Shown: positions 1-64,000 of the stretch, one piece after another | Layout: the number at the start of each line of letters is the position of its first letter | Position numbering within the stretch: the stretch's first letter is position 1 | IMG/VR virus record: IMGVR_UViG_3300020207_000022 | Location: 1,834-65,833 of that record | DNA: 64,000 nucleotides | Source of the DNA: a virus | Lineage: Duplodnaviria; Caudoviricetes | Reading direction: 5' to 3' (one strand) | Made by a program: the position numbers and the translations under genes | Notes under the pieces: model-generated | What the model was told of the DNA's origin: nothing | The model's database searches: none | The model's input: the letters and a program-made list of their open reading frames with translations, nothing else

Positions 1-33
1 GAAAGCGGTGTGGATTACTGCAACTTGTGTCAT
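1..33 (-). CDS. 5' end of an early gene running off the window (MTQVAVIHTAF...)
   Basis: ATG at 33-31, preceded by an AGAGAGAG RBS and a consensus promoter. Confidence 0.6.
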   Translation of the reverse strand, partial: MTQVAVIHTAF

Positions 34-61
34 GATATATCTCTCTCTTGATTACCTATGT

Positions 62-90
62 ATTATATGACATTTCGTAGGGAATGTCAA
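62..90 (-). promoter_or_regulatory. sigma70-type early promoter
   Basis: TTGACA(90-85)-17 bp-TATAAT(67-62), with an A-tract upstream. Confidence 0.85.
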
Positions 91-107
91 CCCCTTTTTT
101 GAATTAA

Positions 108-380
108 TTACGAATTAATTTTGATGCCCCCTTCTGGGAATTTTAGACCAAACTTATCGATCATGATATCACGTACCTTCTCACGATCTAGTGAATCTCC
201 ACAGAAAGAAAAACTATCTTCTGGATTTGTACCAACTTGATCGATGTACTGTTTTGTAGCTTCGATGATCTGTGTGGGTGTTGCACCCATATCATAGATC
301 CCGCCAGGACCATAGAAGTCTTGTACATAGACAAGGAAGTCTGCTACGCCTGATACGATTTTTTCAACTGAATTGGTCAT
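108..380 (-). CDS. early hypothetical protein
   Basis: 90-aa ORF with its own promoter and a GAGAAAG leader. Confidence 0.8.
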   Translation of the reverse strand: MTNSVEKIVSGVADFLVYVQDFYGPGGIYDMGATPTQIIEATKQYIDQVGTNPEDSFSFCGDSLDREKVRDIMIDKFGLKFPEGGIKINS

Positions 381-409
381 GATGTTTCTTTCTCTCTTGT
401 TACATACTT

Positions 410-438
410 AATATAGTGCATCTCATAGGAAATGTCAA
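410..438 (-). promoter_or_regulatory. sigma70-type early promoter
   Basis: TTGACA-17-TATATT with an upstream A-tract. Confidence 0.8.
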
Positions 439-452
439 GCGTTTTTTTGAAA

Positions 453-692
453 TTATTTCAAAAAAATTAATTTCATTGCTTCATCCCAAAGGTTCTTCGC
501 ACCATTATAATGATCGAAACCGTACTCATCTGCAAAGTCCATACTACTAGTGAAGTAGACATCATAATTTTGAGCTTTGTGAGTCATAAGGATGTACGCA
601 AGACCTTTTGCAGTCTTTGCACCACCTACGATGTTATCAACACCTTTGTACACTTTAACAAAACCGTTTTCTGCACTAATAAACATTTTCAT
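453..692 (-). CDS. early hypothetical protein
   Basis: 79-aa ORF, AAGGA RBS, own promoter. Confidence 0.8.
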   Translation of the reverse strand: MKMFISAENGFVKVYKGVDNIVGGAKTAKGLAYILMTHKAQNYDVYFTSSMDFADEYGFDHYNGAKNLWDEAMKLIFLK

Positions 693-723
693 AACTGATT
701 CCTTTTCTCTTTCTTACACTATT

Positions 724-751
724 AATATAATCATTATTTGAAAAATGTCAA
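724..751 (-). promoter_or_regulatory. sigma70-type early promoter
   Basis: TTGACA-16-TATATT; upstream sequence shared with the promoter at 410-438. Confidence 0.7.
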
Positions 752-784
752 GCGTTTTTTGAAAAAAAATTAAATTTTTTTATG

Positions 785-844
785 TTGTCAAATTGTTGAT
801 TTGCGAACTTTGTCAAATTTTAGTTGTTGTCAAATTTTTGACAA
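785..844. repeat. three TTGTCAAATT direct repeats; the last forms the palindrome TTGTCAA-N4-TTGACAA
   Basis: copies at 785-794, 810-819 and 827-836; inverted arm at 838-844; located in a divergent intergenic region. Confidence 0.7.
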
Positions 845-856
845 GATATGTGCTTA

Positions 857-864
857 TATAAATA
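857..864 (+). promoter_or_regulatory. T4-type late promoter TATAAATA
   Basis: exact gp55 consensus about 40 nt upstream of the GGAGAGG RBS and ATG at 905. Confidence 0.75.
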
Positions 865-904
865 GAACGAATTGTGCTTTAAATTATCTAAAGTGGAGAG
901 GTTT

Positions 905-1480
905 ATGTTTAGATATTTGTTTCTGTGTATGTTGTTATTGGTGGGTTTTGCCTCGCCTACACTTGCACAAGATGCTGCTGATTGTCCAGAAGGTTACATA
1001 TGTACTAGAGCCGATACTGACAGCACTGTTACTACAAATGGTAACATGAACACTAAAATTGAACAACCACCCCCTTCTGCAATTTCGCCATCTTTTAGCG
1101 CAGGTAATAATAGTGACTTATGTACTATCGGTGTTGCAGGAGCAGTACAAACACAGATCCTTGGTATATCTGCAGGTGGAACATTTACTGAGGAAAATTG
1201 TCAAAGACTGAAAAATGCTAAAGTACTGTATGATATGGGTATGAAGGTTGCAGCAGTTTCTGTTATGTGTCAAGACGAAAAAGTATTTGATGCAATGATG
1301 CACGCTGGCACTCCATGTCCATATAATGGAACTATTGGTGATGCGGCGAAACTAGGATGGGAATCTCATGTCGAAGAGACACAAAAAGAATTGGATGGAA
1401 TGGGGCCGTTATTCGAGTCACCTCAACAAGCTGCTCCTGTCATTGGTGGTGGTTTGTTGGCCCTCTTACTCTTCCTCTGA
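905..1480 (+). CDS. secreted Cys-rich protein with C-terminal hydrophobic anchor
   Basis: signal peptide MFRYLFL...PTLA/QD; conserved-looking PPSAISP...DLC...NC..LK...AGTPCP core; C-terminal GGGLLALLLFL; GGAGAGG RBS. Confidence 0.8.
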   Translation: MFRYLFLCMLLLVGFASPTLAQDAADCPEGYICTRADTDSTVTTNGNMNTKIEQPPPSAISPSFSAGNNSDLCTIGVAGAVQTQILGISAGGTFTEENCQRLKNAKVLYDMGMKVAAVSVMCQDEKVFDAMMHAGTPCPYNGTIGDAAKLGWESHVEETQKELDGMGPLFESPQQAAPVIGGGLLALLLFL

Positions 1481-2315
1481 AAGTATTGCACCATATTACG
1501 GATACACGGGCAACGCTGCAGCAGACAACGCACTTAAGTGGTCAATGGGAGATATCTTACCAGAACCGCCAGGCGTCTATATAGATAACGTTCTATATCA
1601 GTATAGGATAGACAAAGAAACGGACGATACAGTTACTGTGTATGTCTACAACGAGAATGCAGACGGAACTGGTTATATCTTCAGAGACAAAGAAGATTGG
1701 AAACCAGGCAGTCTTGCGGGAACACAGGTAACAAAGATCGTACCATTAGGAAGGTTACATAGGGATGTATTCGGAGACGGAGGAATCGACGTTGAAGGAG
1801 ATGGATCTGTTTATGATGCTAATGTGGTTTATACTTATAGAGTAGAACCATGTTATGATCCACAATTCGATCCGAATTGTCCTGGCTATGAAGTTCAGAT
1901 TCCAGATATCTATAATGGATCTGATATTGTAATTTATGATGCTATAGAATCTGGTGACGCAGACCGTGAACAATATGCAGAAAATGATGAGGAATCCTCA
2001 GAAGATGAACTAACTGAAGAAGAAAAAATGAAGTTAGAAGAGGAAGAAGAGGAAGATCGCAAAAACAGGTTAGAACAAGCTTTGTTCGAAGCAGGACGTG
2101 CGGCATTATTTGCAGAAGCACTTGCAATGTCTCAACTTAAAGACTCCGTACAAGTTAATCTGAATTCATATTATGTAAAAAAAATTGATGGCGGAGTATA
2201 CAATGACACAGTCGTATTGAATGATAAACAATTACCTGAGAACAAACGTGGTTTAAGAAATGGACTGGCACAACAATTGTTGCATCAACAAATGGTTGAT
2301 TCGCAATATAATTAA
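1368..2315 (+). CDS. exported or membrane-anchored protein (beta-rich N-half, CxDPQxDPxCPGY motif, acidic coiled coil)
   Basis: N-terminal hydrophobic segment LLLSLVVVCW; overlaps the upstream ORF; exact start uncertain. Confidence 0.75.
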   Translation: MSKRHKKNWMEWGRYSSHLNKLLLSLVVVCWPSYSSSESIAPYYGYTGNAAADNALKWSMGDILPEPPGVYIDNVLYQYRIDKETDDTVTVYVYNENADGTGYIFRDKEDWKPGSLAGTQVTKIVPLGRLHRDVFGDGGIDVEGDGSVYDANVVYTYRVEPCYDPQFDPNCPGYEVQIPDIYNGSDIVIYDAIESGDADREQYAENDEESSEDELTEEEKMKLEEEEEEDRKNRLEQALFEAGRAALFAEALAMSQLKDSVQVNLNSYYVKKIDGGVYNDTVVLNDKQLPENKRGLRNGLAQQLLHQQMVDSQYN

Positions 2316-2335
2316 AACAAAAACAGGGAGCAACC

Positions 2336-2845
2336 ATGTTTAAAAAATTACCTATCTTCGTAGCTGGAGCGTTAATGAGTTCGGTAATCTCTGCAAGCGC
2401 AAACGAAACTCCGATTAACGGTACAGTACAATCTCGTTGTATAATTACAACGGATACTGCAGGTACATACGCTAACCCCAATGCATACACTCTTACAACG
2501 TCTCCTACAGACGGTGGTGAACATGCTAGGATCCGTGTAGATGTGTCACTTGCAGATGCATACTATGTTGAAATTACACCCCCAACCGAATTTTCATCTG
2601 CACCTACTTTGCCAGATATAGTCACATGGACTGGGGATACAGAAGTGGATACTGTTTCAGATGCAACTGGAATGGGATCATATGAATCAAACAAAGTTGA
2701 ACTAGGTCTAACAGATCGTTATGATATGACTGCAACTGGTTCCACTTGGTTTAAAACATCTTCGTCTGCAACTATGGGTGGGTCAAAAGCTTTCCCAGGC
2801 GGTAACTATACTGCACTAGTATCAGCGGAGTGTATTGCACAATAA
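2336..2845 (+). CDS. secreted fimbrial/pilin-like (SCPU/Csu-type Ig-fold) protein
   Basis: signal peptide ending ASA; N-terminal INGTVQSRCII; Thr/Ser-rich beta pattern; C-terminal GGNYTALVSAECIAQ. Confidence 0.55.
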   Translation: MFKKLPIFVAGALMSSVISASANETPINGTVQSRCIITTDTAGTYANPNAYTLTTSPTDGGEHARIRVDVSLADAYYVEITPPTEFSSAPTLPDIVTWTGDTEVDTVSDATGMGSYESNKVELGLTDRYDMTATGSTWFKTSSSATMGGSKAFPGGNYTALVSAECIAQ

Positions 2846-2855
2846 TATAATTATC

Positions 2856-3263
2856 ATGAAACATTATGCACACGTAATTGCGACTATATTCGCCTTTTTA
2901 ATATTCGGATTATTTTCGAGTATTGCACACTCACATGAGATGGTTCCAACATATCCAAAGTTGGTGCCGTCTATCATGGGAGAGAACCTAGTCACAACTA
3001 CTATGACAATGTTCAATAAAAGACCAGAAGTAGAATTTTACGAGTTCGCTGTTTTCGATAAAGACTGGTCTCCAATTCCATTCGTATCTAAATATAAGAT
3101 ATGGAAGATACCGTATTTAAGTACGGTAACTGTGGAAATTTATATGCATAGAAGTGTAGCTAAGGACGCATTATATATTTGTTCTCGTTCTAAGTTACGC
3201 AAAATAGATTTAACTAGAACAGCAGTTTCATCAAGAATCTGTTCTAAAATTGTTGAGAAGTGA
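2856..3263 (+). CDS. secreted Ig-fold, pilus-chaperone-like protein
   Basis: signal peptide ending AHS/HEM; MTMFNKRPEVEFYEFAVFDKDW resembles a PapD-like N-domain; two Cys near the C-terminus. Confidence 0.45.
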   Translation: MKHYAHVIATIFAFLIFGLFSSIAHSHEMVPTYPKLVPSIMGENLVTTTMTMFNKRPEVEFYEFAVFDKDWSPIPFVSKYKIWKIPYLSTVTVEIYMHRSVAKDALYICSRSKLRKIDLTRTAVSSRICSKIVEK

Positions 3264-3706
3264 GTAATACTATGAGAACGTTTGCTATGGCAATATGCCT
3301 TTCTTTGATTGGCGCACATGTACATGCGGAATCTAGTTCTTTAAACCTATCCTTGCCAGGCATGGGTAGTACTTATGGATCTGACAGTATTCGCACACAA
3401 GATGGAGTTAATTGTGAAAACTCTATTGGTGGTGCGACAAATCTAGAATTCGGTTTGACTGGAATAATTGATAATGCACAAAGTCCTTTTGATAGAAATA
3501 ATGGTTTTGATTCAAGTAGGGATATTGGCGTTTATGCAAGGATAACAATTCCTTTAGACAAACCAAAACAACGTATTAATTGTAACACCCTATATGAATT
3601 AGAACTGAGAAAGAAAAGACTAGAAGTTTTGAAACTCCAAGAAGAATTAAATGCTTTGAGAAGATTGAATGCTCAGCAACCAGTTGAGGAACAGTTCGAA
3701 AATTAG
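3260..3706 (+). CDS. secreted protein, Cys-beta-hairpin-Cys plus coiled coil
   Basis: signal peptide ending VHA/ES; NC...LEFGLTG...IGVYARITIPL...INC; C-terminal coiled coil. Confidence 0.75.
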   Translation: MSNTMRTFAMAICLSLIGAHVHAESSSLNLSLPGMGSTYGSDSIRTQDGVNCENSIGGATNLEFGLTGIIDNAQSPFDRNNGFDSSRDIGVYARITIPLDKPKQRINCNTLYELELRKKRLEVLKLQEELNALRRLNAQQPVEEQFEN

Positions 3707-3720
3707 GGAGTAAAAATTAA

Positions 3721-4434
3721 ATGTCTGTATGTCACAAAATGGCAAAACTTGCCGCACTTGCATACTTCGACGGTAAAGAGGCGAAAGAAGCGGTCAAGTC
3801 TCTGGGATACACATATCATAAATTCTTTGAACATAATGGTGCGCAATGTCATGTCGCATACAACAAAAAAGAATATGTTATTGCATTTAGAGGCACAGAA
3901 CCAGACGAACTATCGGATGTACTCGCAGACTTAAATGCATGGCCTGCAGGTGCAATGACCCATGGTTTGGTTCATTCAGGTTTTAAAGGAGAGACAGATA
4001 AAATCTGGGCGGCTCTTTTAAGACACTATAAAGAATTCGCAAAAAATAAAAAAGTATATATCACAGGTCACTCACTTGGTGGGGCGATGGCAACTATCGC
4101 ATGTTCACGTTTAGAAGAGATTGGTAAGATTGAACAGTTGACCACATTTGGATCTCCAAGAGTTGGGACACGCAAGTTTGTGAAAAACATTGCGACACCA
4201 CATATGAGATTCGTAAACAATAACGACATAGTTACAAAAGTTCCCTTGTTGTTGATGGGATATAAACATCATGGGAAATTGCAGTATATCAACTTCTATG
4301 GGAATGTGCGTAAACTAACTACGTGGCAAATGATTAAAGATCGTTGGCGTGGTTACAAGTCTGGTGTTCTTGATGGTGCATTGGACCACGGAATGCAGAA
4401 CTATGTAGAATTCACTAAGAAGTTGGATTATTAG
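3721..4434 (+). CDS. lipase class 3 (alpha/beta hydrolase)
   Basis: IAFRGT, VHSGF, GHSLGG nucleophile elbow, TFGSPRVG, NNNDIVTKVP, DH motifs. Confidence 0.9.
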   Translation: MSVCHKMAKLAALAYFDGKEAKEAVKSLGYTYHKFFEHNGAQCHVAYNKKEYVIAFRGTEPDELSDVLADLNAWPAGAMTHGLVHSGFKGETDKIWAALLRHYKEFAKNKKVYITGHSLGGAMATIACSRLEEIGKIEQLTTFGSPRVGTRKFVKNIATPHMRFVNNNDIVTKVPLLLMGYKHHGKLQYINFYGNVRKLTTWQMIKDRWRGYKSGVLDGALDHGMQNYVEFTKKLDY

Positions 4435-4435
4435 T

Positions 4436-4759
4436 ATGTGGGAAATGATACACAGAATGTTCGGTGATACGTTGTGGATTTACACAGCGATTGCCGGATC
4501 TTTAATTGGTGCAGCATTTCTTGCTTGGTTTAGAAATACACACGCAGCCTTATGGTTGATGAGTTTATTTGATAGATCTATGGATCACTTAGTTGATCGT
4601 TTTGGATGGGACTTCCTGCAGGATGATCCCATGGCGTGGCGAAAGCGATATCCAAAAGTAACATCAAAGATCGACGAGTTAGAAACTCGTATCAAGGAAC
4701 TCGAAACATGGCAGAAAAAGACCTCGGCGAACTCACCGAAAACTTCGAAGAAGAAGTAG
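4436..4759 (+). CDS. small membrane protein (holin-like)
   Basis: one TM segment LWIYTAIAGSLIGAAFLAWF and a basic C-terminus. Confidence 0.6.
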   Translation: MWEMIHRMFGDTLWIYTAIAGSLIGAAFLAWFRNTHAALWLMSLFDRSMDHLVDRFGWDFLQDDPMAWRKRYPKVTSKIDELETRIKELETWQKKTSANSPKTSKKK

Positions 4760-5349
4760 AGAATCTTAAGAACACCAAAATGAAGTTGTTCGGGATCACT
4801 ATGACCCCGACAACCATTGGTGCAGCCTTCGCAATAGTAAGTGCGATAGGTGGATCTCTCTATGGGGGATTTGAAGTATATAAAGACTACATGGACATGA
4901 AAGAGATTGTTCAGAATATTGACGTTGATGAAATTCAAACTCGCAACAACGAGATTGAAGTATTGGTAGGTAACGCAAAAGCAGAACTTGAAGTTCGCAT
5001 TAATTCAATTCAAAAACAAATTGATGATCTAGAAAAACGTGTCCGTGAAAACAAAGTGGATACGAGGGATCAACTCAACCAAATGGACTCTCAAGTTCGT
5101 AGGGTTGAAAAACTTGTGCGTGATACTGAAGCAGACGTGAGACAAATCATTCAGAACGCAGAAGAACGTTTTGACAATAAACGTGACGCACTACAAAACC
5201 AGTATGATAATAAAGCGTCTGCGCTAAGAGAATCTAATGATAGTCGTATGACTGATTTAGAAGATAAAGTCGAAAGAGACTTAAACGAACTAGAACAAAA
5301 CCTTAACTCAAAACTACAGAGGGCGCTAGATAATCCTCTAGCGAATTAA
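4708..5349 (+). CDS. single-TM long coiled-coil protein
   Basis: likely start ATG 4708 after AAGGA; TM IGAAFAIVSAIGGSLYGGF; about 150-aa coiled coil. Confidence 0.75.
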   Translation: MAEKDLGELTENFEEEVENLKNTKMKLFGITMTPTTIGAAFAIVSAIGGSLYGGFEVYKDYMDMKEIVQNIDVDEIQTRNNEIEVLVGNAKAELEVRINSIQKQIDDLEKRVRENKVDTRDQLNQMDSQVRRVEKLVRDTEADVRQIIQNAEERFDNKRDALQNQYDNKASALRESNDSRMTDLEDKVERDLNELEQNLNSKLQRALDNPLAN

Positions 5350-5510
5350 AAATGGAATGGAAAAAGGTTGAAGAATACTGGGCGTTCGATACAACACCAG
5401 AAGAGTTGAATGAAAAGGGTATTATTTTCATTCCTCATAGGGGGTTTAAGAATAAAGCAACAGAAGAAAAAAGAGAGAAGGTATGGAGACCACACCTTCT
5501 CAATAAAGAT

Positions 5511-6131
5511 TCAACGAATACTTAACTGTGAGTTACTATGAGGGTGAGACTTGTTTAGATCACCTTCAACCCACACGTTGAACGCAAGACAGAATCGAGA
5601 ATGTTCTGATCTCGAATCTGAAACCATATGAGCCGTCTTTGATGGAAACATAACTAAGTCGCCTTCTCTTGGCGTAAATCCCATTATGTCTTGGTTGATC
5701 ATGTTGTCTTCTTCGAAGTCAAACGCAAACATGTTACCACACCAGTTGTGATAGTTTATGAACATCAAATCGCCTGAGTCTTCGTCACACTGTAGGTATA
5801 AGATACCAGAGAACAGACTATTCGAATGCCAATGAATCCCAGAGTGATCCCCCTTAACGTGTTTCATTACCCAACTGTTTTGAATTTTAAATTTATAATG
5901 TTTTTTGAATTTCCAATTATTAAAACACATATCTTCAATTTGTTTTTCGATCATGGGTTTTAAGACTGAGAAATCTTCATCTAAGACCCATGGACTTACA
6001 GATGCATATCCATCATCTGTCCTAAGACGATAAAACTCCATATCTCTTAAGATTGGATTGATAACTGATTTATCTAATTGACAACTATGTTTATAAAGCG
6101 GGGTTGGGAAAGCGGTATAGATACTACCCAT
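5511..6131 (-). CDS. putative 2OG-Fe(II) oxygenase (TIGR02466-like)
   Basis: SW, HxH (HWH), SGILYL, GDLVMFPSxxxHxV, RFCLAFN motifs. Confidence 0.85.
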   Translation of the reverse strand: MGSIYTAFPTPLYKHSCQLDKSVINPILRDMEFYRLRTDDGYASVSPWVLDEDFSVLKPMIEKQIEDMCFNNWKFKKHYKFKIQNSWVMKHVKGDHSGIHWHSNSLFSGILYLQCDEDSGDLMFINYHNWCGNMFAFDFEEDNMINQDIMGFTPREGDLVMFPSKTAHMVSDSRSEHSRFCLAFNVWVEGDLNKSHPHSNSQLSIR

Positions 6132-6227
6132 TCGAGCGTCCTTTCAACAGTGCGTGAATAAGTTTTGCTTCTTTACCTTTGATCCCTTCTTTACGGATCT
6201 GTTTTTCAACTGCATCTTTATTGTAAT

Positions 6228-6494
6228 TCATACTTTCCTCACTACTTCTTTCCATCCAGACTGTCGATGAAGTGAACCAACCATTGCATGGTTACGATAT
6301 TCATTGACAGCGTATATCATACACGATCTGACACGATTGTCAATCTCTAAGACCTCTTTTGCATAAGAGAATGCTTCTTCAAATGTGAGGATCTCAGGCA
6401 TCGCCCTCGACCCCTTCTGAGGCGTGAATGCAATCACAGAATATGATGTTGGGTTATCGACTATACCCTGTTCCCATACGTCTGCATCTCTCAT
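6228..6494 (-). CDS. hypothetical protein
   Basis: ORF translationally coupled to its neighbour. Confidence 0.6.
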   Translation of the reverse strand: MRDADVWEQGIVDNPTSYSVIAFTPQKGSRAMPEILTFEEAFSYAKEVLEIDNRVRSCMIYAVNEYRNHAMVGSLHRQSGWKEVVRKV

Positions 6495-6703
6495 TATTCT
6501 ACCCACACATGATAAAAACGCTTGGGAAGATTTTCACAAGAATACTCATCTCCCTGTGCATAGTTTAGAACCTGCACACAGTCACCTGTAGAGTAACTAA
6601 ACCAGACATCTGGTAGTTCCATTGCGGTGAGAAATGCGTAGGTTCCAAACCCACACATTGCTGCAACCATCAAACCTGTTATAAGTGTTCCAAATTTCAT
6701 CAT
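6494..6703 (-). CDS. small membrane protein
   Basis: GAGG RBS, N-terminal TM, two Cys. Confidence 0.65.
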   Translation of the reverse strand: MMKFGTLITGLMVAAMCGFGTYAFLTAMELPDVWFSYSTGDCVQVLNYAQGDEYSCENLPKRFYHVWVE

Positions 6704-6710
6704 GTACCTC

Positions 6711-7019
6711 TTAACGCAAATACTCAGGACCAGTCCAACGAATGGTGTAGTCACCAAAGATGTTACCACGAGCGGCATTACGAGTAGGTGTCGCCCAACC
6801 CGCAGGTTTCAGAATGTCACCGACTTGGAACTTCTTGTCTTCACCTTTCACGATGAAACCCCAAACACTGCCACCGCTAAGGATTTTGATGTACTTACGA
6901 CCTTCTTGAAAAGACAAACCGTTCTCAAATCTTTCAATCATGAAGTCTTGCCAACTACCTTTGCGGTAATCGTCTTTGATTGCAATCATAAGTTTTTCAA
7001 TCGCTTGGTTCATGTTCAT
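6711..7019 (-). CDS. conserved early phage protein
   Basis: GRKYIKI...SVWGFI...GDILKxAGW...ARGNI...WTGPxYL; first gene after an early promoter. Confidence 0.8.
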   Translation of the reverse strand: MNMNQAIEKLMIAIKDDYRKGSWQDFMIERFENGLSFQEGRKYIKILSGGSVWGFIVKGEDKKFQVGDILKPAGWATPTRNAARGNIFGDYTIRWTGPEYLR

Positions 7020-7053
7020 AGTAGATCTCTCTTTCTCATCACGTTACATATAT

Positions 7054-7082
7054 AATATAATGCTTCTACAAGAGAAAGTCAA
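7054..7082 (-). promoter_or_regulatory. sigma70-type early promoter
   Basis: TTGACT-17-TATATT with A-tracts. Confidence 0.8.
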
Positions 7083-7130
7083 GCCTTTTTTGAAAAAAAA
7101 TGAATTTTTTTGTTGTGAAAAAACAACGAC

Positions 7131-7430
7131 TTATGATTTTTTTAAATAATATTTCTTATAAAGATGTACTATCCCTGTCAATTCGGGGTGTTTGTGTATC
7201 CACTGGCCAGTGGATGGGTTGAACTCTTCCTTAAAGAACTTGTCCATCTTTGCGTTGCCTGTCTCTATAGAGGGATCTACCTGTAGACACAACGCATCAA
7301 ACTCCCCATCGGATATAAGTGATTCGTTGCACATTTCATATGCATAAGCGAACACACTAAGTCGAATGCGGAGTCTGATTTGTTTTGAAATCAATTCCTG
7401 ATCATTTTCTAAGAAATCGTCAAGGTTCAT
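7131..7430 (-). CDS. stand-alone NAD-dependent DNA ligase subdomain Ia-like protein
   Basis: AYAYE....LISDGEFDAL matches the LigA Ia YY...ISDxEYDxL motif; no catalytic ligase domain. Confidence 0.65.
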   Translation of the reverse strand: MNLDDFLENDQELISKQIRLRIRLSVFAYAYEMCNESLISDGEFDALCLQVDPSIETGNAKMDKFFKEEFNPSTGQWIHKHPELTGIVHLYKKYYLKKS

Positions 7431-7431
7431 G

Positions 7432-7689
7432 TTACCAGTCTGGAGCGGTGTAGTCTTTCTCTTTTTTGTAGTAAGCAAAACCATCTAGACCAAATGCAGG
7501 ACAAACCATAATACCTTCTGGCAGTCCCAAACTATCTTTCTCACCAGTTTCACCACAGATAAAGTAAACACCCTCATACTTTTCTGCATTAGCGTGTAAC
7601 ACGATCTTCTTTAACTTGTCAAAGAGTTTCTTTTCATCGTCACTAATGACATGCATGATGGGTTCACCATTCTCAGTTTCGATTGCCAT
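7432..7689 (-). CDS. hypothetical protein
   Basis: 85-aa ORF within the operon. Confidence 0.65.
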   Translation of the reverse strand: MAIETENGEPIMHVISDDEKKLFDKLKKIVLHANAEKYEGVYFICGETGEKDSLGLPEGIMVCPAFGLDGFAYYKKEKDYTAPDW

Positions 7690-7690
7690 G

Positions 7691-7882
7691 TTAAACTTCT
7701 CTCAAATACTCAACAACTTTACAATTACTTGCACCATGGTTTCGCCAGATAGCTGCGGCACGTTCCGCACGTTCTTTACTTTCATAAATCACTGGATGAA
7801 GATCCCAACAATTTCCACCTTTATCTTCCGTGACATAAATCCAGTCACTCTCACCCAATTTCATCATCAATGCGTACTTCAT
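7691..7882 (-). CDS. hypothetical protein
   Basis: likely start MKYALM after GGGGAG. Confidence 0.6.
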   Translation of the reverse strand: MKYALMMKLGESDWIYVTEDKGGNCWDLHPVIYESKERAERAAAIWRNHGASNCKVVEYLREV

Positions 7883-8288
7883 AGAACTCCCCATTTGCAA
7901 GTTTATAGTAACTAATATCGCCGTTCCACTGTAGGTCATGTCGTCCACCACTAATCCAGTTTCCATTATCGAATGACTGGTAATCGATGGTGTTTGCAGA
8001 ATAGACCAAATCCCCATTATCATTTTCTACCATACCAAAGAGATAGTTTTCAACTTCATCTGCATTACACACATGTCCGTTTCCGCCTTCATCTCTATAA
8101 AAACCAAAGTATTGATTTCCATATGCTTCATGACGTGGCCATTGAACAAACACATCACAATAAACGTATTCGCTCGTTTCTATTTGATACACATCTGTAG
8201 TGCAAACATAGTTAACAGTTCTAATTCCGTTATGGAAATAATCAATCACTGACTGTGTATTTGCGACTGGGTTATGAATAATTGACAT
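7851..8288 (-). CDS. hypothetical protein
   Basis: 145-aa ORF, AGGAGA RBS. Confidence 0.7.
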   Translation of the reverse strand: MSIIHNPVANTQSVIDYFHNGIRTVNYVCTTDVYQIETSEYVYCDVFVQWPRHEAYGNQYFGFYRDEGGNGHVCNADEVENYLFGMVENDNGDLVYSANTIDYQSFDNGNWISGGRHDLQWNGDISYYKLANGEFYEVRIDDEIG

Positions 8289-8297
8289 TTGTTCTCC

Positions 8298-8954
8298 TTA
8301 CATGAATTGGTCAAGAGTACCTTGTTCCATCTTCGCTTTCATGTCTCTCCATTTCGTACTACGACCAGAAGATTTTGTTGTTGTCGTTTTTGGTTTGGAT
8401 TTGGGTTTGGGTTTGGATTTTGATTTAGTGGTCTTACGAGGTTTACGTGTTTTCTTCTTTTTAGCTTTTTCTTCTTCTGCCTCTAACCGTGCAAGTTCTA
8501 ATTCACGTTCTTCACGTTCTTTTTTTCTTTCTTCTGCACGTTGTTCTGCGAGTAACTTTTCTTCTTCTCGACGTTTCTCCATCTCTGCGAGGATTTTTTT
8601 CTCTTCACGTGCAGCTGCACGTTTTTGTTTTGTCTGTTCTTTTTTCCATTTCTCGTCAAGCAAATCCCAAGTTTTTTGAGTAGTCTTTTTCAAACGAGTT
8701 GACAATTTTTTGTCTTCTTGACCACGTTTCCAGAGTGATATGCACTTCTCCCACATCTCTTCTGTATCGTTATATCTGCAGTCATATAAGACGTGCCAGT
8801 CCCACGTCATAGTAGAAAAGGTTAGTATGTTCCTTCCATTCTTAAGCGGGACTGTGATAGCGTATAATGCGCCTCCTGAGTGTTCTAGTATTTGATCTAT
8901 CAAAGATCGATCAAACTTTTCTCTTGTATCAGTCTGTGCTGTTCTTTTGTTCAT
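8298..8954 (-). CDS. hypothetical protein with charged coiled coil and Lys/Thr-rich tail
   Basis: 218-aa ORF. Confidence 0.7.
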   Translation of the reverse strand: MNKRTAQTDTREKFDRSLIDQILEHSGGALYAITVPLKNGRNILTFSTMTWDWHVLYDCRYNDTEEMWEKCISLWKRGQEDKKLSTRLKKTTQKTWDLLDEKWKKEQTKQKRAAAREEKKILAEMEKRREEEKLLAEQRAEERKKEREERELELARLEAEEEKAKKKKTRKPRKTTKSKSKPKPKSKPKTTTTKSSGRSTKWRDMKAKMEQGTLDQFM

Positions 8955-9687
8955 ATACCAAATCTCTCACATCATGTTGTGGTATCCATCCCAACTCTCT
9001 TAAGTTGGTAATGTCTGCGCAAGTAAACTCTCGTTCATTTGGTGTTGATAATCTGACTGGAAGATTTCTATCTTTGACTAGTTCAGAAATTTTCACTGGA
9101 TCCCCAGTGCCTATGTCAGTAACACCACCGATTTCGTTATCGATCAAAACTTCTATTGCATCACATAGATCATCTATATGTATGAAATCTCGTCTATGTG
9201 TCGTCACATATTCTAGTTCATCATCGAACAGTTTTTGAAGGAACATTCCATTTCGTGGTTTATCAGAATAAACTGTATGAAATCGCATTCCAAGATTGTT
9301 TGGATGTTTGGTTGCAGCTTCTTCTATGATAAATTTACTCGCTGCATAAGGGTTCAGTTCTGGTTCGTACATACTGGAAGAACTCGCATAAAGGATTCGT
9401 GTGCGAGTGTATCGTTCAAATATTCTTTTTGAAACTTCGACGTTGTTGCGCCAGTATGCCGATGGATCTTCAATACTTTCACGGACCCCAGATTTACCTG
9501 CAAGGTGAATAATAAGATCCATACCTGATGGTAATTCGCAGTTCAAAAGATCTTGCGAATTGTTGATACCATCCCGATCCCAACCTTCTTTTAGGTCAAT
9601 ACCAATCACTTCCATCTCTCTGTCGATCAGACGTTGATGCAAGTGAGAACCAATAAAACCTTTATGTCCTGTAAGTAATACTCTCAT
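8929..9687 (-). CDS. NAD-dependent epimerase/dehydratase
   Basis: LLTGHKGFIGS Rossmann motif, HLAG, ASSSS, YAASK. Confidence 0.9.
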   Translation of the reverse strand: MRVLLTGHKGFIGSHLHQRLIDREMEVIGIDLKEGWDRDGINNSQDLLNCELPSGMDLIIHLAGKSGVRESIEDPSAYWRNNVEVSKRIFERYTRTRILYASSSSMYEPELNPYAASKFIIEEAATKHPNNLGMRFHTVYSDKPRNGMFLQKLFDDELEYVTTHRRDFIHIDDLCDAIEVLIDNEIGGVTDIGTGDPVKISELVKDRNLPVRLSTPNEREFTCADITNLRELGWIPQHDVRDLVYEQKNSTD

Positions 9688-9702
9688 TGAAAATCCTTGA
9701 AT

Positions 9703-9779
9703 TGGTCTTGGTGGCAGGATTCGAACCTGCGATCTTCTGGTCCCAAACCAGACGCCTTACCAGACTAGGCCACACCAAG
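9703..9779 (-). tRNA. tRNA-Pro(UGG) with encoded CCA
   Basis: cloverleaf: CTTGGTG/CACCAAG acceptor, TCTGG-TTTGGGA-CCAGA anticodon arm, GGTTCGAATCC T-loop. Confidence 0.93.
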
Positions 9780-9781
9780 AT

Positions 9782-9866
9782 TGGCACAGGTGGTGAGATT
9801 CGAACTCACTTAGCTTACGCACTGGTTTTGGAGACCAGCCTACCTCTCCAACTGTAGCGCACCCGC
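9782..9866 (-). tRNA. tRNA with CCA (Trp) anticodon and 12-nt variable region, 85 nt
   Basis: GCGGGTG/CACCTGT acceptor, CTAC/GTAG D-stem, CTGGT-CTCCAAA-ACCAG anticodon arm, GTGAG-TTCGAAT-CTCAC T-arm, G73, CCA. Confidence 0.88.
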
Positions 9867-9873
9867 AATATTG

Positions 9874-9893
9874 AGTGGGGGTTACCCCCCACT
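9874..9893. terminator. GC-rich hairpin between the DUF932-like gene and the tRNAs
   Basis: AGTGGGGG-TTAC-CCCCCACT; the T-tract is on the + strand only, so on the coding strand it may be a processing/stability stem. Confidence 0.55.
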
Positions 9894-9894
9894 T

Positions 9895-10851
9895 TTATGC
9901 TGCTTCTGCAAACTCCAATGCAGTGTTCAATGCGTCAACTTTACGTTTTGCGTTGACACCAAACCATGCAGAAGTCATACGAGTGTCTGCAGAACGACCC
10001 AACTCGTGGTCTGTCATGTAGGTTACTGCATTGTATGCATTCCACCATGTGCCAGGACGGAACTCGTTGCCAGGCTGGGTCTCTACGACTTCCAATGCAC
10101 GTTGTGCAGTACGAGAAAGTTCTTTACCTTCTTTGGTAGACTCACCGAAAACCTTCTTCAAGAAGTTCTGAAGTTCTTGTTTCTGGTAGTTCTTTGAACC
10201 AAGGAACTCTGCAGCTTCTTTGAAACGTTCTACTTTATTGTGTCCAATACCAAGAGTCTGTTTTACCAGATCCGCATTGAACTGAGAACGGTGATTGATG
10301 CGAACGCCAGGCATACCCTTTTCGTTCAACGCCACAGTCAATGTGTTGTTGCAGACAACACGTTCCATAACGAACTTGATGTCGATTGCTTTACCGTACT
10401 GGTGTGGGTTAGAGAAAAGAAGATAACCCTTCACTTCGTCTCCACCAAACAGTGAGAAACCATCACGTACATCTGCAAGTGCCCAGACGATCTGACCGCC
10501 TTTGAGTGAACCTGCAGTATCCATGATCATATCACCATTGGATACAAACTCTGTGAAGAATTCGAACGCCTCTGCGTTCTGTACTGGATTCCAGCCTGGT
10601 CCTACTTGGGTAAGAATCTTACCGTCTGTGGAACGGACAAGTGCTTGTTGACCAGTTGCGTGATTGTCGCCTTTGTAGCGATAGAATGTGTCGACCTTCT
10701 CGACTTCCCAATCTAGACCTGCCGCCTCCATCATCATCTGAGGTGTCATGAAGTCATGAACTGGGGTTCCTAGACCGTGCCAAGGGCGACCTTTTGATTC
10801 ACGGTACGCCATCTGTGCTTGACCATTTACGATCTCTAATTCGTGTGCCAT
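9895..10851 (-). CDS. DUF932 / TIGR03299 phage-plasmid protein
   Basis: PWHGLG, AGLDWEV, PVQN, TAGSLKGG, RVVCNNTL, GTWWNAYNAVT. Confidence 0.9.
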   Translation of the reverse strand: MAHELEIVNGQAQMAYRESKGRPWHGLGTPVHDFMTPQMMMEAAGLDWEVEKVDTFYRYKGDNHATGQQALVRSTDGKILTQVGPGWNPVQNAEAFEFFTEFVSNGDMIMDTAGSLKGGQIVWALADVRDGFSLFGGDEVKGYLLFSNPHQYGKAIDIKFVMERVVCNNTLTVALNEKGMPGVRINHRSQFNADLVKQTLGIGHNKVERFKEAAEFLGSKNYQKQELQNFLKKVFGESTKEGKELSRTAQRALEVVETQPGNEFRPGTWWNAYNAVTYMTDHELGRSADTRMTSAWFGVNAKRKVDALNTALEFAEAA

Positions 10852-10893
10852 AATGATTCTCCTATCAGGATGTTTAACTCAATTTACACGTAT

Positions 10894-10922
10894 ACTATAT
10901 ATGATTTGAAAACAAAAGTCAA
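10894..10922 (-). promoter_or_regulatory. sigma70-type early promoter
   Basis: TTGACT-17-TATAGT. Confidence 0.75.
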
Positions 10923-10950
10923 GCACTTTTTTAAAATAATTGTATTTTTT

Positions 10951-11358
10951 TTAATGTGGGTATTTTGAGGGGATGTCAAGTCCATCTAACATGTCAAAAG
11001 TCATGTGTCCTAAATCAGACTTTATCAAATCGACGACATCTGGGTAAAGACTTGCGGTTTGCACTGGTGCCGTTTTCAGTCTAAGTTTTTTGGCAGTAGG
11101 CCCAAAAGAGTCGAGAATAAACCTTCGTGCTTCTTCTCTTGTCTCAAACGAACAGGCTCTTGGAACTGAGAAGGGATTGTCTTTTGCAAACAGTGCAAAC
11201 GATCTATCCAAATCATAAGGTGGGATGTATTCGTCTTCTCCTAAAAACTCTTCTTCTATTTTTTGTTTGAAATCTGCCATAGTATATGTACCCAAGAAAA
11301 TACCATTCTCGTCGTCGACAATCACATATCTTGTTTGTCGTTTGGGTAATTCGATCAT
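10951..11358 (-). CDS. hypothetical protein
   Basis: likely start MIELPK after GGAGA. Confidence 0.65.
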   Translation of the reverse strand: MIELPKRQTRYVIVDDENGIFLGTYTMADFKQKIEEEFLGEDEYIPPYDLDRSFALFAKDNPFSVPRACSFETREEARRFILDSFGPTAKKLRLKTAPVQTASLYPDVVDLIKSDLGHMTFDMLDGLDIPSKYPH

Positions 11359-11383
11359 ATGTTCTCCGATTAATAGGATATCA

Positions 11384-11593
11384 TCAATATTCTTTGTAGT
11401 GACCAAGTTCTTCATTTTCAATATATCCCGCCCTATATGCTTCAATTTCTTCCTCAGTCATTTGCTCTTTTTCAACACGTTTAGACTGATAGGTTGCGCC
11501 TTCATAGAAGTGTGGATCAAACCCACGTCGATAGTAACTATCTGCGCTACCCCTATCAAATGGTCCGCCGTGTCTTTCGTCATACTTCAACAT
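11384..11593 (-). CDS. conserved small phage protein
   Basis: RHGGPFDRGSADSYYRR motif, AAGGA RBS. Confidence 0.75.
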   Translation of the reverse strand: MLKYDERHGGPFDRGSADSYYRRGFDPHFYEGATYQSKRVEKEQMTEEEIEAYRAGYIENEELGHYKEY

Positions 11594-11662
11594 TGTCTTC
11601 CTTATATTTTACCGATCCAATGTGTACAGTCGTCACACGGATCATCCCATCGTTCTGGGACC

Positions 11663-12331
11663 TCATCTTTCGTAGAGTTCTCCATAGCTTTCCCTTACCG
11701 CTTTGAAGTGTTGCAAGTAATCGTATGTATCGATCTTGAACACGAGTGGTTCGGAGTCATCCACAGACATCACGATCACACCTTGTTTAACTGGGATACC
11801 AGTCCTTTCATAAAACGCCGCAGCGTAAAAACTCATTTGCATAAAGTAGTTTAGAATGTCTTTTTCTTTCTTTACACGCTTAGAAGTCTTAAAGTCGATG
11901 ATGGATAGTTCTCCATCCCACTCTGCAATGCAGTCTACTTGTCCTGCGCACTTCAAAATGTCACTGTAAAGAAATGCTTCTTGAAACCAAACATTGTCTA
12001 GATTTTTATCAAGAAGTGTTTTAAGTGTGTTGAAAGTCATAATGTTGGCGGGCATGTGTTTTGCAGTGTACTCTGGGACATTGTCGATATAGTCCTCACA
12101 GAGTTTGTGAACTGCAGTCCCACGTTTGCTCGCTTGACTCGAAATCTTATTTGCTTCTGCATCCCCCACACGTTTTCTCCATGCGAGGATTGCTTCTTTA
12201 TTTAGTATAGAAAGAACAGTAGTGACGGAAGGGTAGGCATTGCCTTCGGGAGTGAAGTACTTCCGTCCTTTCTCTGTCGTCTCTCTTGTTATTTTCGGTA
12301 ATTCAATACCATGATCTACATGGGTAAACAT
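11663..12331 (-). CDS. Cas4-like PD-(D/E)XK exonuclease
   Basis: YPSVTTVL, WRKRVG, RGTAVH, AGQVDC, IIDFKTS, QxxxYA. Confidence 0.9.
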   Translation of the reverse strand: MFTHVDHGIELPKITRETTEKGRKYFTPEGNAYPSVTTVLSILNKEAILAWRKRVGDAEANKISSQASKRGTAVHKLCEDYIDNVPEYTAKHMPANIMTFNTLKTLLDKNLDNVWFQEAFLYSDILKCAGQVDCIAEWDGELSIIDFKTSKRVKKEKDILNYFMQMSFYAAAFYERTGIPVKQGVIVMSVDDSEPLVFKIDTYDYLQHFKAVRESYGELYER

Positions 12332-12360
12332 AATATAACCTTATTCGTTATTCTTTGTGT

Positions 12361-12389
12361 ACTATATCATATGTGTGAGGGGTTGTCAA
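12361..12389 (-). promoter_or_regulatory. sigma70-type promoter
   Basis: TTGACA-17-TATAGT. Confidence 0.75.
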
Positions 12390-12400
12390 CTATAATCTAG

Positions 12401-13237
12401 TCATACAGCAACTTCCCAAAGGCGATCATTAAAAGAACGACCAAAAAACATCTTTGTTCCAGTGTTGTTAAATTGTAGCGAAAGTGGACCAACTAGTTCA
12501 GCGTCATCAAAGTCAATACTGTCATAGCTTGCGGTGCTAATATCCCAAGCAGTTGTCATACTGTATTGTCTAATATCGTCCGTATCATTTCCATGCACCC
12601 ACACATATTCTCCTGTCGGCGCAAACCACAATGCTGAAGGACTTGTTTGGGAGCCTTCAGTGGCTAGGTTTAATTCTACGCTGTCATAACTCGCAGTGCT
12701 AATGTCCCAAGCAGCGCTAAGGGTATGTTGAAACACTTTGTCCGTAGAATTGCCTGTTGTATAAAGTTTTAGGCCATCAGAACGAATAAAGAAATCTTTT
12801 GTTACGGTGCTTTGCAAAGGACTATAAGACTTACTGTCTGACGTAGCAGTCGAGATGTCCCATGCAGTGCTTAAAGAGTACTGCCTAATGATATCCGTTG
12901 TTCCTACAGCATTCTCAGCTATATAAACTTTTGTTCCATCATCTTTAAAGAATATACTTGCAATCGTTTCAGTGAATGTTTTCTCATTATCAACCGTTGA
13001 GCTAACAGTTGTTATATCCCACGCAGTTGATGCGGTATGTGTATGAACATCCGTGTCGTCTGCCTCGATAAAAAGTTTTGTTCCATCGTAACTCCAACGG
13101 AAACAGCCTGTATATGCTCCGTGCGGAGAAGCAAAGTATGTTGTGTTTTTTACACCACTAGCAATGTCAGGGTGCGTCCACACAGACAATCCCATACCCG
13201 ATAATGATCGTCCTGTTAAACTTGTTAATCTAGGCAT
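12401..13237 (-). CDS. beta-propeller virion/adhesin protein with (S/T)AWDI(S/T)T repeats
   Basis: four ~50-aa blades containing F..DGTK.Y and Y.LSTAWDISTA; likely start MPRLTS overlapping the fibre stop. Confidence 0.75.
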   Translation of the reverse strand: MPRLTSLTGRSLSGMGLSVWTHPDIASGVKNTTYFASPHGAYTGCFRWSYDGTKLFIEADDTDVHTHTASTAWDITTVSSTVDNEKTFTETIASIFFKDDGTKVYIAENAVGTTDIIRQYSLSTAWDISTATSDSKSYSPLQSTVTKDFFIRSDGLKLYTTGNSTDKVFQHTLSAAWDISTASYDSVELNLATEGSQTSPSALWFAPTGEYVWVHGNDTDDIRQYSMTTAWDISTASYDSIDFDDAELVGPLSLQFNNTGTKMFFGRSFNDRLWEVAV

Positions 13238-16200
13238 TATGAATAACTCGTTGCTGAACCAATAACTTTCCACGCACCGCCTGAAGATCTAATTAAAGTG
13301 AAACTTACAATATCAGTTCCACTTGCAGTACCACTTGGAGCAGATCCACCTTGCCATAGAATAGTCTGTGCAGATCCATCAATCTGAACTGCTGTTGGCA
13401 TATACGCAGTACCACCTTGACTTAAAATCAATGCGACACCGATAGTTCTACTTACAGTCGTAGGAACATTCGTAAAGTTTGCAGTAAAGTCTGCAGCCAA
13501 ACTTGTATGATCGAATACCGCACCATCATTTAAGTTGTGTGTAACAACACCAGTTGCACCAGTTAGTGCATTTGTCTTTTCAGTTGTGATGTCATTAAAC
13601 GTTACCTTACCAAACATATTGATTGGTGTGCCACCCGCTGCTGACTGAGAACCAATGTTGACATTATCCTGCGAAAGACTGTTACCGATATCGATATCAA
13701 GAGAAGAATATATTAAGACGTTACTACCAGAAAGTCTTAAATCCCTAGTTCCAGTATCCGTATCTGCCGAAATTGTCAGTCCAGTATTCGAAAACGGCTT
13801 GACATATCCAACATTTGTCCCATCCGCAGCTTTGAAATTGACAAGCGGTTCACCACTATTGAGACTATTCAATTCTAATACAGTAGTGTCAGTACCGTTT
13901 ATTGCAAGATTAAATTTCATTGATCCATCATAGTCACCTGCAGTAGTGTCTTCAGCGGTTACTATGATCTGTGCATAATCTTTATAAGTTGTGTATGTGG
14001 TCTCACCAGCTCTAAAATTCAAACGACCAATTACAGTATCATCTTCAGGAGTGTAGTCTGAGTTTGTGAGGATAAGGTTGGTTGGGTGTGATTGGTTAAA
14101 TGTAGTTGTCGCCCCAAAGAAGTAAGAAGCATCTCTAGCAGTGGAATTCAAAGTCATACGGAAGTCTGGTCCACCAAACGGATCCCATCTTGGCGTTCCA
14201 CTAATATGTTGACTAGAGTCACGAAGAATACCCATACCGTGTGGAACTTCTTCTGTGTGTCCTTCAGGAATGTAACTATTCTGTGACGCAGTACCATTGT
14301 TCGCATCACCAAACACGAAGAACGCAAGTGCACCATAGATTTCGTTGCCTGGGACAATCTCTGCATTGCCTGATGCCCCACCGTTAAATCCACCAAAGTC
14401 AGATCTATCAGACATTACTTCAGTGTTTGCATATGCACTAAATCTTAAAAGGTTTTGATCGTCAGAAACAATTGATCTAACCTTTGCATCTGCGTTCTGA
14501 TCAGTATAAACATCATAACTTGTCGCCGTACCACCGACTACACTTGTGAATGACAACCCACCTGCACTGATTGGTCTCTGCGTCAACTGCGTCCATGTGT
14601 TATAAGGTGTCGCCGCATTCATATCGTGAGCAATTGTCCTCAACATATTGTTTTGGAAATACATTGTCGCACGAGTTGCAGACTGACCAGTTGTTGTATC
14701 ATACCCCACAAATTGCAACGCAATATTTGTATCAGAGTAGATGTCGTTTGCAGTGTCTACTTCATCAATGAGGTAAAAGTCTGGACCTGCGTAGAATGGT
14801 TTCGTCGCATGTGTTCCAATATTGTTAACCACAGGATCGTTTGGGTTGAATGGATCAATACCAACTTTTACAAAAGTTTCTAACCCACCGTCCAATTTCG
14901 CTTGTAAATCTATATAACCAAAACTATCGTTTACCGTTATAGATGAAACCTGCGAAGGTTTAACAGAAATACGAGCATACTCTGTGAGAGTTAATGTACT
15001 ACCACCTTCATCAAGACCATCCCCAAAGAATCTAATATCACCTACAGATGAATTGATATTTGGTGTCACATCTCTATTTTCAAATACCAAAGAACCGTTA
15101 TTGATATTACCAGAAGTACTTCTAAACAATGTCAATGGAGTGTCTGATTCATCTCCTGCAGTTAGGACTTCATCTAAGGTGCTAGAACCTGTTGGGAATG
15201 CAATATAGTTAGTACCATCGTTAGTGAATTCCCAACGATCAAAACCTTCGTTCCAACGGATTGCAACGTTTGGCAAAACACCACGCTCTACATCAATGTA
15301 TGACCAGTTACTTGATGAACCACTTGGAGATCCCGACTGTGCAGAGTTTAGAATAATTCTACCACCATCAAATGCCTCACCAACAACATTGATATTTCCG
15401 TTCGCAGTAATTGTGCTTGCAGAAATTGATCCTCTACCTGTTACTGTCGCAAAGGTATCCGTTTCTGTGTAACTTGTCAAATAACCACTTAAATCTGGTG
15501 GGGTGAAATCAAACACACCGTTTGCATATGATAGTGCTGCAGACCCCGCAGCAGCAGTTGTTACACTGAAGTCGTTAAGAGTGACGCCTGATTGCGCAAC
15601 CCAATCAAACCCCGAACCAGTCCAACTAAGTACTTCGTTTGCACCCGCACCTGCAGTTCCCAAACCACTTGTCATGACACTATCAAGAGTACTAACTTCC
15701 CATGCAGAATTTGTGCCGTTATACTGTATCAGATCAGTATCTGCCAATCCTGTAAGATCAACATCCGTTAAATCACCAAAGACAGTAGCTCCACCTGCAC
15801 CTGCGGATGTAATGTAAGTGTTTGTGTCGTAATACCATTCGCCGCCCACATTTCTTAAGAACCCATCACCAGAAGATGCAACAACATTTGCAACTGCAGA
15901 AGCGGTGAAGACTGGATCTGTTTCTGTTCCACCTCCTAATCCAGAAAGATCTGGTGGGGTGAACGTGAATAGACCAGTAGAGCTGTCATAAGACAACGAA
16001 CCGTTACCGCTTGGAACCTCATTGTTTGCAGAAAGATCACTAAGTGTAATACCTGTAGACTGAAGGTTTGCAGAGAAAACACCAGTGGTGTCGTTGTATG
16101 AAATGTCACCACTTGCGCTTAGATCTGCTAAAGTAATATATCCTGCACCATTACTAAATGTTGCTACGTTTGCGGTTTCCAATGCAACTGCAACACCACC

Positions 16201-18348
16201 GACAGTCAACCCACCAAATTCTGCAGAGTTTGTTGTTGTAGAACCGTTTGTGGTAACTTGATCCAAGTTTAATGTGGATGTAGGAATGTCGTTTGCAGTG
16301 ATGTAAGTATTTGCGTCCCAATACCAGTTGTTTGCGTTATCTTGTCTGAGGAAACCTTCACCATCCACAATAAGACTTGTTGTATGTGCATTAAAGATGG
16401 GATCTGTTTCTTCTTCAAGGAATGTATTTGCTTCGTATGACCAGTTTCCACCCCCATCGTTTACAAGTCTACCAGTACCATTAATTATATTATATGTGGT
16501 GTGAGCGGTAAATACTGGGTCTGTTTCAGATCCAGCTGCAGTCAGATATGTGTTCGAATCATAGAACCAGTTGCCCGAACCGTCTTGTTTAAGGAAACCA
16601 AGACCATCGTTGATATTCGCAGTAGTATGCGCAGAGAAGACGGGATCCGTTTCAACGAGAGTGTTTGCAGTTAGATATGTGGTTGTCGCAATGTAAGACC
16701 AGTTGTCTGCACCATCATTCACCAAAAGACCGTTACCGTTACCAATGTTGTACGTTCTGTGAGCAGTGAACACTGGATCTGATTCTGCACCTGCTGATGT
16801 TACATAAGTGTTTGTATCGTAGAACCACTCACCACCAATATTTTTAAGGAAACCTTCTGTGACAGCTATGTCAACGTTCGCAACTGCAGACGCAGAGAAG
16901 ATTGGATCGGTTTCGTTTACAATGTAATTCTGCAAGTCAGTGATTTGACTTTCAGTGATACGAAGATCTGCTTGGTGTTGAACCACACTTGTATTAGAAA
17001 TATATGCATCTGGTACAATCGCCCAAACAACAGATTGCGTCAAGTCATTAGATTCTGCACCTGCAGATTGTGCAATATATGTTAACCCTGTAGCTTGGTT
17101 GTTAACTGCGACAAGTTGGTTACCTGCACCAACATAGTTTGCAGGAGTGTCCGAAAGTGCAAGAAAAGACGTTGCACCACCACCACTGCCGGAAGGCGCA
17201 TCTTGAAAACTGAATGCACTACCATTGGAAGTTAGAATTTGACCATTTGCGCCAGAACCACCCACAACATCAACCAATTCGAGTAAAGATGCATTTGAGA
17301 TGCCCGCATTTGTCAAATCTGTGGGAATATTCTGTAGACTTGTATATTCTCCATCGAATTCTGAATAGTCAGTACCTGCCACAGCAGCACTAATATTTCC
17401 CGCACCATCTGACTTTACAATACCTGTAACTGCGCCAACAACAGGATCTGTTTCAGATCCACCGCTACCGCCTAATGACACCCACTGGAAGTCTGAACCA
17501 TTCCATTGCAAGTATTCATTAGAGTTTGCAGAGTTTGTGTTTAAGTGCGAACTAACATCAGTGTCACCATAAGAACCAGTAACTGTTAGGTCACCAGAAC
17601 CAAGTATGGATGCGCCATTGATTGTTTTAATGTTTGTACCAGAAACCAAAATTTCTTGCGCATCTGTGATACCATAACCAGACAAAGTTGTGGGGGCACC
17701 AGTTAGTGAAGAGAATGCACCATCAAACGCATCGGTAATACCGAACCCTGCAATTGTAGTTGGTTTATTTGTAAGAGTAGTCCAGTCTGCAGTTGCAGTA
17801 ACAGTTAAATCACCCGTTCCAAGAATAGATTGGCTGTTGATTGTCTTAATGTTTGTACCAGAAACTAGAAGCGCTTGTGCATCTGTAATACCGTATCCTG
17901 CAACAGTTGTTGGGGTTCCTGTCAAAGAAGAGAATGCAAAGTCTTGTGAAAAGGTAGCGTTGATTGTAAGCGTGTCAGTCGTCGCATTTGTTGTAAGACT
18001 GATGTTTGTACCTGCGGCAAAATTAATAGTGTCCGTTGTGCTGTCTGCAGCGATAGTTGTTTGACCAGATACTGCAAAGTTACTGAATGCATTTTGGTTC
18101 GGATCACCAGATCCACCACCGCCACCAAGACCACCCCAACCGCCGTTGATGTAACCTTCAAACTGGTTTAGTTGAGTGTTATATCTGAGAAATCCGTTCG
18201 TTGGGGAACCGTCTCTTTGTGCAGTCGTTCCTGCAGGGATTTGAATCGAACCAGTCGAACTAGTGCGTGGTGCGATTGCTTCTAAGTTGTCATCCATCTC
18301 TTGGTACGTAAGGGATGAACCTTTAGTAATTCGTTTTGTAATAGCCAT
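13237..18348 (-). CDS. long tail fibre / structural fibre protein (1703 aa)
   Basis: N-terminal KGSxLTxxEMDxN and PxGTTAQR..G..RYNT...FEGY anchor motifs; PTTxxGYGITDA and ETDPVF repeats; G/S/T-rich. Confidence 0.85.
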   Translation of the reverse strand: MAITKRITKGSSLTYQEMDDNLEAIAPRTSSTGSIQIPAGTTAQRDGSPTNGFLRYNTQLNQFEGYINGGWGGLGGGGGSGDPNQNAFSNFAVSGQTTIAADSTTDTINFAAGTNISLTTNATTDTLTINATFSQDFAFSSLTGTPTTVAGYGITDAQALLVSGTNIKTINSQSILGTGDLTVTATADWTTLTNKPTTIAGFGITDAFDGAFSSLTGAPTTLSGYGITDAQEILVSGTNIKTINGASILGSGDLTVTGSYGDTDVSSHLNTNSANSNEYLQWNGSDFQWVSLGGSGGSETDPVVGAVTGIVKSDGAGNISAAVAGTDYSEFDGEYTSLQNIPTDLTNAGISNASLLELVDVVGGSGANGQILTSNGSAFSFQDAPSGSGGGATSFLALSDTPANYVGAGNQLVAVNNQATGLTYIAQSAGAESNDLTQSVVWAIVPDAYISNTSVVQHQADLRITESQITDLQNYIVNETDPIFSASAVANVDIAVTEGFLKNIGGEWFYDTNTYVTSAGAESDPVFTAHRTYNIGNGNGLLVNDGADNWSYIATTTYLTANTLVETDPVFSAHTTANINDGLGFLKQDGSGNWFYDSNTYLTAAGSETDPVFTAHTTYNIINGTGRLVNDGGGNWSYEANTFLEEETDPIFNAHTTSLIVDGEGFLRQDNANNWYWDANTYITANDIPTSTLNLDQVTTNGSTTTNSAEFGGLTVGGVAVALETANVATFSNGAGYITLADLSASGDISYNDTTGVFSANLQSTGITLSDLSANNEVPSGNGSLSYDSSTGLFTFTPPDLSGLGGGTETDPVFTASAVANVVASSGDGFLRNVGGEWYYDTNTYITSAGAGGATVFGDLTDVDLTGLADTDLIQYNGTNSAWEVSTLDSVMTSGLGTAGAGANEVLSWTGSGFDWVAQSGVTLNDFSVTTAAAGSAALSYANGVFDFTPPDLSGYLTSYTETDTFATVTGRGSISASTITANGNINVVGEAFDGGRIILNSAQSGSPSGSSSNWSYIDVERGVLPNVAIRWNEGFDRWEFTNDGTNYIAFPTGSSTLDEVLTAGDESDTPLTLFRSTSGNINNGSLVFENRDVTPNINSSVGDIRFFGDGLDEGGSTLTLTEYARISVKPSQVSSITVNDSFGYIDLQAKLDGGLETFVKVGIDPFNPNDPVVNNIGTHATKPFYAGPDFYLIDEVDTANDIYSDTNIALQFVGYDTTTGQSATRATMYFQNNMLRTIAHDMNAATPYNTWTQLTQRPISAGGLSFTSVVGGTATSYDVYTDQNADAKVRSIVSDDQNLLRFSAYANTEVMSDRSDFGGFNGGASGNAEIVPGNEIYGALAFFVFGDANNGTASQNSYIPEGHTEEVPHGMGILRDSSQHISGTPRWDPFGGPDFRMTLNSTARDASYFFGATTTFNQSHPTNLILTNSDYTPEDDTVIGRLNFRAGETTYTTYKDYAQIIVTAEDTTAGDYDGSMKFNLAINGTDTTVLELNSLNSGEPLVNFKAADGTNVGYVKPFSNTGLTISADTDTGTRDLRLSGSNVLIYSSLDIDIGNSLSQDNVNIGSQSAAGGTPINMFGKVTFNDITTEKTNALTGATGVVTHNLNDGAVFDHTSLAADFTANFTNVPTTVSRTIGVALILSQGGTAYMPTAVQIDGSAQTILWQGGSAPSGTASGTDIVSFTLIRSSGGAWKVIGSATSYS

Positions 18349-18713
18349 TAAGTACTTTCCCCAAATTCGTTGTAGTATACACCTACATATGAGCTATAAG
18401 TTGGTGAAGACGGTATCGAACCTTCTTCGAAATAATTGTCGTCGACATAATATATATCTACGTAAGAATACGCTGCTTCTATAACATATCCCACATCTAC
18501 ATACCCAGGCGTTAAGTAAAATGCAGTAGTGTCTTGAAATTCGCCTGGGTTCGGTTCAACATAATTGAAATCAACAAATTCAAATAACTGTATTTCATTA
18601 TTACTTGGTGTCGACGTAAAGACATATGCCTGATCGATTAACGCCTGTTTTAAGACTGGATCTGTTTCTGCAGCAATAGCTGCGAGTAACGCTGCATAAT
18701 CTGGATTAGTCAT
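18348..18713 (-). CDS. structural-region protein
   Basis: between PAAR and the fibre; Tyr/Val-rich YV repeats. Confidence 0.65.
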   Translation of the reverse strand: MTNPDYAALLAAIAAETDPVLKQALIDQAYVFTSTPSNNEIQLFEFVDFNYVEPNPGEFQDTTAFYLTPGYVDVGYVIEAAYSYVDIYYVDDNYFEEGSIPSSPTYSSYVGVYYNEFGEST

Positions 18714-19007
18714 TTAACTACCTACGTTAACTTTAGGTGCTCCTGATTCCGCTTGGTTTGGAACCCAAGACCCATGACCCCCTGTTGCGTCTCCTGCCCT
18801 ATGAACAAATGCACCTACCGCTTTTACTTTTCCAGAACTACCAGTCGCAGGATCTCCACATGCAGTGGAGTCGCCTTTACGAATTACTGGATCACCTTGT
18901 GCCTCAACCTTATTCTGACCCGCAGTATATGGAGTTTTATGAAAAGGGTTGGGAGTAGGACTTGCGTGTCCTACGTGGAAGTGTGCAGTTGTGACTATCC
19001 TAGGCAT
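18714..19007 (-). CDS. PAAR baseplate spike-tip protein (gp5.4-like)
   Basis: 97 aa; RKGDSTACGD..GSSGKV...HRxGD, His residues. Confidence 0.85.
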   Translation of the reverse strand: MPRIVTTAHFHVGHASPTPNPFHKTPYTAGQNKVEAQGDPVIRKGDSTACGDPATGSSGKVKAVGAFVHRAGDATGGHGSWVPNQAESGAPKVNVGS

Positions 19008-19011
19008 AATT

Positions 19012-19263
19012 TTACCAAGTATTAATTTTGTTTTGTATCGACCTCGAACCTTGGTGGTGCGACTTTACATTTTTAAGAACATCTCTAAAACCATCATCTG
19101 GTTTGCGTAAACCCATTCTTACAGGATCACCAATAGATGGCGGTCTATTCAATAATTGTTGCAACTCAGGATGCGTATTTTTGTATTCATCCAGTTCAGA
19201 AATTTTCATTGTGATTTCAAATTCTTCATTAGTATTTATATTACGAAAGTTGTAAGTAGGCAT
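19012..19263 (-). CDS. FmdB-like small protein
   Basis: MPTYNF...KPDDGFRDVLK, typical of T4-like phages. Confidence 0.7.
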   Translation of the reverse strand: MPTYNFRNINTNEEFEITMKISELDEYKNTHPELQQLLNRPPSIGDPVRMGLRKPDDGFRDVLKNVKSHHQGSRSIQNKINTW

Positions 19264-19293
19264 GACATAGTCCTCATCAATATCTGTTTATTA

Positions 19294-19300
19294 TATTTAG
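19294..19300 (-). promoter_or_regulatory. late promoter variant CTAAATA
   Basis: located just past a terminator and ahead of the FmdB-PAAR-fibre operon. Confidence 0.6.
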
Positions 19301-19307
19301 GTAATAC

Positions 19308-19336
19308 AAAAAAAGACGGTCAATTTCTTGACCGCC
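19308..19336 (-). terminator. rho-independent terminator
   Basis: GGCGGTCAA-GAAA-TTGACCGTC followed by T7. Confidence 0.9.
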
Positions 19337-19342
19337 AGTCTT

Positions 19343-19390
19343 CTGATCTAATCCAAAGAGAAAGGAAAAAAGGAAACTAAATTAGATCAG
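19343..19390 (-). ncRNA. candidate 3'-UTR RNA: 14-bp stem with 20-nt pyrimidine loop
   Basis: CUGAUCUAAUUUAG-[UUUCCUUUUUUCCUUUCUCU]-UUGGAUUAGAUCAG directly upstream of the terminator. Confidence 0.55.
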
Positions 19391-19633
19391 GTATTCATCA
19401 TTCTCATTTTCCCACGCACTGATTGCGTTTCTGAAACCTAGTCCCAACATACCATCATACTCTGACATATCTTCCCAAACTTCAATTACTTCTTCGATCT
19501 GCGCTTGAGTTAATTCTGATGGACAATCCACACCAAAGTGTTCTTGGATATGACCATACGCCCATTCTGTTACTTCACCTTCAATCCAATCAAGCATCTT
19601 GTGAGGTTTGTGGATAGTAAATTTTTCTGACAT
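19382..19633 (-). CDS. acidic hypothetical protein
   Basis: GGAGA RBS before MSEKF. Confidence 0.7.
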   Translation of the reverse strand: MSEKFTIHKPHKMLDWIEGEVTEWAYGHIQEHFGVDCPSELTQAQIEEVIEVWEDMSEYDGMLGLGFRNAISAWENENDEYLI

Positions 19634-19646
19634 TTTATTCTCCATA

Positions 19647-20231
19647 TTATCCAGTGATTAAGTTGTAGATCTCTTTCCACCCTTGAACACGAGTGGCTTG
19701 ACCTGTGTAACCTGCGTTGTGAGTGTGTGCCATAAGGATACCTTCACAACCAACATTAATACCAACGTCGACGTTCTCAGGTTTGTCTTCAACCCAATAA
19801 CATCCTGTATCCCGATACTCTTCCATGACTTCGTCTTTGTCTGCACCTGTGTCCAAATACACAAACCGTTCAAAGACAGTGTCACCAAACAACTCCCGAA
19901 GGTTTTTGCTCCGTAAGTGTTGAGCGTAAGTATCATTACTCAAACTAGTGATTGCGTGGAAAACATATCCATGTTCTTCGTGCAGTTTTTTGACATACTT
20001 TACTGCGTCCCGAAGAGGAGCAAGTTTCCGCATCCACGCACTCTCGTTGAACATCCGAATCAACCGTTTGCATTCTTGTTTTTCAATTCCGTACTTGACA
20101 TCCATTTCATAAATGCCTTCTTGTACAACTTGATAACCGTGCCGATGCATCCACTGACCAAAAGCGTACTCCCAGTCTAGGACGACACCGTCACAGTCTG
20201 TCAATATTGTTTTCTCTTTTATTGCTATCAT
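19647..20231 (-). CDS. HAD-family 5'(3')-nucleotidase (T4 30.2-like)
   Basis: DCDGV motif I, ITS, WVEDKPEN. Confidence 0.85.
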   Translation of the reverse strand: MIAIKEKTILTDCDGVVLDWEYAFGQWMHRHGYQVVQEGIYEMDVKYGIEKQECKRLIRMFNESAWMRKLAPLRDAVKYVKKLHEEHGYVFHAITSLSNDTYAQHLRSKNLRELFGDTVFERFVYLDTGADKDEVMEEYRDTGCYWVEDKPENVDVGINVGCEGILMAHTHNAGYTGQATRVQGWKEIYNLITG

Positions 20232-20262
20232 AATCTACTACTTTCTCATTACTTACATTATT

Positions 20263-20291
20263 AATATAGTGTATTTGATAACAAATGTCAA
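20263..20291 (-). promoter_or_regulatory. sigma70-type early promoter
   Basis: TTGACA-17-TATATT with three A-tracts. Confidence 0.85.
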
Positions 20292-20319
20292 GAGCTTTTT
20301 TTGATTTTTTTTGATTTTT

Positions 20320-20496
20320 TTATGCGTCTCGAAAATCTTTAAAGTTCATATGTTTTTGTTTTCGATTTTCATTCTCACGCAGTTTGCGTTTCTTACCACG
20401 TTGTTTTTCCCGAATGCGATCTTCATTAAAGTTTCCCCATTCGTCATCGTCAAAACGATTTTTTTGCTTGCGAAAATTTTTGAACTTTTTAGACAT
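20320..20496 (-). CDS. small basic protein (58 aa, not in the ORF track)
   Basis: MSKKFKNFRKQKNRFDDDEW...; fills the gap in the operon. Confidence 0.6.
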   Translation of the reverse strand: MSKKFKNFRKQKNRFDDDEWGNFNEDRIREKQRGKKRKLRENENRKQKHMNFKDFRDA

Positions 20497-20501
20497 CTTT
20501 C

Positions 20502-20936
20502 TTAACTCAGTTTTAGTGGATCAATAAAAATTCGTGGAAGTCCTTCTTCCACAGTTTGTTTGGTCAGACCTTTCACCTTTTCTCTTGTGATCATCTGACA
20601 CAACATCTCAGAGTCTTCATCACACACATCTTCTAGCAGACCAATAAACAACGACTCACGTTTAGCTTGTTGTAGATTATCATAACCGCCTCCCTTTACG
20701 AAGATGCGTAGCTTCCTTGCTTCATGATAAAGCATCATTCCTTCGTCTGAAGTTGCATTCTCCTTGTAGGGTGGTGCAGTGTCTGGAACGAGGAATTCAA
20801 TATTCTCGTCATACCATAGACGAAGAATAATGCGTAGAGGAACAGAGTCGTGTTTTTGCAACCATTCTATTTTTTGTTTCTTACTTTTAAGTTTACCTGC
20901 TTGGTTCACGATTTCAGAAATCGGTATTCTCGCCAT
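20502..20936 (-). CDS. DUF6433-like conserved T4-like protein
   Basis: ISEI...K.EWL...LR.IL...D..IEF..P...PPY; RE.LFI.LLE. Confidence 0.7.
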   Translation of the reverse strand: MARIPISEIVNQAGKLKSKKQKIEWLQKHDSVPLRIILRLWYDENIEFLVPDTAPPYKENATSDEGMMLYHEARKLRIFVKGGGYDNLQQAKRESLFIGLLEDVCDEDSEMLCQMITREKVKGLTKQTVEEGLPRIFIDPLKLS

Positions 20937-20937
20937 T

Positions 20938-21798
20938 TTAAAAATCCTGTATATCAGTTAACAAATGTTTCAGTTTGTGTTTAATAAAGAAATTGAACAA
21001 ACCTTCACGTCCGACTTCTTTATCTCTATTATAAATTTCAAGAATTTCATCTTGATAATTCTGAGGGATTTCTTTTAAATCGATCATCATCTTGTTACGA
21101 TGATATCCCGAAAGAATTTCCTCATTCATTTCCTTTTCGCCACCATCCAACAGTGCGTACAACCGTTTGGATGTCATAGGACGTTGACGTTCGCCAATTG
21201 CAAGACAGTTGTCTGCAGACAAAACATTTGGAACACCGTCTCCTGCGTCACCCTTCAAAATGTGTTCTTTGAGGTATTTATCAGGATTATCATTTCTTAT
21301 CCAACGTTTCCGTACTGGGTCATATTGTCCAACGTTTGCATAACTATGCAATTGGATATAATCTTTATCACCAGACAAAATCAAGAACTTCTCGCCACCA
21401 GTGTTTAATTCTGTTCCATTATCATGAACAATAGTACCAATGATGTCATCAGCTTCAACTCTATCGACGTTAATTACCTTGTAAGGAAAACTTTCGTCGA
21501 TCTCATCACGGATCTTATGTATCACTGTGAATAGTTCATTCCAATCGATGTCAGACTCATTACGAGACTTCTTACGATTTGCCTTGTAGTAAGGGAAGAT
21601 GTCTTTGCGCCATACATTCTTACTATCACAACATATTACAATTTCACCCCATTCTTCTACAAACTTTTTTCGATTGTATCTGATAGAGTTTAAAAACATG
21701 TGACGGATCATACTCTCGTCAATTTCTACATTATGACCACCTGAGTTCGCAAAGAACGAGGCGAGCATAACTTGGTTAAAATCTACTAAGATTGCCAT
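20938..21798 (-). CDS. rnh: T4-type RNase H (5'-3' exonuclease)
   Basis: ILVDFNQV, WRKDIFPYYKANR, EADDII, SGDKDYIQL, GDxGDGVPN. Confidence 0.93.
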   Translation of the reverse strand: MAILVDFNQVMLASFFANSGGHNVEIDESMIRHMFLNSIRYNRKKFVEEWGEIVICCDSKNVWRKDIFPYYKANRKKSRNESDIDWNELFTVIHKIRDEIDESFPYKVINVDRVEADDIIGTIVHDNGTELNTGGEKFLILSGDKDYIQLHSYANVGQYDPVRKRWIRNDNPDKYLKEHILKGDAGDGVPNVLSADNCLAIGERQRPMTSKRLYALLDGGEKEMNEEILSGYHRNKMMIDLKEIPQNYQDEILEIYNRDKEVGREGLFNFFIKHKLKHLLTDIQDF

Positions 21799-21829
21799 AT
21801 CTAATTTCCAACAAATTTACATTATGTAC

Positions 21830-21858
21830 AGTGTACTACACTATATCACGAATGTCAA
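21830..21858 (-). promoter_or_regulatory. sigma70-type promoter
   Basis: TTGACA-17-TACACT. Confidence 0.6.
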
Positions 21859-21861
21859 GTG

Positions 21862-22824
21862 TTATTTTTCGGACTCCTGTACAATTAGTGAAAGAACTTG
21901 ATTCCACACATTTGTGAAAGACTCAATGCTGTTACGTGCAAGGTTGTAACGATCTGAGTAGGTGAAACGGTTGAAGTAATTTGGGTTTTCTTTCTGCACA
22001 TTTAGAACTTGTGCAGCGATACTGAATGCGTAGTTTGCGTGTTGCATTTTATCTTCGTTGTATTCATATACGATTGTTGCGTTAGCCGCAGTCTCTGTCA
22101 ATGCACCATAGTTAGGGTGAATAACAATGACTTGGTTCTTGATAGCTTCAATCATTGCAATACAAGATGTCTCTTTCCAAATATTTGGATACAAGAAAAT
22201 ATGAGACTTCTTCAAGGCGTCGACAACAACATCATTAGGCTGCCAACCATGATAAGTCATGTGGGGGTGGTCTTCAATTTGTTTGAACAATGGTTTGTAA
22301 GGTTCATCTCGTTGTTCCCATCCGTAAATACCAAACGAGGAATATACATCAAGATGAATGTTGTCAAAACTTTTTGTCAACGCATCGAAGATAGGAACAA
22401 GAAGTTCCAATCCACGGTGTGGTGTTGTGTGGTAGATAAAACGAATCGTATCAACATCTTTATTGACTGGTTCGTATTGAGACTCTACTGCGTTGTAGAT
22501 TACTGTTGTCTTCGAATAAGGAATTCCAAAACGTGTGATGTACTGATCACGTTGCCACGCAGACACAAACACAAAATGCGCAAACTGTTGCCATCCATTA
22601 TTTGCAAGAATGTTCATTTCTGGATCTTCTGCGAGATCATGACAGTATAGAACGTTTGGAACATCGTCTGCTAGTTGTCGTGGACGTGAGAAGTGAATTG
22701 CAACTTTCTCTAACCATTTTGGGTCCACATTTTTAAGGACACGTTCTCGCATCATTTCAGTTCCACCAAATGAATTGGCAGATACTTCTGATTCAATCAC
22801 TTGACCTTTATATATTACACTCAT
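21862..22824 (-). CDS. GT-B (GT4-like) glycosyltransferase
   Basis: GGTE, HD, PHRGL, YP..W.ETSCIAMIEA, GALxET; start MSVIYK after GAGGA. Confidence 0.85.
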   Translation of the reverse strand: MSVIYKGQVIESEVSANSFGGTEMMRERVLKNVDPKWLEKVAIHFSRPRQLADDVPNVLYCHDLAEDPEMNILANNGWQQFAHFVFVSAWQRDQYITRFGIPYSKTTVIYNAVESQYEPVNKDVDTIRFIYHTTPHRGLELLVPIFDALTKSFDNIHLDVYSSFGIYGWEQRDEPYKPLFKQIEDHPHMTYHGWQPNDVVVDALKKSHIFLYPNIWKETSCIAMIEAIKNQVIVIHPNYGALTETAANATIVYEYNEDKMQHANYAFSIAAQVLNVQKENPNYFNRFTYSDRYNLARNSIESFTNVWNQVLSLIVQESEK

Positions 22825-22834
22825 AATTTTTTCC

Positions 22835-23389
22835 TCATACGATTGGTGTTTTTGCGTTATTTTCAAAGACCTGTGTGGGATGATCCAAATCTCCAAGTCT
22901 ACTTTCTACTTTCTTGTGAACATTCCAATAAATGTGACCATATGCATTTGCAGTTTCCCATGCATCCATTTGTTCAAAACCATTTTTGTCAAAGAATGCC
23001 TTTATTGCAAGTCTTTCTGTTACATTTATCCCATGTCCAAAATATTTTGCGCAAGGCGCATGTCCAATATAATATCCCCCAACTTCAACCATCTTCGCTG
23101 CATTTGAATATGCAGTATGAACGTCCCAGATGTGTTCAATTGTCCCTAAGTTCCATACAACACCAAAACTTTCATAAAGATCAGAACAATCATCTACGAG
23201 AGATCTTTGGAGATTATTCTCGTCCCCAGCTTGGGGATCCATTGATTGGTATGATGTCAGTTTAAACCATTTTTTTGGTGGATCAAACTGAGGATGATAT
23301 GTAGTTGCGCCTAACATCAACATTGATCTGCCCTCAGTATAAGGCAATAACCTTTCATAGTGTTGTTTGTGTTGGTCAATTAGTGTCAT
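22835..23389 (-). CDS. putative SAM-dependent methyltransferase
   Basis: LMLG, GTIEHI, GGYY. Confidence 0.55.
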   Translation of the reverse strand: MTLIDQHKQHYERLLPYTEGRSMLMLGATTYHPQFDPPKKWFKLTSYQSMDPQAGDENNLQRSLVDDCSDLYESFGVVWNLGTIEHIWDVHTAYSNAAKMVEVGGYYIGHAPCAKYFGHGINVTERLAIKAFFDKNGFEQMDAWETANAYGHIYWNVHKKVESRLGDLDHPTQVFENNAKTPIV

Positions 23390-23398
23390 ATGTTTTCC

Positions 23399-24154
23399 TT
23401 AGTAGTCTAAAGTGTTTCCGTGAAATATTTCATCAAGACTTAAATTACGGCCTGTGTTTTCCCACCATGATCTGATTACATGATAAGACCGCACACTTGC
23501 ATCTACTTGTGCGTCTGGATTGAAAATATTTTTTGAAGTGAATTGTTGTACGTTATGATTGAATAGTGGGAAAGTATAAACCCTGTCAAACCCCCAAAGA
23601 ACCGCATTCTCTAAGGATAACGCTGCCCCTACAGGCATTCTATAATGTATTGTATCATCTCCTTGGTCAAAATAAAATTTCACCAACTTAGTCGCATATT
23701 TTCTTTTCAACATATAACATTGCAAACCATGATCTTGTTGTTCACGTTTTCTTGGAGTCATGTTAGGTGAACTCTCATGAACAAGACCTAATTGTAGTGC
23801 GCCCCATTTTGAACCCATGCGTTCAATAAATTCTTCAAATGTAAAGTTCCAATGTTCAACAGTGGAGAGATCTGCATCATCTTCGAAAAAGATACCCACA
23901 TCATCGTTAGTATTTTCCAACCAAGATTTAATAGTGAGTAGATGAGAAGTAGTTGTACCTTTGTCAACCCAATAGGGTTCTATCATCTCATCACAAAACG
24001 CCTTAACATTTGAGTTTTCATATCTTTCATACTGGTGAAACGAAACCACACCACATCCCAGATTATTAAACTGGGTGGCCATATAAGTCGCACGATCTTC
24101 AGACTCATAAAGATTAATCACGTTAGGTATAGGCATACCCTTCAATTTACCCAT
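23399..24154 (-). CDS. GT25-like glycosyltransferase
   Basis: INL...DR..YM, SHL, FEDD, W..LQL, CY.L....A.KL. Confidence 0.75.
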   Translation of the reverse strand: MGKLKGMPIPNVINLYESEDRATYMATQFNNLGCGVVSFHQYERYENSNVKAFCDEMIEPYWVDKGTTTSHLLTIKSWLENTNDDVGIFFEDDADLSTVEHWNFTFEEFIERMGSKWGALQLGLVHESSPNMTPRKREQQDHGLQCYMLKRKYATKLVKFYFDQGDDTIHYRMPVGAALSLENAVLWGFDRVYTFPLFNHNVQQFTSKNIFNPDAQVDASVRSYHVIRSWWENTGRNLSLDEIFHGNTLDY

Positions 24155-24170
24155 AACAAAATTCCAATTA

Positions 24171-24386
24171 TTATTCTATGCCGTTTGTTACCAAGTCATC
24201 TACAAGTGCGATAACCATATCCACATCGTCTTGTGAACATGGGGGGATTTCACCACTATAGATACCTATCGTAATATTCTCTTCAATCTTATCTCTGTTC
24301 GATTTACCCTTAACAAAGGGTCTGTGATAGTCGTTATAGAGAATGGTAAAAACCATCTCACCGTGTTGTTCAGCTGTCAATAACAT
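24171..24386 (-). CDS. hypothetical protein
   Basis: 71-aa ORF. Confidence 0.55.
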   Translation of the reverse strand: MLLTAEQHGEMVFTILYNDYHRPFVKGKSNRDKIEENITIGIYSGEIPPCSQDDVDMVIALVDDLVTNGIE

Positions 24387-25008
24387 CTAACTCTTTACCT
24401 ATTACTAGTTCGTATATTTCTTCTAACGATCTATGAAGATCAGAAAGATCTCCATTATTATATATGCGATATGTGAGAACTGGTAGTTCTACTTCTTGCA
24501 CATATTCTTCTTCAAACTTAGATTTGAAACCGTTGACAAATGTTTTGAAAACGGATCCATTAAAATATCTACGAGAGTCAGAACGATAACTACAACCCTC
24601 ACGAACAAGTTGAACTAAAATAACGTTTTCTTCTCCAACTTTGTCTAGTAATGGTTCTATCTCTTCTACAAATCCGCCATCACTGATTGCGTACTTTTCA
24701 TTGTATTCAACTTGACTCGCAACCTGATCACCAAAATACGACTTACCATATTTTGGTTTTACGATTTCTTCTGATGTGTGAATCATCGCTTGACGACGAG
24801 ACATTCCACGAAGATCTTCTTCGGGTACTTCTTTCAGATCACGATTGTTAAATCCATCCATAAACCAAATGGTATCTACATCAAACTCTTTGATCGTTTC
24901 ACGAAACAGATGGTGTTTGAAACTAAGATGAGCAAAACCACGGCGTTTAAAAAACGCTGCAGCTTCATCTTTGCCAGAACCTGGCGGACCATTAAATATA
25001 ACTATCAT
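24370..25008 (-). CDS. deoxynucleoside monophosphate kinase (gp1-like)
   Basis: NGPPGSGKD P-loop, ISDGGFxEE, DSR, NNG. Confidence 0.8.
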   Translation of the reverse strand: MIVIFNGPPGSGKDEAAAFFKRRGFAHLSFKHHLFRETIKEFDVDTIWFMDGFNNRDLKEVPEEDLRGMSRRQAMIHTSEEIVKPKYGKSYFGDQVASQVEYNEKYAISDGGFVEEIEPLLDKVGEENVILVQLVREGCSYRSDSRRYFNGSVFKTFVNGFKSKFEEEYVQEVELPVLTYRIYNNGDLSDLHRSLEEIYELVIGKELDVIDS

Positions 25009-25193
25009 TATTTTTCCCAGTGTTTCAACAATTGTAGATCTTCACCAGATCCTTTAGTCTTAATATAACCATCTATAATCAATTTGTCAATGATTGTCTC
25101 AACAAATTCTTCCAAGTTTTCGTTTTTACCAATGTGGTGACCGATAAATGTTCCAGCCACGTAAGCGAAGAACAACCAGATGATCATTTCCAT
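25008..25193 (-). CDS. small membrane protein
   Basis: N-terminal TM, AGGAG RBS. Confidence 0.65.
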   Translation of the reverse strand: MEMIIWLFFAYVAGTFIGHHIGKNENLEEFVETIIDKLIIDGYIKTKGSGEDLQLLKHWEK

Positions 25194-25203
25194 CTTTACT
25201 CCT

Positions 25204-25431
25204 TTAGAATGTGTCGTTTACAATATTACTTATTTCAGATTGAAACGCCTTCTTCCATTCATCATCAGTGATCCCTGCGAGTATAAAGGTTCGATCATCA
25301 TCATTCAAATAAGGCATGGCTTCGTAAATACTCACATACCCCTTTTCCCACATCTCATAATCTTTAGGTTTTACTTTGACTTCACGTGTACGATAAACAC
25401 CAGTCAGTGAACTCTTACGTTTGATCTGCAT
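25204..25431 (-). CDS. conserved small phage protein
   Basis: RKSSLTG...W..G..I..AMP.L....R.FI..GIT.DEW. Confidence 0.7.
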   Translation of the reverse strand: MQIKRKSSLTGVYRTREVKVKPKDYEMWEKGYVSIYEAMPYLNDDDRTFILAGITDDEWKKAFQSEISNIVNDTF

Positions 25432-25984
25432 TTTCTCTCTCCGTTTCAAAACCGAACTTCGCAATATAGTAAGCATCCACAATGTCACTTACAGGGTTCC
25501 ATTGTTTAACTGATATTATACCGATTTTTTCACGAATGTCAACCCCTGTTTCAGAAAAAAATGCATCATACATATTTTCTTTCTTTGCATTACCCTTTCC
25601 AGTTGCAAATTTCTTAATCACAGTAGGCGGAGGCACGTCATATGGAATTCCATGAACACGTGACACCATGTACTTAAGGAGTCCTGCATTCTCTGCAATC
25701 TGAAAGACACGACCAACCGCACCGAAAGCGTAACCTTCGATGAGAACTTTTTCTGTCTTATGTTTGGTGAGGATGTTAAGAGACCAATTGGACAGTTTTT
25801 CAAACCTGTCCATGTCATCTTCAAAGTCTGGATACAGAGTTGCATTAAACTGTTTCTCTGGATGCAGAAGTTTGTCACGTTTTACCATGTAATAAAACTG
25901 ACAATTTTTGTAATCCCATTCGTTTCCTTCGTGGATACAAATAGCGGGGGAAGTTAAACTGTAGTCTACACCTGCAATTACCAT
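25415..25984 (-). CDS. RuvC-like Holliday junction resolvase
   Basis: GVDYS, IEGY, KKFATGKGNAKK, DIVDA acidic tetrad. Confidence 0.8.
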   Translation of the reverse strand: MVIAGVDYSLTSPAICIHEGNEWDYKNCQFYYMVKRDKLLHPEKQFNATLYPDFEDDMDRFEKLSNWSLNILTKHKTEKVLIEGYAFGAVGRVFQIAENAGLLKYMVSRVHGIPYDVPPPTVIKKFATGKGNAKKENMYDAFFSETGVDIREKIGIISVKQWNPVSDIVDAYYIAKFGFETERENADQT

Positions 25985-26021
25985 AATACATCTCCATAAT
26001 CTATTGGTAGATATATTTAGG

Positions 26022-26849
26022 CTAGATGGAGTCTATTTTTACAATGTCTTTCGGATCAATATAATTGATGTTTTTACGTGATGGTTTCTTTTTGGGTTTG
26101 ACACGTTGTTCTTTGATCGCTTTTGCAGATGTAATCAACAGGATAACTGCGAGTGGATCGAACACAACGATGATAAGAATAATCGCCCAACGAACCGCAT
26201 CGGCAAGGTTCGCCTCCGCTTCATCTCCATAAACAAGTTCTGCGACATACTTGATAGGACCAACTTCGACTTCGAATGCACGAACTTCTACATTGATTTC
26301 TGCAATCTGATCTTTATATTCGTCTATCTTATCATAGGCTGCATCAATGTCTGCGTTTAGTTGTGCACGTTGTTCTTTTTGATCTTCACGTGCCGCTAGT
26401 CCTTTAGTTACTGCACCAACTTCATTGTATTTGTCTAAGGCGGCATCTAAATCATCAAGGGTTTTATTTGCACGAGCAATCTGAGTATTCTGTCTTTCAA
26501 TACGATCTTCGATTCTTTCGATTTGTGCGGTGTACTCTCCACCACTCGCTTTAGTTTCAATGTGCGCTTTTGAGAGATACCCAAAGATCCCCATAGAAGT
26601 GATGATCATTAAAATGAAAACGGCAGTCAGTAGATACAGTTTACTAAGCCACCCTACAGATTTCCAGTACAAATGTAACCAGACCGCACTAACAAGTTTG
26701 CCAACTTCTAAGATAGAAGCCATGACAATAACAGACACGACTGCACCTGCGAAAATGGTTGATAAACCAATCACAGAAAAATATGCTGCGACTGCAGCAA
26801 TTGCAAACGCAGTAAACAGCGTTAACGTCTGCATAAACCTGTTGAACAT
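26022..26849 (-). CDS. multi-TM coiled-coil membrane protein
   Basis: three N-terminal TMs, LEVGK, TSMGIFGYLSKAH, EVGPIKY, VFDPLA. Confidence 0.8.
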   Translation of the reverse strand: MFNRFMQTLTLFTAFAIAAVAAYFSVIGLSTIFAGAVVSVIVMASILEVGKLVSAVWLHLYWKSVGWLSKLYLLTAVFILMIITSMGIFGYLSKAHIETKASGGEYTAQIERIEDRIERQNTQIARANKTLDDLDAALDKYNEVGAVTKGLAAREDQKEQRAQLNADIDAAYDKIDEYKDQIAEINVEVRAFEVEVGPIKYVAELVYGDEAEANLADAVRWAIILIIVVFDPLAVILLITSAKAIKEQRVKPKKKPSRKNINYIDPKDIVKIDSI

Positions 26850-26873
26850 TTTTCTATTCCCTTGTGAATATAA

Positions 26874-26881
26874 TATTTATA
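26874..26881 (-). promoter_or_regulatory. T4-type late promoter TATAAATA
   Basis: exact consensus 25 nt upstream of the ATG at 26849. Confidence 0.7.
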
Positions 26882-27587
26882 TTATTTCACGCAGTTTATA
26901 CCAAGTGTCTTTCCAATCTTTAACTGCAAAAACATTCTTTGATTTTAAATTTTTACCCAAAGGATAATCATTGCCACCCTGTTCCATTTTATCTCCAAAG
27001 AAATAAATGTCATCATATGGTGCGTCAAAGTCTTCTAAAATCTGACTTTTGTCTCCACCCTTACGATATATATCCACACCAGTCTCGCCACCAACCGTAG
27101 CGGTTATATTAGGAAATTCGCTGTTGATTTGATACGCAATACTTTCTCTTTCACGATTTTCCAAATCATGTTTGATGTAAAGTTTGCGTTCTCCAAGTGT
27201 CAGTGGGGGATCATAGGGTCTACCGATGATACTGAAGTTGATAGTACCCGCTCGTTCTTCAATGTGATTTCCCATACGTAGAGGGAAAGAACTAGTCTGC
27301 AACCAACCGTACATCAAGTCATAAAGTTCTTGTGGTGGATTAAAAGCTTTCGTATTGACACGTCTACCTTTAAAGAACGTATCATTGCCAGAACAATTAT
27401 ACACTGTGACAACGTTTTCGCAGATATCTCGACCAAGTTGTTCAAGAGTTTTGGGATAATCACTTCCTGTAACTAACCACACTTTGTGTTTCTTCATGAA
27501 TTTCAAAAAGAATTCTTTAAACAAAGGATCTATAGTACCCCTACTTGGTGTAAGAGTACCATCTACATCAAAAATAAATTTTTTCAT
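26877..27587 (-). CDS. eukaryotic-type phosphomannomutase (HAD IIB)
   Basis: FDVDGTL, GSD, GNHIEER...NFS..GR, FFGDKxxxGGND. Confidence 0.85.
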   Translation of the reverse strand: MKKFIFDVDGTLTPSRGTIDPLFKEFFLKFMKKHKVWLVTGSDYPKTLEQLGRDICENVVTVYNCSGNDTFFKGRRVNTKAFNPPQELYDLMYGWLQTSSFPLRMGNHIEERAGTINFSIIGRPYDPPLTLGERKLYIKHDLENRERESIAYQINSEFPNITATVGGETGVDIYRKGGDKSQILEDFDAPYDDIYFFGDKMEQGGNDYPLGKNLKSKNVFAVKDWKDTWYKLREII

Positions 27588-27678
27588 CAGTCCAGTTCTT
27601 TATATACCCAACGTGTTGAAGGATGAGACCCAAACTCTCGTGCGTAAATTACTTTACCCACTCGTTCAAATATAAGTT

Positions 27679-27819
27679 TCATTTTCCCTGACCTCTATAT
27701 TTTTTCCAACTACGTTTTGCAGCTTTGTTTTTGGGACGTGAACGAACAGACTTCCCAATAGAAGTTGTTTTCTTAATACTCTGAACTGCAGAAACGGCGC
27801 TTCCAACTCTCGTGGCCAT
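27679..27819 (-). CDS. small basic protein ending KKYRGQGK (46 aa)
   Basis: AAGGAGA RBS; YRGQG C-terminus typical of T4-like marine phages. Confidence 0.7.
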   Translation of the reverse strand: MATRVGSAVSAVQSIKKTTSIGKSVRSRPKNKAAKRSWKKYRGQGK

Positions 27820-27828
27820 AATATCTCC

Positions 27829-28506
27829 TTATCTTATTTTCAATTGTTCTTTTGTCATAATGTATTGTTTAACAAATTCAGATCTTACAATATCTTCCCA
27901 TGTAAACTCTACCACTTTAAACATAAACATCTTTTTCATGATGTCCATGAAGTCACGAATACCTTGACGATCTTTATCTCTTTCAAAGTCCGACTGGTAA
28001 TAATCTCCACACATAATAAATCTACAGTCTTCTCCAACTCGTGTTATAACTGTATCTAGTTCGTGGAAGTTTAGGTTTTGCATTTCGTCTACAATAACAA
28101 TTGCATTAGATAATGTCAGTCCCCTAATAAATGACGTGGAGACAAACTCGACACGTCCAGACGCAACCAGATCCAACCACGCTTCTCTACTACCAAGAAG
28201 TTCTTCGCATATGGAAACATAGGGTCTTGTGTATACGTCTTTTTTCTCTTCTTCGTCGCCAGGCAAGAAACCGATATCTCTTGTTGGGACAATTGATCGT
28301 ATAATAACAACTTTATCATACGGTGTATCTCTATTCAAAACTTCTTGAAGGGCAAGATGCATTGCAAGGAAAGTTTTACCTGTTCCTGCAGATCCTGATA
28401 GAACAAGATTAAAATTTTCTTTCCACCAATCGAATGTTTGTTTTTGATGAAGTGTTTTGGGTTCAATCTTTACAAGATTTCTTCGACTAAGATTTGATTT
28501 CTTCAC
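27829..28506 (-). CDS. phoH: PhoH-family ATPase
   Basis: GSAGTGKT, IGFLPG, RGLT, DEMQN, TRVG, GDxxQSD. Confidence 0.93.
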   Translation of the reverse strand: MKKSNLSRRNLVKIEPKTLHQKQTFDWWKENFNLVLSGSAGTGKTFLAMHLALQEVLNRDTPYDKVVIIRSIVPTRDIGFLPGDEEEKKDVYTRPYVSICEELLGSREAWLDLVASGRVEFVSTSFIRGLTLSNAIVIVDEMQNLNFHELDTVITRVGEDCRFIMCGDYYQSDFERDKDRQGIRDFMDIMKKMFMFKVVEFTWEDIVRSEFVKQYIMTKEQLKIR

Positions 28507-28736
28507 TTCATTTCCACAATATTATTCAGCACATTATTCAGACGAAAACGAGTACTCTGATCTGGAATGACATTATCATCACAGACTGCTTCGAGTGTTT
28601 CCAACAACATTGTATTCTGCCTTCTAATTAATTCGTTTTCAAAAACAAGTTCTTTGTTTTCTCTACAAATCTCATTATATTGATGTGTTAGTTCGTCAAG
28701 CGCTTCCTGTCTTACTTTCCTACCAGCCATTGTCAC
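28503..28736 (-). CDS. hypothetical coiled-coil protein
   Basis: translationally coupled ORF. Confidence 0.6.
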   Translation of the reverse strand: MTMAGRKVRQEALDELTHQYNEICRENKELVFENELIRRQNTMLLETLEAVCDDNVIPDQSTRFRLNNVLNNIVEMK

Positions 28737-28999
28737 TAAAACGGTTGATCACCGAATCCTCCCAAATGATCTTCTATATATTGGAGATAATCCTTATATC
28801 CACCAACGTGTTTACCGTTAACAAAAATAATTGGTAGGGGAATTATCTCTGGTTCGTGTCCTATGTGAGATATCATCTCATCATAGTATTTTTTCCAAGT
28901 TACATTTTTATATTCCCAATTGTGTTTATAACGTTTGGCAATATCAAGTGCCTTATCGCAGTTTACACAATCAGGTTTTCCGAATATTTCAACTTCCAT
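28736..28999 (-). CDS. glutaredoxin
   Basis: CVNC, P.IFVNG.HVGGY. Confidence 0.85.
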   Translation of the reverse strand: MEVEIFGKPDCVNCDKALDIAKRYKHNWEYKNVTWKKYYDEMISHIGHEPEIIPLPIIFVNGKHVGGYKDYLQYIEDHLGGFGDQPF

Positions 29000-29219
29000 C
29001 TTTTTTCCAACTATCCATATCAGTCTTTATATCCGTAATTTCTTCGTTTGCAATACCTGCAGCCATTGACTGCACTTGTTCTAAAAGATGTTTACATGTA
29101 TCATAGTCATATTCTTTATAACTAATTTCAGCGAATTCATTTCGTAATCGATGCGCTTGTATGCACAAGTCTTTCATCGCATTTATACGTTCAATCCACT
29201 GTTCGATACTATGGTCCAC
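28989..29219 (-). CDS. hypothetical protein
   Basis: 76-aa ORF. Confidence 0.6.
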   Translation of the reverse strand: MDHSIEQWIERINAMKDLCIQAHRLRNEFAEISYKEYDYDTCKHLLEQVQSMAAGIANEEITDIKTDMDSWKKDGS

Positions 29220-29550
29220 GTGGTTTCTCCTTCCAATCGTCTAACCATTCAAGTTTTTTTTCTTTAGTCCACTCTTTTAAATATTCGTTGTCACGGTCAA
29301 ACAGTTGTAGAACTCTTTCTTCATCAAGAATAAAAGTGTCTAGAATAGTTTCTCCCAACCACTTCTGAGAAAACTCTTTGATTTCCTCTGCAGTTACAGA
29401 ATCCTGTGCCCATTCGACTTGTTTAACAGGATCGTTAGTAATATCTACATCTGTGTTCATTTCCTGCAATTTACTTACAGGGATGCAGTAACGTTGACGA
29501 AAACTTGATGTTGTCGTAACTACCACATATCGTTCTTCAGTCGTTGCCAT
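29209..29550 (-). CDS. hypothetical protein
   Basis: start moved to MATTEER (GGAGA RBS) because the upstream ATG abuts the -10 box. Confidence 0.7.
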   Translation of the reverse strand: MATTEERYVVVTTTSSFRQRYCIPVSKLQEMNTDVDITNDPVKQVEWAQDSVTAEEIKEFSQKWLGETILDTFILDEERVLQLFDRDNEYLKEWTKEKKLEWLDDWKEKPRGP

Positions 29551-29586
29551 GTAATCTCCACAAGTTGTAAATTTTAAATCATTCAT

Positions 29587-29615
29587 ATTATATTTCTTTT
29601 TAGATTATTTGTCAA
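29587..29615 (-). promoter_or_regulatory. consensus sigma70 promoter
   Basis: TTGACA-17-TATAAT. Confidence 0.8.
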
Positions 29616-29925
29616 GCACAAATTCATATCCTATAACCAATCCAACTTTATCACCTTCAAATGCAGGACTGATATAAAAATCTTTATATGTTCCTCTTGT
29701 GTAAAGTGTTGGATGATCTCTATATCCAGTCACCATTGCAGTTTCAAGACCAAAGTCTCCGAACTCTCTTCTTATTCCACCATATACACTAAGTTTTTCC
29801 AAAGAGTTGTAATAGACTCCACCAATAATGTTTTCATATGACATTCTAAAGTGAGGATGGATATAATTATATTCTTTTTCAAAACCCAAATGTTGAGATA
29901 ATGCAAGTGCGAATATGAAATCCAT
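29605..29925 (-). CDS. small outer-membrane beta-barrel-like protein
   Basis: alternating aromatic/Gly strands, GVYYNS, VTGY, terminal GYEF. Confidence 0.5.
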   Translation of the reverse strand: MDFIFALALSQHLGFEKEYNYIHPHFRMSYENIIGGVYYNSLEKLSVYGGIRREFGDFGLETAMVTGYRDHPTLYTRGTYKDFYISPAFEGDKVGLVIGYEFVLDK

Positions 29926-29935
29926 TGACTTATTC

Positions 29936-30127
29936 CTATTTTAGATTTGGAAATATTTCCGAGTAAGCTTCTTCGAAACCATCCTCTCTGTAAACATTTT
30001 CGTGGTTACCCCATAGTCTTCTAAAGTATCCATCATAGGATTCAAAGATAGTATTTTCGTCTGCATTCAAATGTCCTTTAACCATCCAAAACAAACGATA
30101 CCTCTCTTTGCGTTCCTCTGGTGTCAT
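29936..30127 (-). CDS. hypothetical protein
   Basis: translationally coupled ORF. Confidence 0.6.
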   Translation of the reverse strand: MTPEERKERYRLFWMVKGHLNADENTIFESYDGYFRRLWGNHENVYREDGFEEAYSEIFPNLK

Positions 30128-30342
30128 TTTTTCTTCCCCATGAGTTTTGCTTTGAGCGCATCCATCTCTGCATTCTTTGTTTTTCTTTCTGCATCGATGA
30201 CTTCTATAGGGGGCGGCGTTGGTTCGTGTTTGACTCTTGGACTATCATTCAACATTGAAGACTTTTTATAGTAACCAGTTTCTTTACGCAACTTTTCTAT
30301 GCGCCATTTAAGTTCGCTGATTCTATATTCCCATTCGTCCAT
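30124..30342 (-). CDS. hypothetical protein
   Basis: translationally coupled ORF. Confidence 0.6.
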   Translation of the reverse strand: MDEWEYRISELKWRIEKLRKETGYYKKSSMLNDSPRVKHEPTPPPIEVIDAERKTKNAEMDALKAKLMGKKK

Positions 30343-30762
30343 TTACTTTAACCAACCAAGTTTTTCTCCTGCATCAATTCGTCTCTGAGATTCTTCTTTT
30401 GAGCCAGGATATCTCCATGCCCAAGTAACAATCAGTGCGAACAAGATAAACAGGTAAAGTGTTGCTTTTGGATTACCCGTACCGAAGTACATCGCTGCAA
30501 GTGATGTTGACATCACTGCCATCATAATATACTTAGCTTTTTGTGGATAGACTTTATAGGTCTGCCATTCAGTAATGAATGGACCAAATGTTTTGTGGTT
30601 CATAATCCAGTTGTGGAACTTCTCACTAGATTTTGCGAAACAAAAAGCTGCACCAAGAATAGGTGTTGACCAAGGAATGCCTGGCAAGATCACACCAAGG
30701 TATGCAATACCTAGACACAGGATCCCGCAAACAAACCAAAACGCTTTTTTAATTTTACTCAT
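30343..30762 (-). CDS. ybaN: YbaN/DUF454 inner-membrane protein
   Basis: G...LG....GVILPG.P..TP....AAFCFAKSS.KFH.W..NH..FGP.I..W. Confidence 0.85.
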   Translation of the reverse strand: MSKIKKAFWFVCGILCLGIAYLGVILPGIPWSTPILGAAFCFAKSSEKFHNWIMNHKTFGPFITEWQTYKVYPQKAKYIMMAVMSTSLAAMYFGTGNPKATLYLFILFALIVTWAWRYPGSKEESQRRIDAGEKLGWLK

Positions 30763-30815
30763 TTTATTTTCTCTCTTCCATATTGTTTTACCAAAATACC
30801 AAGATTCTAATTGGT

Positions 30816-32015
30816 TCATTTTAAAACTTTCTTCAATGCTGACACCAACTCTACCATCATCACATCATCATGATATGGCGTTGGTGCAATTCGTAATCTT
30901 TCTGTCCCGACATCTACTGTCGGTGAGTTAATCGGTTGAATGTAAATCCCAAACTCGTTTAGTAGTCTATCAGATGCTTCTTTACATTTAAAAGCATCGT
31001 TAACCATCACTGGTACGATATGCGTACACGCATTTTCATGAACAGGAATTCCTGCATCTGCAAGCATTTGTTTTAACGTACTTGCTCTCTCTTGATGTCG
31101 TCTATGGGCGGAAGGATTGTCACTGATATATTTGATTGAGGCGATAGCTCCGGCGCAGAGGACGGGCGAGATACTTGTTGTAAAGATGAACCCAGAAGCC
31201 ACGGACCGAATAGCGTCAATAACAATACTGTCCCCAGCAATATAACCCCCTTGAACCCCAAACGCTTTTCCCAGTGTTCCATTTATAATTGTTATCCTAT
31301 CTTGTAAACCTAAATGTTCACAATATCCTGCACCTGTGGGACCATATAATCCTACCGCATGGACTTCATCGATATAAGTTATTGCTCCATATTTATCTGC
31401 GAGATCACATATCTCTTCAATTTTCCCTACGTCACCATCCATAGAATAGACAGACTCGAATACAACACATGGTACTTGATTATTCTTAGTCGCAGTCTTT
31501 AATGCATTCTCCAAGTCCTTCATATCGTTGTGTTTGAAAATGATCTTGTGTGCACGACTATGTTTCATGCCCATAATCAAAGAAGCATGGTTCTTGTTAT
31601 CTGAAACAAAACAGATATTAGGAATGATACGAGAGAGTGCAATAAGTGACCATTCGTTGGCGACATATGCAGAAGAGAATAATAGTGCCCGTTCTTTCTT
31701 GTGTAACTGTGCGAGAACACCTTCAAGTGTTACGTGATAATGTGATGTACCACCAATGTTTCTTGTCCCGCCAGATCCCGCACCAGTTTGATCTAGTGCA
31801 GTATGCATTGCATCAATGACATATTGGTTTTGACCCATCCCAAGATAATCATTTGAACACCAGTTTACAATATTCTTTGGTGCATATTTTCCATACCAAA
31901 TGGAGCGAGGAAACTTCCCTCGCTCTCTTAGTATATCGTTGAAGACTCTATACTTGCCTTCTTTTTTAAATGAGGAAATTACTTCTTCAAAATTATCTTT
32001 AGAAATCATGCCCAT
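30816..32015 (-). CDS. hemA: 5-aminolevulinate synthase
   Basis: [19 protein letters not shown], HASx[28 protein letters not shown] (PLP Lys), FIFTTS. Confidence 0.93.
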
Positions 32016-32035
32016 ACTCTATTAGTTTATAGAGT

Positions 32036-32042
32036 TATTTAT
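32036..32042 (-). promoter_or_regulatory. possible late promoter (C)ATAAATA upstream of hemA
   Basis: overlaps the grx stop codon, about 20 nt upstream of the hemA start. Confidence 0.4.
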
Positions 32043-32272
32043 GCTGCCTGTTCCTGTTTTGTGTACTGAACAAATTGTTCATAACCACCAATGGATTTCC
32101 CATTTACACGGATCTGAGGGAATGTACGTGCATTGGGAAATTCTTCAAGAAGTTCTTCACGTGAAAAGTCACGTCCTAGTTTTTTGTAAACATAGTTTAG
32201 ACCTAGCATATCTGCTAGACCAGTTGCTTTTGCGCAGAATGAACATGCGTCTTTGCCGTAAATTTCGATCAT
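32039..32272 (-). CDS. glutaredoxin (NrdC-like)
   Basis: CSFC, TFPQI, IGGY; coupled to nrdB. Confidence 0.9.
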   Translation of the reverse strand: MIEIYGKDACSFCAKATGLADMLGLNYVYKKLGRDFSREELLEEFPNARTFPQIRVNGKSIGGYEQFVQYTKQEQAA

Positions 32273-33396
32273 AAGCTGAACCCCTTGAATGTGTCTGTTG
32301 ATACGTCTTGTTTTGTTCCACCAGAAACGTATGATGTGATCTCTGTTTCTTGTGGGGCGACTTGGACTTCTGCACCTGAGATCCACTTCTGTGTCCAAGG
32401 AAGAGGATTGTTTTTAACATTATAAGGTGATTCAAGGTCAACGTGTTTCATACGTCGAGTGCAGATATACTCAATATACTCACTTAGTAGTTCCGCATTT
32501 AGACCAATCATAGAACCGTCTTGGAACAGATAATCTGCCCATGCCTTTTCTTGATCCACTGCGTCGACGAACATTTGAATACATTCGTCTTTTGTTTCGT
32601 CTGCGATCTTGATAAAATCTGGATCGTCTTTCTTTAAGGTACGCAACATCAGCTGAGTAGAACCTAAGTGTAGATTTTCATCTCTAGCAATAAGTTTGAT
32701 AATCTTTGCGTTTCCTTCCATCTTTTTAAGTTCTGCGAACGCCCACGAGCAAGCAAAGGATACGTAGAAGCGAACACCTTCGAGAATATTTACACTCATC
32801 AATGTCAACCAAAGAAGTTTCTTCAGTTCATACAGATCAACAACAACAATTTTACCATTGATCCCATGACGACCTTCACCTAATAGATTGTACCACGAAG
32901 ACATTTCAATTAGTTCATCATAATATTTTGAAATAGAATCTGCGCAGTCCACAATAGGTGCAATATCCATAAGTTCATCAAATACTTTAGAAGGATTTGA
33001 ATATACATTACGAATGATATGCGTATACGAACGACTATGGATCGTCTCAGAGAAAGTCCATGTCTGTATCCAGTTCTCTATTTCTGGAAGACTAACAATA
33101 GGGTTGAACGCTTCTACAGGTGCACGGCCCTGCACACTATCCAACAAAATTTGTCGTTTTAAATTTGAAGTGAAAATATGTTTTTCATGGTCTGTCAATG
33201 CTTTGAAGTCTTTTGCATCCTGATAGATGTCAACTTCTTCAGGACGCCAAAAGAAACCCAACTGACTATCAGTGAGTTTATCAAATGACTTATACTTCAA
33301 CTGGTCATAACGTTGAATGGTTGGACCCCCAGAGGGATCCAAAAACATCTTTACTTTTGTATGATCAGTACGATTGTTAACGTCAAAAACGCTCAT
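32269..33396 (-). CDS. nrdB: ribonucleotide reductase class Ia beta subunit
   Basis: FFWRPEEVD, LLDSVQG, ETIHSRSY, EGVRFY, DENLH, APQETEITSY. Confidence 0.97.
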   Translation of the reverse strand: MSVFDVNNRTDHTKVKMFLDPSGGPTIQRYDQLKYKSFDKLTDSQLGFFWRPEEVDIYQDAKDFKALTDHEKHIFTSNLKRQILLDSVQGRAPVEAFNPIVSLPEIENWIQTWTFSETIHSRSYTHIIRNVYSNPSKVFDELMDIAPIVDCADSISKYYDELIEMSSWYNLLGEGRHGINGKIVVVDLYELKKLLWLTLMSVNILEGVRFYVSFACSWAFAELKKMEGNAKIIKLIARDENLHLGSTQLMLRTLKKDDPDFIKIADETKDECIQMFVDAVDQEKAWADYLFQDGSMIGLNAELLSEYIEYICTRRMKHVDLESPYNVKNNPLPWTQKWISGAEVQVAPQETEITSYVSGGTKQDVSTDTFKGFSL

Positions 33397-33406
33397 TTAT
33401 TTTCCT

Positions 33407-35704
33407 CTATATTGTGCAGCTTTCACATGCTGCATCATCTGTTTCTGATTGTTCCAAAGGTTCTTCCATCAACTTGTTAATGTCGACTTCACCTTGACCG
33501 TCATAAGTGTTGAAGTAATATAGTTGTTTTCCACCATACTTGTAGAACATCAATACGTGTTGAAGCATTTCACTCATAGGAATCTTTTCGTCCTCATAGA
33601 ACTTAGGATTATAACTTGTGTTAATGCTGATGCCTTGATCGATGTATTTTTGCAGAACTGCCATGATTTTTAGGTATCCAACAGGTGACTGTTGATCCCA
33701 TAGGAGATCATATTTATTCTTCAAACGTTTGTACTCAGGAACAACTTGTTTTAAAACTCCATGTTTAGATTGTTTTACTGAAATAAGTGAACGAGGTGGT
33801 TCAATGCCATTCGTTGCATTTGCAACCTGTGCACTTGTTTCTGAAGGCATCAATGCCATGAGTGTGGAATTACGGATACCTGTTTTCAGAAGTTGTTTTC
33901 TTAATCCTTTCCAATCCATACGTTCTTTGTGTTTGACAAGTTCATCAACGTCTTTTTTGTATGTTTGGTTCGGTGTAATTCCATGTCCATACTTTGTTTC
34001 ACATACTCCTTCGATATTGCCCATCTCCACTGCAAGATCTGCAGATGCTTTGATCAAGTAGTAGGACCAAGCTTCTGCGTACTCATCAATTAGTTCGAGA
34101 CCTTCAGATGTAATGTCTTGGTAAGACAGATCATTTTTTGCCATCCAATATGCGAAGTTGATAATCCCCACACCAAGAGGTCTGCGTTTCTCAGTTGATA
34201 AACGTGCAGCCAGAATAGGATAATTCTGATACGACAAGAGTGCGTCTAGACCACGCACGGCGAGTGTACAGGCACGTTCAAAGTCTTCTGGTGATCTTAC
34301 ATTACCCCAGTTGATTGCAGACAGTGTACAGAGAGAGATTTCTCCTTCTGGATCATTTATATCATTTAATGGTTTGGTTGGCAAGTCGATTTCTGCACAA
34401 AGATTGGACTGTCGTATCGGTGCCACAGATGGATCAAAAGATCCATGATCATTTGCGTTGTCTACATTCTGTAAATAGATACGACCTGTGTTCTTACGTT
34501 CTTCGATGAACATAGAGAACAATTCAATTGCTTTGATAGTCTTCTTACGCAATCGTGTATTGCGTTCTGCAGTCTCGTAGAGACGTTTGAACTCATCTTG
34601 ATCTGCAAAGAATGCGTCATACAATCCAGGCACGTCTGATGGTGAGAATAGAGTAATGTCACCACCACTTATTAGACGTTCGTACATCAGTTTATTGAAC
34701 TGTACTCCATAGTCCATGTGACGTACACGGTTCTCTTCTGTACCCTTGTTGTTCTTCAACACCAACATATCTTCGACTTCAAGGTGCCAGATAGGATAGT
34801 AGATAGTTGCTGCACCACCACGAACACCACCTTGTGAACATGACTTTGTTGCAGACTGAAAGTGTTTGTAGAACGGAATGATACCTGTATGGAATGCATC
34901 ACCTCTACGGATTGGTGATCCAATTGCACGAATAGAACCACCCCCAATACCAATACCTGCCTTCTGACTTACGTACTTAACAATAGAACTAGAAGTGGCG
35001 TTGATAGAGTCAAGACTGTCACCAGTTTCAATAAGGACACATGAACTAAATTGACGTTGTGGAGTTCTAACACCAGCCATAACAGGAGTAGGCAGAGAAA
35101 TGTCGTGTTGACTAATTGCATTGTAGTAATCCTTTACCCATTGCATCCTAGTTTCTTTTGGATAATTCTGGAACAATGTCGCAGCAATCAACACATAACA
35201 CATTTGTGGTGTTTCAAAAATCTCACCAGTCACACGGTTTTGTACGAGGTACTTACCACGCAATTGTTCCATTGCAACATAAGTTAAATTCTCATCACGT
35301 TCATGTTTAACAAAACCATTGATGGTATCCCACTCTTCATCATCGTACTGTTCAAGTAACTCTTCATCATAAAAACCCCTTTCAGTATTGCGAACAACCA
35401 GTTCCTTAACAGAACACGGTTCATATCCACCGTACACTTCTTTGCGTAGTTGATAATTAATCAAACGACCACCTACGAATTGGTAATTAGGTGTTTCTTC
35501 GGTGATAAGATCTGCAGCCGCCTTAATAAGAGTTTCTTGAATTTCAGTTGTTGTTATACCATTGTAGAATTGGATCTGACTTTTGATTTCGACTTCACTT
35601 GGACTTACCCCAGTGATATCATCACAAGCGTGAAACACAACTTTGTGAAGTTTTTCGATATCAAGTTCTTCTTTAGATCCATCCCGCTTTGTTACTTGCG
35701 TCAT
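33407..35704 (-). CDS. nrdA: ribonucleotide reductase class Ia alpha subunit
   Basis: ATP cone VTKRDG, QFSSC, SNLCAEI, LYY, C-terminal CESC. Confidence 0.97.
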   Translation of the reverse strand: MTQVTKRDGSKEELDIEKLHKVVFHACDDITGVSPSEVEIKSQIQFYNGITTTEIQETLIKAAADLITEETPNYQFVGGRLINYQLRKEVYGGYEPCSVKELVVRNTERGFYDEELLEQYDDEEWDTINGFVKHERDENLTYVAMEQLRGKYLVQNRVTGEIFETPQMCYVLIAATLFQNYPKETRMQWVKDYYNAISQHDISLPTPVMAGVRTPQRQFSSCVLIETGDSLDSINATSSSIVKYVSQKAGIGIGGGSIRAIGSPIRRGDAFHTGIIPFYKHFQSATKSCSQGGVRGGAATIYYPIWHLEVEDMLVLKNNKGTEENRVRHMDYGVQFNKLMYERLISGGDITLFSPSDVPGLYDAFFADQDEFKRLYETAERNTRLRKKTIKAIELFSMFIEERKNTGRIYLQNVDNANDHGSFDPSVAPIRQSNLCAEIDLPTKPLNDINDPEGEISLCTLSAINWGNVRSPEDFERACTLAVRGLDALLSYQNYPILAARLSTEKRRPLGVGIINFAYWMAKNDLSYQDITSEGLELIDEYAEAWSYYLIKASADLAVEMGNIEGVCETKYGHGITPNQTYKKDVDELVKHKERMDWKGLRKQLLKTGIRNSTLMALMPSETSAQVANATNGIEPPRSLISVKQSKHGVLKQVVPEYKRLKNKYDLLWDQQSPVGYLKIMAVLQKYIDQGISINTSYNPKFYEDEKIPMSEMLQHVLMFYKYGGKQLYYFNTYDGQGEVDINKLMEEPLEQSETDDAACESCTI

Positions 35705-35715
35705 ATGAGATGTTC

Positions 35716-36414
35716 CTATTTTTTGTTAATATATTTTTCTGCGAGGGGAAATATTTGGGCAATAGCCTTACCAATATCTCGTGCGAGTTCTATGTGCTCC
35801 TTTTGTGTACCATTTGCGCTTCTGAGTTCAACATAATGAATCCACGAACGAATTGTACCATTCACATATAGACGTGACACTGTCAAACCTTCTGGTAGAA
35901 GCGCACGTGCTTGTTCTTTGGCGATACCATTTTCTACCGCCCATTCATAGTTTCTTTTTACGATGTCAATAACGCCAGACTGTCTACGACCCCACTCAGC
36001 AATTAAATCTTGGTATTTTTGATTTTCTACAAGAGAAGGATCACCCTCAATCTCAATAGAGTTTTGACGGTTCTTTGGATCTTGTAAACGACATTCACGT
36101 TTTACAAATTCTAACTCTTTCACTGGATCTGCATACCGTTGCGAAAACTCTTGAAAAGAAAACGAACGGTGACGCAACAACTGTCGTGCAATGTCACGAG
36201 TTGTCTCTACTTCAATACATGCAGACACCATCTCAAATGGTGACCAGTGTTTATGTTTGGCGAGATAATTCAGAAGTTTTTCTGAAGTTGAGGAATTAAG
36301 TTGGTTTGTCGGGTTAGACACACGTGCACAATAAGCGATAAGATCTTGTACATCTTCAAGTCCAATGAAAGTATCTTCAGGTGGTTGACTGTAAGAAATC
36401 AGTCTAGTCTTCAT
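35716..36414 (-). CDS. thyX: flavin-dependent thymidylate synthase
   Basis: HWSPFE, RQLLRHRSFSFQEFSQRY, EQARALLP, TQKEH. Confidence 0.95.
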   Translation of the reverse strand: MKTRLISYSQPPEDTFIGLEDVQDLIAYCARVSNPTNQLNSSTSEKLLNYLAKHKHWSPFEMVSACIEVETTRDIARQLLRHRSFSFQEFSQRYADPVKELEFVKRECRLQDPKNRQNSIEIEGDPSLVENQKYQDLIAEWGRRQSGVIDIVKRNYEWAVENGIAKEQARALLPEGLTVSRLYVNGTIRSWIHYVELRSANGTQKEHIELARDIGKAIAQIFPLAEKYINKK

Positions 36415-37418
36415 GTTTTTCTCCATCTTTGTAATCTAAGGTTTGCTTCCAAACCCTTATACGTATTATTATTAATCACATTTTCAACATCTGTACTACC
36501 ATTTAAGATCATCTCATTGATGTCTTTACCCTTTACATTGTCGGGCCAAATACAAATCTTGTATCCCTGTCTAATCACCTTCTCCATCCGTTGATGGATT
36601 TCTTTATTGCGAGGTTCTGCATCAAAGACAAACACCGCATTATCTAAGTTTTCAAATGCGGATACATTACCATCCGCACCCGCCATTGCGACTGCGTTAG
36701 ATAAGAATAAACTGTCTATGGCTCCCTCAACAACAAAATATCGCTTGTCGAAATCTACCGTATCAAGACCAAAGACCTTTGGACGATCATCAAACATGAT
36801 GGTAAGATATCGAACACCACTAGGATTGAACCCACGAGCAGAAACACCAAAACATTTTTTATCTTTGTCAAGGAAAGGTATTACTAGGCGTGGTTCGTCC
36901 TTATCTAAGTTGTCGAATTTATCAGGGATGATTCCGTTAATCCAACTCTTGAATGATTTTACGTAATAGAGTCGATAGTGGTGACGTGCCGGAATCTGTC
37001 TCTTACTTATATATCTTTTGATTGCATGGTTGTGGGTAAGTTGAGATACTTTTTTTATCTTCTTTAAAGGATTATCTTTTAGCACAGATAGACGTTTTCC
37101 AGTCTCATCTTTGAACTGAAATTCTTCTTTTTTGTCTTTTTTGATAAACTTTTCTGCAATATAATCATTATAAAGGAGAGGATCTATAGTCTTTAGGAAG
37201 TTCTGAAAACCATGACTTGCACCACAGTTGTGGCAATAATACAAGAATTTATTTTCTTTTTCTAACAGCCACCCACGAGCTTTTGATCGTGACTTCTGTG
37301 AGTCGCCGCAGATAGGACATCTAAAATTAATTTTGTAGGGAGCAGTATTCCTGATACGGAAATTCTCTAATCTGCCAGATAACATCTGGGCATAGTGCAA
37401 ATCTGTGAAAGATACCAT
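36411..37418 (-). CDS. T4-like DNA primase gp61
   Basis: CPICGDS...CHNC zinc finger, VEGAIDS TOPRIM, KDINE. Confidence 0.93.
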   Translation of the reverse strand: MVSFTDLHYAQMLSGRLENFRIRNTAPYKINFRCPICGDSQKSRSKARGWLLEKENKFLYYCHNCGASHGFQNFLKTIDPLLYNDYIAEKFIKKDKKEEFQFKDETGKRLSVLKDNPLKKIKKVSQLTHNHAIKRYISKRQIPARHHYRLYYVKSFKSWINGIIPDKFDNLDKDEPRLVIPFLDKDKKCFGVSARGFNPSGVRYLTIMFDDRPKVFGLDTVDFDKRYFVVEGAIDSLFLSNAVAMAGADGNVSAFENLDNAVFVFDAEPRNKEIHQRMEKVIRQGYKICIWPDNVKGKDINEMILNGSTDVENVINNNTYKGLEANLRLQRWRKT

Positions 37419-37450
37419 TACAAATCCTCAAGGGTCATACGATTGCTACA

Positions 37451-37479
37451 ATCATACACCAATAAAATGGATTTGTCAA
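37451..37479 (-). promoter_or_regulatory. sigma70-type promoter for the primase-thyX-nrd operon
   Basis: TTGACA-17-TATGAT. Confidence 0.75.
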
Positions 37480-37964
37480 CCGAAAAGTTGAGGCCAGTTT
37501 AATTTTGCTACGAGAAAAATTAGAACTGCACCGACACCCATCATGTAGTATCGCCAGTTCTCTAATGCGTTGATACGTTTAGTCTGTTGCGTGATACGTT
37601 CGTGGAGTGTACGTTCCATTTGATCTAAACGATCAAGGATTTCTTTGTTACTAGAATTACGTTTTTCGTTACTAGCTTCTGATAGTCTTTGATGGTCTTC
37701 TCGTGCCATGCGTCGATATTCCTCTAATCGATCACTTAGTACATTTAAACGAACTTGTTCTTCTTTTTTATATGAACTGCAGACTTGTTCCACATCTTCT
37801 AATTTTTCACCTTGGAATTTCAATGTGACTGATTGTGCAGCTACAGTTTTCTGTAACTCTGACATCATGTCGAGAGAGTTGTCTACCTTTGCAAAGTATT
37901 TATTAATGACTTTTATATCAGACTTGATTAAAGCAATATCTGTTTCTAACGAACTCTGAGCCAT
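37476..37964 (-). CDS. coiled-coil protein with C-terminal TM (lysis-associated, holin/XhlA-like)
   Basis: RI..LENWRYYMMG plus TM; adjacent to the spanins; ATAAATA at 37998-38004. Confidence 0.55.
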   Translation of the reverse strand: MAQSSLETDIALIKSDIKVINKYFAKVDNSLDMMSELQKTVAAQSVTLKFQGEKLEDVEQVCSSYKKEEQVRLNVLSDRLEEYRRMAREDHQRLSEASNEKRNSSNKEILDRLDQMERTLHERITQQTKRINALENWRYYMMGVGAVLIFLVAKLNWPQLFG

Positions 37965-37996
37965 TGAACTGTTTCCTAAAGTGTAAATTTTTAACC

Positions 37997-38392
37997 TTAT
38001 TTATCAGTTTCAGGGTCTGGAGTAACCGCTTCTTCGTAGTACACGATGATTTCACCTTGTTGATTAATGTATCTACGCAACTCTGCAATGTTGAGTGCAA
38101 GGTTCTCATAATCCTTAACTGAGAACGCAACAAACGCACGATTACCATTAACCTCTTCGAATTCCTTTAAGAACTCTTCAAGGTTATCTTCGTTGACAAC
38201 GTATAGACGTGTGTCAGTTAGGTTGATCGGTTTCGGGCGGGCGACTGTCGGAACTGTCGTTTTCTGAATCTCCGTTACCGTCACCACTTTCGGTTCTGGA
38301 GTCAGGAGACTGCAACCAGCTAGGAAGGGGATCATCCCCAACGCCACCAGTGTCTTGTTCCAATTCACGCCATAGTTTTGCTGTTGCACCAT
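37997..38392 (-). CDS. o-spanin (Rz1-like lipoprotein)
   Basis: lipobox LAGC, Pro-rich linker, overlaps the i-spanin 3' end; real start probably slightly downstream. Confidence 0.75.
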   Translation of the reverse strand: MVQQQNYGVNWNKTLVALGMIPFLAGCSLLTPEPKVVTVTEIQKTTVPTVARPKPINLTDTRLYVVNEDNLEEFLKEFEEVNGNRAFVAFSVKDYENLALNIAELRRYINQQGEIIVYYEEAVTPDPETDK

Positions 38393-38714
38393 TCATCTTT
38401 CCTTCAAGTTGGCCAGGCTCTTTGAGCGCCATCGCCGTCAAATTGTGTCTTTGGAGTTTACCTCTGAGGTCATCACCATATGCCTCAGCTTTTTGAAGAT
38501 CTGCAGATAGTTGGTTATTAAGTTCCGCCATCTTTGCAGCATCTTCTCTGAGTGTTTTAACACTCGCTTCTGCAGTCTGTACTGCAACTTCCATACGTGC
38601 AACATTCGCACGTGCGGTTTCTAAATCAGATTGTAGCTTCTGAACATACAAATAGCCGACCCCACCAGTGGCAAGGACGGCTATTACTATACCGATTTTA
38701 ATTGATGCGATCAT
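38214..38714 (-). CDS. i-spanin (Rz-like)
   Basis: N-terminal TM plus periplasmic coiled coil. Confidence 0.75.
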   Translation of the reverse strand: MIASIKIGIVIAVLATGGVGYLYVQKLQSDLETARANVARMEVAVQTAEASVKTLREDAAKMAELNNQLSADLQKAEAYGDDLRGKLQRHNLTAMALKEPGQLEGKMNGATAKLWRELEQDTGGVGDDPLPSWLQSPDSRTESGDGNGDSENDSSDSRPPETDQPN

Positions 38715-38729
38715 CGATTAAAGAGAAGA

Positions 38730-38948
38730 CTATTCCTCGTCTTCTTCCTCTTCGTCCTCATCTTCATCTTCATCTTCGTCTTCATCATCTTCTGCTTCGT
38801 CTTCTTCTTTGACTTTTGCTTCAGACATCTCTGCATACTTTGCTTCCAAAGCTGCAGATAGACGACCTGCGATTTCTTCTTCAAAATGTTTTTTCATCGC
38901 TACTGGTTCATTTGCCAGTGCGGATTTAATAATATCTTCTACAGACAT
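38730..38948 (-). CDS. gp67-like prohead core protein
   Basis: 72 aa, helical N-half (II..AL.N..V...K.F...IA.R) and poly-DE tail as in T4 gp67. Confidence 0.65.
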   Translation of the reverse strand: MSVEDIIKSALANEPVAMKKHFEEEIAGRLSAALEAKYAEMSEAKVKEEDEAEDDEDEDEDEDEDEEEEDEE

Positions 38949-38950
38949 GG

Positions 38951-39394
38951 TTAATCTCCTAAATTAAGGTTCATTGTCTTTCTATTTATAAATTTGCGAA
39001 AATCTTTTTGATTACGTCTTTTGTATTTGTTTCTCGCTTTAGAACCAACGCCTGGTTCCCCCTGTGGTCCAACACCTATTCCTGCGATCCCACCACCCCC
39101 TGCAGAATTTGCAGGTTCTTCTGATAGTCGTCTCTTATGACGTTTATATCTAGGAAGCGACATCTCTTTTTCTACATCCATGACTGCTTCAACAAATTCG
39201 TTGACCATATTCATAGCATGTACATAATTATCGAAACTTCCCATCTTCAAAAACCTAGAAGCGGCAACATGATCCTTTTCGATTTTCTTTTTAAGAGTGT
39301 CAAGGTTCATGCGTCCGTAACCCTGAATAAGAACTTCAGGGTTGTCGTACTCTTTTTTAGTTTCTGGTTTTTTGAAGATAGTACCTTTTGCCAT
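38951..39394 (-). CDS. conserved late protein
   Basis: LSEEPANSAGGGGIAG...GEPGV motif. Confidence 0.7.
   Translation of the reverse strand: MAKGTIFKKPETKKEYDNPEVLIQGYGRMNLDTLKKKIEKDHVAASRFLKMGSFDNYVHAMNMVNEFVEAVMDVEKEMSLPRYKRHKRRLSEEPANSAGGGGIAGIGVGPQGEPGVGSKARNKYKRRNQKDFRKFINRKTMNLNLGD
38983..38990 (-). promoter_or_regulatory. T4-type late promoter TATAAATA
   Basis: exact consensus 35 nt upstream of the gp67-like start. Confidence 0.7.
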
Positions 39395-39396
39395 TT

Positions 39397-39594
39397 TTAT
39401 ACGTCTACTGTTACTGAGAATTGAACTGATGTTGCGCCTGGAGTGATACCTTTATTACGGAAGTAAGTGTCGAAATCAGAGAATCTAATTGTCCCACTAG
39501 TAGGAATGCCTGGCGCAACACCATAGTATTCATTAATTGCGTGAGGTGTACTTCCTCCAAAGTACCTCACAATGAACGCCATACCGATTGCCAT
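39397..39594 (-). CDS. small protein resembling an adhesin N-terminal attachment motif
   Basis: FGG..P....EYY...GIPTSGTI.FSDF. Confidence 0.55.
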   Translation of the reverse strand: MAIGMAFIVRYFGGSTPHAINEYYGVAPGIPTSGTIRFSDFDTYFRNKGITPGATSVQFSVTVDV

Positions 39595-39998
39595 TATGTA
39601 TCTCCTTCACCAAAATCTCCCTGATTAGCCAAGATAAGATTTAAATATTCACTTTCAAATTTCAAAAGCGCTGGCTCGATTATATCATCGTCCATATCTT
39701 CTGTCAAGAGGGAATCTTCACTAAATTCATTAAATTCTTTGATAAGAAATAGTGCAGCAGCATAAGATGCAAAACGTGAAGATCCGCCAGGCACCTTTGC
39801 GAGAATTTTCTTTAGATTTAGAATCATAAGATCGAAGATACCAAACGCATCTCTTTGCGCTTTTTTCAAAAAGTTTTTGCGCTTGATGAGAATATTTCCT
39901 TTCTCATCAATTATTCCAAGCTTATAGGCTTCCCACTTCTCGAAAGGAGTGACAAGTTTTCTTATGAATGAATAAACTAAAAATAGATCTACGACCAT
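39594..39998 (-). CDS. conserved T4-like late protein
   Basis: Y.FIR.LVTPF..W.AYKLGIIDEKG. Confidence 0.75.
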   Translation of the reverse strand: MVVDLFLVYSFIRKLVTPFEKWEAYKLGIIDEKGNILIKRKNFLKKAQRDAFGIFDLMILNLKKILAKVPGGSSRFASYAAALFLIKEFNEFSEDSLLTEDMDDDIIEPALLKFESEYLNLILANQGDFGEGDT

Positions 39999-40001
39999 TC
40001 G

Positions 40002-40376
40002 TTAGATTCCTTTAAGTACTTGACATATGTGTCTGTCTGATACTATACTATCTTTGTGTATAGATAACCCCTCGTATCGAACGAGAACAGGCATATAATT
40101 CAAATACTCACAAAACGGTTTCAAGTACTCATGGTACTCTGGTAATTTCATGAACAACATGTGAGTTCCATTTTCACCAAATACGTTGTAGATGATGATC
40201 ATGTGATTCAGAATCAACCTTTCTTTCAGTTCGCCTTCTTGTCTATAACGTCCGAACAGTTTCCTCAAATATTGGAAACGTTTCATGTCTTCCTCAAATT
40301 CGGTTATATCCGAACAATGAGGATTGTCATAGTGCTTCATAGCGTACATCAGAAAGGTTGATTCTGTCAAATTCAT
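40002..40376 (-). CDS. conserved T4-like protein
   Basis: YA.KHYDNP.C....EF.ED.KRF.Y.....LILNH.I..YNVF. Confidence 0.8.
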   Translation of the reverse strand: MNLTESTFLMYAMKHYDNPHCSDITEFEEDMKRFQYLRKLFGRYRQEGELKERLILNHMIIIYNVFGENGTHMLFMKLPEYHEYLKPFCEYLNYMPVLVRYEGLSIHKDSIVSDRHICQVLKGI

Positions 40377-40394
40377 AATTTAAATGTTTCAGTC

Positions 40395-40712
40395 TTAGCT
40401 GTCTGCTACGATTGCGTCTTCGTCAACTGTATCACCTGTAATACCCAAGTCACCCGCATCACCCGAAGCAACTTTCATCACTACTAGTGGTTCTGCAATG
40501 TGACGTGTACGTCCATCTGCAGTGGTGTATGTGTGGTACAGGTTCCAGCCTGGCGTACCAAGACCTTTTGCTTTGTTTGACGCAAGTCCCGCTTCTGTCA
40601 AGTCAACGAACACTGCGTTGTCCTTGTCATGCGACTTGTTCGGGTTTGCCGCTGCTGTTTCTAGATACTTAGGTGCGTCCGCCAGTGTATCTGTCTTTCC
40701 CCATTGTGCCAT
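40395..40712 (-). CDS. conserved virion structural protein
   Basis: M..WG.TD, VFVD.TEA, GL.TPGW..Y.TYT, RH.AE.LV. Confidence 0.7.
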   Translation of the reverse strand: MAQWGKTDTLADAPKYLETAAANPNKSHDKDNAVFVDLTEAGLASNKAKGLGTPGWNLYHTYTTADGRTRHIAEPLVVMKVASGDAGDLGITGDTVDEDAIVADS

Positions 40713-42334
40713 TATTCTTCTCCTTGGTTTTCGAATTCTTTATCGACAATTTTTGAAATAAGTTCTGATTTTTCCATACTCTTTACTTTATCTATGTCAT
40801 CTTCTCCATAATGTTTTTGATAAAGTTTCATCAATTCCACTGGCGCTAATTGTTTAAGTTCATTATATCTATTCGCAACCTCATCAGACTTCTCTTCTGT
40901 CTTTGCAGATTCCGAAAGTCTCTTTGAAAGAGATTTCTTGAATTTTTCTTTGAAACTTGATTCTGTGAATACAACTTCATATGATGCAGATCCACCAGTC
41001 TTAGGATCTAACGCCATCATGCGTTCTTTACCTTTAGTGGTGTTCTTATAGTCCTTGTGTACCTTGCGAAAGTCCTTCTTAGAGATGTGGATCTTACCAC
41101 CTTTGATCTCATAGTTCTTCTTCTCTTGTACGTCTGAAGACTCTTTGATTTCATTTCCACAACAACTACACTTTTCACCAATTTCACTGGCATCGTGATT
41201 GCCCTTACAGTGTTCACAATCAGGACCACATCCGCATGAAGCTTCGTCTAGGTTTTCCTCAATTTCTTCTTTCGTGCCCTTCTTCTCCCAAGGTGCTTTT
41301 TTCAGAGTAACTTTTTCTTTACCCTTCTTGGAATAATTTGATACTTTTGCAAGTCTCGCTGCAAGTGCACCTTTTGCGTTTTCATCAAGTTCTTCTTCTA
41401 CTTCCTCACGTTTCATCAACTTCATTGCAACGTCTGCAAGTTTGGTGATCTTTAGACCATCCATCTTTTTCTTGTTTGCATCATTGACCTTGTCGTAGAT
41501 CTGTGAGATTGCAGATGCAGTGAACATGTCAACCATCACACCGTCAATCTTCATCGCTTGTTTTTTCGAAACGATTTCTTTGACTTTTGAGATAGTCGCT
41601 GACTCTTCGTCTAGTTCTACCGACTCTTTAACTTTTTTTTTAATTTTAAAGTTGTCTGCTTTTCTACGGATGTCTGAAAGTGAACTTTTCGAAGACGAAG
41701 GTTTTGCTTTTGCACGACCCTTTGGTGCCATGCCTGGCGCATGGAACTCTACCATTTCCGCATCAGGTTCGTAACTGTTATTCAATGCAGCACGGGCTTT
41801 TGCAAGACGATCCTGTGCTTTTTTAATGCGTTCACGATCCTTTTGTTTCTTCTCTGCTGAGGCTGCACGTTTCTCTGCAGCATCTGCACGACCAGAAGTA
41901 GAAAGTCTTTGACCGATTTTCTGTCCACCTTTGTAAAGTGCTTTAGCGGTTCCACCAACTGCTTTTCCAATACCCTTTGCAACTTTACCAATGAGTTCAT
42001 CTAGTTGTTCTTCAGTTAGATCATCAATGTCATATTCTTCCGCAATGATGTCACATGCTGCTTCAAGATCTTCGTTCGCAACCGCCTTAGAAACTGCTTT
42101 ACGTCTTTTGTGCAGATACTCATCAGAACTATCTACATCACCATCGTTGTCGATATCTTTATCTTTACGATCTTTGAACTTCTTTTTGACTGCTTTTGGA
42201 TCGACTTTATCCATACCTTCGCCGTCATCAGACTTATCGTTAGATGCGTCTTCGTCTTTAATAGATTTCTTCTCTTCCAATGTCTGTGCGACGAGACTGC
42301 CGAAAAGACTGTCGATTTTATCTTTGAAAGTCAT
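40712..42334 (-). CDS. modular K/E-rich internal-head-type protein (540 aa)
   Basis: DIDNDGDVD motif, Cys-rich module, modules bounded by QLDE/VELDE/EELDE/ENLDE; ATAAATA at 42373-42383. Confidence 0.7.
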   Translation of the reverse strand: MTFKDKIDSLFGSLVAQTLEEKKSIKDEDASNDKSDDGEGMDKVDPKAVKKKFKDRKDKDIDNDGDVDSSDEYLHKRRKAVSKAVANEDLEAACDIIAEEYDIDDLTEEQLDELIGKVAKGIGKAVGGTAKALYKGGQKIGQRLSTSGRADAAEKRAASAEKKQKDRERIKKAQDRLAKARAALNNSYEPDAEMVEFHAPGMAPKGRAKAKPSSSKSSLSDIRRKADNFKIKKKVKESVELDEESATISKVKEIVSKKQAMKIDGVMVDMFTASAISQIYDKVNDANKKKMDGLKITKLADVAMKLMKREEVEEELDENAKGALAARLAKVSNYSKKGKEKVTLKKAPWEKKGTKEEIEENLDEASCGCGPDCEHCKGNHDASEIGEKCSCCGNEIKESSDVQEKKNYEIKGGKIHISKKDFRKVHKDYKNTTKGKERMMALDPKTGGSASYEVVFTESSFKEKFKKSLSKRLSESAKTEEKSDEVANRYNELKQLAPVELMKLYQKHYGEDDIDKVKSMEKSELISKIVDKEFENQGEE

Positions 42335-42375
42335 TGTTCTTTCCTTAAGGTTATATTATTCTAATCCAATTGTAT

Positions 42376-42657
42376 TTATTTATGTTCTGTGATTTTTATT
42401 TCCAAATCATCGACGCCTTTTATAAGTCTATGATAGACATTCTTTTCAATGGTAAAGACCAAACCCCTTTTTAAAAGAAAAGGTAGACATCCTTCTATTT
42501 GGAAAGTCCAACCATTTCCTTCAACGATTTCGATGGTTCGATCATTTGCATCTCTGTGCCATACATAATCATCGCTAGAAACATCGAAGCTTCTGCAGAT
42601 GTACTCATTCCCCAGTTTGTCAGTATAAGGTTTACCACCAGTAATCTCCGCCACCAC
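42376..42657 (-). CDS. small cupin-like protein
   Basis: WHRD..DR.I...G.GW.FQ, YHRLIKG. Confidence 0.7.
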   Translation of the reverse strand: MVAEITGGKPYTDKLGNEYICRSFDVSSDDYVWHRDANDRTIEIVEGNGWTFQIEGCLPFLLKRGLVFTIEKNVYHRLIKGVDDLEIKITEHK

Positions 42658-43006
42658 TAAGTCCTAACTGTTTTGCATATTTCGGTAGACGACACGCCCA
42701 GTATCCTGGCGACATCTTATCTGTCTTAGTATCACAACTGTGTCGTGCAGCAAAAGATCTTGCAGCATCCCTGTCACCAATCTTAGATGTCAGTCCACCC
42801 TTTTCGTCACCAAAAGTAATCTTTCTTACATTCCCTGTCTTGGGATCTTTAACATAAACAACATACTTCTTACCGTCCCCACTATTTCTTTTGGGGGAGT
42901 TTAATTCTGGTTGTTCCGCTTCAATAAGAGGTTGTTCGAGAGGAACCGTATTACCCTCGTACAAACCAAACTTGGACTCGTGCGTATATTGTTTAAAACG
43001 TTTCAT
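42632..43006 (-). CDS. DUF6321-like protein with capsid-targeting-type N-terminus
   Basis: MKRFKQYTHE; KKY.VYVK..KI.FGD...SF.ARH.C...YWAC. Confidence 0.7.
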   Translation of the reverse strand: MKRFKQYTHESKFGLYEGNTVPLEQPLIEAEQPELNSPKRNSGDGKKYVVYVKDPKTGNVRKITFGDEKGGLTSKIGDRDAARSFAARHSCDTKTDKMSPGYWACRLPKYAKQLGLSGGGDYWW

Positions 43007-43248
43007 TTGTATGCCGTGCCAATTTTTGTATGTTTCTTTTCACCCGACTGTCTTTTCTGTGCTAGTTTCGTCAAGTTCTTAGTTTCTGCACCAGTAATTT
43101 CATCAGGCATAATATTTTCTAAATCGTCTACATCACCATCAACATCTTTATCGACTCCACGATCCTTAATAGCATGTTGAATAGACTTGTTGGGATCTAA
43201 AACATGCGGAATCTTTTTCTCTGAGATGTAGTGTTTAAAACGTTTCAT
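43003..43248 (-). CDS. small protein with capsid-targeting-type N-terminus
   Basis: MKRFKHYISE; DKDVDGDVD motif. Confidence 0.7.
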   Translation of the reverse strand: MKRFKHYISEKKIPHVLDPNKSIQHAIKDRGVDKDVDGDVDDLENIMPDEITGAETKNLTKLAQKRQSGEKKHTKIGTAYK

Positions 43249-43730
43249 TTTTTATTTTCCATCAACTTTACCGCTTTGTTATATGCGTCTTGATCAACGA
43301 CACCTTCTTTTAAAAGTCGTTCTCTATTAATCATATGTTGCGCTTGCACATCATCTTTTGATCCACCAAAGTAAGGAACACAATGTCCTTCTTCGATCAT
43401 AACCTCAGTGACTAGTCTACCGTCTGGTGTTCTGAAGTCACCTAGAATGCGTCCAAACTTACCACGCATATCTTCACCATTCTTTTCTTCAGTAGTGACC
43501 AACGTACCACCAGCAACCAACAATTCTTTTAGTCTTGCTTTCGCAGCTCTACCAAACAACTTCTCAACTTTATCAGAAGTTCTAGACTCTGGTGTATCAA
43601 TACCCATAATACGAACACGTTCGTCTTTCAACCACATACCAAAACCTAAATCAATATCTACGTCAACGGTATCCCCATCAACTGCTTTCAAGAGTCTAAC
43701 ATCATATTCATTGACTTTTAACTCTTTCAT
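43245..43730 (-). CDS. thermonuclease (SNase) family nuclease
   Basis: VDGDT, RIMGIDTPE, GKFGRIL; start MKELKV. Confidence 0.9.
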   Translation of the reverse strand: MKELKVNEYDVRLLKAVDGDTVDVDIDLGFGMWLKDERVRIMGIDTPESRTSDKVEKLFGRAAKARLKELLVAGGTLVTTEEKNGEDMRGKFGRILGDFRTPDGRLVTEVMIEEGHCVPYFGGSKDDVQAQHMINRERLLKEGVVDQDAYNKAVKLMENKK

Positions 43731-43888
43731 TTTTCTTTCTTCCACATTGTCCATACACCGTATGCGATTGCAATACCTGCACCAATTTTTGCAAGTGGTG
43801 CCATGAACAACACTAGTCCACCTAGTGCAACCAGACCCGCTCCATCCCAAGTGGTGCGTTCTTTTAGTCTACCTGTGATCCATTTCAT
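43727..43888 (-). CDS. small two-TM protein (53 aa, not in the ORF track)
   Basis: MKWITGRLKERTTWDGAGLVALG...; AGGAGA RBS. Confidence 0.7.
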   Translation of the reverse strand: MKWITGRLKERTTWDGAGLVALGGLVLFMAPLAKIGAGIAIAYGVWTMWKKEK

Positions 43889-43900
43889 GGGAATATCTCC

Positions 43901-46900
43901 TTATCTACGTCTACGAGATTTCAGGATACTTTCCCTAATACGTTGTGTGAACCTCTGTGGTGCACCTTCGCCTGGCGTTGCCTTCTTGAATGTATCCGTA
44001 GTCTCCTGTGTTCCATATTCAAGAGGTTTCTTAGACTCTTCAAGTTTCTTTGAGTCTTCCTCAGTAATTCCACGTTGTTGTTTCTGCGAGTCAATCCATT
44101 TCTTTGCAACAGGTGATTTCACTGGTTTCTTAACCCACGCAGACATTTTCTTATATGCGTTAGTTGAACCAGACTGCCAATCTGCACCATCAGAGTTGTC
44201 GACGATGATCATTCCAGTTCCAAAGAATTTCTGGAACTTACCAATGTTGTCCTGCACTGCATTCCACATCTTGGTGACTTCTTTTGCACCAAGTGTGCGA
44301 TCACGTTTTGCATCACGTGCAATCGCAGTTTCTAGGTTTGTGTTAACAAAGATCATTCCGACTTCGTAACCTATTTTCTTCAGCGCAATAGCCTGTTTCT
44401 CAATCTTTGCGTAGTCTTTACCTGTACCATCGATAACCAGACCCAGACGACCATTCAACGCAAGTTCCTGTTGTTTTGCAGTCAGTCGTTTTGCTTTCGC
44501 ACGTGCGTCCTGTCCTTTAGGTGTGAAGATGTCTTCTGGTGTCGCTTTTAGTCCTACCTTTTTCAACTGTGCTTCAAATGCAGGGTCAGAGTTGATCAGT
44601 TTCAGACCAAGTGTAGTCAATGCAGTCTTACCAACCATGAATGATTTACCACTGCCTGGACCACCTGCAAGGAACACTGCCTTGAAGATGCCTGGATCGT
44701 TTACACCTTCTTCTAGTTCAACTTCTTCCATCGTTGACTTTGTTTTTTGACTCATAGCTTTTTGAGTACGATTTCTTACTTTGTCTAACTTTTTTTCAAG
44801 GTGATCGTTGTCTTTACCAGTAAGTATAGCTTCGTTACGTTTCGACTTTTGGAACGATTTATAGTCTTTACGGCGATCTGCATCCTTCTGCATTAAAGAT
44901 AGGATTTTCTCACGTGGTTCTGTGTCCAGATCATCAACGAACTTCTTCAGTTGGTTGGTCTGACCTTTCTTCATCATCATTGCAGCCTTCATAAAGTCCA
45001 TCTTGTCGATGCCGCCATTCTTACGTGCATATGTTTCAAGTTCTTTTGCAGCACGTGACATGTTTTCGTCAAGTTCTTCTTTTTTCATACGCTTCTTCCA
45101 CATATAGTCTTTTACGACTTTGCGGATTTCGTCTGTGTTTGTTGTGCGCTTATTAGCAAACATAGTCATAATAACATCCATAGACTTACCATCGTCAACT
45201 GCTTTTTGAATTCCTTTGACATTGACTTTTTCTTCTAGTTCAACTGACTCATCCATAACTTTCATGATGTGTTTGTCCAGTTCACCGAACGCCTTCATCA
45301 TGTCCGATTCAGATGCACCCATCTTTTCAAGTTCTTTCTTCAACATATCCATCGCTGCGAAACGGTTCTTATCTTGGATACGTTCACTACGACCTTTACT
45401 TGTTTTAACGAAGAACTTGTGCGCTTTGTCGATTGCTTTCTTGTGTTTTGAATTCTCCTGTAGATCTTCCTCTACAAGTGATTCGAACTGCGCATCTAAA
45501 TCTGTTGACTCTTTATACATGTTTAACTCGTATCTTTTGTTATCTAGGTTTGCAACTTGAATATGAACCGCCTTTTTACCAGACTTATCTGTTAGACGAT
45601 ATGTGTTTGTTTTACCCTTGGAAGGTTTACGAGGACCAGTCGCAACTTTATTATCAATCTCTTCTGGATCAATCTCAATCTTCAATTTGTCTTTCGCATG
45701 TTTGTATGCATGTTGCATTGCAGACGAGAAGTCTTTGTGATATAGTTCGTAACCTGTTGACGATTTACCTTCGTTCATTTCTTCGTTCCTTACCTTCTTT
45801 GCAAGATCTTGGTCTGCGCCACCCCAAGTACCCTTAGACTTGGTGACAAATGAGTTAACACGTGCAAGTCCCCACTGTGTTGCGGTTGTGCCTGGTCTGT
45901 GACCAGTTCTCCACGCCGCAACTCCACGGTCAAACACTTTCTTCAGAATGCTCAAAGGCATCCCTGTCTTATCCGCTTTCTTTTTTAATGCTTCACCAGA
46001 ATCCTCAGTGATTGCATTCTCAGTAGATTCCATCAAATCAAAGACTTGCATCGATAAGTCTTCAACACTCTCTTTTAGTGGTTTCTCATCATCATGCAAC
46101 ATCTGTTTCTTTTTAAACATTTTGAAACGACCATCAAACTTGACCCCTGCGTTACCAGCTTTCAACATCATATGTGGTCTCTTGCGAATTCTCATATCCG
46201 CACGTGATGCTTCATCCATGTTAACGAATTCCTCATACTTGATGATCTTAGAAGTTGTTTTAAAATCAGGTTTTCTCATGATAGTCTTATTGACGAGTTC
46301 GATTTCGTCACCCTTTTGTTTGATTACTACTGGAAGGTTTAGATCCGACGAAAGATCCTTCAGTACCGCTTCAAGTCCTGCGTTACCTTGAATGTTCTTC
46401 GCCTTGTTCTTTTGGATCTTCTTGAATAGTTTCTGCAACTCTACGACCTTGATCTCAGGTGAGTTGCGTTTGTCGTTCATACGATCTTTGAAATGTTTTG
46501 TGAATTCAACATCGACTTTAAACTTCGCAAGAAGTCTATCTGCAAACTTTTCTAGATCGTCGATTTGTTTTTGAGACACTTCTTCTTGTACCATCTTGAC
46601 GAGATCTCTTCCACTGATATCTCTATATCCACGTGCAACTTGTGCAGCATAGTATCCGATGTCGTGTTTCGCATCTTTTTTCTTGCGGTTCCAAACCTTT
46701 TGCAGTGTGTCTGCAGCGTGTTTGATCATCTTCTCTTTGTTTGCTTCATCAATACGATTACCATCTTTGTCGTACTTACCAGACTTTTTCTTTGCGATTG
46801 CAATCGCCGCTTGTTGGGCGGGGGATACAGCTTCGTTCTTCTTCGCCATCTTTGTGATGGTTGCGTAATAGATGCGTTCGCCTTCCTCTTCACCGTATCG

Positions 46901-47230
46901 ATCAATGAAGTCTTTCTTGTCGATCTTCTTCTCGTACTCCTTCATCTTATCTTTTTCTGCAGGAGTCAGTGCACGTTCACCGTACATCTGTTTGAACTTG
47001 TTAGTATGTTTGGAAGGTTTTGTCTTCGCCTCTTTATCGCCAGGCGCAGGTTTATATGCACGAGGATCATCATCAGACATCTTCGCTTGTCGTGCAAACT
47101 GTTTTGCACGTTTTTCTTTTTCGTCTTTGTCTACACCTTTATAGTACTTAGAGGGTTGAGTGCCAGGCAACTCATCCACGTCTCTGTCCTGTGAGACTTT
47201 CATTTTCTCAACAAAGGTTCCGAATCGCAT
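43901..47230 (-). CDS. 1109-aa multi-module protein with DUF5824-like module and C-terminal zeta-toxin-like P-loop kinase
   Basis: RG.AAW.TGHRPG...QWG.ARVNSF; KAVFLAGGPGSGKS, INSD, IDGTG, R..KR.R, VDNS. Confidence 0.8.
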   Translation of the reverse strand: MRFGTFVEKMKVSQDRDVDELPGTQPSKYYKGVDKDEKEKRAKQFARQAKMSDDDPRAYKPAPGDKEAKTKPSKHTNKFKQMYGERALTPAEKDKMKEYEKKIDKKDFIDRYGEEEGERIYYATITKMAKKNEAVSPAQQAAIAIAKKKSGKYDKDGNRIDEANKEKMIKHAADTLQKVWNRKKKDAKHDIGYYAAQVARGYRDISGRDLVKMVQEEVSQKQIDDLEKFADRLLAKFKVDVEFTKHFKDRMNDKRNSPEIKVVELQKLFKKIQKNKAKNIQGNAGLEAVLKDLSSDLNLPVVIKQKGDEIELVNKTIMRKPDFKTTSKIIKYEEFVNMDEASRADMRIRKRPHMMLKAGNAGVKFDGRFKMFKKKQMLHDDEKPLKESVEDLSMQVFDLMESTENAITEDSGEALKKKADKTGMPLSILKKVFDRGVAAWRTGHRPGTTATQWGLARVNSFVTKSKGTWGGADQDLAKKVRNEEMNEGKSSTGYELYHKDFSSAMQHAYKHAKDKLKIEIDPEEIDNKVATGPRKPSKGKTNTYRLTDKSGKKAVHIQVANLDNKRYELNMYKESTDLDAQFESLVEEDLQENSKHKKAIDKAHKFFVKTSKGRSERIQDKNRFAAMDMLKKELEKMGASESDMMKAFGELDKHIMKVMDESVELEEKVNVKGIQKAVDDGKSMDVIMTMFANKRTTNTDEIRKVVKDYMWKKRMKKEELDENMSRAAKELETYARKNGGIDKMDFMKAAMMMKKGQTNQLKKFVDDLDTEPREKILSLMQKDADRRKDYKSFQKSKRNEAILTGKDNDHLEKKLDKVRNRTQKAMSQKTKSTMEEVELEEGVNDPGIFKAVFLAGGPGSGKSFMVGKTALTTLGLKLINSDPAFEAQLKKVGLKATPEDIFTPKGQDARAKAKRLTAKQQELALNGRLGLVIDGTGKDYAKIEKQAIALKKIGYEVGMIFVNTNLETAIARDAKRDRTLGAKEVTKMWNAVQDNIGKFQKFFGTGMIIVDNSDGADWQSGSTNAYKKMSAWVKKPVKSPVAKKWIDSQKQQRGITEEDSKKLEESKKPLEYGTQETTDTFKKATPGEGAPQRFTQRIRESILKSRRRR

Positions 47231-47231
47231 T

Positions 47232-48293
47232 TTACTTACCTTTAGGTTGGTCTGCTGGGCGTTTGTTTCTATTCTTCATACGATCCATCTCACGTTTCTT
47301 CACAGTAGGTAACATACGTTTAGAAATCGCATTGATGCGACTAGGTGAAATTTTGTCCAGTCTTTTATCTATAGCTTGTCTTTGTCCAAAAGACATATTC
47401 TTATAATCTTGTCCTTTGGTTAATTTTTTCTTAAGAAGATTTCTTGCACCTTTTCTCGCAAGTTTTCTCAACTTCTCTAAAGGTTTGCGTTTTCTGGCGG
47501 CCTTTTCTCTACCGATTTTAATTTTATGTTTAATTCTACGGAACCTTTGTTTGGCGGCCATACGTTGTTGTCTTGTCAACGCACGTTCTTCTAACTCTTC
47601 TTTAAGGTTCTTCTGAACAAGTTTCATCATCGCCATCTTATCTTTGTCAGACAACTTAGATGCAGCGGCACTTTTGAAACCATATTGTTTCTTACCTTTT
47701 TCATCTGTATAGTCGTCAAACTGTCCCTTCTGTGCAATGCCTCTTAACTTGGTTCCAGACATTCCTTCGACACCTTCTGCATCAGGATCACGTTCGCCTG
47801 CAGAGACAACCTTGATAGAATCGAAGTTGTAGTCTTTACCATTATACTTGTTGAGGATTGTTTGGAATTCTTTTACACGATCAGATCCAACCACCATGAT
47901 GATCTCGTCGTATCCAGATTTTTCGAGTTCTGCTGCGATCTGGAAGACTTGTCTTGCATTTGACTGTATAACAACATCGCCGAACGCCTTCTTTGCGAAT
48001 CGGAACTTGTCTTTGTAGCTGAGGGGATCTTTTTTGTTGTTCTGCGTGTGGGATAGGTATATACGTGCGTCTGCGTTATTGGACTTAGCAACTGATTTCA
48101 CCTTGTTTACTAGTTTCTCATGACCTATTGTTACAGGGTTCATGCGACCAAAAGAGAACACAACTGTCTTACTCTTTGCCTCTTTCAATTGAGGTTCAAG
48201 TTCCACGTATTGAGATGGGTCAAACTCTTTAAACTTGACCATTTCTCTTTTCTTTTTATTTTTATCTTTTTCTACTTCTGTAAGACTAGCCAT
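47232..48293 (-). CDS. HIGH-superfamily nucleotidyltransferase (T4-like 'cytidyltransferase') with basic C-terminal module
   Basis: FGRMNPVTIGH, VGSDR, MSGTKLR. Confidence 0.85.
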   Translation of the reverse strand: MASLTEVEKDKNKKKREMVKFKEFDPSQYVELEPQLKEAKSKTVVFSFGRMNPVTIGHEKLVNKVKSVAKSNNADARIYLSHTQNNKKDPLSYKDKFRFAKKAFGDVVIQSNARQVFQIAAELEKSGYDEIIMVVGSDRVKEFQTILNKYNGKDYNFDSIKVVSAGERDPDAEGVEGMSGTKLRGIAQKGQFDDYTDEKGKKQYGFKSAAASKLSDKDKMAMMKLVQKNLKEELEERALTRQQRMAAKQRFRRIKHKIKIGREKAARKRKPLEKLRKLARKGARNLLKKKLTKGQDYKNMSFGQRQAIDKRLDKISPSRINAISKRMLPTVKKREMDRMKNRNKRPADQPKGK

Positions 48294-48323
48294 GGTAATG
48301 CTCTAATTTATAGGATTAATGGT

Positions 48324-49049
48324 TTATTTATAATTTTCAGCGAACGAAGGGATGAATTCATAGTTTCTATATGCAGACCCACTCCAAATAGTTGACTTAC
48401 GTAACCACCCTATCGCTGGCGTAGGGTCTGCAATACAAAGAGGAACCTTTGTTCGTCTCTGGTTCATGATAAAATATGCATTATCTACACACCCAAGACG
48501 ACCTACAGTTTCGATCTCTTCAATCAAAGTTCTTGCAGTGTTTTTAGTCATTGCGTATGCATGTGCACCCTCATGACCAAGAATGTCTACAAACCTTACA
48601 GGTGGTCCTGCAGTCACGTGATCATATCTCTCAGGTTCGGGTAGTTTGTACCCCAAGACAACAATTCTATTCTCTGGTATATCTATATCTATACTTTGCA
48701 ACATAAGCGCATCGTGTTCAAGAACAATACCAACATCTTCTTCACCCTCTGCGATCTTTTTCCAAATTGCAGCGTGACCAACTGTGCAACATTCCGCTTT
48801 CTCACCCGCATGTAGATTCTCGTTGGGTTCAAACGGATAGTCTGCAGGCGGTAGTTGAATTGGTTTGCCTTCATTAATAGTTAGATTAATACCAGACTTT
48901 GCCCACGCAAGAACGCCAGGGATGTCGCACCAACCATCAAAGGTTTCCCACTTCAAACCAATTGCATCACAAGATGCCATTGCGTCTCGTGCATATTGTT
49001 CTGAGATTTCTTTATTGATTCTGAGTATGTAAGCTAGTTGTGTCTGCAT
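48324..49049 (-). CDS. GT25-like glycosyltransferase
   Basis: C..GH..IW, VLEHDA, GAHAY. Confidence 0.7.
   Translation of the reverse strand: MQTQLAYILRINKEISEQYARDAMASCDAIGLKWETFDGWCDIPGVLAWAKSGINLTINEGKPIQLPPADYPFEPNENLHAGEKAECCTVGHAAIWKKIAEGEEDVGIVLEHDALMLQSIDIDIPENRIVVLGYKLPEPERYDHVTAGPPVRFVDILGHEGAHAYAMTKNTARTLIEEIETVGRLGCVDNAYFIMNQRRTKVPLCIADPTPAIGWLRKSTIWSGSAYRNYEFIPSFAENYK
48325..48332 (-). promoter_or_regulatory. T4-type late promoter TATAAATA
   Basis: exact consensus 32 nt upstream of the nucleotidyltransferase start. Confidence 0.7.
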
Positions 49050-49761
49050 AATGTTTCTTCTTTATTGTCGTATAGAGGTTTAAATCTTTTTCAAAATAAT
49101 CTTTTATTGGTCCCAATGCTTCATAATCAAAGTGAATTTCTTTAGATGCATCTATTCTATCCACTCTATATTGATTTTTATGATTTTGCAGTTTATGTTT
49201 TATTGATAGATCATTGTCCTCTATAAAGGACTGTATATGATCCAAAAGGTTTTCATATAACCAATATTCACCACGAATCTTTCCATCATAAAGAAGGAAA
49301 TCAGACTGCAACAATTTAGAATTGTCTTCTCCTGTTGCTTTATCTGCATCGAACCATCCACGTGGAGCCATGTATTTGTACTCTGCCAAACTGTATGGTT
49401 TACTTTTCAGATCCTTATCCCAACGTTTAAAGAAGTAATAAAAACTCTTTTGTCTTTCGATAGGATCTCTAAGAACCGCTACGGAACGATATGTTCTGGC
49501 TTGTTCATCAGTGATAATGTCATACTCGACAAGTTGTTTTAAATTTAAATGGAGATGTTTGAAGGGGTGGTAGTTTTCGTGAGTTCCTCTAATCTCTGTG
49601 AGTTTTTCTTCAGAGAGAGTACCATCAATTTTAGCATCTTCCACTTCTGTGTATATTGCATCGGGATCATCTATATTACGAATAAAGAATTCCGATAGAC
49701 TGGTACTAGCAGTCTTCGGAACTCTGAGAAATATGAATTTATATTTTGGAGATATGTACAT
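49012..49761 (-). CDS. sulfotransferase family 2
   Basis: PAPS 5'-PSB motif PKTASTS, 3'-PB motif RDPIER..SFY, YENL, F..D. Confidence 0.85.
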   Translation of the reverse strand: MYISPKYKFIFLRVPKTASTSLSEFFIRNIDDPDAIYTEVEDAKIDGTLSEEKLTEIRGTHENYHPFKHLHLNLKQLVEYDIITDEQARTYRSVAVLRDPIERQKSFYYFFKRWDKDLKSKPYSLAEYKYMAPRGWFDADKATGEDNSKLLQSDFLLYDGKIRGEYWLYENLLDHIQSFIEDNDLSIKHKLQNHKNQYRVDRIDASKEIHFDYEALGPIKDYFEKDLNLYTTIKKKHYADTTSLHTQNQ

Positions 49762-49764
49762 CGA

Positions 49765-50415
49765 TCAAGTTGCAGTTGAGTACTGCTGTGTCCAAGGCAT
49801 CCCTGTTGACCCCCAATGATGTTCTGCATAGACCTTATCGTCGCCATCATAACGTTTAGATTCACGCACATAGAACTGAGGAATGAAATAATGTGAAGGG
49901 AAAATCTTCAAATGATACATGTTGTCCTGCACCAAACGACTTAGGAACTCGTTACCTGTCGATCTGAAAGGTTCTGGTGCGAGTTGATCTGCACGAAGTT
50001 GGTGTAGAGTTTCAACCAACATACGAACAAACATATTGCCTGGGTTACACGCAAGAATTGGTTGAACAAAATTTGCACGATACAATTCGTTCTCATAACA
50101 AGTATACGCTTTGTGCGGTTCAGAGATCCACAACTCATCGGTGTTTTCTAGACACTCCATATCAGCTTCTGGGAAAAACCCACCACGTTCAAGTAAGAGT
50201 TCGTATCGAATGAGATCAGAAACCCCACAATACTTCTTTGTATTATAATAGTGTTCAATGAGATGTTGATTCATCCACTTGCGTTGGTGCAACATTTCAT
50301 CTGTGAAAATCTCATACTCCCACTCTGGGTGTTTTTCTTTCCACGTATTCATCCATTTCATAGGCGCAGGATTGGGCCCAATCCAAATCTGTGTGATTTT
50401 CTTTTCGATATTCAT
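49765..50415 (-). CDS. GT32/OCH1-like glycosyltransferase
   Basis: I.K.I.QIW.G, SD..RY..L...GG...EAD, STG, HHW. Confidence 0.85.
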   Translation of the reverse strand: MNIEKKITQIWIGPNPAPMKWMNTWKEKHPEWEYEIFTDEMLHQRKWMNQHLIEHYYNTKKYCGVSDLIRYELLLERGGFFPEADMECLENTDELWISEPHKAYTCYENELYRANFVQPILACNPGNMFVRMLVETLHQLRADQLAPEPFRSTGNEFLSRLVQDNMYHLKIFPSHYFIPQFYVRESKRYDGDDKVYAEHHWGSTGMPWTQQYSTAT

Positions 50416-51110
50416 AACAGTTGCTCTCTTCTTAATAGTACCATATCTTTTGCGGGGTATCGACTACCCTCTGGTGTATCATCTATAGTATATAGAACTT
50501 CTTTTGGAAAGTTAAATGGTTCTTCGAATATATCTATCAATCTAAATTCACCACAATTCACATATATGTTTGAAGCACTTCTATGTAATATATTTTTATT
50601 CGTTGTCAAACAAATATAAGGTATTTCAGACCTCAAATAGTTTTCAATTATCTTCAAACATATATCATTGTGCAAGTGAAAGAATAGATCTCTACAGAAA
50701 AATAAATCTGCGTAAGGTAATTCGTCTTCTACAACATCCAACTCTAAAAATTTGTATTCTGGATATTTATCTTTATTGTCTTGTATCATTTCAGAAACAA
50801 TGTCGCCACCTGTATATTCAATTGGACATTCTTTCAGAACTTCTATCATCCAGTTCATATCTCCACATGGTGCATCCAACATACTGTTGATACCAAATTG
50901 ACTAAACATCAATGGCAGTTTTTCACGTAAGTTCTTTGTATACCCAAGTTCCGACCCTGGCCCACTACGTGATTCTTGATTGCGTCCTTCCATGCGCCAT
51001 GCAAAGTTTCTATAGACCCCATCAAATATCCAAGTACGATAATCTCGTGTGTTTTTTACTTCATCCGAAGCATGTTTTGGATACTTATGAGGATCTATTT
51101 CCTTTGTCAT
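50412..51110 (-). CDS. class I SAM methyltransferase
   Basis: SGPGS, LDAPCGD.NW, GxDIV, RD.FFHL. Confidence 0.8.
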   Translation of the reverse strand: MTKEIDPHKYPKHASDEVKNTRDYRTWIFDGVYRNFAWRMEGRNQESRSGPGSELGYTKNLREKLPLMFSQFGINSMLDAPCGDMNWMIEVLKECPIEYTGGDIVSEMIQDNKDKYPEYKFLELDVVEDELPYADLFFCRDLFFHLHNDICLKIIENYLRSEIPYICLTTNKNILHRSASNIYVNCGEFRLIDIFEEPFNFPKEVLYTIDDTPEGSRYPAKDMVLLRREQLL

Positions 51111-51673
51111 TTACTTTCTACCCACCAAACAAAGTCGTCTTCGACATTCCATGAGTTCTCACCATAATATTCTGTAACCGCTTGTTGAACGGTTGGAAAG
51201 TGTATATCGTGTCCCATCACGTATCCACCTTTACGAACTTTTGGAGCCCATGCTTTGATGTCACGCAAACAACCTTCGTATCCATGATCTGCGTCGATGA
51301 ATACAAAGTCGAGACTTCCATCTTCTACAGTCTCTGCGACTTCAGTTGTATATCCTTTGATGATTTGCGCACGATCAGGGTATTGCGCACAGAATTGCAA
51401 CATACGTTTGTAGTATGTTTCGTGGTCCCAAGGGTGACCATTCTCCCCTGCAGTCCATTTCTCTGGACCATTATTCTCTGGTTGGGGCGCATAAAGATCC
51501 ACCCCAATGATGTGAAGATTTTTACATGTGCGTACTAAGTGCGTAAAGGTTTGTCCCATCCATACGCCAAGTTCCGCACCTTTGGTCCAACCGTTTTGTC
51601 GGACCAATTTTTCGATTGTTAACCAACGCCAAGTGTTACCACCATCGTGTCCACGGTCACGTATCATTCCCAT
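51107..51673 (-). CDS. Methyltransf_24-type SAM methyltransferase
   Basis: GAELGVWxG, DFVFIDADH.Y, GG...GHD. Confidence 0.85.
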   Translation of the reverse strand: MGMIRDRGHDGGNTWRWLTIEKLVRQNGWTKGAELGVWMGQTFTHLVRTCKNLHIIGVDLYAPQPENNGPEKWTAGENGHPWDHETYYKRMLQFCAQYPDRAQIIKGYTTEVAETVEDGSLDFVFIDADHGYEGCLRDIKAWAPKVRKGGYVMGHDIHFPTVQQAVTEYYGENSWNVEDDFVWWVESK

Positions 51674-51706
51674 AACAAATTCTCCGTTATTAATCTTGTA
51701 TTTTAT

Positions 51707-52042
51707 TTATCTAATTGGTGTGAAATCTCTTCCAGCTATCACCATGCAACCCATTCCTGTAGATGGATCCATTATGATCAAACTATAACTTAGAGATTCT
51801 GGATTGATGGTTTGAATTACATCTCCATTTATCCATTGACCATTTTGTGCAAGTTGTAGTATACCCTTTGCAGTTGCAAATGGTATTTCACCGTATTTCG
51901 ATTGCACCAGACCTAGTATATTTTGTACATCCATGTCACACGCAAGTGCAACAGGCATTAGGACAGGTTGTTTTTCCGCTTGTGCGCTATTCGTTACTGC
52001 GAGGATAGACCCCAACAATAACGCTGCAAGTCTTCCCAACAT
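51707..52042 (-). CDS. secreted protein
   Basis: signal peptide ending AQA, two Cys. Confidence 0.7.
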   Translation of the reverse strand: MLGRLAALLLGSILAVTNSAQAEKQPVLMPVALACDMDVQNILGLVQSKYGEIPFATAKGILQLAQNGQWINGDVIQTINPESLSYSLIIMDPSTGMGCMVIAGRDFTPIR

Positions 52043-52063
52043 TCTTGTTCTCCGATTTTACAA

Positions 52064-52321
52064 TCATATAAAATTCATCCTTATGGTTAAAGAATCAAAC
52101 TCCTTTTCATTAACAATGCATCCGCCCCTAAAGATCATTCCATCCATAGAAGCAAATTCGAAATTTCCTGTTCTACTGTCTGCAGCTTCGTGTTCTGCAA
52201 TTTTATTTACAAAGTCTACACATTCTTGTCGACTTTCGAAAACCTTTTCGCTAACCTGTGGTCCCATTATGACAGTTGGATCATGTAACATCCACGTCCA
52301 GAAGACCAACCAAGCGTTCAT
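52064..52321 (-). CDS. hypothetical protein
   Basis: F.S..EC...C pattern. Confidence 0.6.
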   Translation of the reverse strand: MNAWLVFWTWMLHDPTVIMGPQVSEKVFESRQECVDFVNKIAEHEAADSRTGNFEFASMDGMIFRGGCIVNEKEFDSLTIRMNFI

Positions 52322-52695
52322 TATGAATACCCTGACACCTTGGTTAGTTTCAATAACACATGTCCTGGCCCGTCAAGCAACACTTGAATATTACGTTCTG
52401 AGTAAACATCATCTACAAATCCATTAAAATCATATGAACCTGCAGCAGTGAAATAATAATGCCCATGAACATCAGATCCGCCACGTTCTTTACGTGAAAC
52501 GTCGATTTGCTTATCTTTCTTTGCACCCCAAAATATTTCTGTGATAGTTACACTCGCAGTGTTCGCATCGAATGTTTCACCGTCCCCAACAAGGTTTGCG
52601 ATATCTAATTCGATTGTCTCTCCTGCAGACTCCGTTGTATAAATCTTTACGACTGCTTCGTTATGAGATCTTTTGAGATAGTGAATGTTCGCCAT
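52321..52695 (-). CDS. beta-rich hypothetical (possibly virion) protein
   Basis: coupled to both neighbours. Confidence 0.65.
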   Translation of the reverse strand: MANIHYLKRSHNEAVVKIYTTESAGETIELDIANLVGDGETFDANTASVTITEIFWGAKKDKQIDVSRKERGGSDVHGHYYFTAAGSYDFNGFVDDVYSERNIQVLLDGPGHVLLKLTKVSGYS

Positions 52696-53928
52696 TTATC
52701 GTTGCCACCCTTTGATATATTCCGAACTAAAGTTCGCTTTTGAGAACTGTAGTCTGTCTACCAATTTCAAAGAGTTTTTACCCAACCGATCCATCGCAAC
52801 GAATCCTTCAGGGTTTGTCACTTCGTAACCCGACTGAGTTTTGAGGAACGTTTTTAGACTGTCTACTTTATTAAGTTTGTCGATGATCATCATTTTCACA
52901 TCGACGAGAAGATTGTAAAGTTCAAACACTTTTTCAATCTCTTTAGTGTTCTTGTCACTGAACATTGTCAGTGCTTTTTCCATCTTGTCTGTCTGTGTTT
53001 TCTTACCACGATCAGTTTTCTTCTTGTCTGCTTCTTTCTGATAGTAGTCTTGAATGTACTTGACAAGACCCTTTACAAACGACTTAGGATTACCGATACG
53101 TTGTCCTTCACGGACTTTAGAGTTGATGAACGTGTTCACACGAAGGTTAAGTTCTTCATTGTTACCCAACTCATTTAGAATATCTTTCTTGACTGTTCTG
53201 AAGATCTTACCAGCCTCAGACAGTTTTTTAGTTACTGCTGCGGTTTCTTTCGCAGTCATCGTAACACTACCAGACTTGTCTTCGAACACCGCATCAACTG
53301 ACCAAACAGAACTTACTTCTTTGAGATTAGATGCAATCTTCTCTCCAAAACTTGCTGACATTCCTTCAAGCGTTGATCCTCTGTATACTGTATGCCAGAC
53401 CACACCGATCTTGGATCTTCGTATTTTCTTAGCGAGCCCACTCTTCGTTGGTATCGCATAAACAATCGTATTAGGATGGAAAGTAATATACGATTCTCCA
53501 TCAATAGTATCCGTTTTGAGATCATCTTTAGTATAGAGGAAATCACCTTGAATAACTCCTTCAATTCCGAGTTTCGAGAACTCGCTAAGCGCAACCTTGA
53601 ACTTGTTGTTCAGATCACCACTTATATCATTATCAATTTCTTCTGGTGTCTTATAGATTTTTGGATTCTTATTGAAAACACCTTTCTTCGCAATGAAGAA
53701 TTTTCCGTCACTTGGATCTACTCCTGCGAAAATTGCAGGTGCACCGTCCCACTTGACACTTAGGTTGACGGGCGCTTTTGCATTGCCGCCCAACATGTCA
53801 CGGATTGCACGAAAGTAGTTGATGACGTTACGTGTACCGTTAACACCCCCATCGATCACCGCATCTTCTGCGTGTGTCATGTGAAGGTTCTTTTCTTCTT
53901 TTAGTATGAACTGTTTAAAACGTTCCAT
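52696..53928 (-). CDS. DUF6267-like protein with polynucleotide-ligase-type motifs
   Basis: N-terminus MERFKQFILKEE; KWDG (motif I), QGD, EGFV (IV), KLV (V). Confidence 0.7.
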   Translation of the reverse strand: MERFKQFILKEEKNLHMTHAEDAVIDGGVNGTRNVINYFRAIRDMLGGNAKAPVNLSVKWDGAPAIFAGVDPSDGKFFIAKKGVFNKNPKIYKTPEEIDNDISGDLNNKFKVALSEFSKLGIEGVIQGDFLYTKDDLKTDTIDGESYITFHPNTIVYAIPTKSGLAKKIRRSKIGVVWHTVYRGSTLEGMSASFGEKIASNLKEVSSVWSVDAVFEDKSGSVTMTAKETAAVTKKLSEAGKIFRTVKKDILNELGNNEELNLRVNTFINSKVREGQRIGNPKSFVKGLVKYIQDYYQKEADKKKTDRGKKTQTDKMEKALTMFSDKNTKEIEKVFELYNLLVDVKMMIIDKLNKVDSLKTFLKTQSGYEVTNPEGFVAMDRLGKNSLKLVDRLQFSKANFSSEYIKGWQR

Positions 53929-54989
53929 TAGAATTTGATGTCCTTGTTGACTTTAATGTCTGGTTGAAGTCCAAAAAACTTCAATACATTCGACATCTTT
54001 CCACGAACATACTGAGTAGCTTTACTAATGTATCCACCAATTTTACCTTTGACTTTCTGCAACATACGTCTGAATGCATTTTCGTCTAGTTGTTCATTTT
54101 CTTCTTTGAGATTGGCATCCACGATAAGAGAAATCACAGACCAGAAGTTATACTCGCCTGTTTTCTTACCGCCTAGTTTACGTGAGGATGTTTTGAAACG
54201 TGCTTGTAGTTTCATCTGATCCGCAATCTGTTTGCAGTACGCATCGTCGTATACGGATTTAATTTTTGTTGCAGATCCACTATGATCTGATACAACCATA
54301 AACTCTGCAGCAGAATTACTACCTTCACCATATTTCATAAAACCAGACATTGCCTCACGTGCAAATTCAATTTTGAATTGTTCGTTTGTTTGAAATAGTA
54401 CACCCAGTTCATTCATAATAGTCTTGTGTGCAGCCTCACCTTGATTGACAAGAGGATTTTCACGAGACTTAATAAGAGGACGCAATTGTGATGGAGCAAG
54501 AGATGTAGTTACAAAATCCTCAAAAATCCCCACAACCTTTTTCAATTGTGGAGATTCTTCGATTTTAGATTTTTCCATCGCTGCGTGGAATGTTGCGACT
54601 GACTCTGCTTTACCGCCAGACATCAATTGTGCCATTCCGATTTTCAATGATAGACGTTTATCACCAATCAGAATGTCACACTTAGGTGTGGTGTCTGTCG
54701 CACCATAACTTTTCCAGAAACCAGTCAGTTTAGATTTTGCACGGCCGTATTGTTCTGCCTTGACATTATTACCCAACTTAAAATGGTCTTTAATGTCTTG
54801 TGCAATGCGTTTACCCGCTTCGATATATTCGGGGTTCTGTAGAAGTAGAGTATGCACCTTGTCACTAATACCTGCAGATGACGCATCGAAGGGTTGATTA
54901 GTAATTGCATACCAACCCATAACGATTGCAGCCTCGAAATCTTCTGCTTTGATTTTAGATTCCGTGATGTAAGATTTGTAAGATTTCAT
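53928..54989 (-). CDS. PD-(D/E)XK nuclease-like protein with capsid-targeting-type N-terminus
   Basis: start MKSYKSYITE; TPKCD....RLSLK; ATAAATA at 55022-55028. Confidence 0.5.
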   Translation of the reverse strand: MKSYKSYITESKIKAEDFEAAIVMGWYAITNQPFDASSAGISDKVHTLLLQNPEYIEAGKRIAQDIKDHFKLGNNVKAEQYGRAKSKLTGFWKSYGATDTTPKCDILIGDKRLSLKIGMAQLMSGGKAESVATFHAAMEKSKIEESPQLKKVVGIFEDFVTTSLAPSQLRPLIKSRENPLVNQGEAAHKTIMNELGVLFQTNEQFKIEFAREAMSGFMKYGEGSNSAAEFMVVSDHSGSATKIKSVYDDAYCKQIADQMKLQARFKTSSRKLGGKKTGEYNFWSVISLIVDANLKEENEQLDENAFRRMLQKVKGKIGGYISKATQYVRGKMSNVLKFFGLQPDIKVNKDIKF

Positions 54990-55027
54990 GTTCGAACTCA
55001 AATTATTTTGTGCTTTCGAACTATTTA

Positions 55028-56437
55028 TCATTGTAGACCACTTACATCGTCAAAGATATTCTTCTTTGGTTTCTTAAGAGCAGGTAGGTCATTAGGTAAT
55101 GCAGGTTTAGTAACCTGTGACTGATTATCCATTGTCTGACCAATGTTGTCTTGCGCAGAATCTTCTAGATCATAGATCTTCATCTTTGATCTGTCAATAC
55201 CCACAAGGAACCGACGATAGTAACCAGTGTCACCCCAACGGTTCTTTAGTTGTTTCAACATTAATTGACCCAGTTGGTCAAGTTCTTCTGTAGTCACAAG
55301 TCCTAGAATGCAGTCGGCAGTGTGTGTAATTCCCATACTCTCTGAAGTATTAGTAAGGTCAACGTCACTATTCCCATAGCCGTCACGATTGAACTGAGAC
55401 GAAGTAACCACAGCACAATTAAATTCCATTGCAAGTCCACGTACCTCTTCTGCTATTGATTTAACTAATGTATAACTGTTTGCAGCTGCCGCACCACGCA
55501 CACGTGATGACGAACAGATGTTTAGATAATCTACGAAGATCAGATCAGGCACAAACCCTTTCTTCATTCGTAGTTCGTTCAAGAGATGTCGGAAGTGTCC
55601 CACATGCGCAGACCCAGTTGGATATTCTTTGATAACCAACTTACCTGTTGTCTTTGACTTGTAACGGTTCATACGTTTATCAAACACGTCACGTGGCGTG
55701 ATAGAAACATCATCCAATGTCACATCCATAATGTTCGCATCGATACGACGACCAATCTCTTCTTCTGCCATCTCCATTGTAATGTACAGAACATTCTTAC
55801 CATACATGAGTGCGTTTGCAGCCATGTGACACTTGATAAGAGATTTACCACCACCAGTAGTGGCGAGTAAGACTGTCATAGACTTACGAGGCAGACCACC
55901 TTTGGTGATTTTGTTTAGGATGTCGATATCAAATGGGAGTCGTTCTTCTTTACGATGATAAAACTCATAACGTGAGTCGTACTCTTCTAAGAAGTCGTGA
56001 CCAACTGAAGTATCGAAACTGATACCAAGTGAGTCAGAGAGAAGTTTGGGGATGGACCCTTTGTCGAGTCCGTCCCCACTGCCTTCAAGTATATTAATTG
56101 ACTTACGAATAGAATTGTATAGATCACGGTCTTGACAGAACTTCTCTGTCTCGTCAATTAAGAATTGGAGATCTGTTGAGTTGTCACGAGAGATACCAGA
56201 TAATTCGGATTGTGCATCCTTGTACTGGTCTTCGTTCAAATCTTTTCGTTTATCAATAGAGAGTTTAAGAGCCTCCACAGAGGGAGGCTCCTTGTATTGT
56301 TCGACATACGATACAAAAGTGTTGAATACCTTTCGTAGTGTAATGTCTTCAAAGTAATCTTCCTTCAGATAAGGATATACCTTTCGGTAGTATTCCTCAT
56401 TCAGAAGTAGATTCGATAAGATCGTCTGTTCTATCAT
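55028..56437 (-). CDS. replicative helicase gp41
   Basis: ATTGGGKS Walker A, LYITMEM, KEYPTG, VDYLNI, SQFNR, LKNRWG. Confidence 0.95.
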   Translation of the reverse strand: MIEQTILSNLLLNEEYYRKVYPYLKEDYFEDITLRKVFNTFVSYVEQYKEPPSVEALKLSIDKRKDLNEDQYKDAQSELSGISRDNSTDLQFLIDETEKFCQDRDLYNSIRKSINILEGSGDGLDKGSIPKLLSDSLGISFDTSVGHDFLEEYDSRYEFYHRKEERLPFDIDILNKITKGGLPRKSMTVLLATTGGGKSLIKCHMAANALMYGKNVLYITMEMAEEEIGRRIDANIMDVTLDDVSITPRDVFDKRMNRYKSKTTGKLVIKEYPTGSAHVGHFRHLLNELRMKKGFVPDLIFVDYLNICSSSRVRGAAAANSYTLVKSIAEEVRGLAMEFNCAVVTSSQFNRDGYGNSDVDLTNTSESMGITHTADCILGLVTTEELDQLGQLMLKQLKNRWGDTGYYRRFLVGIDRSKMKIYDLEDSAQDNIGQTMDNQSQVTKPALPNDLPALKKPKKNIFDDVSGLQ

Positions 56438-57458
56438 CGTTGTGGTCCACGTTTAGTTTATACTTGCGCTCAATATACACGTTAAATGCGTCATTGGCAA
56501 CAAGTTTCTCAAAGAATGCGTCATCTTGTTCGATGTCTTTTAGTCGACGACGAGGTTCGATAACTTCTCCTGTGTCCAAATCAACAAGGTTATACCAACC
56601 CTGTGTCGACTTGGAAATAAACCCAGCTTCCAGTGCGAGGTCAAATAGTGCTGACCACTTCTGAATACCACTTTCGTAAAGAACTGTGAAAGGTAACTTT
56701 GACTTCTCTTTTACGAAACGTGACTTTTCGATGTTGATTGTGAACTTGAATCCTGCGAGATCTGTACCATCCTTCTCTTGTGATTTGGTAATGATAAAAA
56801 TCTGATTTGCAGAATAGTAGATCCCTGTACCACCTGATACGACAGCCTTAGGGAACATACCGATCTCTTGGTACACGTGATTGATTGCAATCAAAGGAAT
56901 ATTTTTTGCAGTCAACTTTGGTGTAACAATACGGAAGAGAGACTTCAATGCTTTTGCACGAGACATGTCAGCGACTGCTTTCTCGTTCATCGCATCTTCA
57001 ACTTCTTTCTTCGATGCAAGGTTACCTACAGAGTCAATCATGATGAACACGTTGTCATCTTTCTCAATCTGTTCCAACCTTTTGGTGATGTCAAACTTAA
57101 GTTGTTCAACATCTTCAACAGGGATGTGGATCACACGATCCGTATCAATGTTGTAACTTTCTAGATACTCTGGTGTGATACCATACTCAGAGTCGTACAA
57201 CAGCGCAACACCGTCTTCATACTTATCTAGATATGCCTTCATGCAGTACAGTGACAGCAAAGTCTTAAACGACTTTGACTGTCCTGCAACTACAGTAAGG
57301 CCTGGGATTAGTCCACCCTTCAGCGATCCACTAAACGCAATATTAACAATAGGAAGTTCCGTTTGAATAGGATTCTTCTCTTCGAAAAAACTGGATTTAG
57401 AGAGAACTGAGGAAGACTTCACTGCTCCTGCTTTGAGCATTTTGTCTAAGAGACTCAT
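56397..57458 (-). CDS. uvsX: RecA-like recombinase
   Basis: AGQSKSFKT, YDSEYG, DSVGNLAS, DMSRAK, SGGTG. Confidence 0.95.
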   Translation of the reverse strand: MSLLDKMLKAGAVKSSSVLSKSSFFEEKNPIQTELPIVNIAFSGSLKGGLIPGLTVVAGQSKSFKTLLSLYCMKAYLDKYEDGVALLYDSEYGITPEYLESYNIDTDRVIHIPVEDVEQLKFDITKRLEQIEKDDNVFIMIDSVGNLASKKEVEDAMNEKAVADMSRAKALKSLFRIVTPKLTAKNIPLIAINHVYQEIGMFPKAVVSGGTGIYYSANQIFIITKSQEKDGTDLAGFKFTINIEKSRFVKEKSKLPFTVLYESGIQKWSALFDLALEAGFISKSTQGWYNLVDLDTGEVIEPRRRLKDIEQDDAFFEKLVANDAFNVYIERKYKLNVDHNDDRTDDLIESTSE

Positions 57459-57461
57459 AGT

Positions 57462-57776
57462 CTATTCCCCTTCTGCGATTACTCTCAACTTGTCTTTGTA
57501 ATTTTGGATTTTCTCTACACGATCAGGCCAGAAGATTGTACTCTTTTCTGGTGACTTACACAGATTGTCAAGAAATGGAACAACCGAATGAAACAGTTTT
57601 TCCAGCCTTGCTTCCAATGCAATCTTCTCATTCATGAGATCACTGAGTTGTCCTTCGAGATCTTCTGCAGCAGCTTGAGTAGCTACTGCAGTTTCTTTTA
57701 CTGCTTCAATTTCATCATCGATGAAACTAAAACCAAAGTCGAAATCGATTACATCTGTTGTCGATTTAGTACTCAT
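57462..57776 (-). CDS. conserved hypothetical protein
   Basis: FDFGF, P.L.NL...PEK..I.WP.R. Confidence 0.75.
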   Translation of the reverse strand: MSTKSTTDVIDFDFGFSFIDDEIEAVKETAVATQAAAEDLEGQLSDLMNEKIALEARLEKLFHSVVPFLDNLCKSPEKSTIFWPDRVEKIQNYKDKLRVIAEGE

Positions 57777-57782
57777 ACCGTC

Positions 57783-58727
57783 TTAACCTTTTGCAAGTTC
57801 CTTGAAGATTGATAGATCATCATCGTCATCATCTACTGTAGATGAAGAACCTGTAGGAGCGGGTTCAAAAGGGATTGAGTCCTCTTCGACTGCAGGTGCA
57901 GTCTTCGCAAATGAAGGTGTGGCGGATAGATCTAGACCGTCATCTTCATCATCATATGCACTAGGAGCAGATGGACCTGCATCTTCACCAAGATCTAACA
58001 CTCTATATAGTTTGGTTTTCAACTCCGCATAGGACTTGAAGTTCTTCGGATCAAGAAGTTCCTGTAGAGAATGTTCTTGGTTGTAGATGGTTTCCAATTC
58101 TGAATCATCATCAGACAATGGTGAAGGCGCATCGAACTCTGACTTATCATAGTTTGGGTAACCTTCGAACTGACGGATCTTCAGACGGAAGTTTGCACCT
58201 TCCCACAGATCAAATGGGTTTACAGGTGTCTCATCTTCGAACTGAGGATTCATTAGATCGTTCAGTTTGTCGAAGATTTTCTTACCGAACTGGTAAAGGA
58301 ATACTTTACCTTCGTTCTCTGGATTCGCTGCATCCTTGATTACTTGGATGTTTGCGACATACTTCAGGCGGCGTTTCTGTTTACGTGCCTGTTCCTTATC
58401 TGAGTCAATACCAGAATTCCACAGTTTAGAGTTATACTCTGACACTGGGTCATCTTGGTTAAGAGTCGTCAAAGAGTTTTCGATATACCACTGACCAGAT
58501 GGTCCTTGGAAACCGTGATCCCAAATACGCACGAAAGGCATCTCTTCACCCGCAGGCGCAGGCAAGAAACGAATGATTGCAAACCCATTGCCCGCTTTAT
58601 CACGAGTAGGTTTCCAGAACTTTCCTTCGTTCGGATCTGAGTAAGATTTTTGGGAAATTTTATCCAGTTGTGCATTTAGTTTATCAAGTGATGCAGAACG
58701 AGATTTTTTAAGAGCTGCGAATGACAT
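57783..58727 (-). CDS. single-stranded DNA-binding protein gp32
   Basis: GNGFAIIRFLP, HGFQG..G.WYIENS, NPFD.WEGANF.LK, acidic tail. Confidence 0.95.
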   Translation of the reverse strand: MSFAALKKSRSASLDKLNAQLDKISQKSYSDPNEGKFWKPTRDKAGNGFAIIRFLPAPAGEEMPFVRIWDHGFQGPSGQWYIENSLTTLNQDDPVSEYNSKLWNSGIDSDKEQARKQKRRLKYVANIQVIKDAANPENEGKVFLYQFGKKIFDKLNDLMNPQFEDETPVNPFDLWEGANFRLKIRQFEGYPNYDKSEFDAPSPLSDDDSELETIYNQEHSLQELLDPKNFKSYAELKTKLYRVLDLGEDAGPSAPSAYDDEDDGLDLSATPSFAKTAPAVEEDSIPFEPAPTGSSSTVDDDDDDLSIFKELAKG

Positions 58728-58739
58728 ATGTTTGTCTCC

Positions 58740-58778
58740 TTTATATTGCAGTGTATTACGTTGTATAGCGTTGTGTTA
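58740..58778 (-). promoter_or_regulatory. gp32 leader: A/C-rich short repeats (candidate autogenous operator)
   Basis: ACACAACG-CT-ATACAACG-TA-ATACACTG before AAGGAG. Confidence 0.5.
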
Positions 58779-59378
58779 GATATCAAAGTGGTCCTTGACA
58801 TAAGTCTTGTACCGTTTCATGTCCAACATCAGGAAAGGAAAATACTTTCTTGAGTGTTGTATTATATCAGAAGCCACGAATTTGTCAAGTAGATTCTGCT
58901 CCCAATATGTAAAAATATTTGCAATGTGTATTAGTATTGCAAATGTTTCCAGACTTATTTTCTTCTGTAGATACAGAGTCAATACGACTGGGTGTTGACC
59001 ATCGGTTACGAAGTTTGACTTCCAATCATCGTTAAGATGCTTTAAATCAGACTTGAAGTGATAACCCAACGAGTCAATCTTTTTCTTCCATTCGACATAC
59101 AGAAAGTCGTCCTCTGCGATATCTCGAATCCATGCGTTTGGGTTCTTGACTAAGTTTGCAAGAAGAACGTTTTCGTAGTCCTCATGTTTAGCGAGTTTTG
59201 CAAAGTAAAATGCATCGTTGCGACTTTTGAATGCGTCGAAGGATGCTCTTACCTTACCCCTATATTTATGAAAATCGTAACTTGGCGAAGTAAAATGTTT
59301 CTTCATTGCGAGGTATTTTATGTACGCCTCATACGACTTATCATTCACATAACTCGGTAATGTCCTGTTGTTCATCAT
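58776..59378 (-). CDS. helicase loader gp59
   Basis: Y..YLA.K.HF....YDF.KY.GK, R.D..YF.KL, ISLET. Confidence 0.88.
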   Translation of the reverse strand: MMNNRTLPSYVNDKSYEAYIKYLAMKKHFTSPSYDFHKYRGKVRASFDAFKSRNDAFYFAKLAKHEDYENVLLANLVKNPNAWIRDIAEDDFLYVEWKKKIDSLGYHFKSDLKHLNDDWKSNFVTDGQHPVVLTLYLQKKISLETFAILIHIANIFTYWEQNLLDKFVASDIIQHSRKYFPFLMLDMKRYKTYVKDHFDI

Positions 59379-59592
59379 TTCGTTTTACCATCTTCAAACC
59401 GACTGCTTCTCTTCTTATTTTTTCTTTCAAAATAGACGACTTTTTGATGACATCTGCGACTGATTCGATTTCCAAATTATGTTTATCTGCATAACTAATT
59501 AGTGCCTCGATATAAGGCACACCATTTGCAATTAAATCTGCAATGGCGAGGTGAATTTTTTCTGGTGTAAGTGACACCACATTATCTTTCAT
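59341..59592 (-). CDS. late transcription co-activator gp33
   Basis: YIEAL..Y.....LE.ESVA..I....LKEKI..EA; synteny with gp59-gp32. Confidence 0.8.
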   Translation of the reverse strand: MKDNVVSLTPEKIHLAIADLIANGVPYIEALISYADKHNLEIESVADVIKKSSILKEKIRREAVGLKMVKRNDEQQDITELCE

Positions 59593-60269
59593 TAATCTTC
59601 TATCTCCTGAAATAATATGTTATTCACATAATAATCTTTGTCTTCCTCACTAATACCCATAGCAAGGATACTATTGTGCAACTGATGATTCTTTTTTTGG
59701 TTTATACAATACTTGTTGAGTAGATCCCTAGTAGGGAAATCAACCTGCACTGCTTGGTGATTCATATTATCCATATAATAACATATTAATTCAGAAGTTG
59801 CAAGCAAAAATTTATCAGTTTCTTCTTCTCTTACATTACCCACAGCCATCATGTGATCACTGAAGATCTCTTTAGCCCAGTCTGGAAGTTCACGAGGTTT
59901 CTTCCAAGTAAACTTTTGTGTCTCTTCATTGAAATGTTTACACATAACGTGATCATCATGAACGACAGGAGAGAAGTCAAAAAATGCACCGCTGATTTTG
60001 TTTGGTCCTGCAACAATGTCACATCCAAGGATAGGAAGATCCCATCCAGATTTTGGGAAGACATTTAAGTGCAGTAACCACAATCGTCGTTCTTCTAGCA
60101 AGTCAATTGTTTTCAAATGACATTTTTCGATGAGATCTGATTTCCAAAAATCGTCTTTCCATCCATCAAACTCTTGGACGTGTAGAGGATTTTCATACGA
60201 AATTAAGTGTTCATCGAATATACTACTTATGTTCTCAGCGAATTCTTTCAGTTTATCCTTGTGGTTCAT
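59592..60269 (-). CDS. ferredoxin-dependent bilin reductase (PcyX/PcyA-like)
   Basis: LH.NVFP....LPI.G.DIV.G..KISGAF.DFSP, RELPDWA..IFS, YC.NQK.N. Confidence 0.85.
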   Translation of the reverse strand: MNHKDKLKEFAENISSIFDEHLISYENPLHVQEFDGWKDDFWKSDLIEKCHLKTIDLLEERRLWLLHLNVFPKSGWDLPILGCDIVAGPNKISGAFFDFSPVVHDDHVMCKHFNEETQKFTWKKPRELPDWAKEIFSDHMMAVGNVREEETDKFLLATSELICYYMDNMNHQAVQVDFPTRDLLNKYCINQKKNHQLHNSILAMGISEEDKDYYVNNILFQEIED

Positions 60270-60795
60270 TACTCAACTCTTCAAAAGAACGAAATGCGAA
60301 ATCAAAACAAATTCTTGCTTCATCTGCCATAGAGTCATCAAGTAACGAACGAAGACCCTTGATCAATTCATAACGATGTTCGAAATCGTAGTACTTACCA
60401 CTGCCTGGCACCTTCTTCTTAATCATTTGACCGCCATGTAGGTCACCAAAGTGACGTACATATAAGTGTGCAAGAAGTTTATGATTATCGTTTTTAATTC
60501 CTTCAATGTAACCTACGTATTCGACAGTAGTATCTAACGCCTTTTCGATAGGAGAAAGGTTATACTCTTTCATCAGTTCTTGCATATCTTGAAAGATTGC
60601 GTCTGCACGGAACACACCACGCCATGGTTCTGGCAGATCCACCGCTCCTTCTAATGCACCATAACAGATCATCTGATTGAAAAGATACTTTTGATAATCT
60701 TTAGGTTCGATATCTCCACTCATAAGCAAAGATGCAAATGGTGACTGTTCTGCTCTTTCGTGATGTTCCCATGTAAGTTCTTTTAGATTACTCAT
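60253..60795 (-). CDS. hemO: heme oxygenase
   Basis: LKE.T...H..AE proximal His, HLYVRHFGDLHGGQMI, EA..CF. Confidence 0.9.
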   Translation of the reverse strand: MSNLKELTWEHHERAEQSPFASLLMSGDIEPKDYQKYLFNQMICYGALEGAVDLPEPWRGVFRADAIFQDMQELMKEYNLSPIEKALDTTVEYVGYIEGIKNDNHKLLAHLYVRHFGDLHGGQMIKKKVPGSGKYYDFEHRYELIKGLRSLLDDSMADEARICFDFAFRSFEELSNEPQG

Positions 60796-61459
60796 TTGGT
60801 TCCTTTCTGTGAGGTATCATTCCAAAAATGAAATATCTTATACCTCTTTCTTCTCCTATTTCCATTTCCTTTAAAATTTTTGCCTCCATAGGCATTTGCA
60901 ATTTAAATTCTTTCATGGACGAAACGCAGTTTATATGACCTTCTATATCCAACATGTTATTCGATTGACATGCAATCCAAATGTTTCTTGGATTTTGTTT
61001 GTATTTTGGATTCAAATGCTGTAGGTGCATAATGTCAATCATATCATCCATGTGTTCACAGGAAGTGTTTATAACTAACAAATCGTTTGCGTCTTGTAAT
61101 GTTTTAACTCTCTGTTTAGATAAATCTTGTTTACTAAAAATAACATTGTCATATTTGTGTAACTGTGTAGCAATGTGTCCCGCCTCTTCATCGATATCAA
61201 AACATATGATGTCCTTTACAAGCGGAGCCAACACAGGAACCAAAATAGAACCAAACCAAGATCCTATAATTGTTACTGACAAATCTTTAGATAGTATACC
61301 ACTTTCTAACACAGTTGTCAAGAGTTCTTTTTTCGAAATAAATTGATTAGGGCTAACAGAGTCCCACAATTCAGTCGCTTTTTCTGGGAACCTCTGAGAT
61401 ATATGAACGATTCTGTTCATGTAGTCGATATCAATAGTGTTATTGTATAAGTCAATCAT
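60788..61459 (-). CDS. class I SAM methyltransferase-like protein
   Basis: IGSWFG, FDID, INTSCEH, QSN; start MIDLYN. Confidence 0.65.
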   Translation of the reverse strand: MIDLYNNTIDIDYMNRIVHISQRFPEKATELWDSVSPNQFISKKELLTTVLESGILSKDLSVTIIGSWFGSILVPVLAPLVKDIICFDIDEEAGHIATQLHKYDNVIFSKQDLSKQRVKTLQDANDLLVINTSCEHMDDMIDIMHLQHLNPKYKQNPRNIWIACQSNNMLDIEGHINCVSSMKEFKLQMPMEAKILKEMEIGEERGIRYFIFGMIPHRKEPNE

Positions 61460-63078
61460 TTTACTACAACATAATCTTCTATAACCAAAATGTCTAAACC
61501 AACTCTGTTGAATGTAGCGAGCGCTTCTTCTGGGGTTTCTACAATTGGTTCTTGACAATTGAAACTCGTATTTAAAAGCATAGGGACGCCTGTCTCTTCT
61601 TTGAACGCATTGATGACGTTCCAATATTTTTCATTGAATGATTTTTCTACTGTCTGAATACGTGCAGTTCCGTCAACATGCGTCACGCCTGGTATTACAG
61701 ATCTTTTATCTTCCTTCACAGGCATGATACGTGACATGTAAGGTGAGGGTTGGTTTGTATCAAACCACTCTTGATAATCCTCAATCAAGACTGAAGGAGC
61801 GAATGGTCTAAAGTCTTCTCTGAGTTTGATCTTCTCGTTGATGATGCCCTTGATATCTGGGTTTCTGGGATCCGCAAGGATCGAACGATTTCCTAGTGCA
61901 CGATTTCCACTTTCAGATCTACCTTGATACCATCCAACGATAGATCCACCAGCAATTTGTTTTGCAATAAATGGATATATGTCATCCATATTCATTTTCT
62001 TGTATTTCATACCAACAAAAATCTCTTCTTTCACTTCATGTTCAATGCCAGCATACACTTTTGGAATATGCACATTATTATTTATGACATAGTCTGCCAT
62101 CATATAAATCCCAACGGATTGTCCCTCATCTCCTACTGCAGGCGGCACAAAAACATTGTCATATATCTTAGTCAACATCTCGTTCATGTAACCATTGTAA
62201 GCTACACCACCACTCACACAAATGTTTTTTGATGTCTTACGTTTTGTTACGAGATCCTCAACAACATCGTCATTTAATTTTTGCATAGTCGCTGACATGT
62301 TTTGAGGGGGTACAAATCTTTCTTGTGCATACTTGATGATCTTGTGTTCGTGATCAGGAAGATTGCGGTGTGATGTACCATCTTTAAGAATTTCATGCAA
62401 AAGTTCATATAAACCCCAATGCACTTTACCATAACCCGCAAGACCCATTACTTTGCCTGTTTCATTGTCCTGCCATATTCTACCACCTGATGTCATAACA
62501 TACCCCACTGCAGTAGTGCAAGCAATCCAAGTTCTACCAAGATTAAAGAACGGTGTTAGGTTGGTAATGTTTTGATCTGAATCGCACCAAAAACTAGTAA
62601 ACAATGCGGCGCCACCATCTACAGCTAAGATATCACACTCTTCAAATCCACTCTGAAGATATGCATAAATTGCATGTGATTGGTGATGATCCGCATAAAA
62701 GATTTTATCCTTATGGTAATAGTCAAATAATTTTTTGGGTTCAAATCTCCATATAGTATTGAAGTGATCTGCAAATTCTGGATATACAAATCTATCTTCT
62801 CTTCTAGGCATGGTAAACGCATAGATTTCATATTGATTATGAAAAGACTGAAATACCTGTTCGTATATCTCTTCCTGCGTATCAAGGTAAAGAGTTTTTT
62901 TTCTTGTACACAAACCCGAAACAGTTTGTTTGTAACCGCTCTTTCTTCGGTTACCTTTTATTCTAGTATGTCTTTCTGCCTGCCAGTGAATATCGCCGTC
63001 ATACCAAGACTGGTCATGCATCGTTCCCGCTGCACCTATAATCGATCTTTGTACAGGTCTACCAATAACACTTACCAT
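61456..63078 (-). CDS. carbamoyltransferase (CmcH/NodU/TobZ family), full length
   Basis: HHxxH, DGG, GKVMGLAGYG, SGGVAYN, GRSESGNRALGNRS, RPFAP, HVDGTARIQ, LNTSFN. Confidence 0.92.
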   Translation of the reverse strand: MVSVIGRPVQRSIIGAAGTMHDQSWYDGDIHWQAERHTRIKGNRRKSGYKQTVSGLCTRKKTLYLDTQEEIYEQVFQSFHNQYEIYAFTMPRREDRFVYPEFADHFNTIWRFEPKKLFDYYHKDKIFYADHHQSHAIYAYLQSGFEECDILAVDGGAALFTSFWCDSDQNITNLTPFFNLGRTWIACTTAVGYVMTSGGRIWQDNETGKVMGLAGYGKVHWGLYELLHEILKDGTSHRNLPDHEHKIIKYAQERFVPPQNMSATMQKLNDDVVEDLVTKRKTSKNICVSGGVAYNGYMNEMLTKIYDNVFVPPAVGDEGQSVGIYMMADYVINNNVHIPKVYAGIEHEVKEEIFVGMKYKKMNMDDIYPFIAKQIAGGSIVGWYQGRSESGNRALGNRSILADPRNPDIKGIINEKIKLREDFRPFAPSVLIEDYQEWFDTNQPSPYMSRIMPVKEDKRSVIPGVTHVDGTARIQTVEKSFNEKYWNVINAFKEETGVPMLLNTSFNCQEPIVETPEEALATFNRVGLDILVIEDYVVVK

Positions 63079-64000
63079 TGATCTAGATCTTTAAACAACT
63101 CTTCTGTGACTTCCCAATCCTTACCCGCATACACAGGGGGACTAGTTACGTTTTTATTTAAAACATAATCACAGTGCATATAAAGACCTATAGATTGACC
63201 TTCGTCGCCAGGCGCATTGGGGACATGAACATTTTCCCAATGTTTCGTAAACTCTTCATTTAAATAACCATTATAAGTTACACCACCCGCAACACAAAGA
63301 TTGTTGGATGTCTTTAATGGTAAAATTATTTCTAAAACTTTTTCGTTGGTAAATTTTTGAAGGGTAAACGCCATGTCTTCTTTCCAAGTTTTATTTTCAG
63401 TAAACTTGTCAAAGTACCCCTCTTGTGGCCAGTACTTACCACCTCTCATTTGAAACTCTTCAAACATAAGATGAAAGATTTCTTCCCATCTATGTGAGTG
63501 TTTTCCATAACCTGCAAGGCCCATCAACTTGCCTTCGTTAAGAACACTAAATCCTGCAAGTCGTGTCATCACATTCCACAACCAACCAATAGGTAAGTCA
63601 TCACTTAGATCAATTATTTCTTGTGTGTCTGATGGAATGAAAACCGCTCTAAAAACATTGCCTTGTCCATCAATCACAAAGATGTCTGATTCTTCATATC
63701 CAGACATTAAGAATGTGTGTGCAGCATGACACTGATGATGATCTGCATAATAGACATTGTCGAACTGTAGTGCGTCCCACAAGTGTTTCGGTGTGTAAGT
63801 ATCCGTATCTACACCAAAGTCTCCTAGTTTTTCGAAGTACCTATCTCTTCCATAAAGTTTAACGCCATTGACCGAAATGTTGGTTGCAAAGACAACATCC
63901 TTGTTGTCAACGTTTTCATCCCACAGATCATTATACATGTTTTGAAAAGGAGTTTGTTCGTTTATAACTTTCTGATCAAGATCTTTATACCAACGTCTTT
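63072..64000 (-). CDS. carbamoyltransferase N-terminal (Kae1-like) domain only; 5' end outside the window
   Basis: HHQCHA, DGxG, GKLMGLAGYG, AGGVxYN, PGDEG; frame stays open to the window edge. Confidence 0.85.
   Translation of the reverse strand, partial: RRWYKDLDQKVINEQTPFQNMYNDLWDENVDNKDVVFATNISVNGVKLYGRDRYFEKLGDFGVDTDTYTPKHLWDALQFDNVYYADHHQCHAAHTFLMSGYEESDIFVIDGQGNVFRAVFIPSDTQEIIDLSDDLPIGWLWNVMTRLAGFSVLNEGKLMGLAGYGKHSHRWEEIFHLMFEEFQMRGGKYWPQEGYFDKFTENKTWKEDMAFTLQKFTNEKVLEIILPLKTSNNLCVAGGVTYNGYLNEEFTKHWENVHVPNAPGDEGQSIGLYMHCDYVLNKNVTSPPVYAGKDWEVTEELFKDLDQW

Follow-up and report, generated by a model that had tools for sequence, protein, structure and literature searches.

CpxQ and SroC are sRNAs derived from 3'UTRs that share the terminator of their mRNA, and MicL is reportedly another. 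Among the sRNAs of Gram-positive bacteria, RsaE/RoxS present C- or CU-rich loops, as LhrC is said to do. UCCC loops are described for RNAIII in PMC4615179, which also covers the alphaproteobacterial cuckoo/CcsR family (RSs0680), where 2-4 adjacent hairpins each carry CCUCCUCCC. In Staphylococcus aureus, the 3'UTR of the icaR mRNA contains a pyrimidine motif complementary to the mRNA's own SD region (PMC3868564). Here we compare these systems with a hairpin that displays a pyrimidine loop directly ahead of a terminator in a phage genome. Few regulatory RNAs have been described from virulent phages, and this holds especially for the large group of uncultured marine T4-like phages.

The window, by which we mean the whole stretch of 64,000 nucleotides that was analysed, has a G+C of ~39% and makes up nearly the whole of a 65,833-base IMG/VR virus record, whose completeness is put at 36%. 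Judged from gene content, the window bears the marks of an uncultured marine T4-like myovirus: it encodes a gp41-like helicase, UvsX, a gp32-like SSB, primase, NrdAB and a T4-type RNase H, together with a PAAR-like protein and a 1703-aa tail fibre. By the gp41-like helicase, the nearest cultured phages are only ~50-55% identical, with Stenotrophomonas, Caulobacter and marine cyanobacteria as hosts. The first-pass annotation had set the element in an alphaproteobacterial frame, which has no basis here, the nearest cultured phages being this distant. Searches of cultured phages with the locus itself gave 0 megablast matches to 18300-20300, only 11 weak gene-level blastn matches to 18300-21800, 0 tblastn matches to the 87-aa ORF upstream of the hairpin, and 12 records, each below 60% identity, by tblastn of the 83-aa protein encoded downstream.

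Rfam 15 at the gathering threshold identified a tRNA only across the whole window and no sRNA family, AbcR-type and cyanophage motifs included. When the threshold was relaxed to E up to 1 for 12 loci (among them L001, which is the window region, L002, L014 and L015), 2 matches appeared, both elsewhere and far below gathering. A keyword search of the literature, narrower than a full survey, returned no sRNA of such design in T4-like phages.

The hairpin lies at the end of a short minus-strand transcription unit (Table 1). An early promoter at 20291 is followed by two abutting ORFs, which makes this an early operon of ~950 nt with the hairpin and terminator at its end. The TTGACA-type promoter pattern occurs 9 times on the minus strand against 0.20 expected, a count that 0 of 100 shuffles reach, and no promoter-like site is predicted on the minus strand just upstream of the hairpin. 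The second ORF, of 87 aa, has no match in Pfam or PHROG searches and has homologues at 12 viral loci (57-72% identity); its final codons, CTG ATC TAA, supply the greater part of the stem's 5' arm. Beyond the hairpin, the 19336-19308 element has the G+C-rich stem, short loop and U tract of an intrinsic terminator. The consensus of T4-type late promoters is TATAAATA, with the box expected ~30-40 nt before a late gene. At the position of CTAAATA, L014 and L015 have CATAAATA, and more distant relatives have the exact TATAAATA ahead of the same gene. The 83-aa gene (phrog_385) is followed on its 3' side by the PAAR-like gene and then the tail fibre gene, and all three genes downstream of the terminator look late.

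Table 1. Positions of the hairpin, its operon and other elements on the minus strand of the window
Feature	Position	Strand	Remarks
sigma70-type early promoter, TTGACA-N17-TATATT	20263..20291	(-)	heads the operon ending in the hairpin
GAGAAAG-type ribosome-binding stretch	20247-20241	(-)	in the short leader of the 20291 promoter
NT5C-like 5'-nucleotidase, 194 aa	19647..20231	(-)	operon gene 1; phrog_420, 9.1e-37; PF06941, 2.4e-08
87-aa ORF	19382..19645	(-)	adjoins the NT5C-like gene; last codons CTG ATC TAA
Hairpin	19343..19390	(-)	10 Watson-Crick pairs plus 4 pairs (3 G-U)
5' arm of hairpin	19390-19377	(-)	CTGATCTAAT (19390-19381), then TTAG
Loop of hairpin	19376-19357	(-)	20 nt, no purine, 14 U and 6 C
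3' arm of hairpin	19356-19343	(-)	TTGG, then ATTAGATCAG (19352-19343)
Intrinsic terminator	19308..19336	(-)	9-pair stem (5 G-C) 19336-19315, GAAA loop, T7 19314-19308
Hairpin and terminator together	19390-19308	(-)	83 nt, with a 6-nt spacer between the two
Late-promoter-like CTAAATA	19294..19300	(-)	~30 nt ahead of the next start codon
Late-type 83-aa gene (phrog_385)	19012..19263	(-)	SD GAGGA 19275-19271; ATG at 19263
tRNA gene	9706-9779	(-)	sole Rfam match at gathering score within the window
Second strong terminator	5462-5501	(-)	12-pair stem, T-rich tail; ends a block of minus-strand genes at its junction with the plus-strand genes 872-5349

This arrangement resembles that of the 3'UTR-derived sRNAs. 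The candidate RNA would comprise the final ~83-96 nt of the mRNA, with its seed upstream of the intrinsic terminator in which both end; stop codon, hairpin and terminator follow one another on one strand. By position, the element fits the class of 3'UTR-derived sRNAs that share the terminator of their mRNA, here as a candidate from a virulent T4-like phage instead of a bacterium.

The first-pass annotation had described a 14-pair stem, a pyrimidine loop and a strong terminator, and all three are present on the minus strand where it had placed them. CTGATCTAAT and ATTAGATCAG form 10 perfect Watson-Crick pairs, and TTAG/TTGG adds one A-U and three G-U pairs. The stop codon had been assigned to these four wobble-rich pairs, which is wrong: TAA (19384-19382) sits within the 10 Watson-Crick pairs. 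The fold itself stands up to shuffling, with the 96-nt stretch at -29.1 kcal/mol (z -5.38; 0 of 200 shuffles equal it) and the hairpin by itself at -12.7 kcal/mol (z -3.81; 0 of 200 as good). Pairing between the hairpin and the terminator, considered as an alternative structure, amounts to only 5 pairs. Read-through of the stop codon was likewise set aside: the frame past TAA is open solely because pyrimidine tracts lack stops, and it runs into the terminator. Separately, the first 16 nt of the loop (19376-19361) are TTTCCTTT twice, a perfect mirror repeat that is not kept in L014 or L015. Mirror repeats of such kind can form triplex DNA, and this copy is short.

Is the structure more than a coincidence of composition? 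No other hairpin in the window, on either strand, combines a Watson-Crick stem of at least 7 pairs with a loop of 12-32 nt in which pyrimidines make up 85% or more. Among 100 Markov shuffles, 33 yield such a hairpin with a stem of at least 7 pairs and 0 yield one with at least 10. The loop belongs to the longest pure-pyrimidine run in the window on either strand (22 nt), and this run is one of only three of at least 14 nt on the strand that bears most genes. The bare 10-bp inverted repeat, in contrast, is unremarkable: the window contains 76 inverted pairs, and that of the hairpin is not among the 25 longest. It is the combination of stem and pyrimidine loop, unlike the inverted repeat on its own, that exceeds chance.

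In the cuckoo/CcsR family, hairpins with variable stems likewise present a pyrimidine, anti-SD-like loop, and the allowed loop lengths of 9-27 nt cover the 20 nt of the phage. The phage locus differs in having one hairpin followed by a terminator, with no second copy in the window. Moreover, CCUCCUCCC is absent from the loops of the window, L014, L015 and L013, and the window loop is U-rich. We considered membership of this family and rejected it, on hairpin number and on CCUCCUCCC alike.

We examined conservation among loci that share the neighboring genes. Viral contigs contain 80 loci for the 83-aa protein (upstream DNA read for 67, of which 56 are distinct), 80 for the NT5C-like protein (37 read) and 12 for the 87-aa ORF (all read); another 80 loci for the 83-aa protein come from metagenome contigs, and 8 of these were read. 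The module occurs at the same junction in just two other sequences read, L014 (= L094, L413) and L015 (= L416); the three closest of the 8 metagenome loci (76-78%) do not have it. In L014 and L015 the 87-aa ORF is absent, and the stem, CTGCGTAA/TTACGCAG, contains the stop codon of the NT5C-like gene. The 5' arm thus belongs to another ORF than in the window, and a stop codon again lies within the stem. Relative to the window, CUG...CAG and UAA/UUA are kept, while central pairs have changed on both arms and are still paired, so that conservation of the stem, on which the first-pass annotation had staked its proposal, holds in both relatives. The terminator of L014 and L015 is a clear homologue of the window's, and CATAAATA comes next.

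The loops differ in length. They measure 20 nt in the window, 26 in L014 and 22 in L015, and are therefore not coding. They contain no purine in the window, 1 G and 3 A in L015, and 0 G and 6 A in L014, and a CUUUC core is common to all three. At the base of the window stem, Leu is encoded by CTG, the rarest Leu codon (9% of 673); in L013 the homologous ORF ends TTA ATT TAA, with the same Leu and Ile in other codons. The rebuilt stem, the CUUUC core, the scarcity of purines and the rare CTG codon indicate selection on RNA structure. The comparative basis is small, at three homologous sequences and one analogue. The hairpin is a real, selected and lineage-restricted RNA element. That it has no function, being a chance inverted repeat beside a terminator, left from the recombination that brought the 87-aa ORF, is already disfavored and in our estimation very improbable. 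Inverted repeats of 10 bp are common in the window and the locus is plastic, with ORF and module coming and going, but the combined feature arises in 0 of 100 shuffles and relatives rebuild the stem on a different ORF end.

Four equally close lineages do not have the module (L016/L017/L292/L095, L290/L291, L096, and L097/L098), and their genes lie 4-5 nt apart; the module is therefore dispensable, or optional. We scanned both strands of the window and of the loci collected at that stage, asking for a stem of at least 7 pairs that closes a pyrimidine loop of 14-30 nt with little G and is followed within 45 nt by a terminator. This recovered the design only in the window, the L002 type, L014, L015 and L329. 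Pattern scans added no further homologue. The terminator 15-mer occurs at 116 or more unrelated loci, with a like hairpin at 0 of 84 occurrences examined; the L014-type stem pattern hit 4 loci, the 2 known and 2 unrelated; the window-type stem pattern hit 1 unrelated locus; and the 17-mer of the L013 loop hit 6 loci, of which 3 were known contigs and 3 unrelated. The pyrimidine-run pattern matched five related records too often to discriminate.

The analogue is found in L002, L003 and L013, which are identical here. Directly 3' of their 87-aa ORF homologue, TTGACA-N17-TATAGT heads a unit in which a stem of 16 pairs bears a CU loop of 23 nt; another, small hairpin and then a terminator complete it, after which come an SD and the start of a 58-aa ORF. 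It folds at -37.2 kcal/mol (z -5.17). This unit could be a free-standing sRNA gene, or it could be a terminator-containing 5' leader of the 58-aa ORF. The 87-aa ORF is a mobile small gene in its own right: it follows the NT5C-like gene in the window, is missing from L014 and L015, and in L013 (2510-2764) is placed after a gp46-like gene and a 106-aa ORF.

Rho, S1 and Hfq prefer pyrimidine-rich RNA, and the C/U-rich loop, kept open by the stem, might recruit such a protein from the host or the phage. Rho could act through a rut-like site immediately past the stop codon, Hfq through the loop and the U7 tail combined, and ribosomal protein S1 is a third candidate. All four versions of the loop are C/U-rich with at most 1 G per 20-26 nt, and the element begins at the stop codon, where ribosomes cease shielding the RNA. 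A loop of 20 nt is nevertheless short for a rut site, and an efficient intrinsic terminator 21 nt past the loop makes Rho redundant. We regard a protein-binding site as unlikely.

A class of early units in the window shares one layout. TTGACA (TTGACT at 7082) is separated by 16-17 nt from TATATT or TATAAT; a stretch that contains GTAA then leads to an A-rich purine block and from there to ATG. Five such promoters lie on the minus strand, at 20291, 7082, 751, 438 and 90, ahead of genes 20231, 7019, 692, 380 and one near 30, and the same leader type is present in related phages. The purine block, of the GAGAAAG type, replaces a GGAG-type SD. A generic anti-SD is a poor partner for such leaders (-5.5), so the U-rich loop suits them more closely than one with CCUCC. 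The Gram-positive CU-loop sRNAs are alike in presenting pyrimidine loops on stems and pairing with ribosome-binding sites; their loops, however, are C-rich (UCCC), whereas the phage loop, with its 14 U and 6 C, is U-rich and suits A-rich purine leaders over GGAGG.

The first-pass annotation had gone further and named the leaders of genes 692, 380, 7019 and 20231 as complementary to the loop. All four matches that it quoted exist. Against the five early leaders, the loop reaches a mean of -11.6 kcal/mol, compared with -5.4 for random 20-mers, of which 0 of 1000 are as good. When the loop is instead shuffled with its composition preserved, the mean is -10.7 ± 1.6 kcal/mol, and 28.5% of 1000 shuffled loops equal or better the real one. 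The real loop is therefore no better than shuffled controls, and specificity beyond composition is gone: the complementarity between loop and leaders is compositional, not specific. Other tests agree. GAGAAAG is hardly enriched, at 18 copies in the window where 12.05 are expected, a number that 4 of 100 shuffles also attain. Of the leaders of 96 crudely called genes, that of gene 692 pairs best (-16.7 kcal/mol); we rejected it as a specific target, since ~8 separate sites on the minus strand, most of them coding, do as well or better. We likewise rejected the idea that loops are tuned to the leaders of their own phage. Cross-comparison reveals no such preference, with the window leaders at -14.9 with the L015 loop against -11.6 with their own, and the L015 loop best or near-best everywhere. 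Nor does the SD of the downstream 83-aa gene stand out as a partner, not being among the 25 best of the 96 leaders. The specific target list should be dropped. A more general caution follows from these controls, namely that a pyrimidine loop matching purine-rich leaders proves little alone.

Pairing in cis, between the tail and the head of one mRNA, is a further rival. In such an icaR-like arrangement, the loop would pair with the GAGAAAG of the operon's own first gene (20247-20241) and limit its translation. The match on the same transcript exists, as CUUUCUC/GAGAAAG, a perfect 7 nt; L015 offers CUCUUUC/GAAAGAG, also 7 nt, and L014 7 pairs including one G-U. The mechanism has been demonstrated for icaR (PMC3868564). 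On the other side, the own leader ranks merely 22nd of 96 (-8.9 kcal/mol), L095, L096 and L097/L098 retain the GAGAAAG-type leader without the hairpin, and the L013 unit is not on an NT5C-like mRNA. The phage further departs from icaR in that its 7-nt match is not above chance, loop and leader do not covary, and its 3'UTR is just ~75 nt long, with the motif within a closed hairpin loop. We consider cis pairing quite improbable.

With tuned targets set aside, the reading that we tentatively prefer is a non-coding module under selection at the transcript's 3' end, most likely an sRNA derived from that end (or an RNA tail) whose loop acts as a generic, low-specificity anti-RBS element. The early promoter at 20291 leads into two ORFs, and the stem begins in the last codons of the second; it closes the open, purine-free 20-nt loop, and the strong intrinsic terminator comes next. 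The 83 nt of hairpin and terminator would then persist as a stable 3' fragment, that is, as a 3'UTR-derived sRNA, and its exposed CU loop would offer a generic seed against ribosome-binding sites. Such a seed may pair with A/G-rich leaders, including the GAGAAAG-type early leaders and perhaps host mRNAs, and the accumulating fragment would damp translation of the leaders it pairs with. We read the seed as low in specificity and not tuned to a single target. The earlier suggestion of a phage 3'UTR sRNA thus survives in part: the kept stem, the G-poor loops and the L013 analogue speak for a functional RNA, but the proposed target specificity is compositional. The conserved unit, in which a stem that takes in the stop codon bears an open pyrimidine loop ahead of a terminator, has a relative's version with its own promoter beside it and is a compact, testable candidate.

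The module might instead be passive, with a loop that has no partner, and serve at the 3' end to stabilize the early mRNA against 3' exonucleases or to insulate or assist the terminator. It directly precedes the strongest terminator of the region, at the boundary of early and late genes; four close lineages dispense with it; and the loop lacks target specificity. A stabilizer, however, requires no open loop of 20-26 nt, and no pyrimidine run in the window exceeds that of the loop. Despite their divergence, the three loops have remained rich in pyrimidines and poor in G, and the independent L013 unit, with its own promoter, has the same loop type. We hold a passive element to be possible but doubtful.

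A bolder version of the preferred sRNA reading would make it an RNA timer for early shut-off, in which the 3'-derived sRNA masks the whole class of GAGAAAG-type early leaders and spares GGAG-type late mRNAs. That class stands behind at least five TTGACA...TATATT promoters in the window and is also found in related phages. Early shut-off in T4 is protein-based, through RegA and RegB, and a timer of this kind, if true, would be its RNA counterpart. We think this rather unlikely.

RNA libraries contain parts of the stretch in eight metatranscriptome runs. Four salt-marsh runs were compared over 17500-21500 as contigs of depth ~2-7, from which neither the ends nor the strand nor the level of an RNA can be read, and none of this serves as evidence here. 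Among the pieces listed, none spans 19209-19402, a gap that carries no weight. Pieces on the 87-aa ORF stop at 19403 (X1), 19403 (X2), 19404 (X3) and 19417 (X4), with no loose end listed at these positions, and their shared end near 19403 is at most a very weak hint. One contig of X2 also joins 19857 to 20170, skipping 312 nt within the NT5C-like gene with 24 nt on the shorter side; this junction is likely a relative or an assembly artefact.

Two further features of the surrounding DNA deserve mention. Upstream of the early promoter (20292-20330, minus strand), the window has A-rich TCAAAAAAA-type repeats, L094 has a TTGAAAAAAAA...TTTTTTTTCAA hairpin in the same place, and A-rich repeats or A/T hairpins also occur there in L095-L098. 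These repeats and hairpins recall the promoter-early stem-loops described for T4-type phages.

In distant relatives (for example L023, L029, L298, L036, L047, L018, L050, L035, L021 and L350), one layout recurs upstream of the homologue of the 83-aa gene: an exact TATAAATA at a distance of ~90-105 nt from the ATG, then in turn a brief segment X, a spacer, an intrinsic terminator, an SD and the ATG itself. Rfam found no match on six loci with this layout. The loop region of the terminator carries the complement of X, in several types that are unrelated in sequence and share the same topology. Among the 56 distinct upstream regions, 32 contain a terminator, and for 25 of these 32 a segment of at least 6 nt, lying no more than 70 nt upstream, is Watson-Crick complementary to the loop region. 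The layout resembles either a pseudoknot or a leader of this late gene that switches between antiterminator and terminator.

Follow-up and report, generated by a model that had tools for sequence, protein, structure and literature searches.

The 1109-aa protein encoded at positions 43901 to 47230 of the window (the whole 64,000-nt stretch of viral DNA that we analyzed), designated P0001, belongs, together with the adjoining 353-aa ORF, to a very large beads-on-a-string protein family carried by marine T4-like myoviruses of the pelagimyophage and Melnitz type. The reading we prefer, to which we give slightly less than an even chance, is that this protein cleaves RNA and processes the resulting ends, as a fused counterpart of the RegB and polynucleotide kinase (PNK) mRNA-decay pair of T4. 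A preliminary description of the same DNA had proposed that the protein is packaged in the prohead, cut between its modules and injected with the genome.

The ORF is genuine and runs from ATG to stop on the minus strand, the plus strand here being full of stops. P0001 contains 16.1% Lys, 8.1% Asp and 7.8% Glu, lacks Cys and carries a net charge of +59. In an AlphaFold2 model built from an alignment of 18 rows (mean pLDDT 56), segments with pLDDT of 60–85 alternate with 15 segments below 50, which make up 393 of the 1109 residues, and Glu accounts for 12.2% of residues in these low-confidence segments vs 5.4% in the rest. This predicted alternation of folded stretches and Glu-rich, low-pLDDT segments bears out the earlier view of modules joined by acidic linkers; 11 of the 13 sites then listed lie in low-confidence segments, while RIDE and VQEE fall outside them. 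The features, in the direction of transcription, are:

48325..48332, minus strand: TATAAATA, a T4-type late-promoter-like motif
47232..48293, minus strand: upstream ORF, 353 aa, cytidylyltransferase-like (HIGH-type nucleotidyltransferase) with a basic helical tail
46976..47230, minus strand: module A, residues 1–85, conserved, predicted disordered (pLDDT 25–43), opening with MRFGTFVE; N-terminal half of Pfam DUF5824
46616..46945, minus strand: module B, residues 96–205, helical, pLDDT 62–82 save residues 132–160; in 54/264 homologs
46223..46615, minus strand: module C, residues 206–336, predicted RegB/RelE-fold endoribonuclease-like module with invariant FT.HF..R..D.RN and KT.MRK
46031..46222, minus strand: segment D, residues 337–400, long linker, basic and acidic, pLDDT 26–46; in 30/264 homologs
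45761..46030, minus strand: module E, residues 401–490, helical C-terminal half of DUF5824 (PF19141, E = 4.7e-18)
45485..45760, minus strand: module F, residues 491–582, helix and three-stranded sheet; in 34/264 homologs
45455..45502, minus strand: junction motif, residues 577–592, core FESLVEE, the sole canonical copy in P0001
44726..45484, minus strand: modules G1 and G2, residues 583–835, helical and rare in the family (G1 in 13/264 homologs, G2 in 19/264)
45229..45250, minus strand: direct DNA repeat, copy 1, at the first VELEE junction
44707..44728, minus strand: direct DNA repeat, copy 2, at the second VELEE junction and the start of the kinase
44051..44725, minus strand: module K, residues 836–1060, P-loop kinase of the PNK/PSTK/zeta/AAA_33 group
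43904..44050, minus strand: tail T, residues 1061–1109, low-confidence, with a degenerate copy of the family tail motif GT....[FY]KK.TPG[QE]

The DUF5824-like domain noticed earlier is indeed present, its Pfam match covering residues 416–475, and in homolog P0119 profile positions 1–123 cover modules A and E as one contiguous stretch. Module E reaches pLDDT 89–97 in the model of homolog P0193, and VIA-align returned only non-significant matches for it, to helical sigma region 2 (Z about 5.5). Module F is nearly invariant across 17 collinear homologs. The two direct repeats, identical at 18 of 22 nt and spaced 522 nt apart, form the largest direct-repeat family in the ORF and flank module G2; VELEE itself occurs at residues 663–667 and 837–841. 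The canonical junction motif sits within a low-pLDDT segment (residues 571–593) of net charge −7.

At E ≤ 0.001, homologs of P0001 comprise 6340 representative clusters, and the identical protein or a member of its 90% cluster was found on 6 contigs. We counted 73 distinct module orders among 264 homologs; since this set was gathered by similarity to P0001 and its members are related to one another, counts over it are not independent. Module A occurs in 175 of the 264 and is directly followed by E, with or without D, in 139 of those 175, while C and K occur together in 104/264 and adjoin one another, in either order, in 80/104. In cultured relatives modules also form separate genes: gp129 of HTVC008M is the kinase alone and gp130 is nucleotidyltransferase-A-E, and gp42 of Paraglaciecola GD virus 1 is a lone module C (a 136-aa gene). 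The 73 orders and these separate genes for the kinase and module C therefore uphold the claim that modules are exchangeable at the linkers. Close homologs carry an additional Cys-containing mini-module, inserted exactly at the VQE/E junction. A scan of 31 homologs shows phosphoesterases or nucleotide enzymes as further fusion partners (HD_4 in 1, NT5C in 1 and CTP_transf_like in 8).

The FTKHF...KTIMRK module had been called RNase-toxin-like, and structure comparison of module C, modeled at pLDDT 93–97 in homolog P0193, agrees with this. With VIA-align, T4 RegB (2hx6) ranked top of 48161 chains, with 115 residues aligned and a Z of 5.7, which is under the level where matches are safe, and was followed by RelE, HigB2, YafQ and ParE (Z 4.4–5.5). 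Foldseek against BFVD returned an Escherichia phage "Site-specific RNA endonuclease" (E = 6.5e-06, TM 0.56); against PDB it gave no match at E ≤ 0.001, and Pfam REGB_T4 did not match. Likeness to RegB in sequence is not significant overall (hhalign probability 0.25%, 12 columns), and in the sole aligned stretch the His and Arg that are invariant in module C, within [FY][ST].H[FL].DR, fall on RegB residues 42–53, which contain His48. RegB His48 is catalytic, and RegB works with two His (PMC3014915), whereas conserved columns among homologs contain a single invariant His in module C. Both proteins come from T4-like phages; RegB is a protein of 153 aa with an early promoter, while module C sits within a 1109-aa chain behind a late-type promoter motif. 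From its fold, module C is probably a RegB/RelE-type endoribonuclease domain, and it may have RNase activity.

At the other end of the chain, Pfam places a P-loop kinase at residues 850–982 (Zeta_toxin, 6.8e-07; AAA_33, 1.4e-06). The terminal zeta-like kinase of the preliminary description stands as a P-loop kinase; the zeta assignment proved not specific, as PNK, PSTK and adenylate kinase score equally or better. Zeta_toxin (PF06414) does exceed its cut-off (29.4 vs 22.3 bits), and the zeta structure 1gvn is among the PDB matches, yet AAA_33 is equal in score, nothing points to UDP-GlcNAc as substrate, and Pfam and PHROG scans of neighboring ORFs found no epsilon-type partner. A 20-sequence profile of module K aligned by hhalign with T4 PNK (PseT) over the whole kinase domain (probability 92%, E = 6.7e-07, 139 columns, PseT 3–148), sharing the P-loop and LID arginines and placing the invariant Asp of module K on PseT Asp35, which we take to be the catalytic base. 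PseT Arg38, however, corresponds to Phe, and Pfam found no HAD-type 3′-phosphatase domain in P0001. In a PDB profile search the best match was the RNA kinase PSTK (2.1e-04), followed by adenylate kinase (1.5e-03), zeta (4e-03) and T4 PNK (0.063); shikimate kinase and thymidylate kinase also give similar scores. Judged by these alignments, module K appears closest to the kinase domain of T4 PNK, yet it is not uniquely PNK-like, since PSTK, adenylate kinase and zeta toxin show similarity of the same order. We infer that it acts as an RNA kinase coupled to module C.

In T4, PNK is the functional partner of RegB: it phosphorylates the 5′-OH ends that RegB makes, and so triggers decay by RNase E/G (PMC3014915). 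Under our preferred reading, module C would cut mRNA to leave 5′-OH ends, module K would phosphorylate them, and host RNases dependent on 5′-monophosphate would then complete decay, a task that T4 splits over two proteins. The modules would act on RNA independently, and module order would be free because they do so; recombination at short conserved junction sequences would shuffle, insert, delete, fuse and split them. Counting for RNA processing are the co-occurrence of C and K, the RegB-like and PNK-like character of the two modules, and the nucleotide-enzyme fusion partners; counting against it are the ~500 residues that separate C from K in P0001, and the late-promoter motif, which is poorly compatible with RegB being an early function (PMC3014915).

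The upstream ORF, which matches phrog_3041 (8.2e-64) and falls slightly below the 21-bit cut-off of PF01467 (20.0 bits, E = 8.4e-04), ends in TAA one base before the ATG of P0001, and in most relatives the two form one fused chain in collinear order. Its own ATG (48293) is preceded at 32 nt by TATAAATA. Three of four minus-strand copies of this motif sit 25–35 nt before the ATG of an ORF encoding 70 aa or more, as do 5.7% of positions, and the placement of the other copies speaks for a functional motif in this phage. The "late operon" of the preliminary description is thus right as to the T4-type late-promoter motif, but the neighbors belong to replication and nucleotide metabolism: around the locus lie UvsX, a DnaB-type helicase, DUF6267, methyl-, glycosyl- and sulfotransferases, an SNase-type nuclease, primase, thymidylate synthase and RNR. 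The IMG/VR record contains no head genes for site comparison.

We consider it possible, though clearly less probable than RNA processing, that the chain and its upstream partner are made late, brought to the prohead core by peptides of the capsid-targeting type and cleaved after Glu at the junctions by a gp21-type protease; at a similar level of doubt, the pieces (RNase, kinase, nucleotidyltransferase and basic DUF5824 peptides) would be injected with the DNA. Besides the placement of TATAAATA, such packaging gains from the linkers, where hydrophobic-x-Glu occurs 19 times vs 10.5 ± 2.7 in 5000 shuffles within linkers (P = 0.003) and a hydrophobic P3 residue precedes 20/48 Glu, vs 7/39 in the ordered part (Fisher P = 0.02). 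Over the whole protein, however, counts are at chance and explained by composition, with 12 [IL]xE vs 9.1 ± 2.8 expected and 27 [ILVMFYW]xE vs 22.9 ± 4.0 (in both cases 0.19 of 2000 shuffles reach the observed count). Across the family, the junction motif [LIVM][DN]E.F[ED]..(hydrophobic).E occurs in 117 copies in 92/265 proteins vs 0.25 expected, and stands ahead of K, E, G1, C and A alike; against this, P0001 has a single canonical copy, and the most conserved Leu-x-Glu, ahead of the kinase, reads Leu-Gln-Ala in the largest subfamily. Variants of the junction core (E-L-F-S-E, E-Q-F-A-E) recall the T4 record, in which the IPII and IPIII propeptides end in E-F-I-A-E and Alt opens with M-E-L-I-T-E-L-F-D-E.

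N-terminal peptides are consistent with the same route. F..(hydrophobic).[ED] lies within the first 18 residues of 25/262 Met-starting homologs vs a 3.0% background (P = 5.5e-07, for related sequences), and P0001 and the upstream ORF open with MRFGTFVE and MASLTE. Many members, however, open straight with an enzyme fold, e.g. MSKTVFAFGRMNP, and such phages may often have AT-rich starts of the MK.F type on unrelated grounds. A Peptidase_S77 protease is encoded by related phages, whose major capsid proteins carry Leu-x-Glu just ahead of the conserved mature N-terminal region, presumably, by analogy with T4, the cleavage position. Sequestration would also make a late-made RNase easier to explain. 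Against packaging, the annotation of gp159, the homolog in phiM12, reads "hypothetical", while gp157, two genes upstream, is a "virion structural protein", and the lone module C of GD virus 1 sits among small early-type genes. Packaging is compatible with RNA processing, to which it would add a delivery route.

Known packaged proteins offer partial parallels. P0001 is basic, as T4 internal proteins are, and it has been suggested that the capsid-targeting sequence serves generally to bring proteins into the head (PMC9026906). P0001 also shares with the T4 internal proteins and Alt a late-type promoter motif and a short N-terminal peptide that closes with hydrophobic-x-Glu. Its gene lies away from the head cluster, as does T4 alt, which encodes a packaged enzyme and likewise adjoins a replication gene, DNA ligase. 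The T4 proteins, however, are single-domain and shed one or two terminal propeptides, whereas P0001 would need internal separation of about ten modules. Multiple cuts C-terminal to Glu by a gp21-related protease occur in the ejection and inner-body proteins of phiKZ-like giant phages (PMC9026906), but these are proven virion proteins of another phage group and are without the enzyme set of P0001. Polyvalent proteins resemble P0001 in uniting many disparate enzymatic domains per polypeptide in variable architectures, and early injection, sometimes with processing, has been proposed for them (Iyer et al., 2017; PMC5512222). That class, though, was delimited by MuF, relaxase, Alt-type ART, ArdC and N4 vRNAP contexts, with zincin-type processing peptidases (PMC5512222), while the Pfam scan found no peptidase or virion domain in P0001; a word search of the available text of PMC5512222 gave a single occurrence of zeta and none of cytidylyltransferase or a Pelagibacter phage.

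A clamp-binding tail would account for the junction motif just as well as a protease site would, and together with the N-terminal peptides the motif resembles such a tail as much as T4 capsid-targeting sequences. We regard it as improbable, however, that acidic-aromatic junctions dock the sliding clamp or another replication hub, and equally so that the kinase, nucleotidyltransferase and nuclease are thereby held at forks as end and nucleotide enzymes. The HTVC008M DNA polymerase ends in ...S-N-L-E-D-F-F, at what we take to be the clamp-binding tail position of T4-type polymerases, and shares with the F-E-E-M-F/F-E-L-F core the order hydrophobic, acidic, acidic, hydrophobic, aromatic. The gene lies between helicase/UvsX and primase/RNR, the junctions are in disordered segments, like docking peptides, and the family's fusion partners are nucleotide enzymes. 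Nevertheless, the likeness amounts to a 5-residue pattern, a late-promoter motif is unexpected for a replication factor, and the substrate of RegB/RelE-fold domains is RNA at ribosomes rather than DNA (PMC3014915).

Equally hard to credit is an RNA-repair role on the model of T4 PNK and RNA ligase 1, in which the kinase and nucleotidyltransferase, perhaps with the nearby DUF6267 protein, would heal the ends that host anticodon nucleases leave on tRNA or mRNA; nor do we think it likely that module C is just a binding domain or inactive relative, as this would have it, for it retains an invariant set of His, Arg and Lys, as active enzymes typically do. We identified no ligase fold, and DUF6267 is without assigned function. 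Such repair would fit the alignment of module K with T4 PNK, whose classical role is tRNA repair (PMC3014915), and the HD and HAD-type phosphoesterases of some homologs. In phrog_455 DUF6267 is fused to the nucleotidyltransferase, and the synteny of the two is kept in HTVC008M and Melnitz.

P0001, the multi-module protein under study, is encoded on the minus strand one base downstream of a nucleotidyltransferase-like ORF (hereafter the upstream ORF), and the plus-strand reading of 43901–47230 gave stops only. We designate its segments, from the N- to the C-terminus, A, B, C, D, E, F, G1, G2, K (kinase) and T (tail).

43901–47230, minus strand: P0001 ORF, 1109 aa (ATG at 47230, stop at 43901–43903)
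47232–48293, minus strand: upstream ORF, 353 aa, cytidylyltransferase-like (nucleotidyltransferase)

The protein contains 16% Lys, 8% Asp, 8% Glu and no Cys, and carries a net charge of +59. Pfam placed DUF5824 at residues 416–475 (E = 4.7e-18) and a P-loop kinase at 850–982, where Zeta_toxin (6.8e-07) and AAA_33 (1.4e-06) scored alike; PHROGs assigned 218–331 to an unnamed family and matched 398–481 to the C-terminal end of a “cytidyltransferase” family, and NCBIfam returned no match. DUF5824 (PF19141) reached 66 bits against a 25-bit cut-off in two stretches; the profile spans A and E, and in P0001 modules B, C and D lie between these two halves. The phage belongs with the marine T4-like myoviruses, close to HTVC008M of Pelagibacter and Melnitz of Methylophilales (Kyanoviridae), and all three share the gene order UvsX, helicase, unknown, DUF6267, further genes, cytidyltransferase. 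Its record is a 65.8-kb fragment, 36% complete and without head genes, and searches of a phage collection found 6 records at 4–15% cover by nucleotide sequence and 18 by protein sequence, 0 of which covered 80%.

At E ≤ 0.001, one search found 1231 homologs among 7995 scored candidates, and an exhaustive search found 6340 representative clusters. We cut P0001 into ten segments and mapped these on 264 retrieved homologs, which contained A in 175 cases, B in 54, C in 131, D in 30, E in 175, F in 34, G1 in 13, G2 in 19, K in 217 and T in 14, in 73 different orders. Frequent among these were [nucleotidyltransferase]-E-A-E-K (27), [..]-A-E-K-C (22), K alone (18) and [..]-A-E-C-K (12), and E, with or without a preceding D, directly followed A in 139 of the 175 A-bearing homologs. 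Modules also occurred as separate genes: HTVC008M encodes the kinase as a 220-aa gene of its own (gp129) and nucleotidyltransferase-A-E as gp130, phiM12 gp159 runs from a nucleotidyltransferase to C, and Paraglaciecola GD virus 1 gp42 is module C alone. Within the P0001 ORF, the strongest direct DNA repeat (18/22 nt, 522 nt apart) brackets module G2 and encodes both VELEE-(K/G)VN..GI.KAV junctions. A mini-module of approximately 28 residues with two Cys (DPCW.G[YF]KQVGMKK...VPNCV), absent from P0001, was present in 56 of 265 family proteins, and in close homologs it is inserted exactly at the VQE|E junction.

Homologs P0006, P0009–P0011, P0013, P0014 and P0023: carriers of the two-Cys mini-module

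The preliminary description had proposed that the modules are exchangeable at their linkers, and the 73 orders, the stand-alone genes, the repeat-bracketed G2 and the insertion of the mini-module at a junction bear this out; exchangeability in this family is well supported. Shuffling at conserved junction peptides also offers a clean natural system for the study of module exchange in phage proteins. A further recurrent module (...F[RK]ARH.C..., weakly matching Pfam DUF5754/DUF5872) occurs as a fusion in 33 of 265 family proteins.

C-termini of homologs P0023 and P0131: F[RK]ARH.C module
HTVC008M gp131 (L001:8435–8836): F[RK]ARH.C module as a separate gene adjoining family genes

An AlphaFold2 model of full-length P0001, built from 18 collinear rows, had a mean pLDDT of 56, with ordered stretches at approximately 90–130, 161–315, 410–463, 497–563, 594–660, 725–796 and 847–1051, and 15 low-confidence segments comprising 393 residues in all. 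Thirteen sites had been put forward as junctions between modules, and 11 of them fell within the low-confidence segments, the other two lying outside. Over the whole protein, [IL]xE (12 vs. 9.1 ± 2.8) and any hydrophobic-x-E (27 vs. 22.9 ± 4.0) were at chance, each count being reached by 19% of shuffles. Within the linkers, which were defined from the structure model and not from the motif, Glu made up 12.2% of residues compared with 5.4% in the rest of P0001, and hydrophobic-x-E was enriched (19 vs. 10.5 ± 2.7, P = 0.003), despite the lower hydrophobic content of the linkers; a hydrophobic residue occupied P3 of Glu in 20 of 48 cases in linkers and 7 of 39 elsewhere (P = 0.02). Composition accounts for the frequency of the motif across P0001 as a whole, but not within its linkers. 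We also considered module E as a sigma-factor region 2 and rejected it, the Z of about 5.5 being below the meaningful level for helical bundles.

Module C was modeled in P0193, a compact 288-aa homolog consisting of part of A, C and E, using 48 rows; the mean pLDDT was 84, and values were 93–97 over C and most of E. When this model was compared with 48161 chains using VIA-align, T4 RegB (2hx6) ranked first (Z 5.7, rmsd 4.4, 115/153 residues, covering the whole of module C), followed by eight RelE/HigB/YafQ/ParE entries (RelE, HigB2, YafQ, ParE) at Z 4.4–5.5, although Z values between 4.4 and 5.7 can arise by chance. Foldseek against viral models (BFVD) identified a 140-aa “Site-specific RNA endonuclease” of an Escherichia phage (E = 6.5e-06, TM 0.56) as well as several 125–175-aa proteins of Vibrio, Aeromonas and Pectobacterium phages; against the PDB it gave nothing at E ≤ 0.001, with HigB2, RelE and ParE among the compact weak matches. 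The model of module C thus has the predicted RegB/RelE-type fold, two helices on a four-stranded antiparallel sheet, to which RegB adds an N-terminal helix, and the VIA-align and BFVD matches support the earlier recognition of an RNase-toxin-like module. The available text of PMC3014915 describes this RegB fold as common to RelE and YoeB, names His48 and His68 as the catalytic residues of RegB, and states that the enzyme makes 5′-OH and 2′,3′-cyclic phosphate ends. At the sequence level, Pfam REGB_T4 (PF10715) was not among the P0001 matches at E ≤ 1 and had no match at E ≤ 0.1 in HTVC008M or contigs G000 and G001, a PDB search with module C alone gave nothing meaningful, and the ESM Atlas returned unnamed viral clusters only (0.86–0.87), for which it stores no structure. 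An hhalign comparison of a seven-sequence module C profile with T4 RegB was not significant (probability 0.25%); its sole aligned stretch, of 12 columns, places the invariant F-T-x-H-F-x-D-R of C on RegB 42–53. This stretch aligns the one invariant His of module C with His48, and there was no second invariant His among the seven diverse sequences.

Module K had been described as a zeta-like P-loop kinase. The Zeta_toxin profile did exceed its cut-off (29.4 bits vs. 22.3), but AAA_33 scored alike (29.1 vs. 27), and the match is therefore not specific. As a single sequence, K had adenylate kinase as its closest solved relative (E = 0.013), while a 20-sequence profile against the PDB ranked PSTK (2.1e-04) and adenylate kinase (1.5e-03) ahead of zeta toxin (4e-03) and T4 PNK (0.063). 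Comparison by hhalign with T4 PNK (PseT) gave 92% probability (E = 6.7e-07, PseT 3–148). These rankings and the PseT match weigh against zeta toxins as the closest relatives of K, and in Pfam and PHROG scans neither neighbor of P0001 resembles an epsilon-type antitoxin: upstream lies the nucleotidyltransferase and downstream an SNase-type nuclease. Foldseek with the poor, low-confidence full-length model found generic P-loop kinases only (shikimate, zeta, adenylate, thymidylate and polynucleotide kinases, at approximately 1e-04). Since the matches spread over several families, “zeta-like” is too specific; they support a P-loop kinase that is hydroxyl-directed and falls in the PNK/PSTK/zeta group. 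Invariant in the 20 sequences were GGPGSGKS, the Asp of INSD and three Arg; in the hhalign alignment the invariant Asp falls on PseT Asp35, which is catalytic, and the LID arginines are conserved. The position of PseT Arg38, which binds the 3′ phosphate of the substrate, is a nearly invariant Phe in K. The C-terminal HAD 3′-phosphatase was absent from P0001 in the Pfam search, which returned only PGP_phosphatase at E = 0.14.

Modules C and K occurred together in 104 of the 264 homologs and were neighbors in 80 of these. In T4, according to PMC3014915, PNK phosphorylates the 5′-OH ends made by RegB, and this opens the mRNA to decay by RNases E and G. Mechanistically, the simplest reading makes P0001 a fused, modular analogue of this RegB and PNK pair, which we favor tentatively and place a little short of an even chance: the RegB-like module C would leave 5′-OH ends on mRNA, and the PNK-like module K would phosphorylate them. 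The other fusion partners found in the family, HD, NT5C and nucleotidyltransferase, fit nucleic-acid-end or nucleotide chemistry.

The upstream ORF ends with TAA, and one base separates this stop from the ATG of P0001 (47228–47234, minus strand). In most homologs the corresponding region is a single polypeptide, in which the nucleotidyltransferase leads through a basic helical tail into module A; this fusion and the one-base spacing make the upstream ORF part of the same unit as P0001. The split falls exactly at an acidic junction motif and is kept in the closest clade, whose proteins start with MRF. We rejected a programmed frameshift joining the two ORFs, as TAA-A-ATG is conserved in the clade and no slippery sequence was evident. 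A PDB sequence search with the upstream nucleotidyltransferase gave no match.

This unit had been assigned to a late operon. Its neighbors are replication and nucleotide genes and not structural ones: around P0001 lie UvsX, a DnaB-type helicase, DUF6267, two methyltransferases, glycosyltransferases, a sulfotransferase, the upstream ORF and the SNase-type nuclease, with primase, thymidylate synthase and RNR farther away. What stood of the assignment is a well-placed copy of TATAAATA, a match to the T4 late-promoter consensus, upstream of the two genes. Exact matches to this motif in the window (n = 5) were as follows:

857–864, plus strand: TATAAATA, 41 nt before the start codon of a same-strand ORF (≥ 70 aa)
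19233–19240, minus strand: TATAAATA
26874–26881, minus strand: TATAAATA
38983–38990, minus strand: TATAAATA
48325–48332, minus strand: TATAAATA, 32 nt before the start codon of the upstream ORF

The total is at chance (5 vs. 3.3 expected), as is that of the relaxed motif ATAAATA (18 vs. 14.4), and a sigma-70 promoter scan of 42000–58000 was uninformative (36 found vs. 36.9 expected). Three of the four minus-strand copies, however, stand 25–35 nt ahead of an ATG that opens a same-strand ORF of 70 aa or more, which is true of 5.7% of positions. This non-random placement makes a T4-type late promoter for the two-gene unit plausible, and the copies are likely to be such promoters scattered through an otherwise early-looking region. 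One copy precedes a 72-aa ORF adjoining an Rz-like spanin gene.

The acidic junction motif, [LIVM][DN]E.F[ED]..(hydrophobic).E, lies upstream of K, E, G1, C and A alike in many homologs, with 117 copies in 92 of 265 proteins compared with 0.25 in shuffles, an excess that is qualitative because the sequences are related; in P0001 the sole canonical internal copy is at 582. Besides this motif, 76 of 265 proteins contain GAGE.GT..L..YKKDTPG[QE], often just before the acidic junction motif: 13 proteins end no more than 6 residues after it, and 35 of 63 internal copies are followed by the acidic motif within 16 residues.

Homologs P0029–P0244 and HTVC008M gp128 (L001:5474–5986): tail motif GAGE.GT..L..YKKDTPG[QE]
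43904–44050, minus strand: degenerate copy of the tail motif in the P0001 tail

A shortened acidic motif forms the natural N-terminus of 25 of 262 Met-starting proteins (background 3.0%), among them P0001 (MRFGTFVE); like MASLTE of the upstream ORF, this start resembles the N-terminal peptide of the capsid-targeted (CTS) internal head proteins of T4, about 6–10 residues long and ending in (L/I or hydrophobic)-x-Glu, a short, low-information match. In the T4 record, IPII and IPIII begin with MKTYQEFIAE and Alt with MELITELFDE, which are of the same kind as the junction cores E-L-F-S-E, E-Q-F-A-E and E-M-L-I-E. According to PMC9026906, the propeptides removed in T4 measure 7–65 residues, IPIII needs no more than its first 10 residues for targeting, and many head proteins of giant phages are cleaved after Glu. 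Relatives of the phage have a gene for a Peptidase_S77 protease, and F-L-G-E or A-L-M-E stands in their capsid proteins immediately ahead of the conserved mature region, where cleavage is inferred by analogy with T4. The junction motif could be a prohead-protease or capsid-targeting site, with P0001 packaged and cleaved; this would be compatible with the RNA-processing reading and would neatly explain a late-made RNase, but its basis is short motifs and the promoter motif, and we consider it possible though unlikely. The prohead protease and clamp genes are absent from the 65.8-kb, 36%-complete record. If the junctions were such sites, the family would supply the first example of an enzyme polyprotein that travels by way of a T4-type head, together with a natural set of packaging tags.

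In its fullest form, this idea would have an enzyme polyprotein of marine T4-like phages enter the prohead, and short acidic-aromatic junction cassettes would combine three functions: targeting to the capsid, cleavage of the gp21 type, and recombination at hot spots through which modules are swapped; the cleaved RegB-like RNase, PNK-like kinase, nucleotidyltransferase and basic DUF5824 peptides would be injected with the DNA, and host mRNA would be shut down from time zero. We regard this more elaborate scheme as unlikely, slightly more so than packaging and cleavage by themselves. The junction motif may instead be neither a protease or targeting site nor a clamp-docking peptide. Clamp docking draws on the C-terminal end of the HTVC008M polymerase, L-E-D-F-F, which has the same hydrophobic-acidic-acidic-hydrophobic-aromatic pattern as F-E-E-M-F; we judge it improbable. 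RNA repair has a similarly slender chance.

Compared with known systems, the proposed fused RegB and PNK analogue is built from familiar kinds (RegB, PNK and multi-domain phage proteins) and stands out by the unusual freedom of its architecture and by its conserved junction peptides. The closest concept is that of the polyvalent proteins (PMC5512222), whose available text does not cover this family: as in the P0001 family, several disparate domains share a polypeptide of variable architecture, but polyvalent proteins are associated there with packaging genes, late virion genes, or a virion or processing-peptidase domain, whereas P0001 has replication and nucleotide neighbors. No peptidase or virion domain was found in P0001 or in 31 homologs scanned. 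A full-text literature search for “DUF5824” found no paper, and word searches of PMC7029224 (pelagimyophage) and PMC9004378 (Melnitz) gave no discussion of a cytidylyltransferase, polyprotein or internal protein in the text searched. For pelagimyophages of groups A and B, PMC7029224 does mention “adk”, an adenylate kinase that may be the module K kinase, and a phiM12 virion proteome exists (PMC4621102). With 6340 representative clusters, the family occurs in some of the most abundant ocean phages and is essentially undescribed; if it is a natural fusion of a RegB-like RNase and a PNK-like kinase, it would serve as a “Rosetta stone” for T4 PNK/RegB mRNA decay and extend that pathway to marine phages.

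In four salt-marsh metatranscriptome runs, short contigs (151–403 nt, 0–1 mismatches) were scattered over P0001 and the upstream ORF (43901–48300). These show that near-identical phages are present in the RNA libraries of that habitat, and speak to presence only, not to transcription, timing or ends.

Several other features of the window were observed. Five ORFs at 48324–51673 (minus strand), a GT25-like protein, a sulfotransferase, a DXD glycosyltransferase and two methyltransferases, sit between the DUF6267 gene cluster and the nucleotidyltransferase, where HTVC008M and Melnitz have other small genes; this region looks like an inserted glycan-modification island. For the DUF6267 protein itself (52696–53928, minus strand, 410 aa, E = 8e-107), PHROG 455 (764 positions) joins this domain to a cytidylyltransferase-like domain, indicating that the two are fused in some phages, and they probably work together. 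The sole clearly structural-looking gene in the window is a 1703-aa ORF (13237–18348, minus strand) with a weak tail-fiber PHROG match (1.3e-20, residues 839–979). Approximately 1.5 kb downstream of P0001 (40395–42334, minus strand), Pfam had no match and PHROGs had only unnamed ones for a 540-aa ORF; the 105-aa ORF right after it matches a PHROG labeled “head protein” (6.5e-20). Finally, two adjacent ORFs of 540 and 288 aa at 61456–63938 (minus strand) both match a Nol-like carbamoyltransferase PHROG, and may represent a duplication or a split gene.
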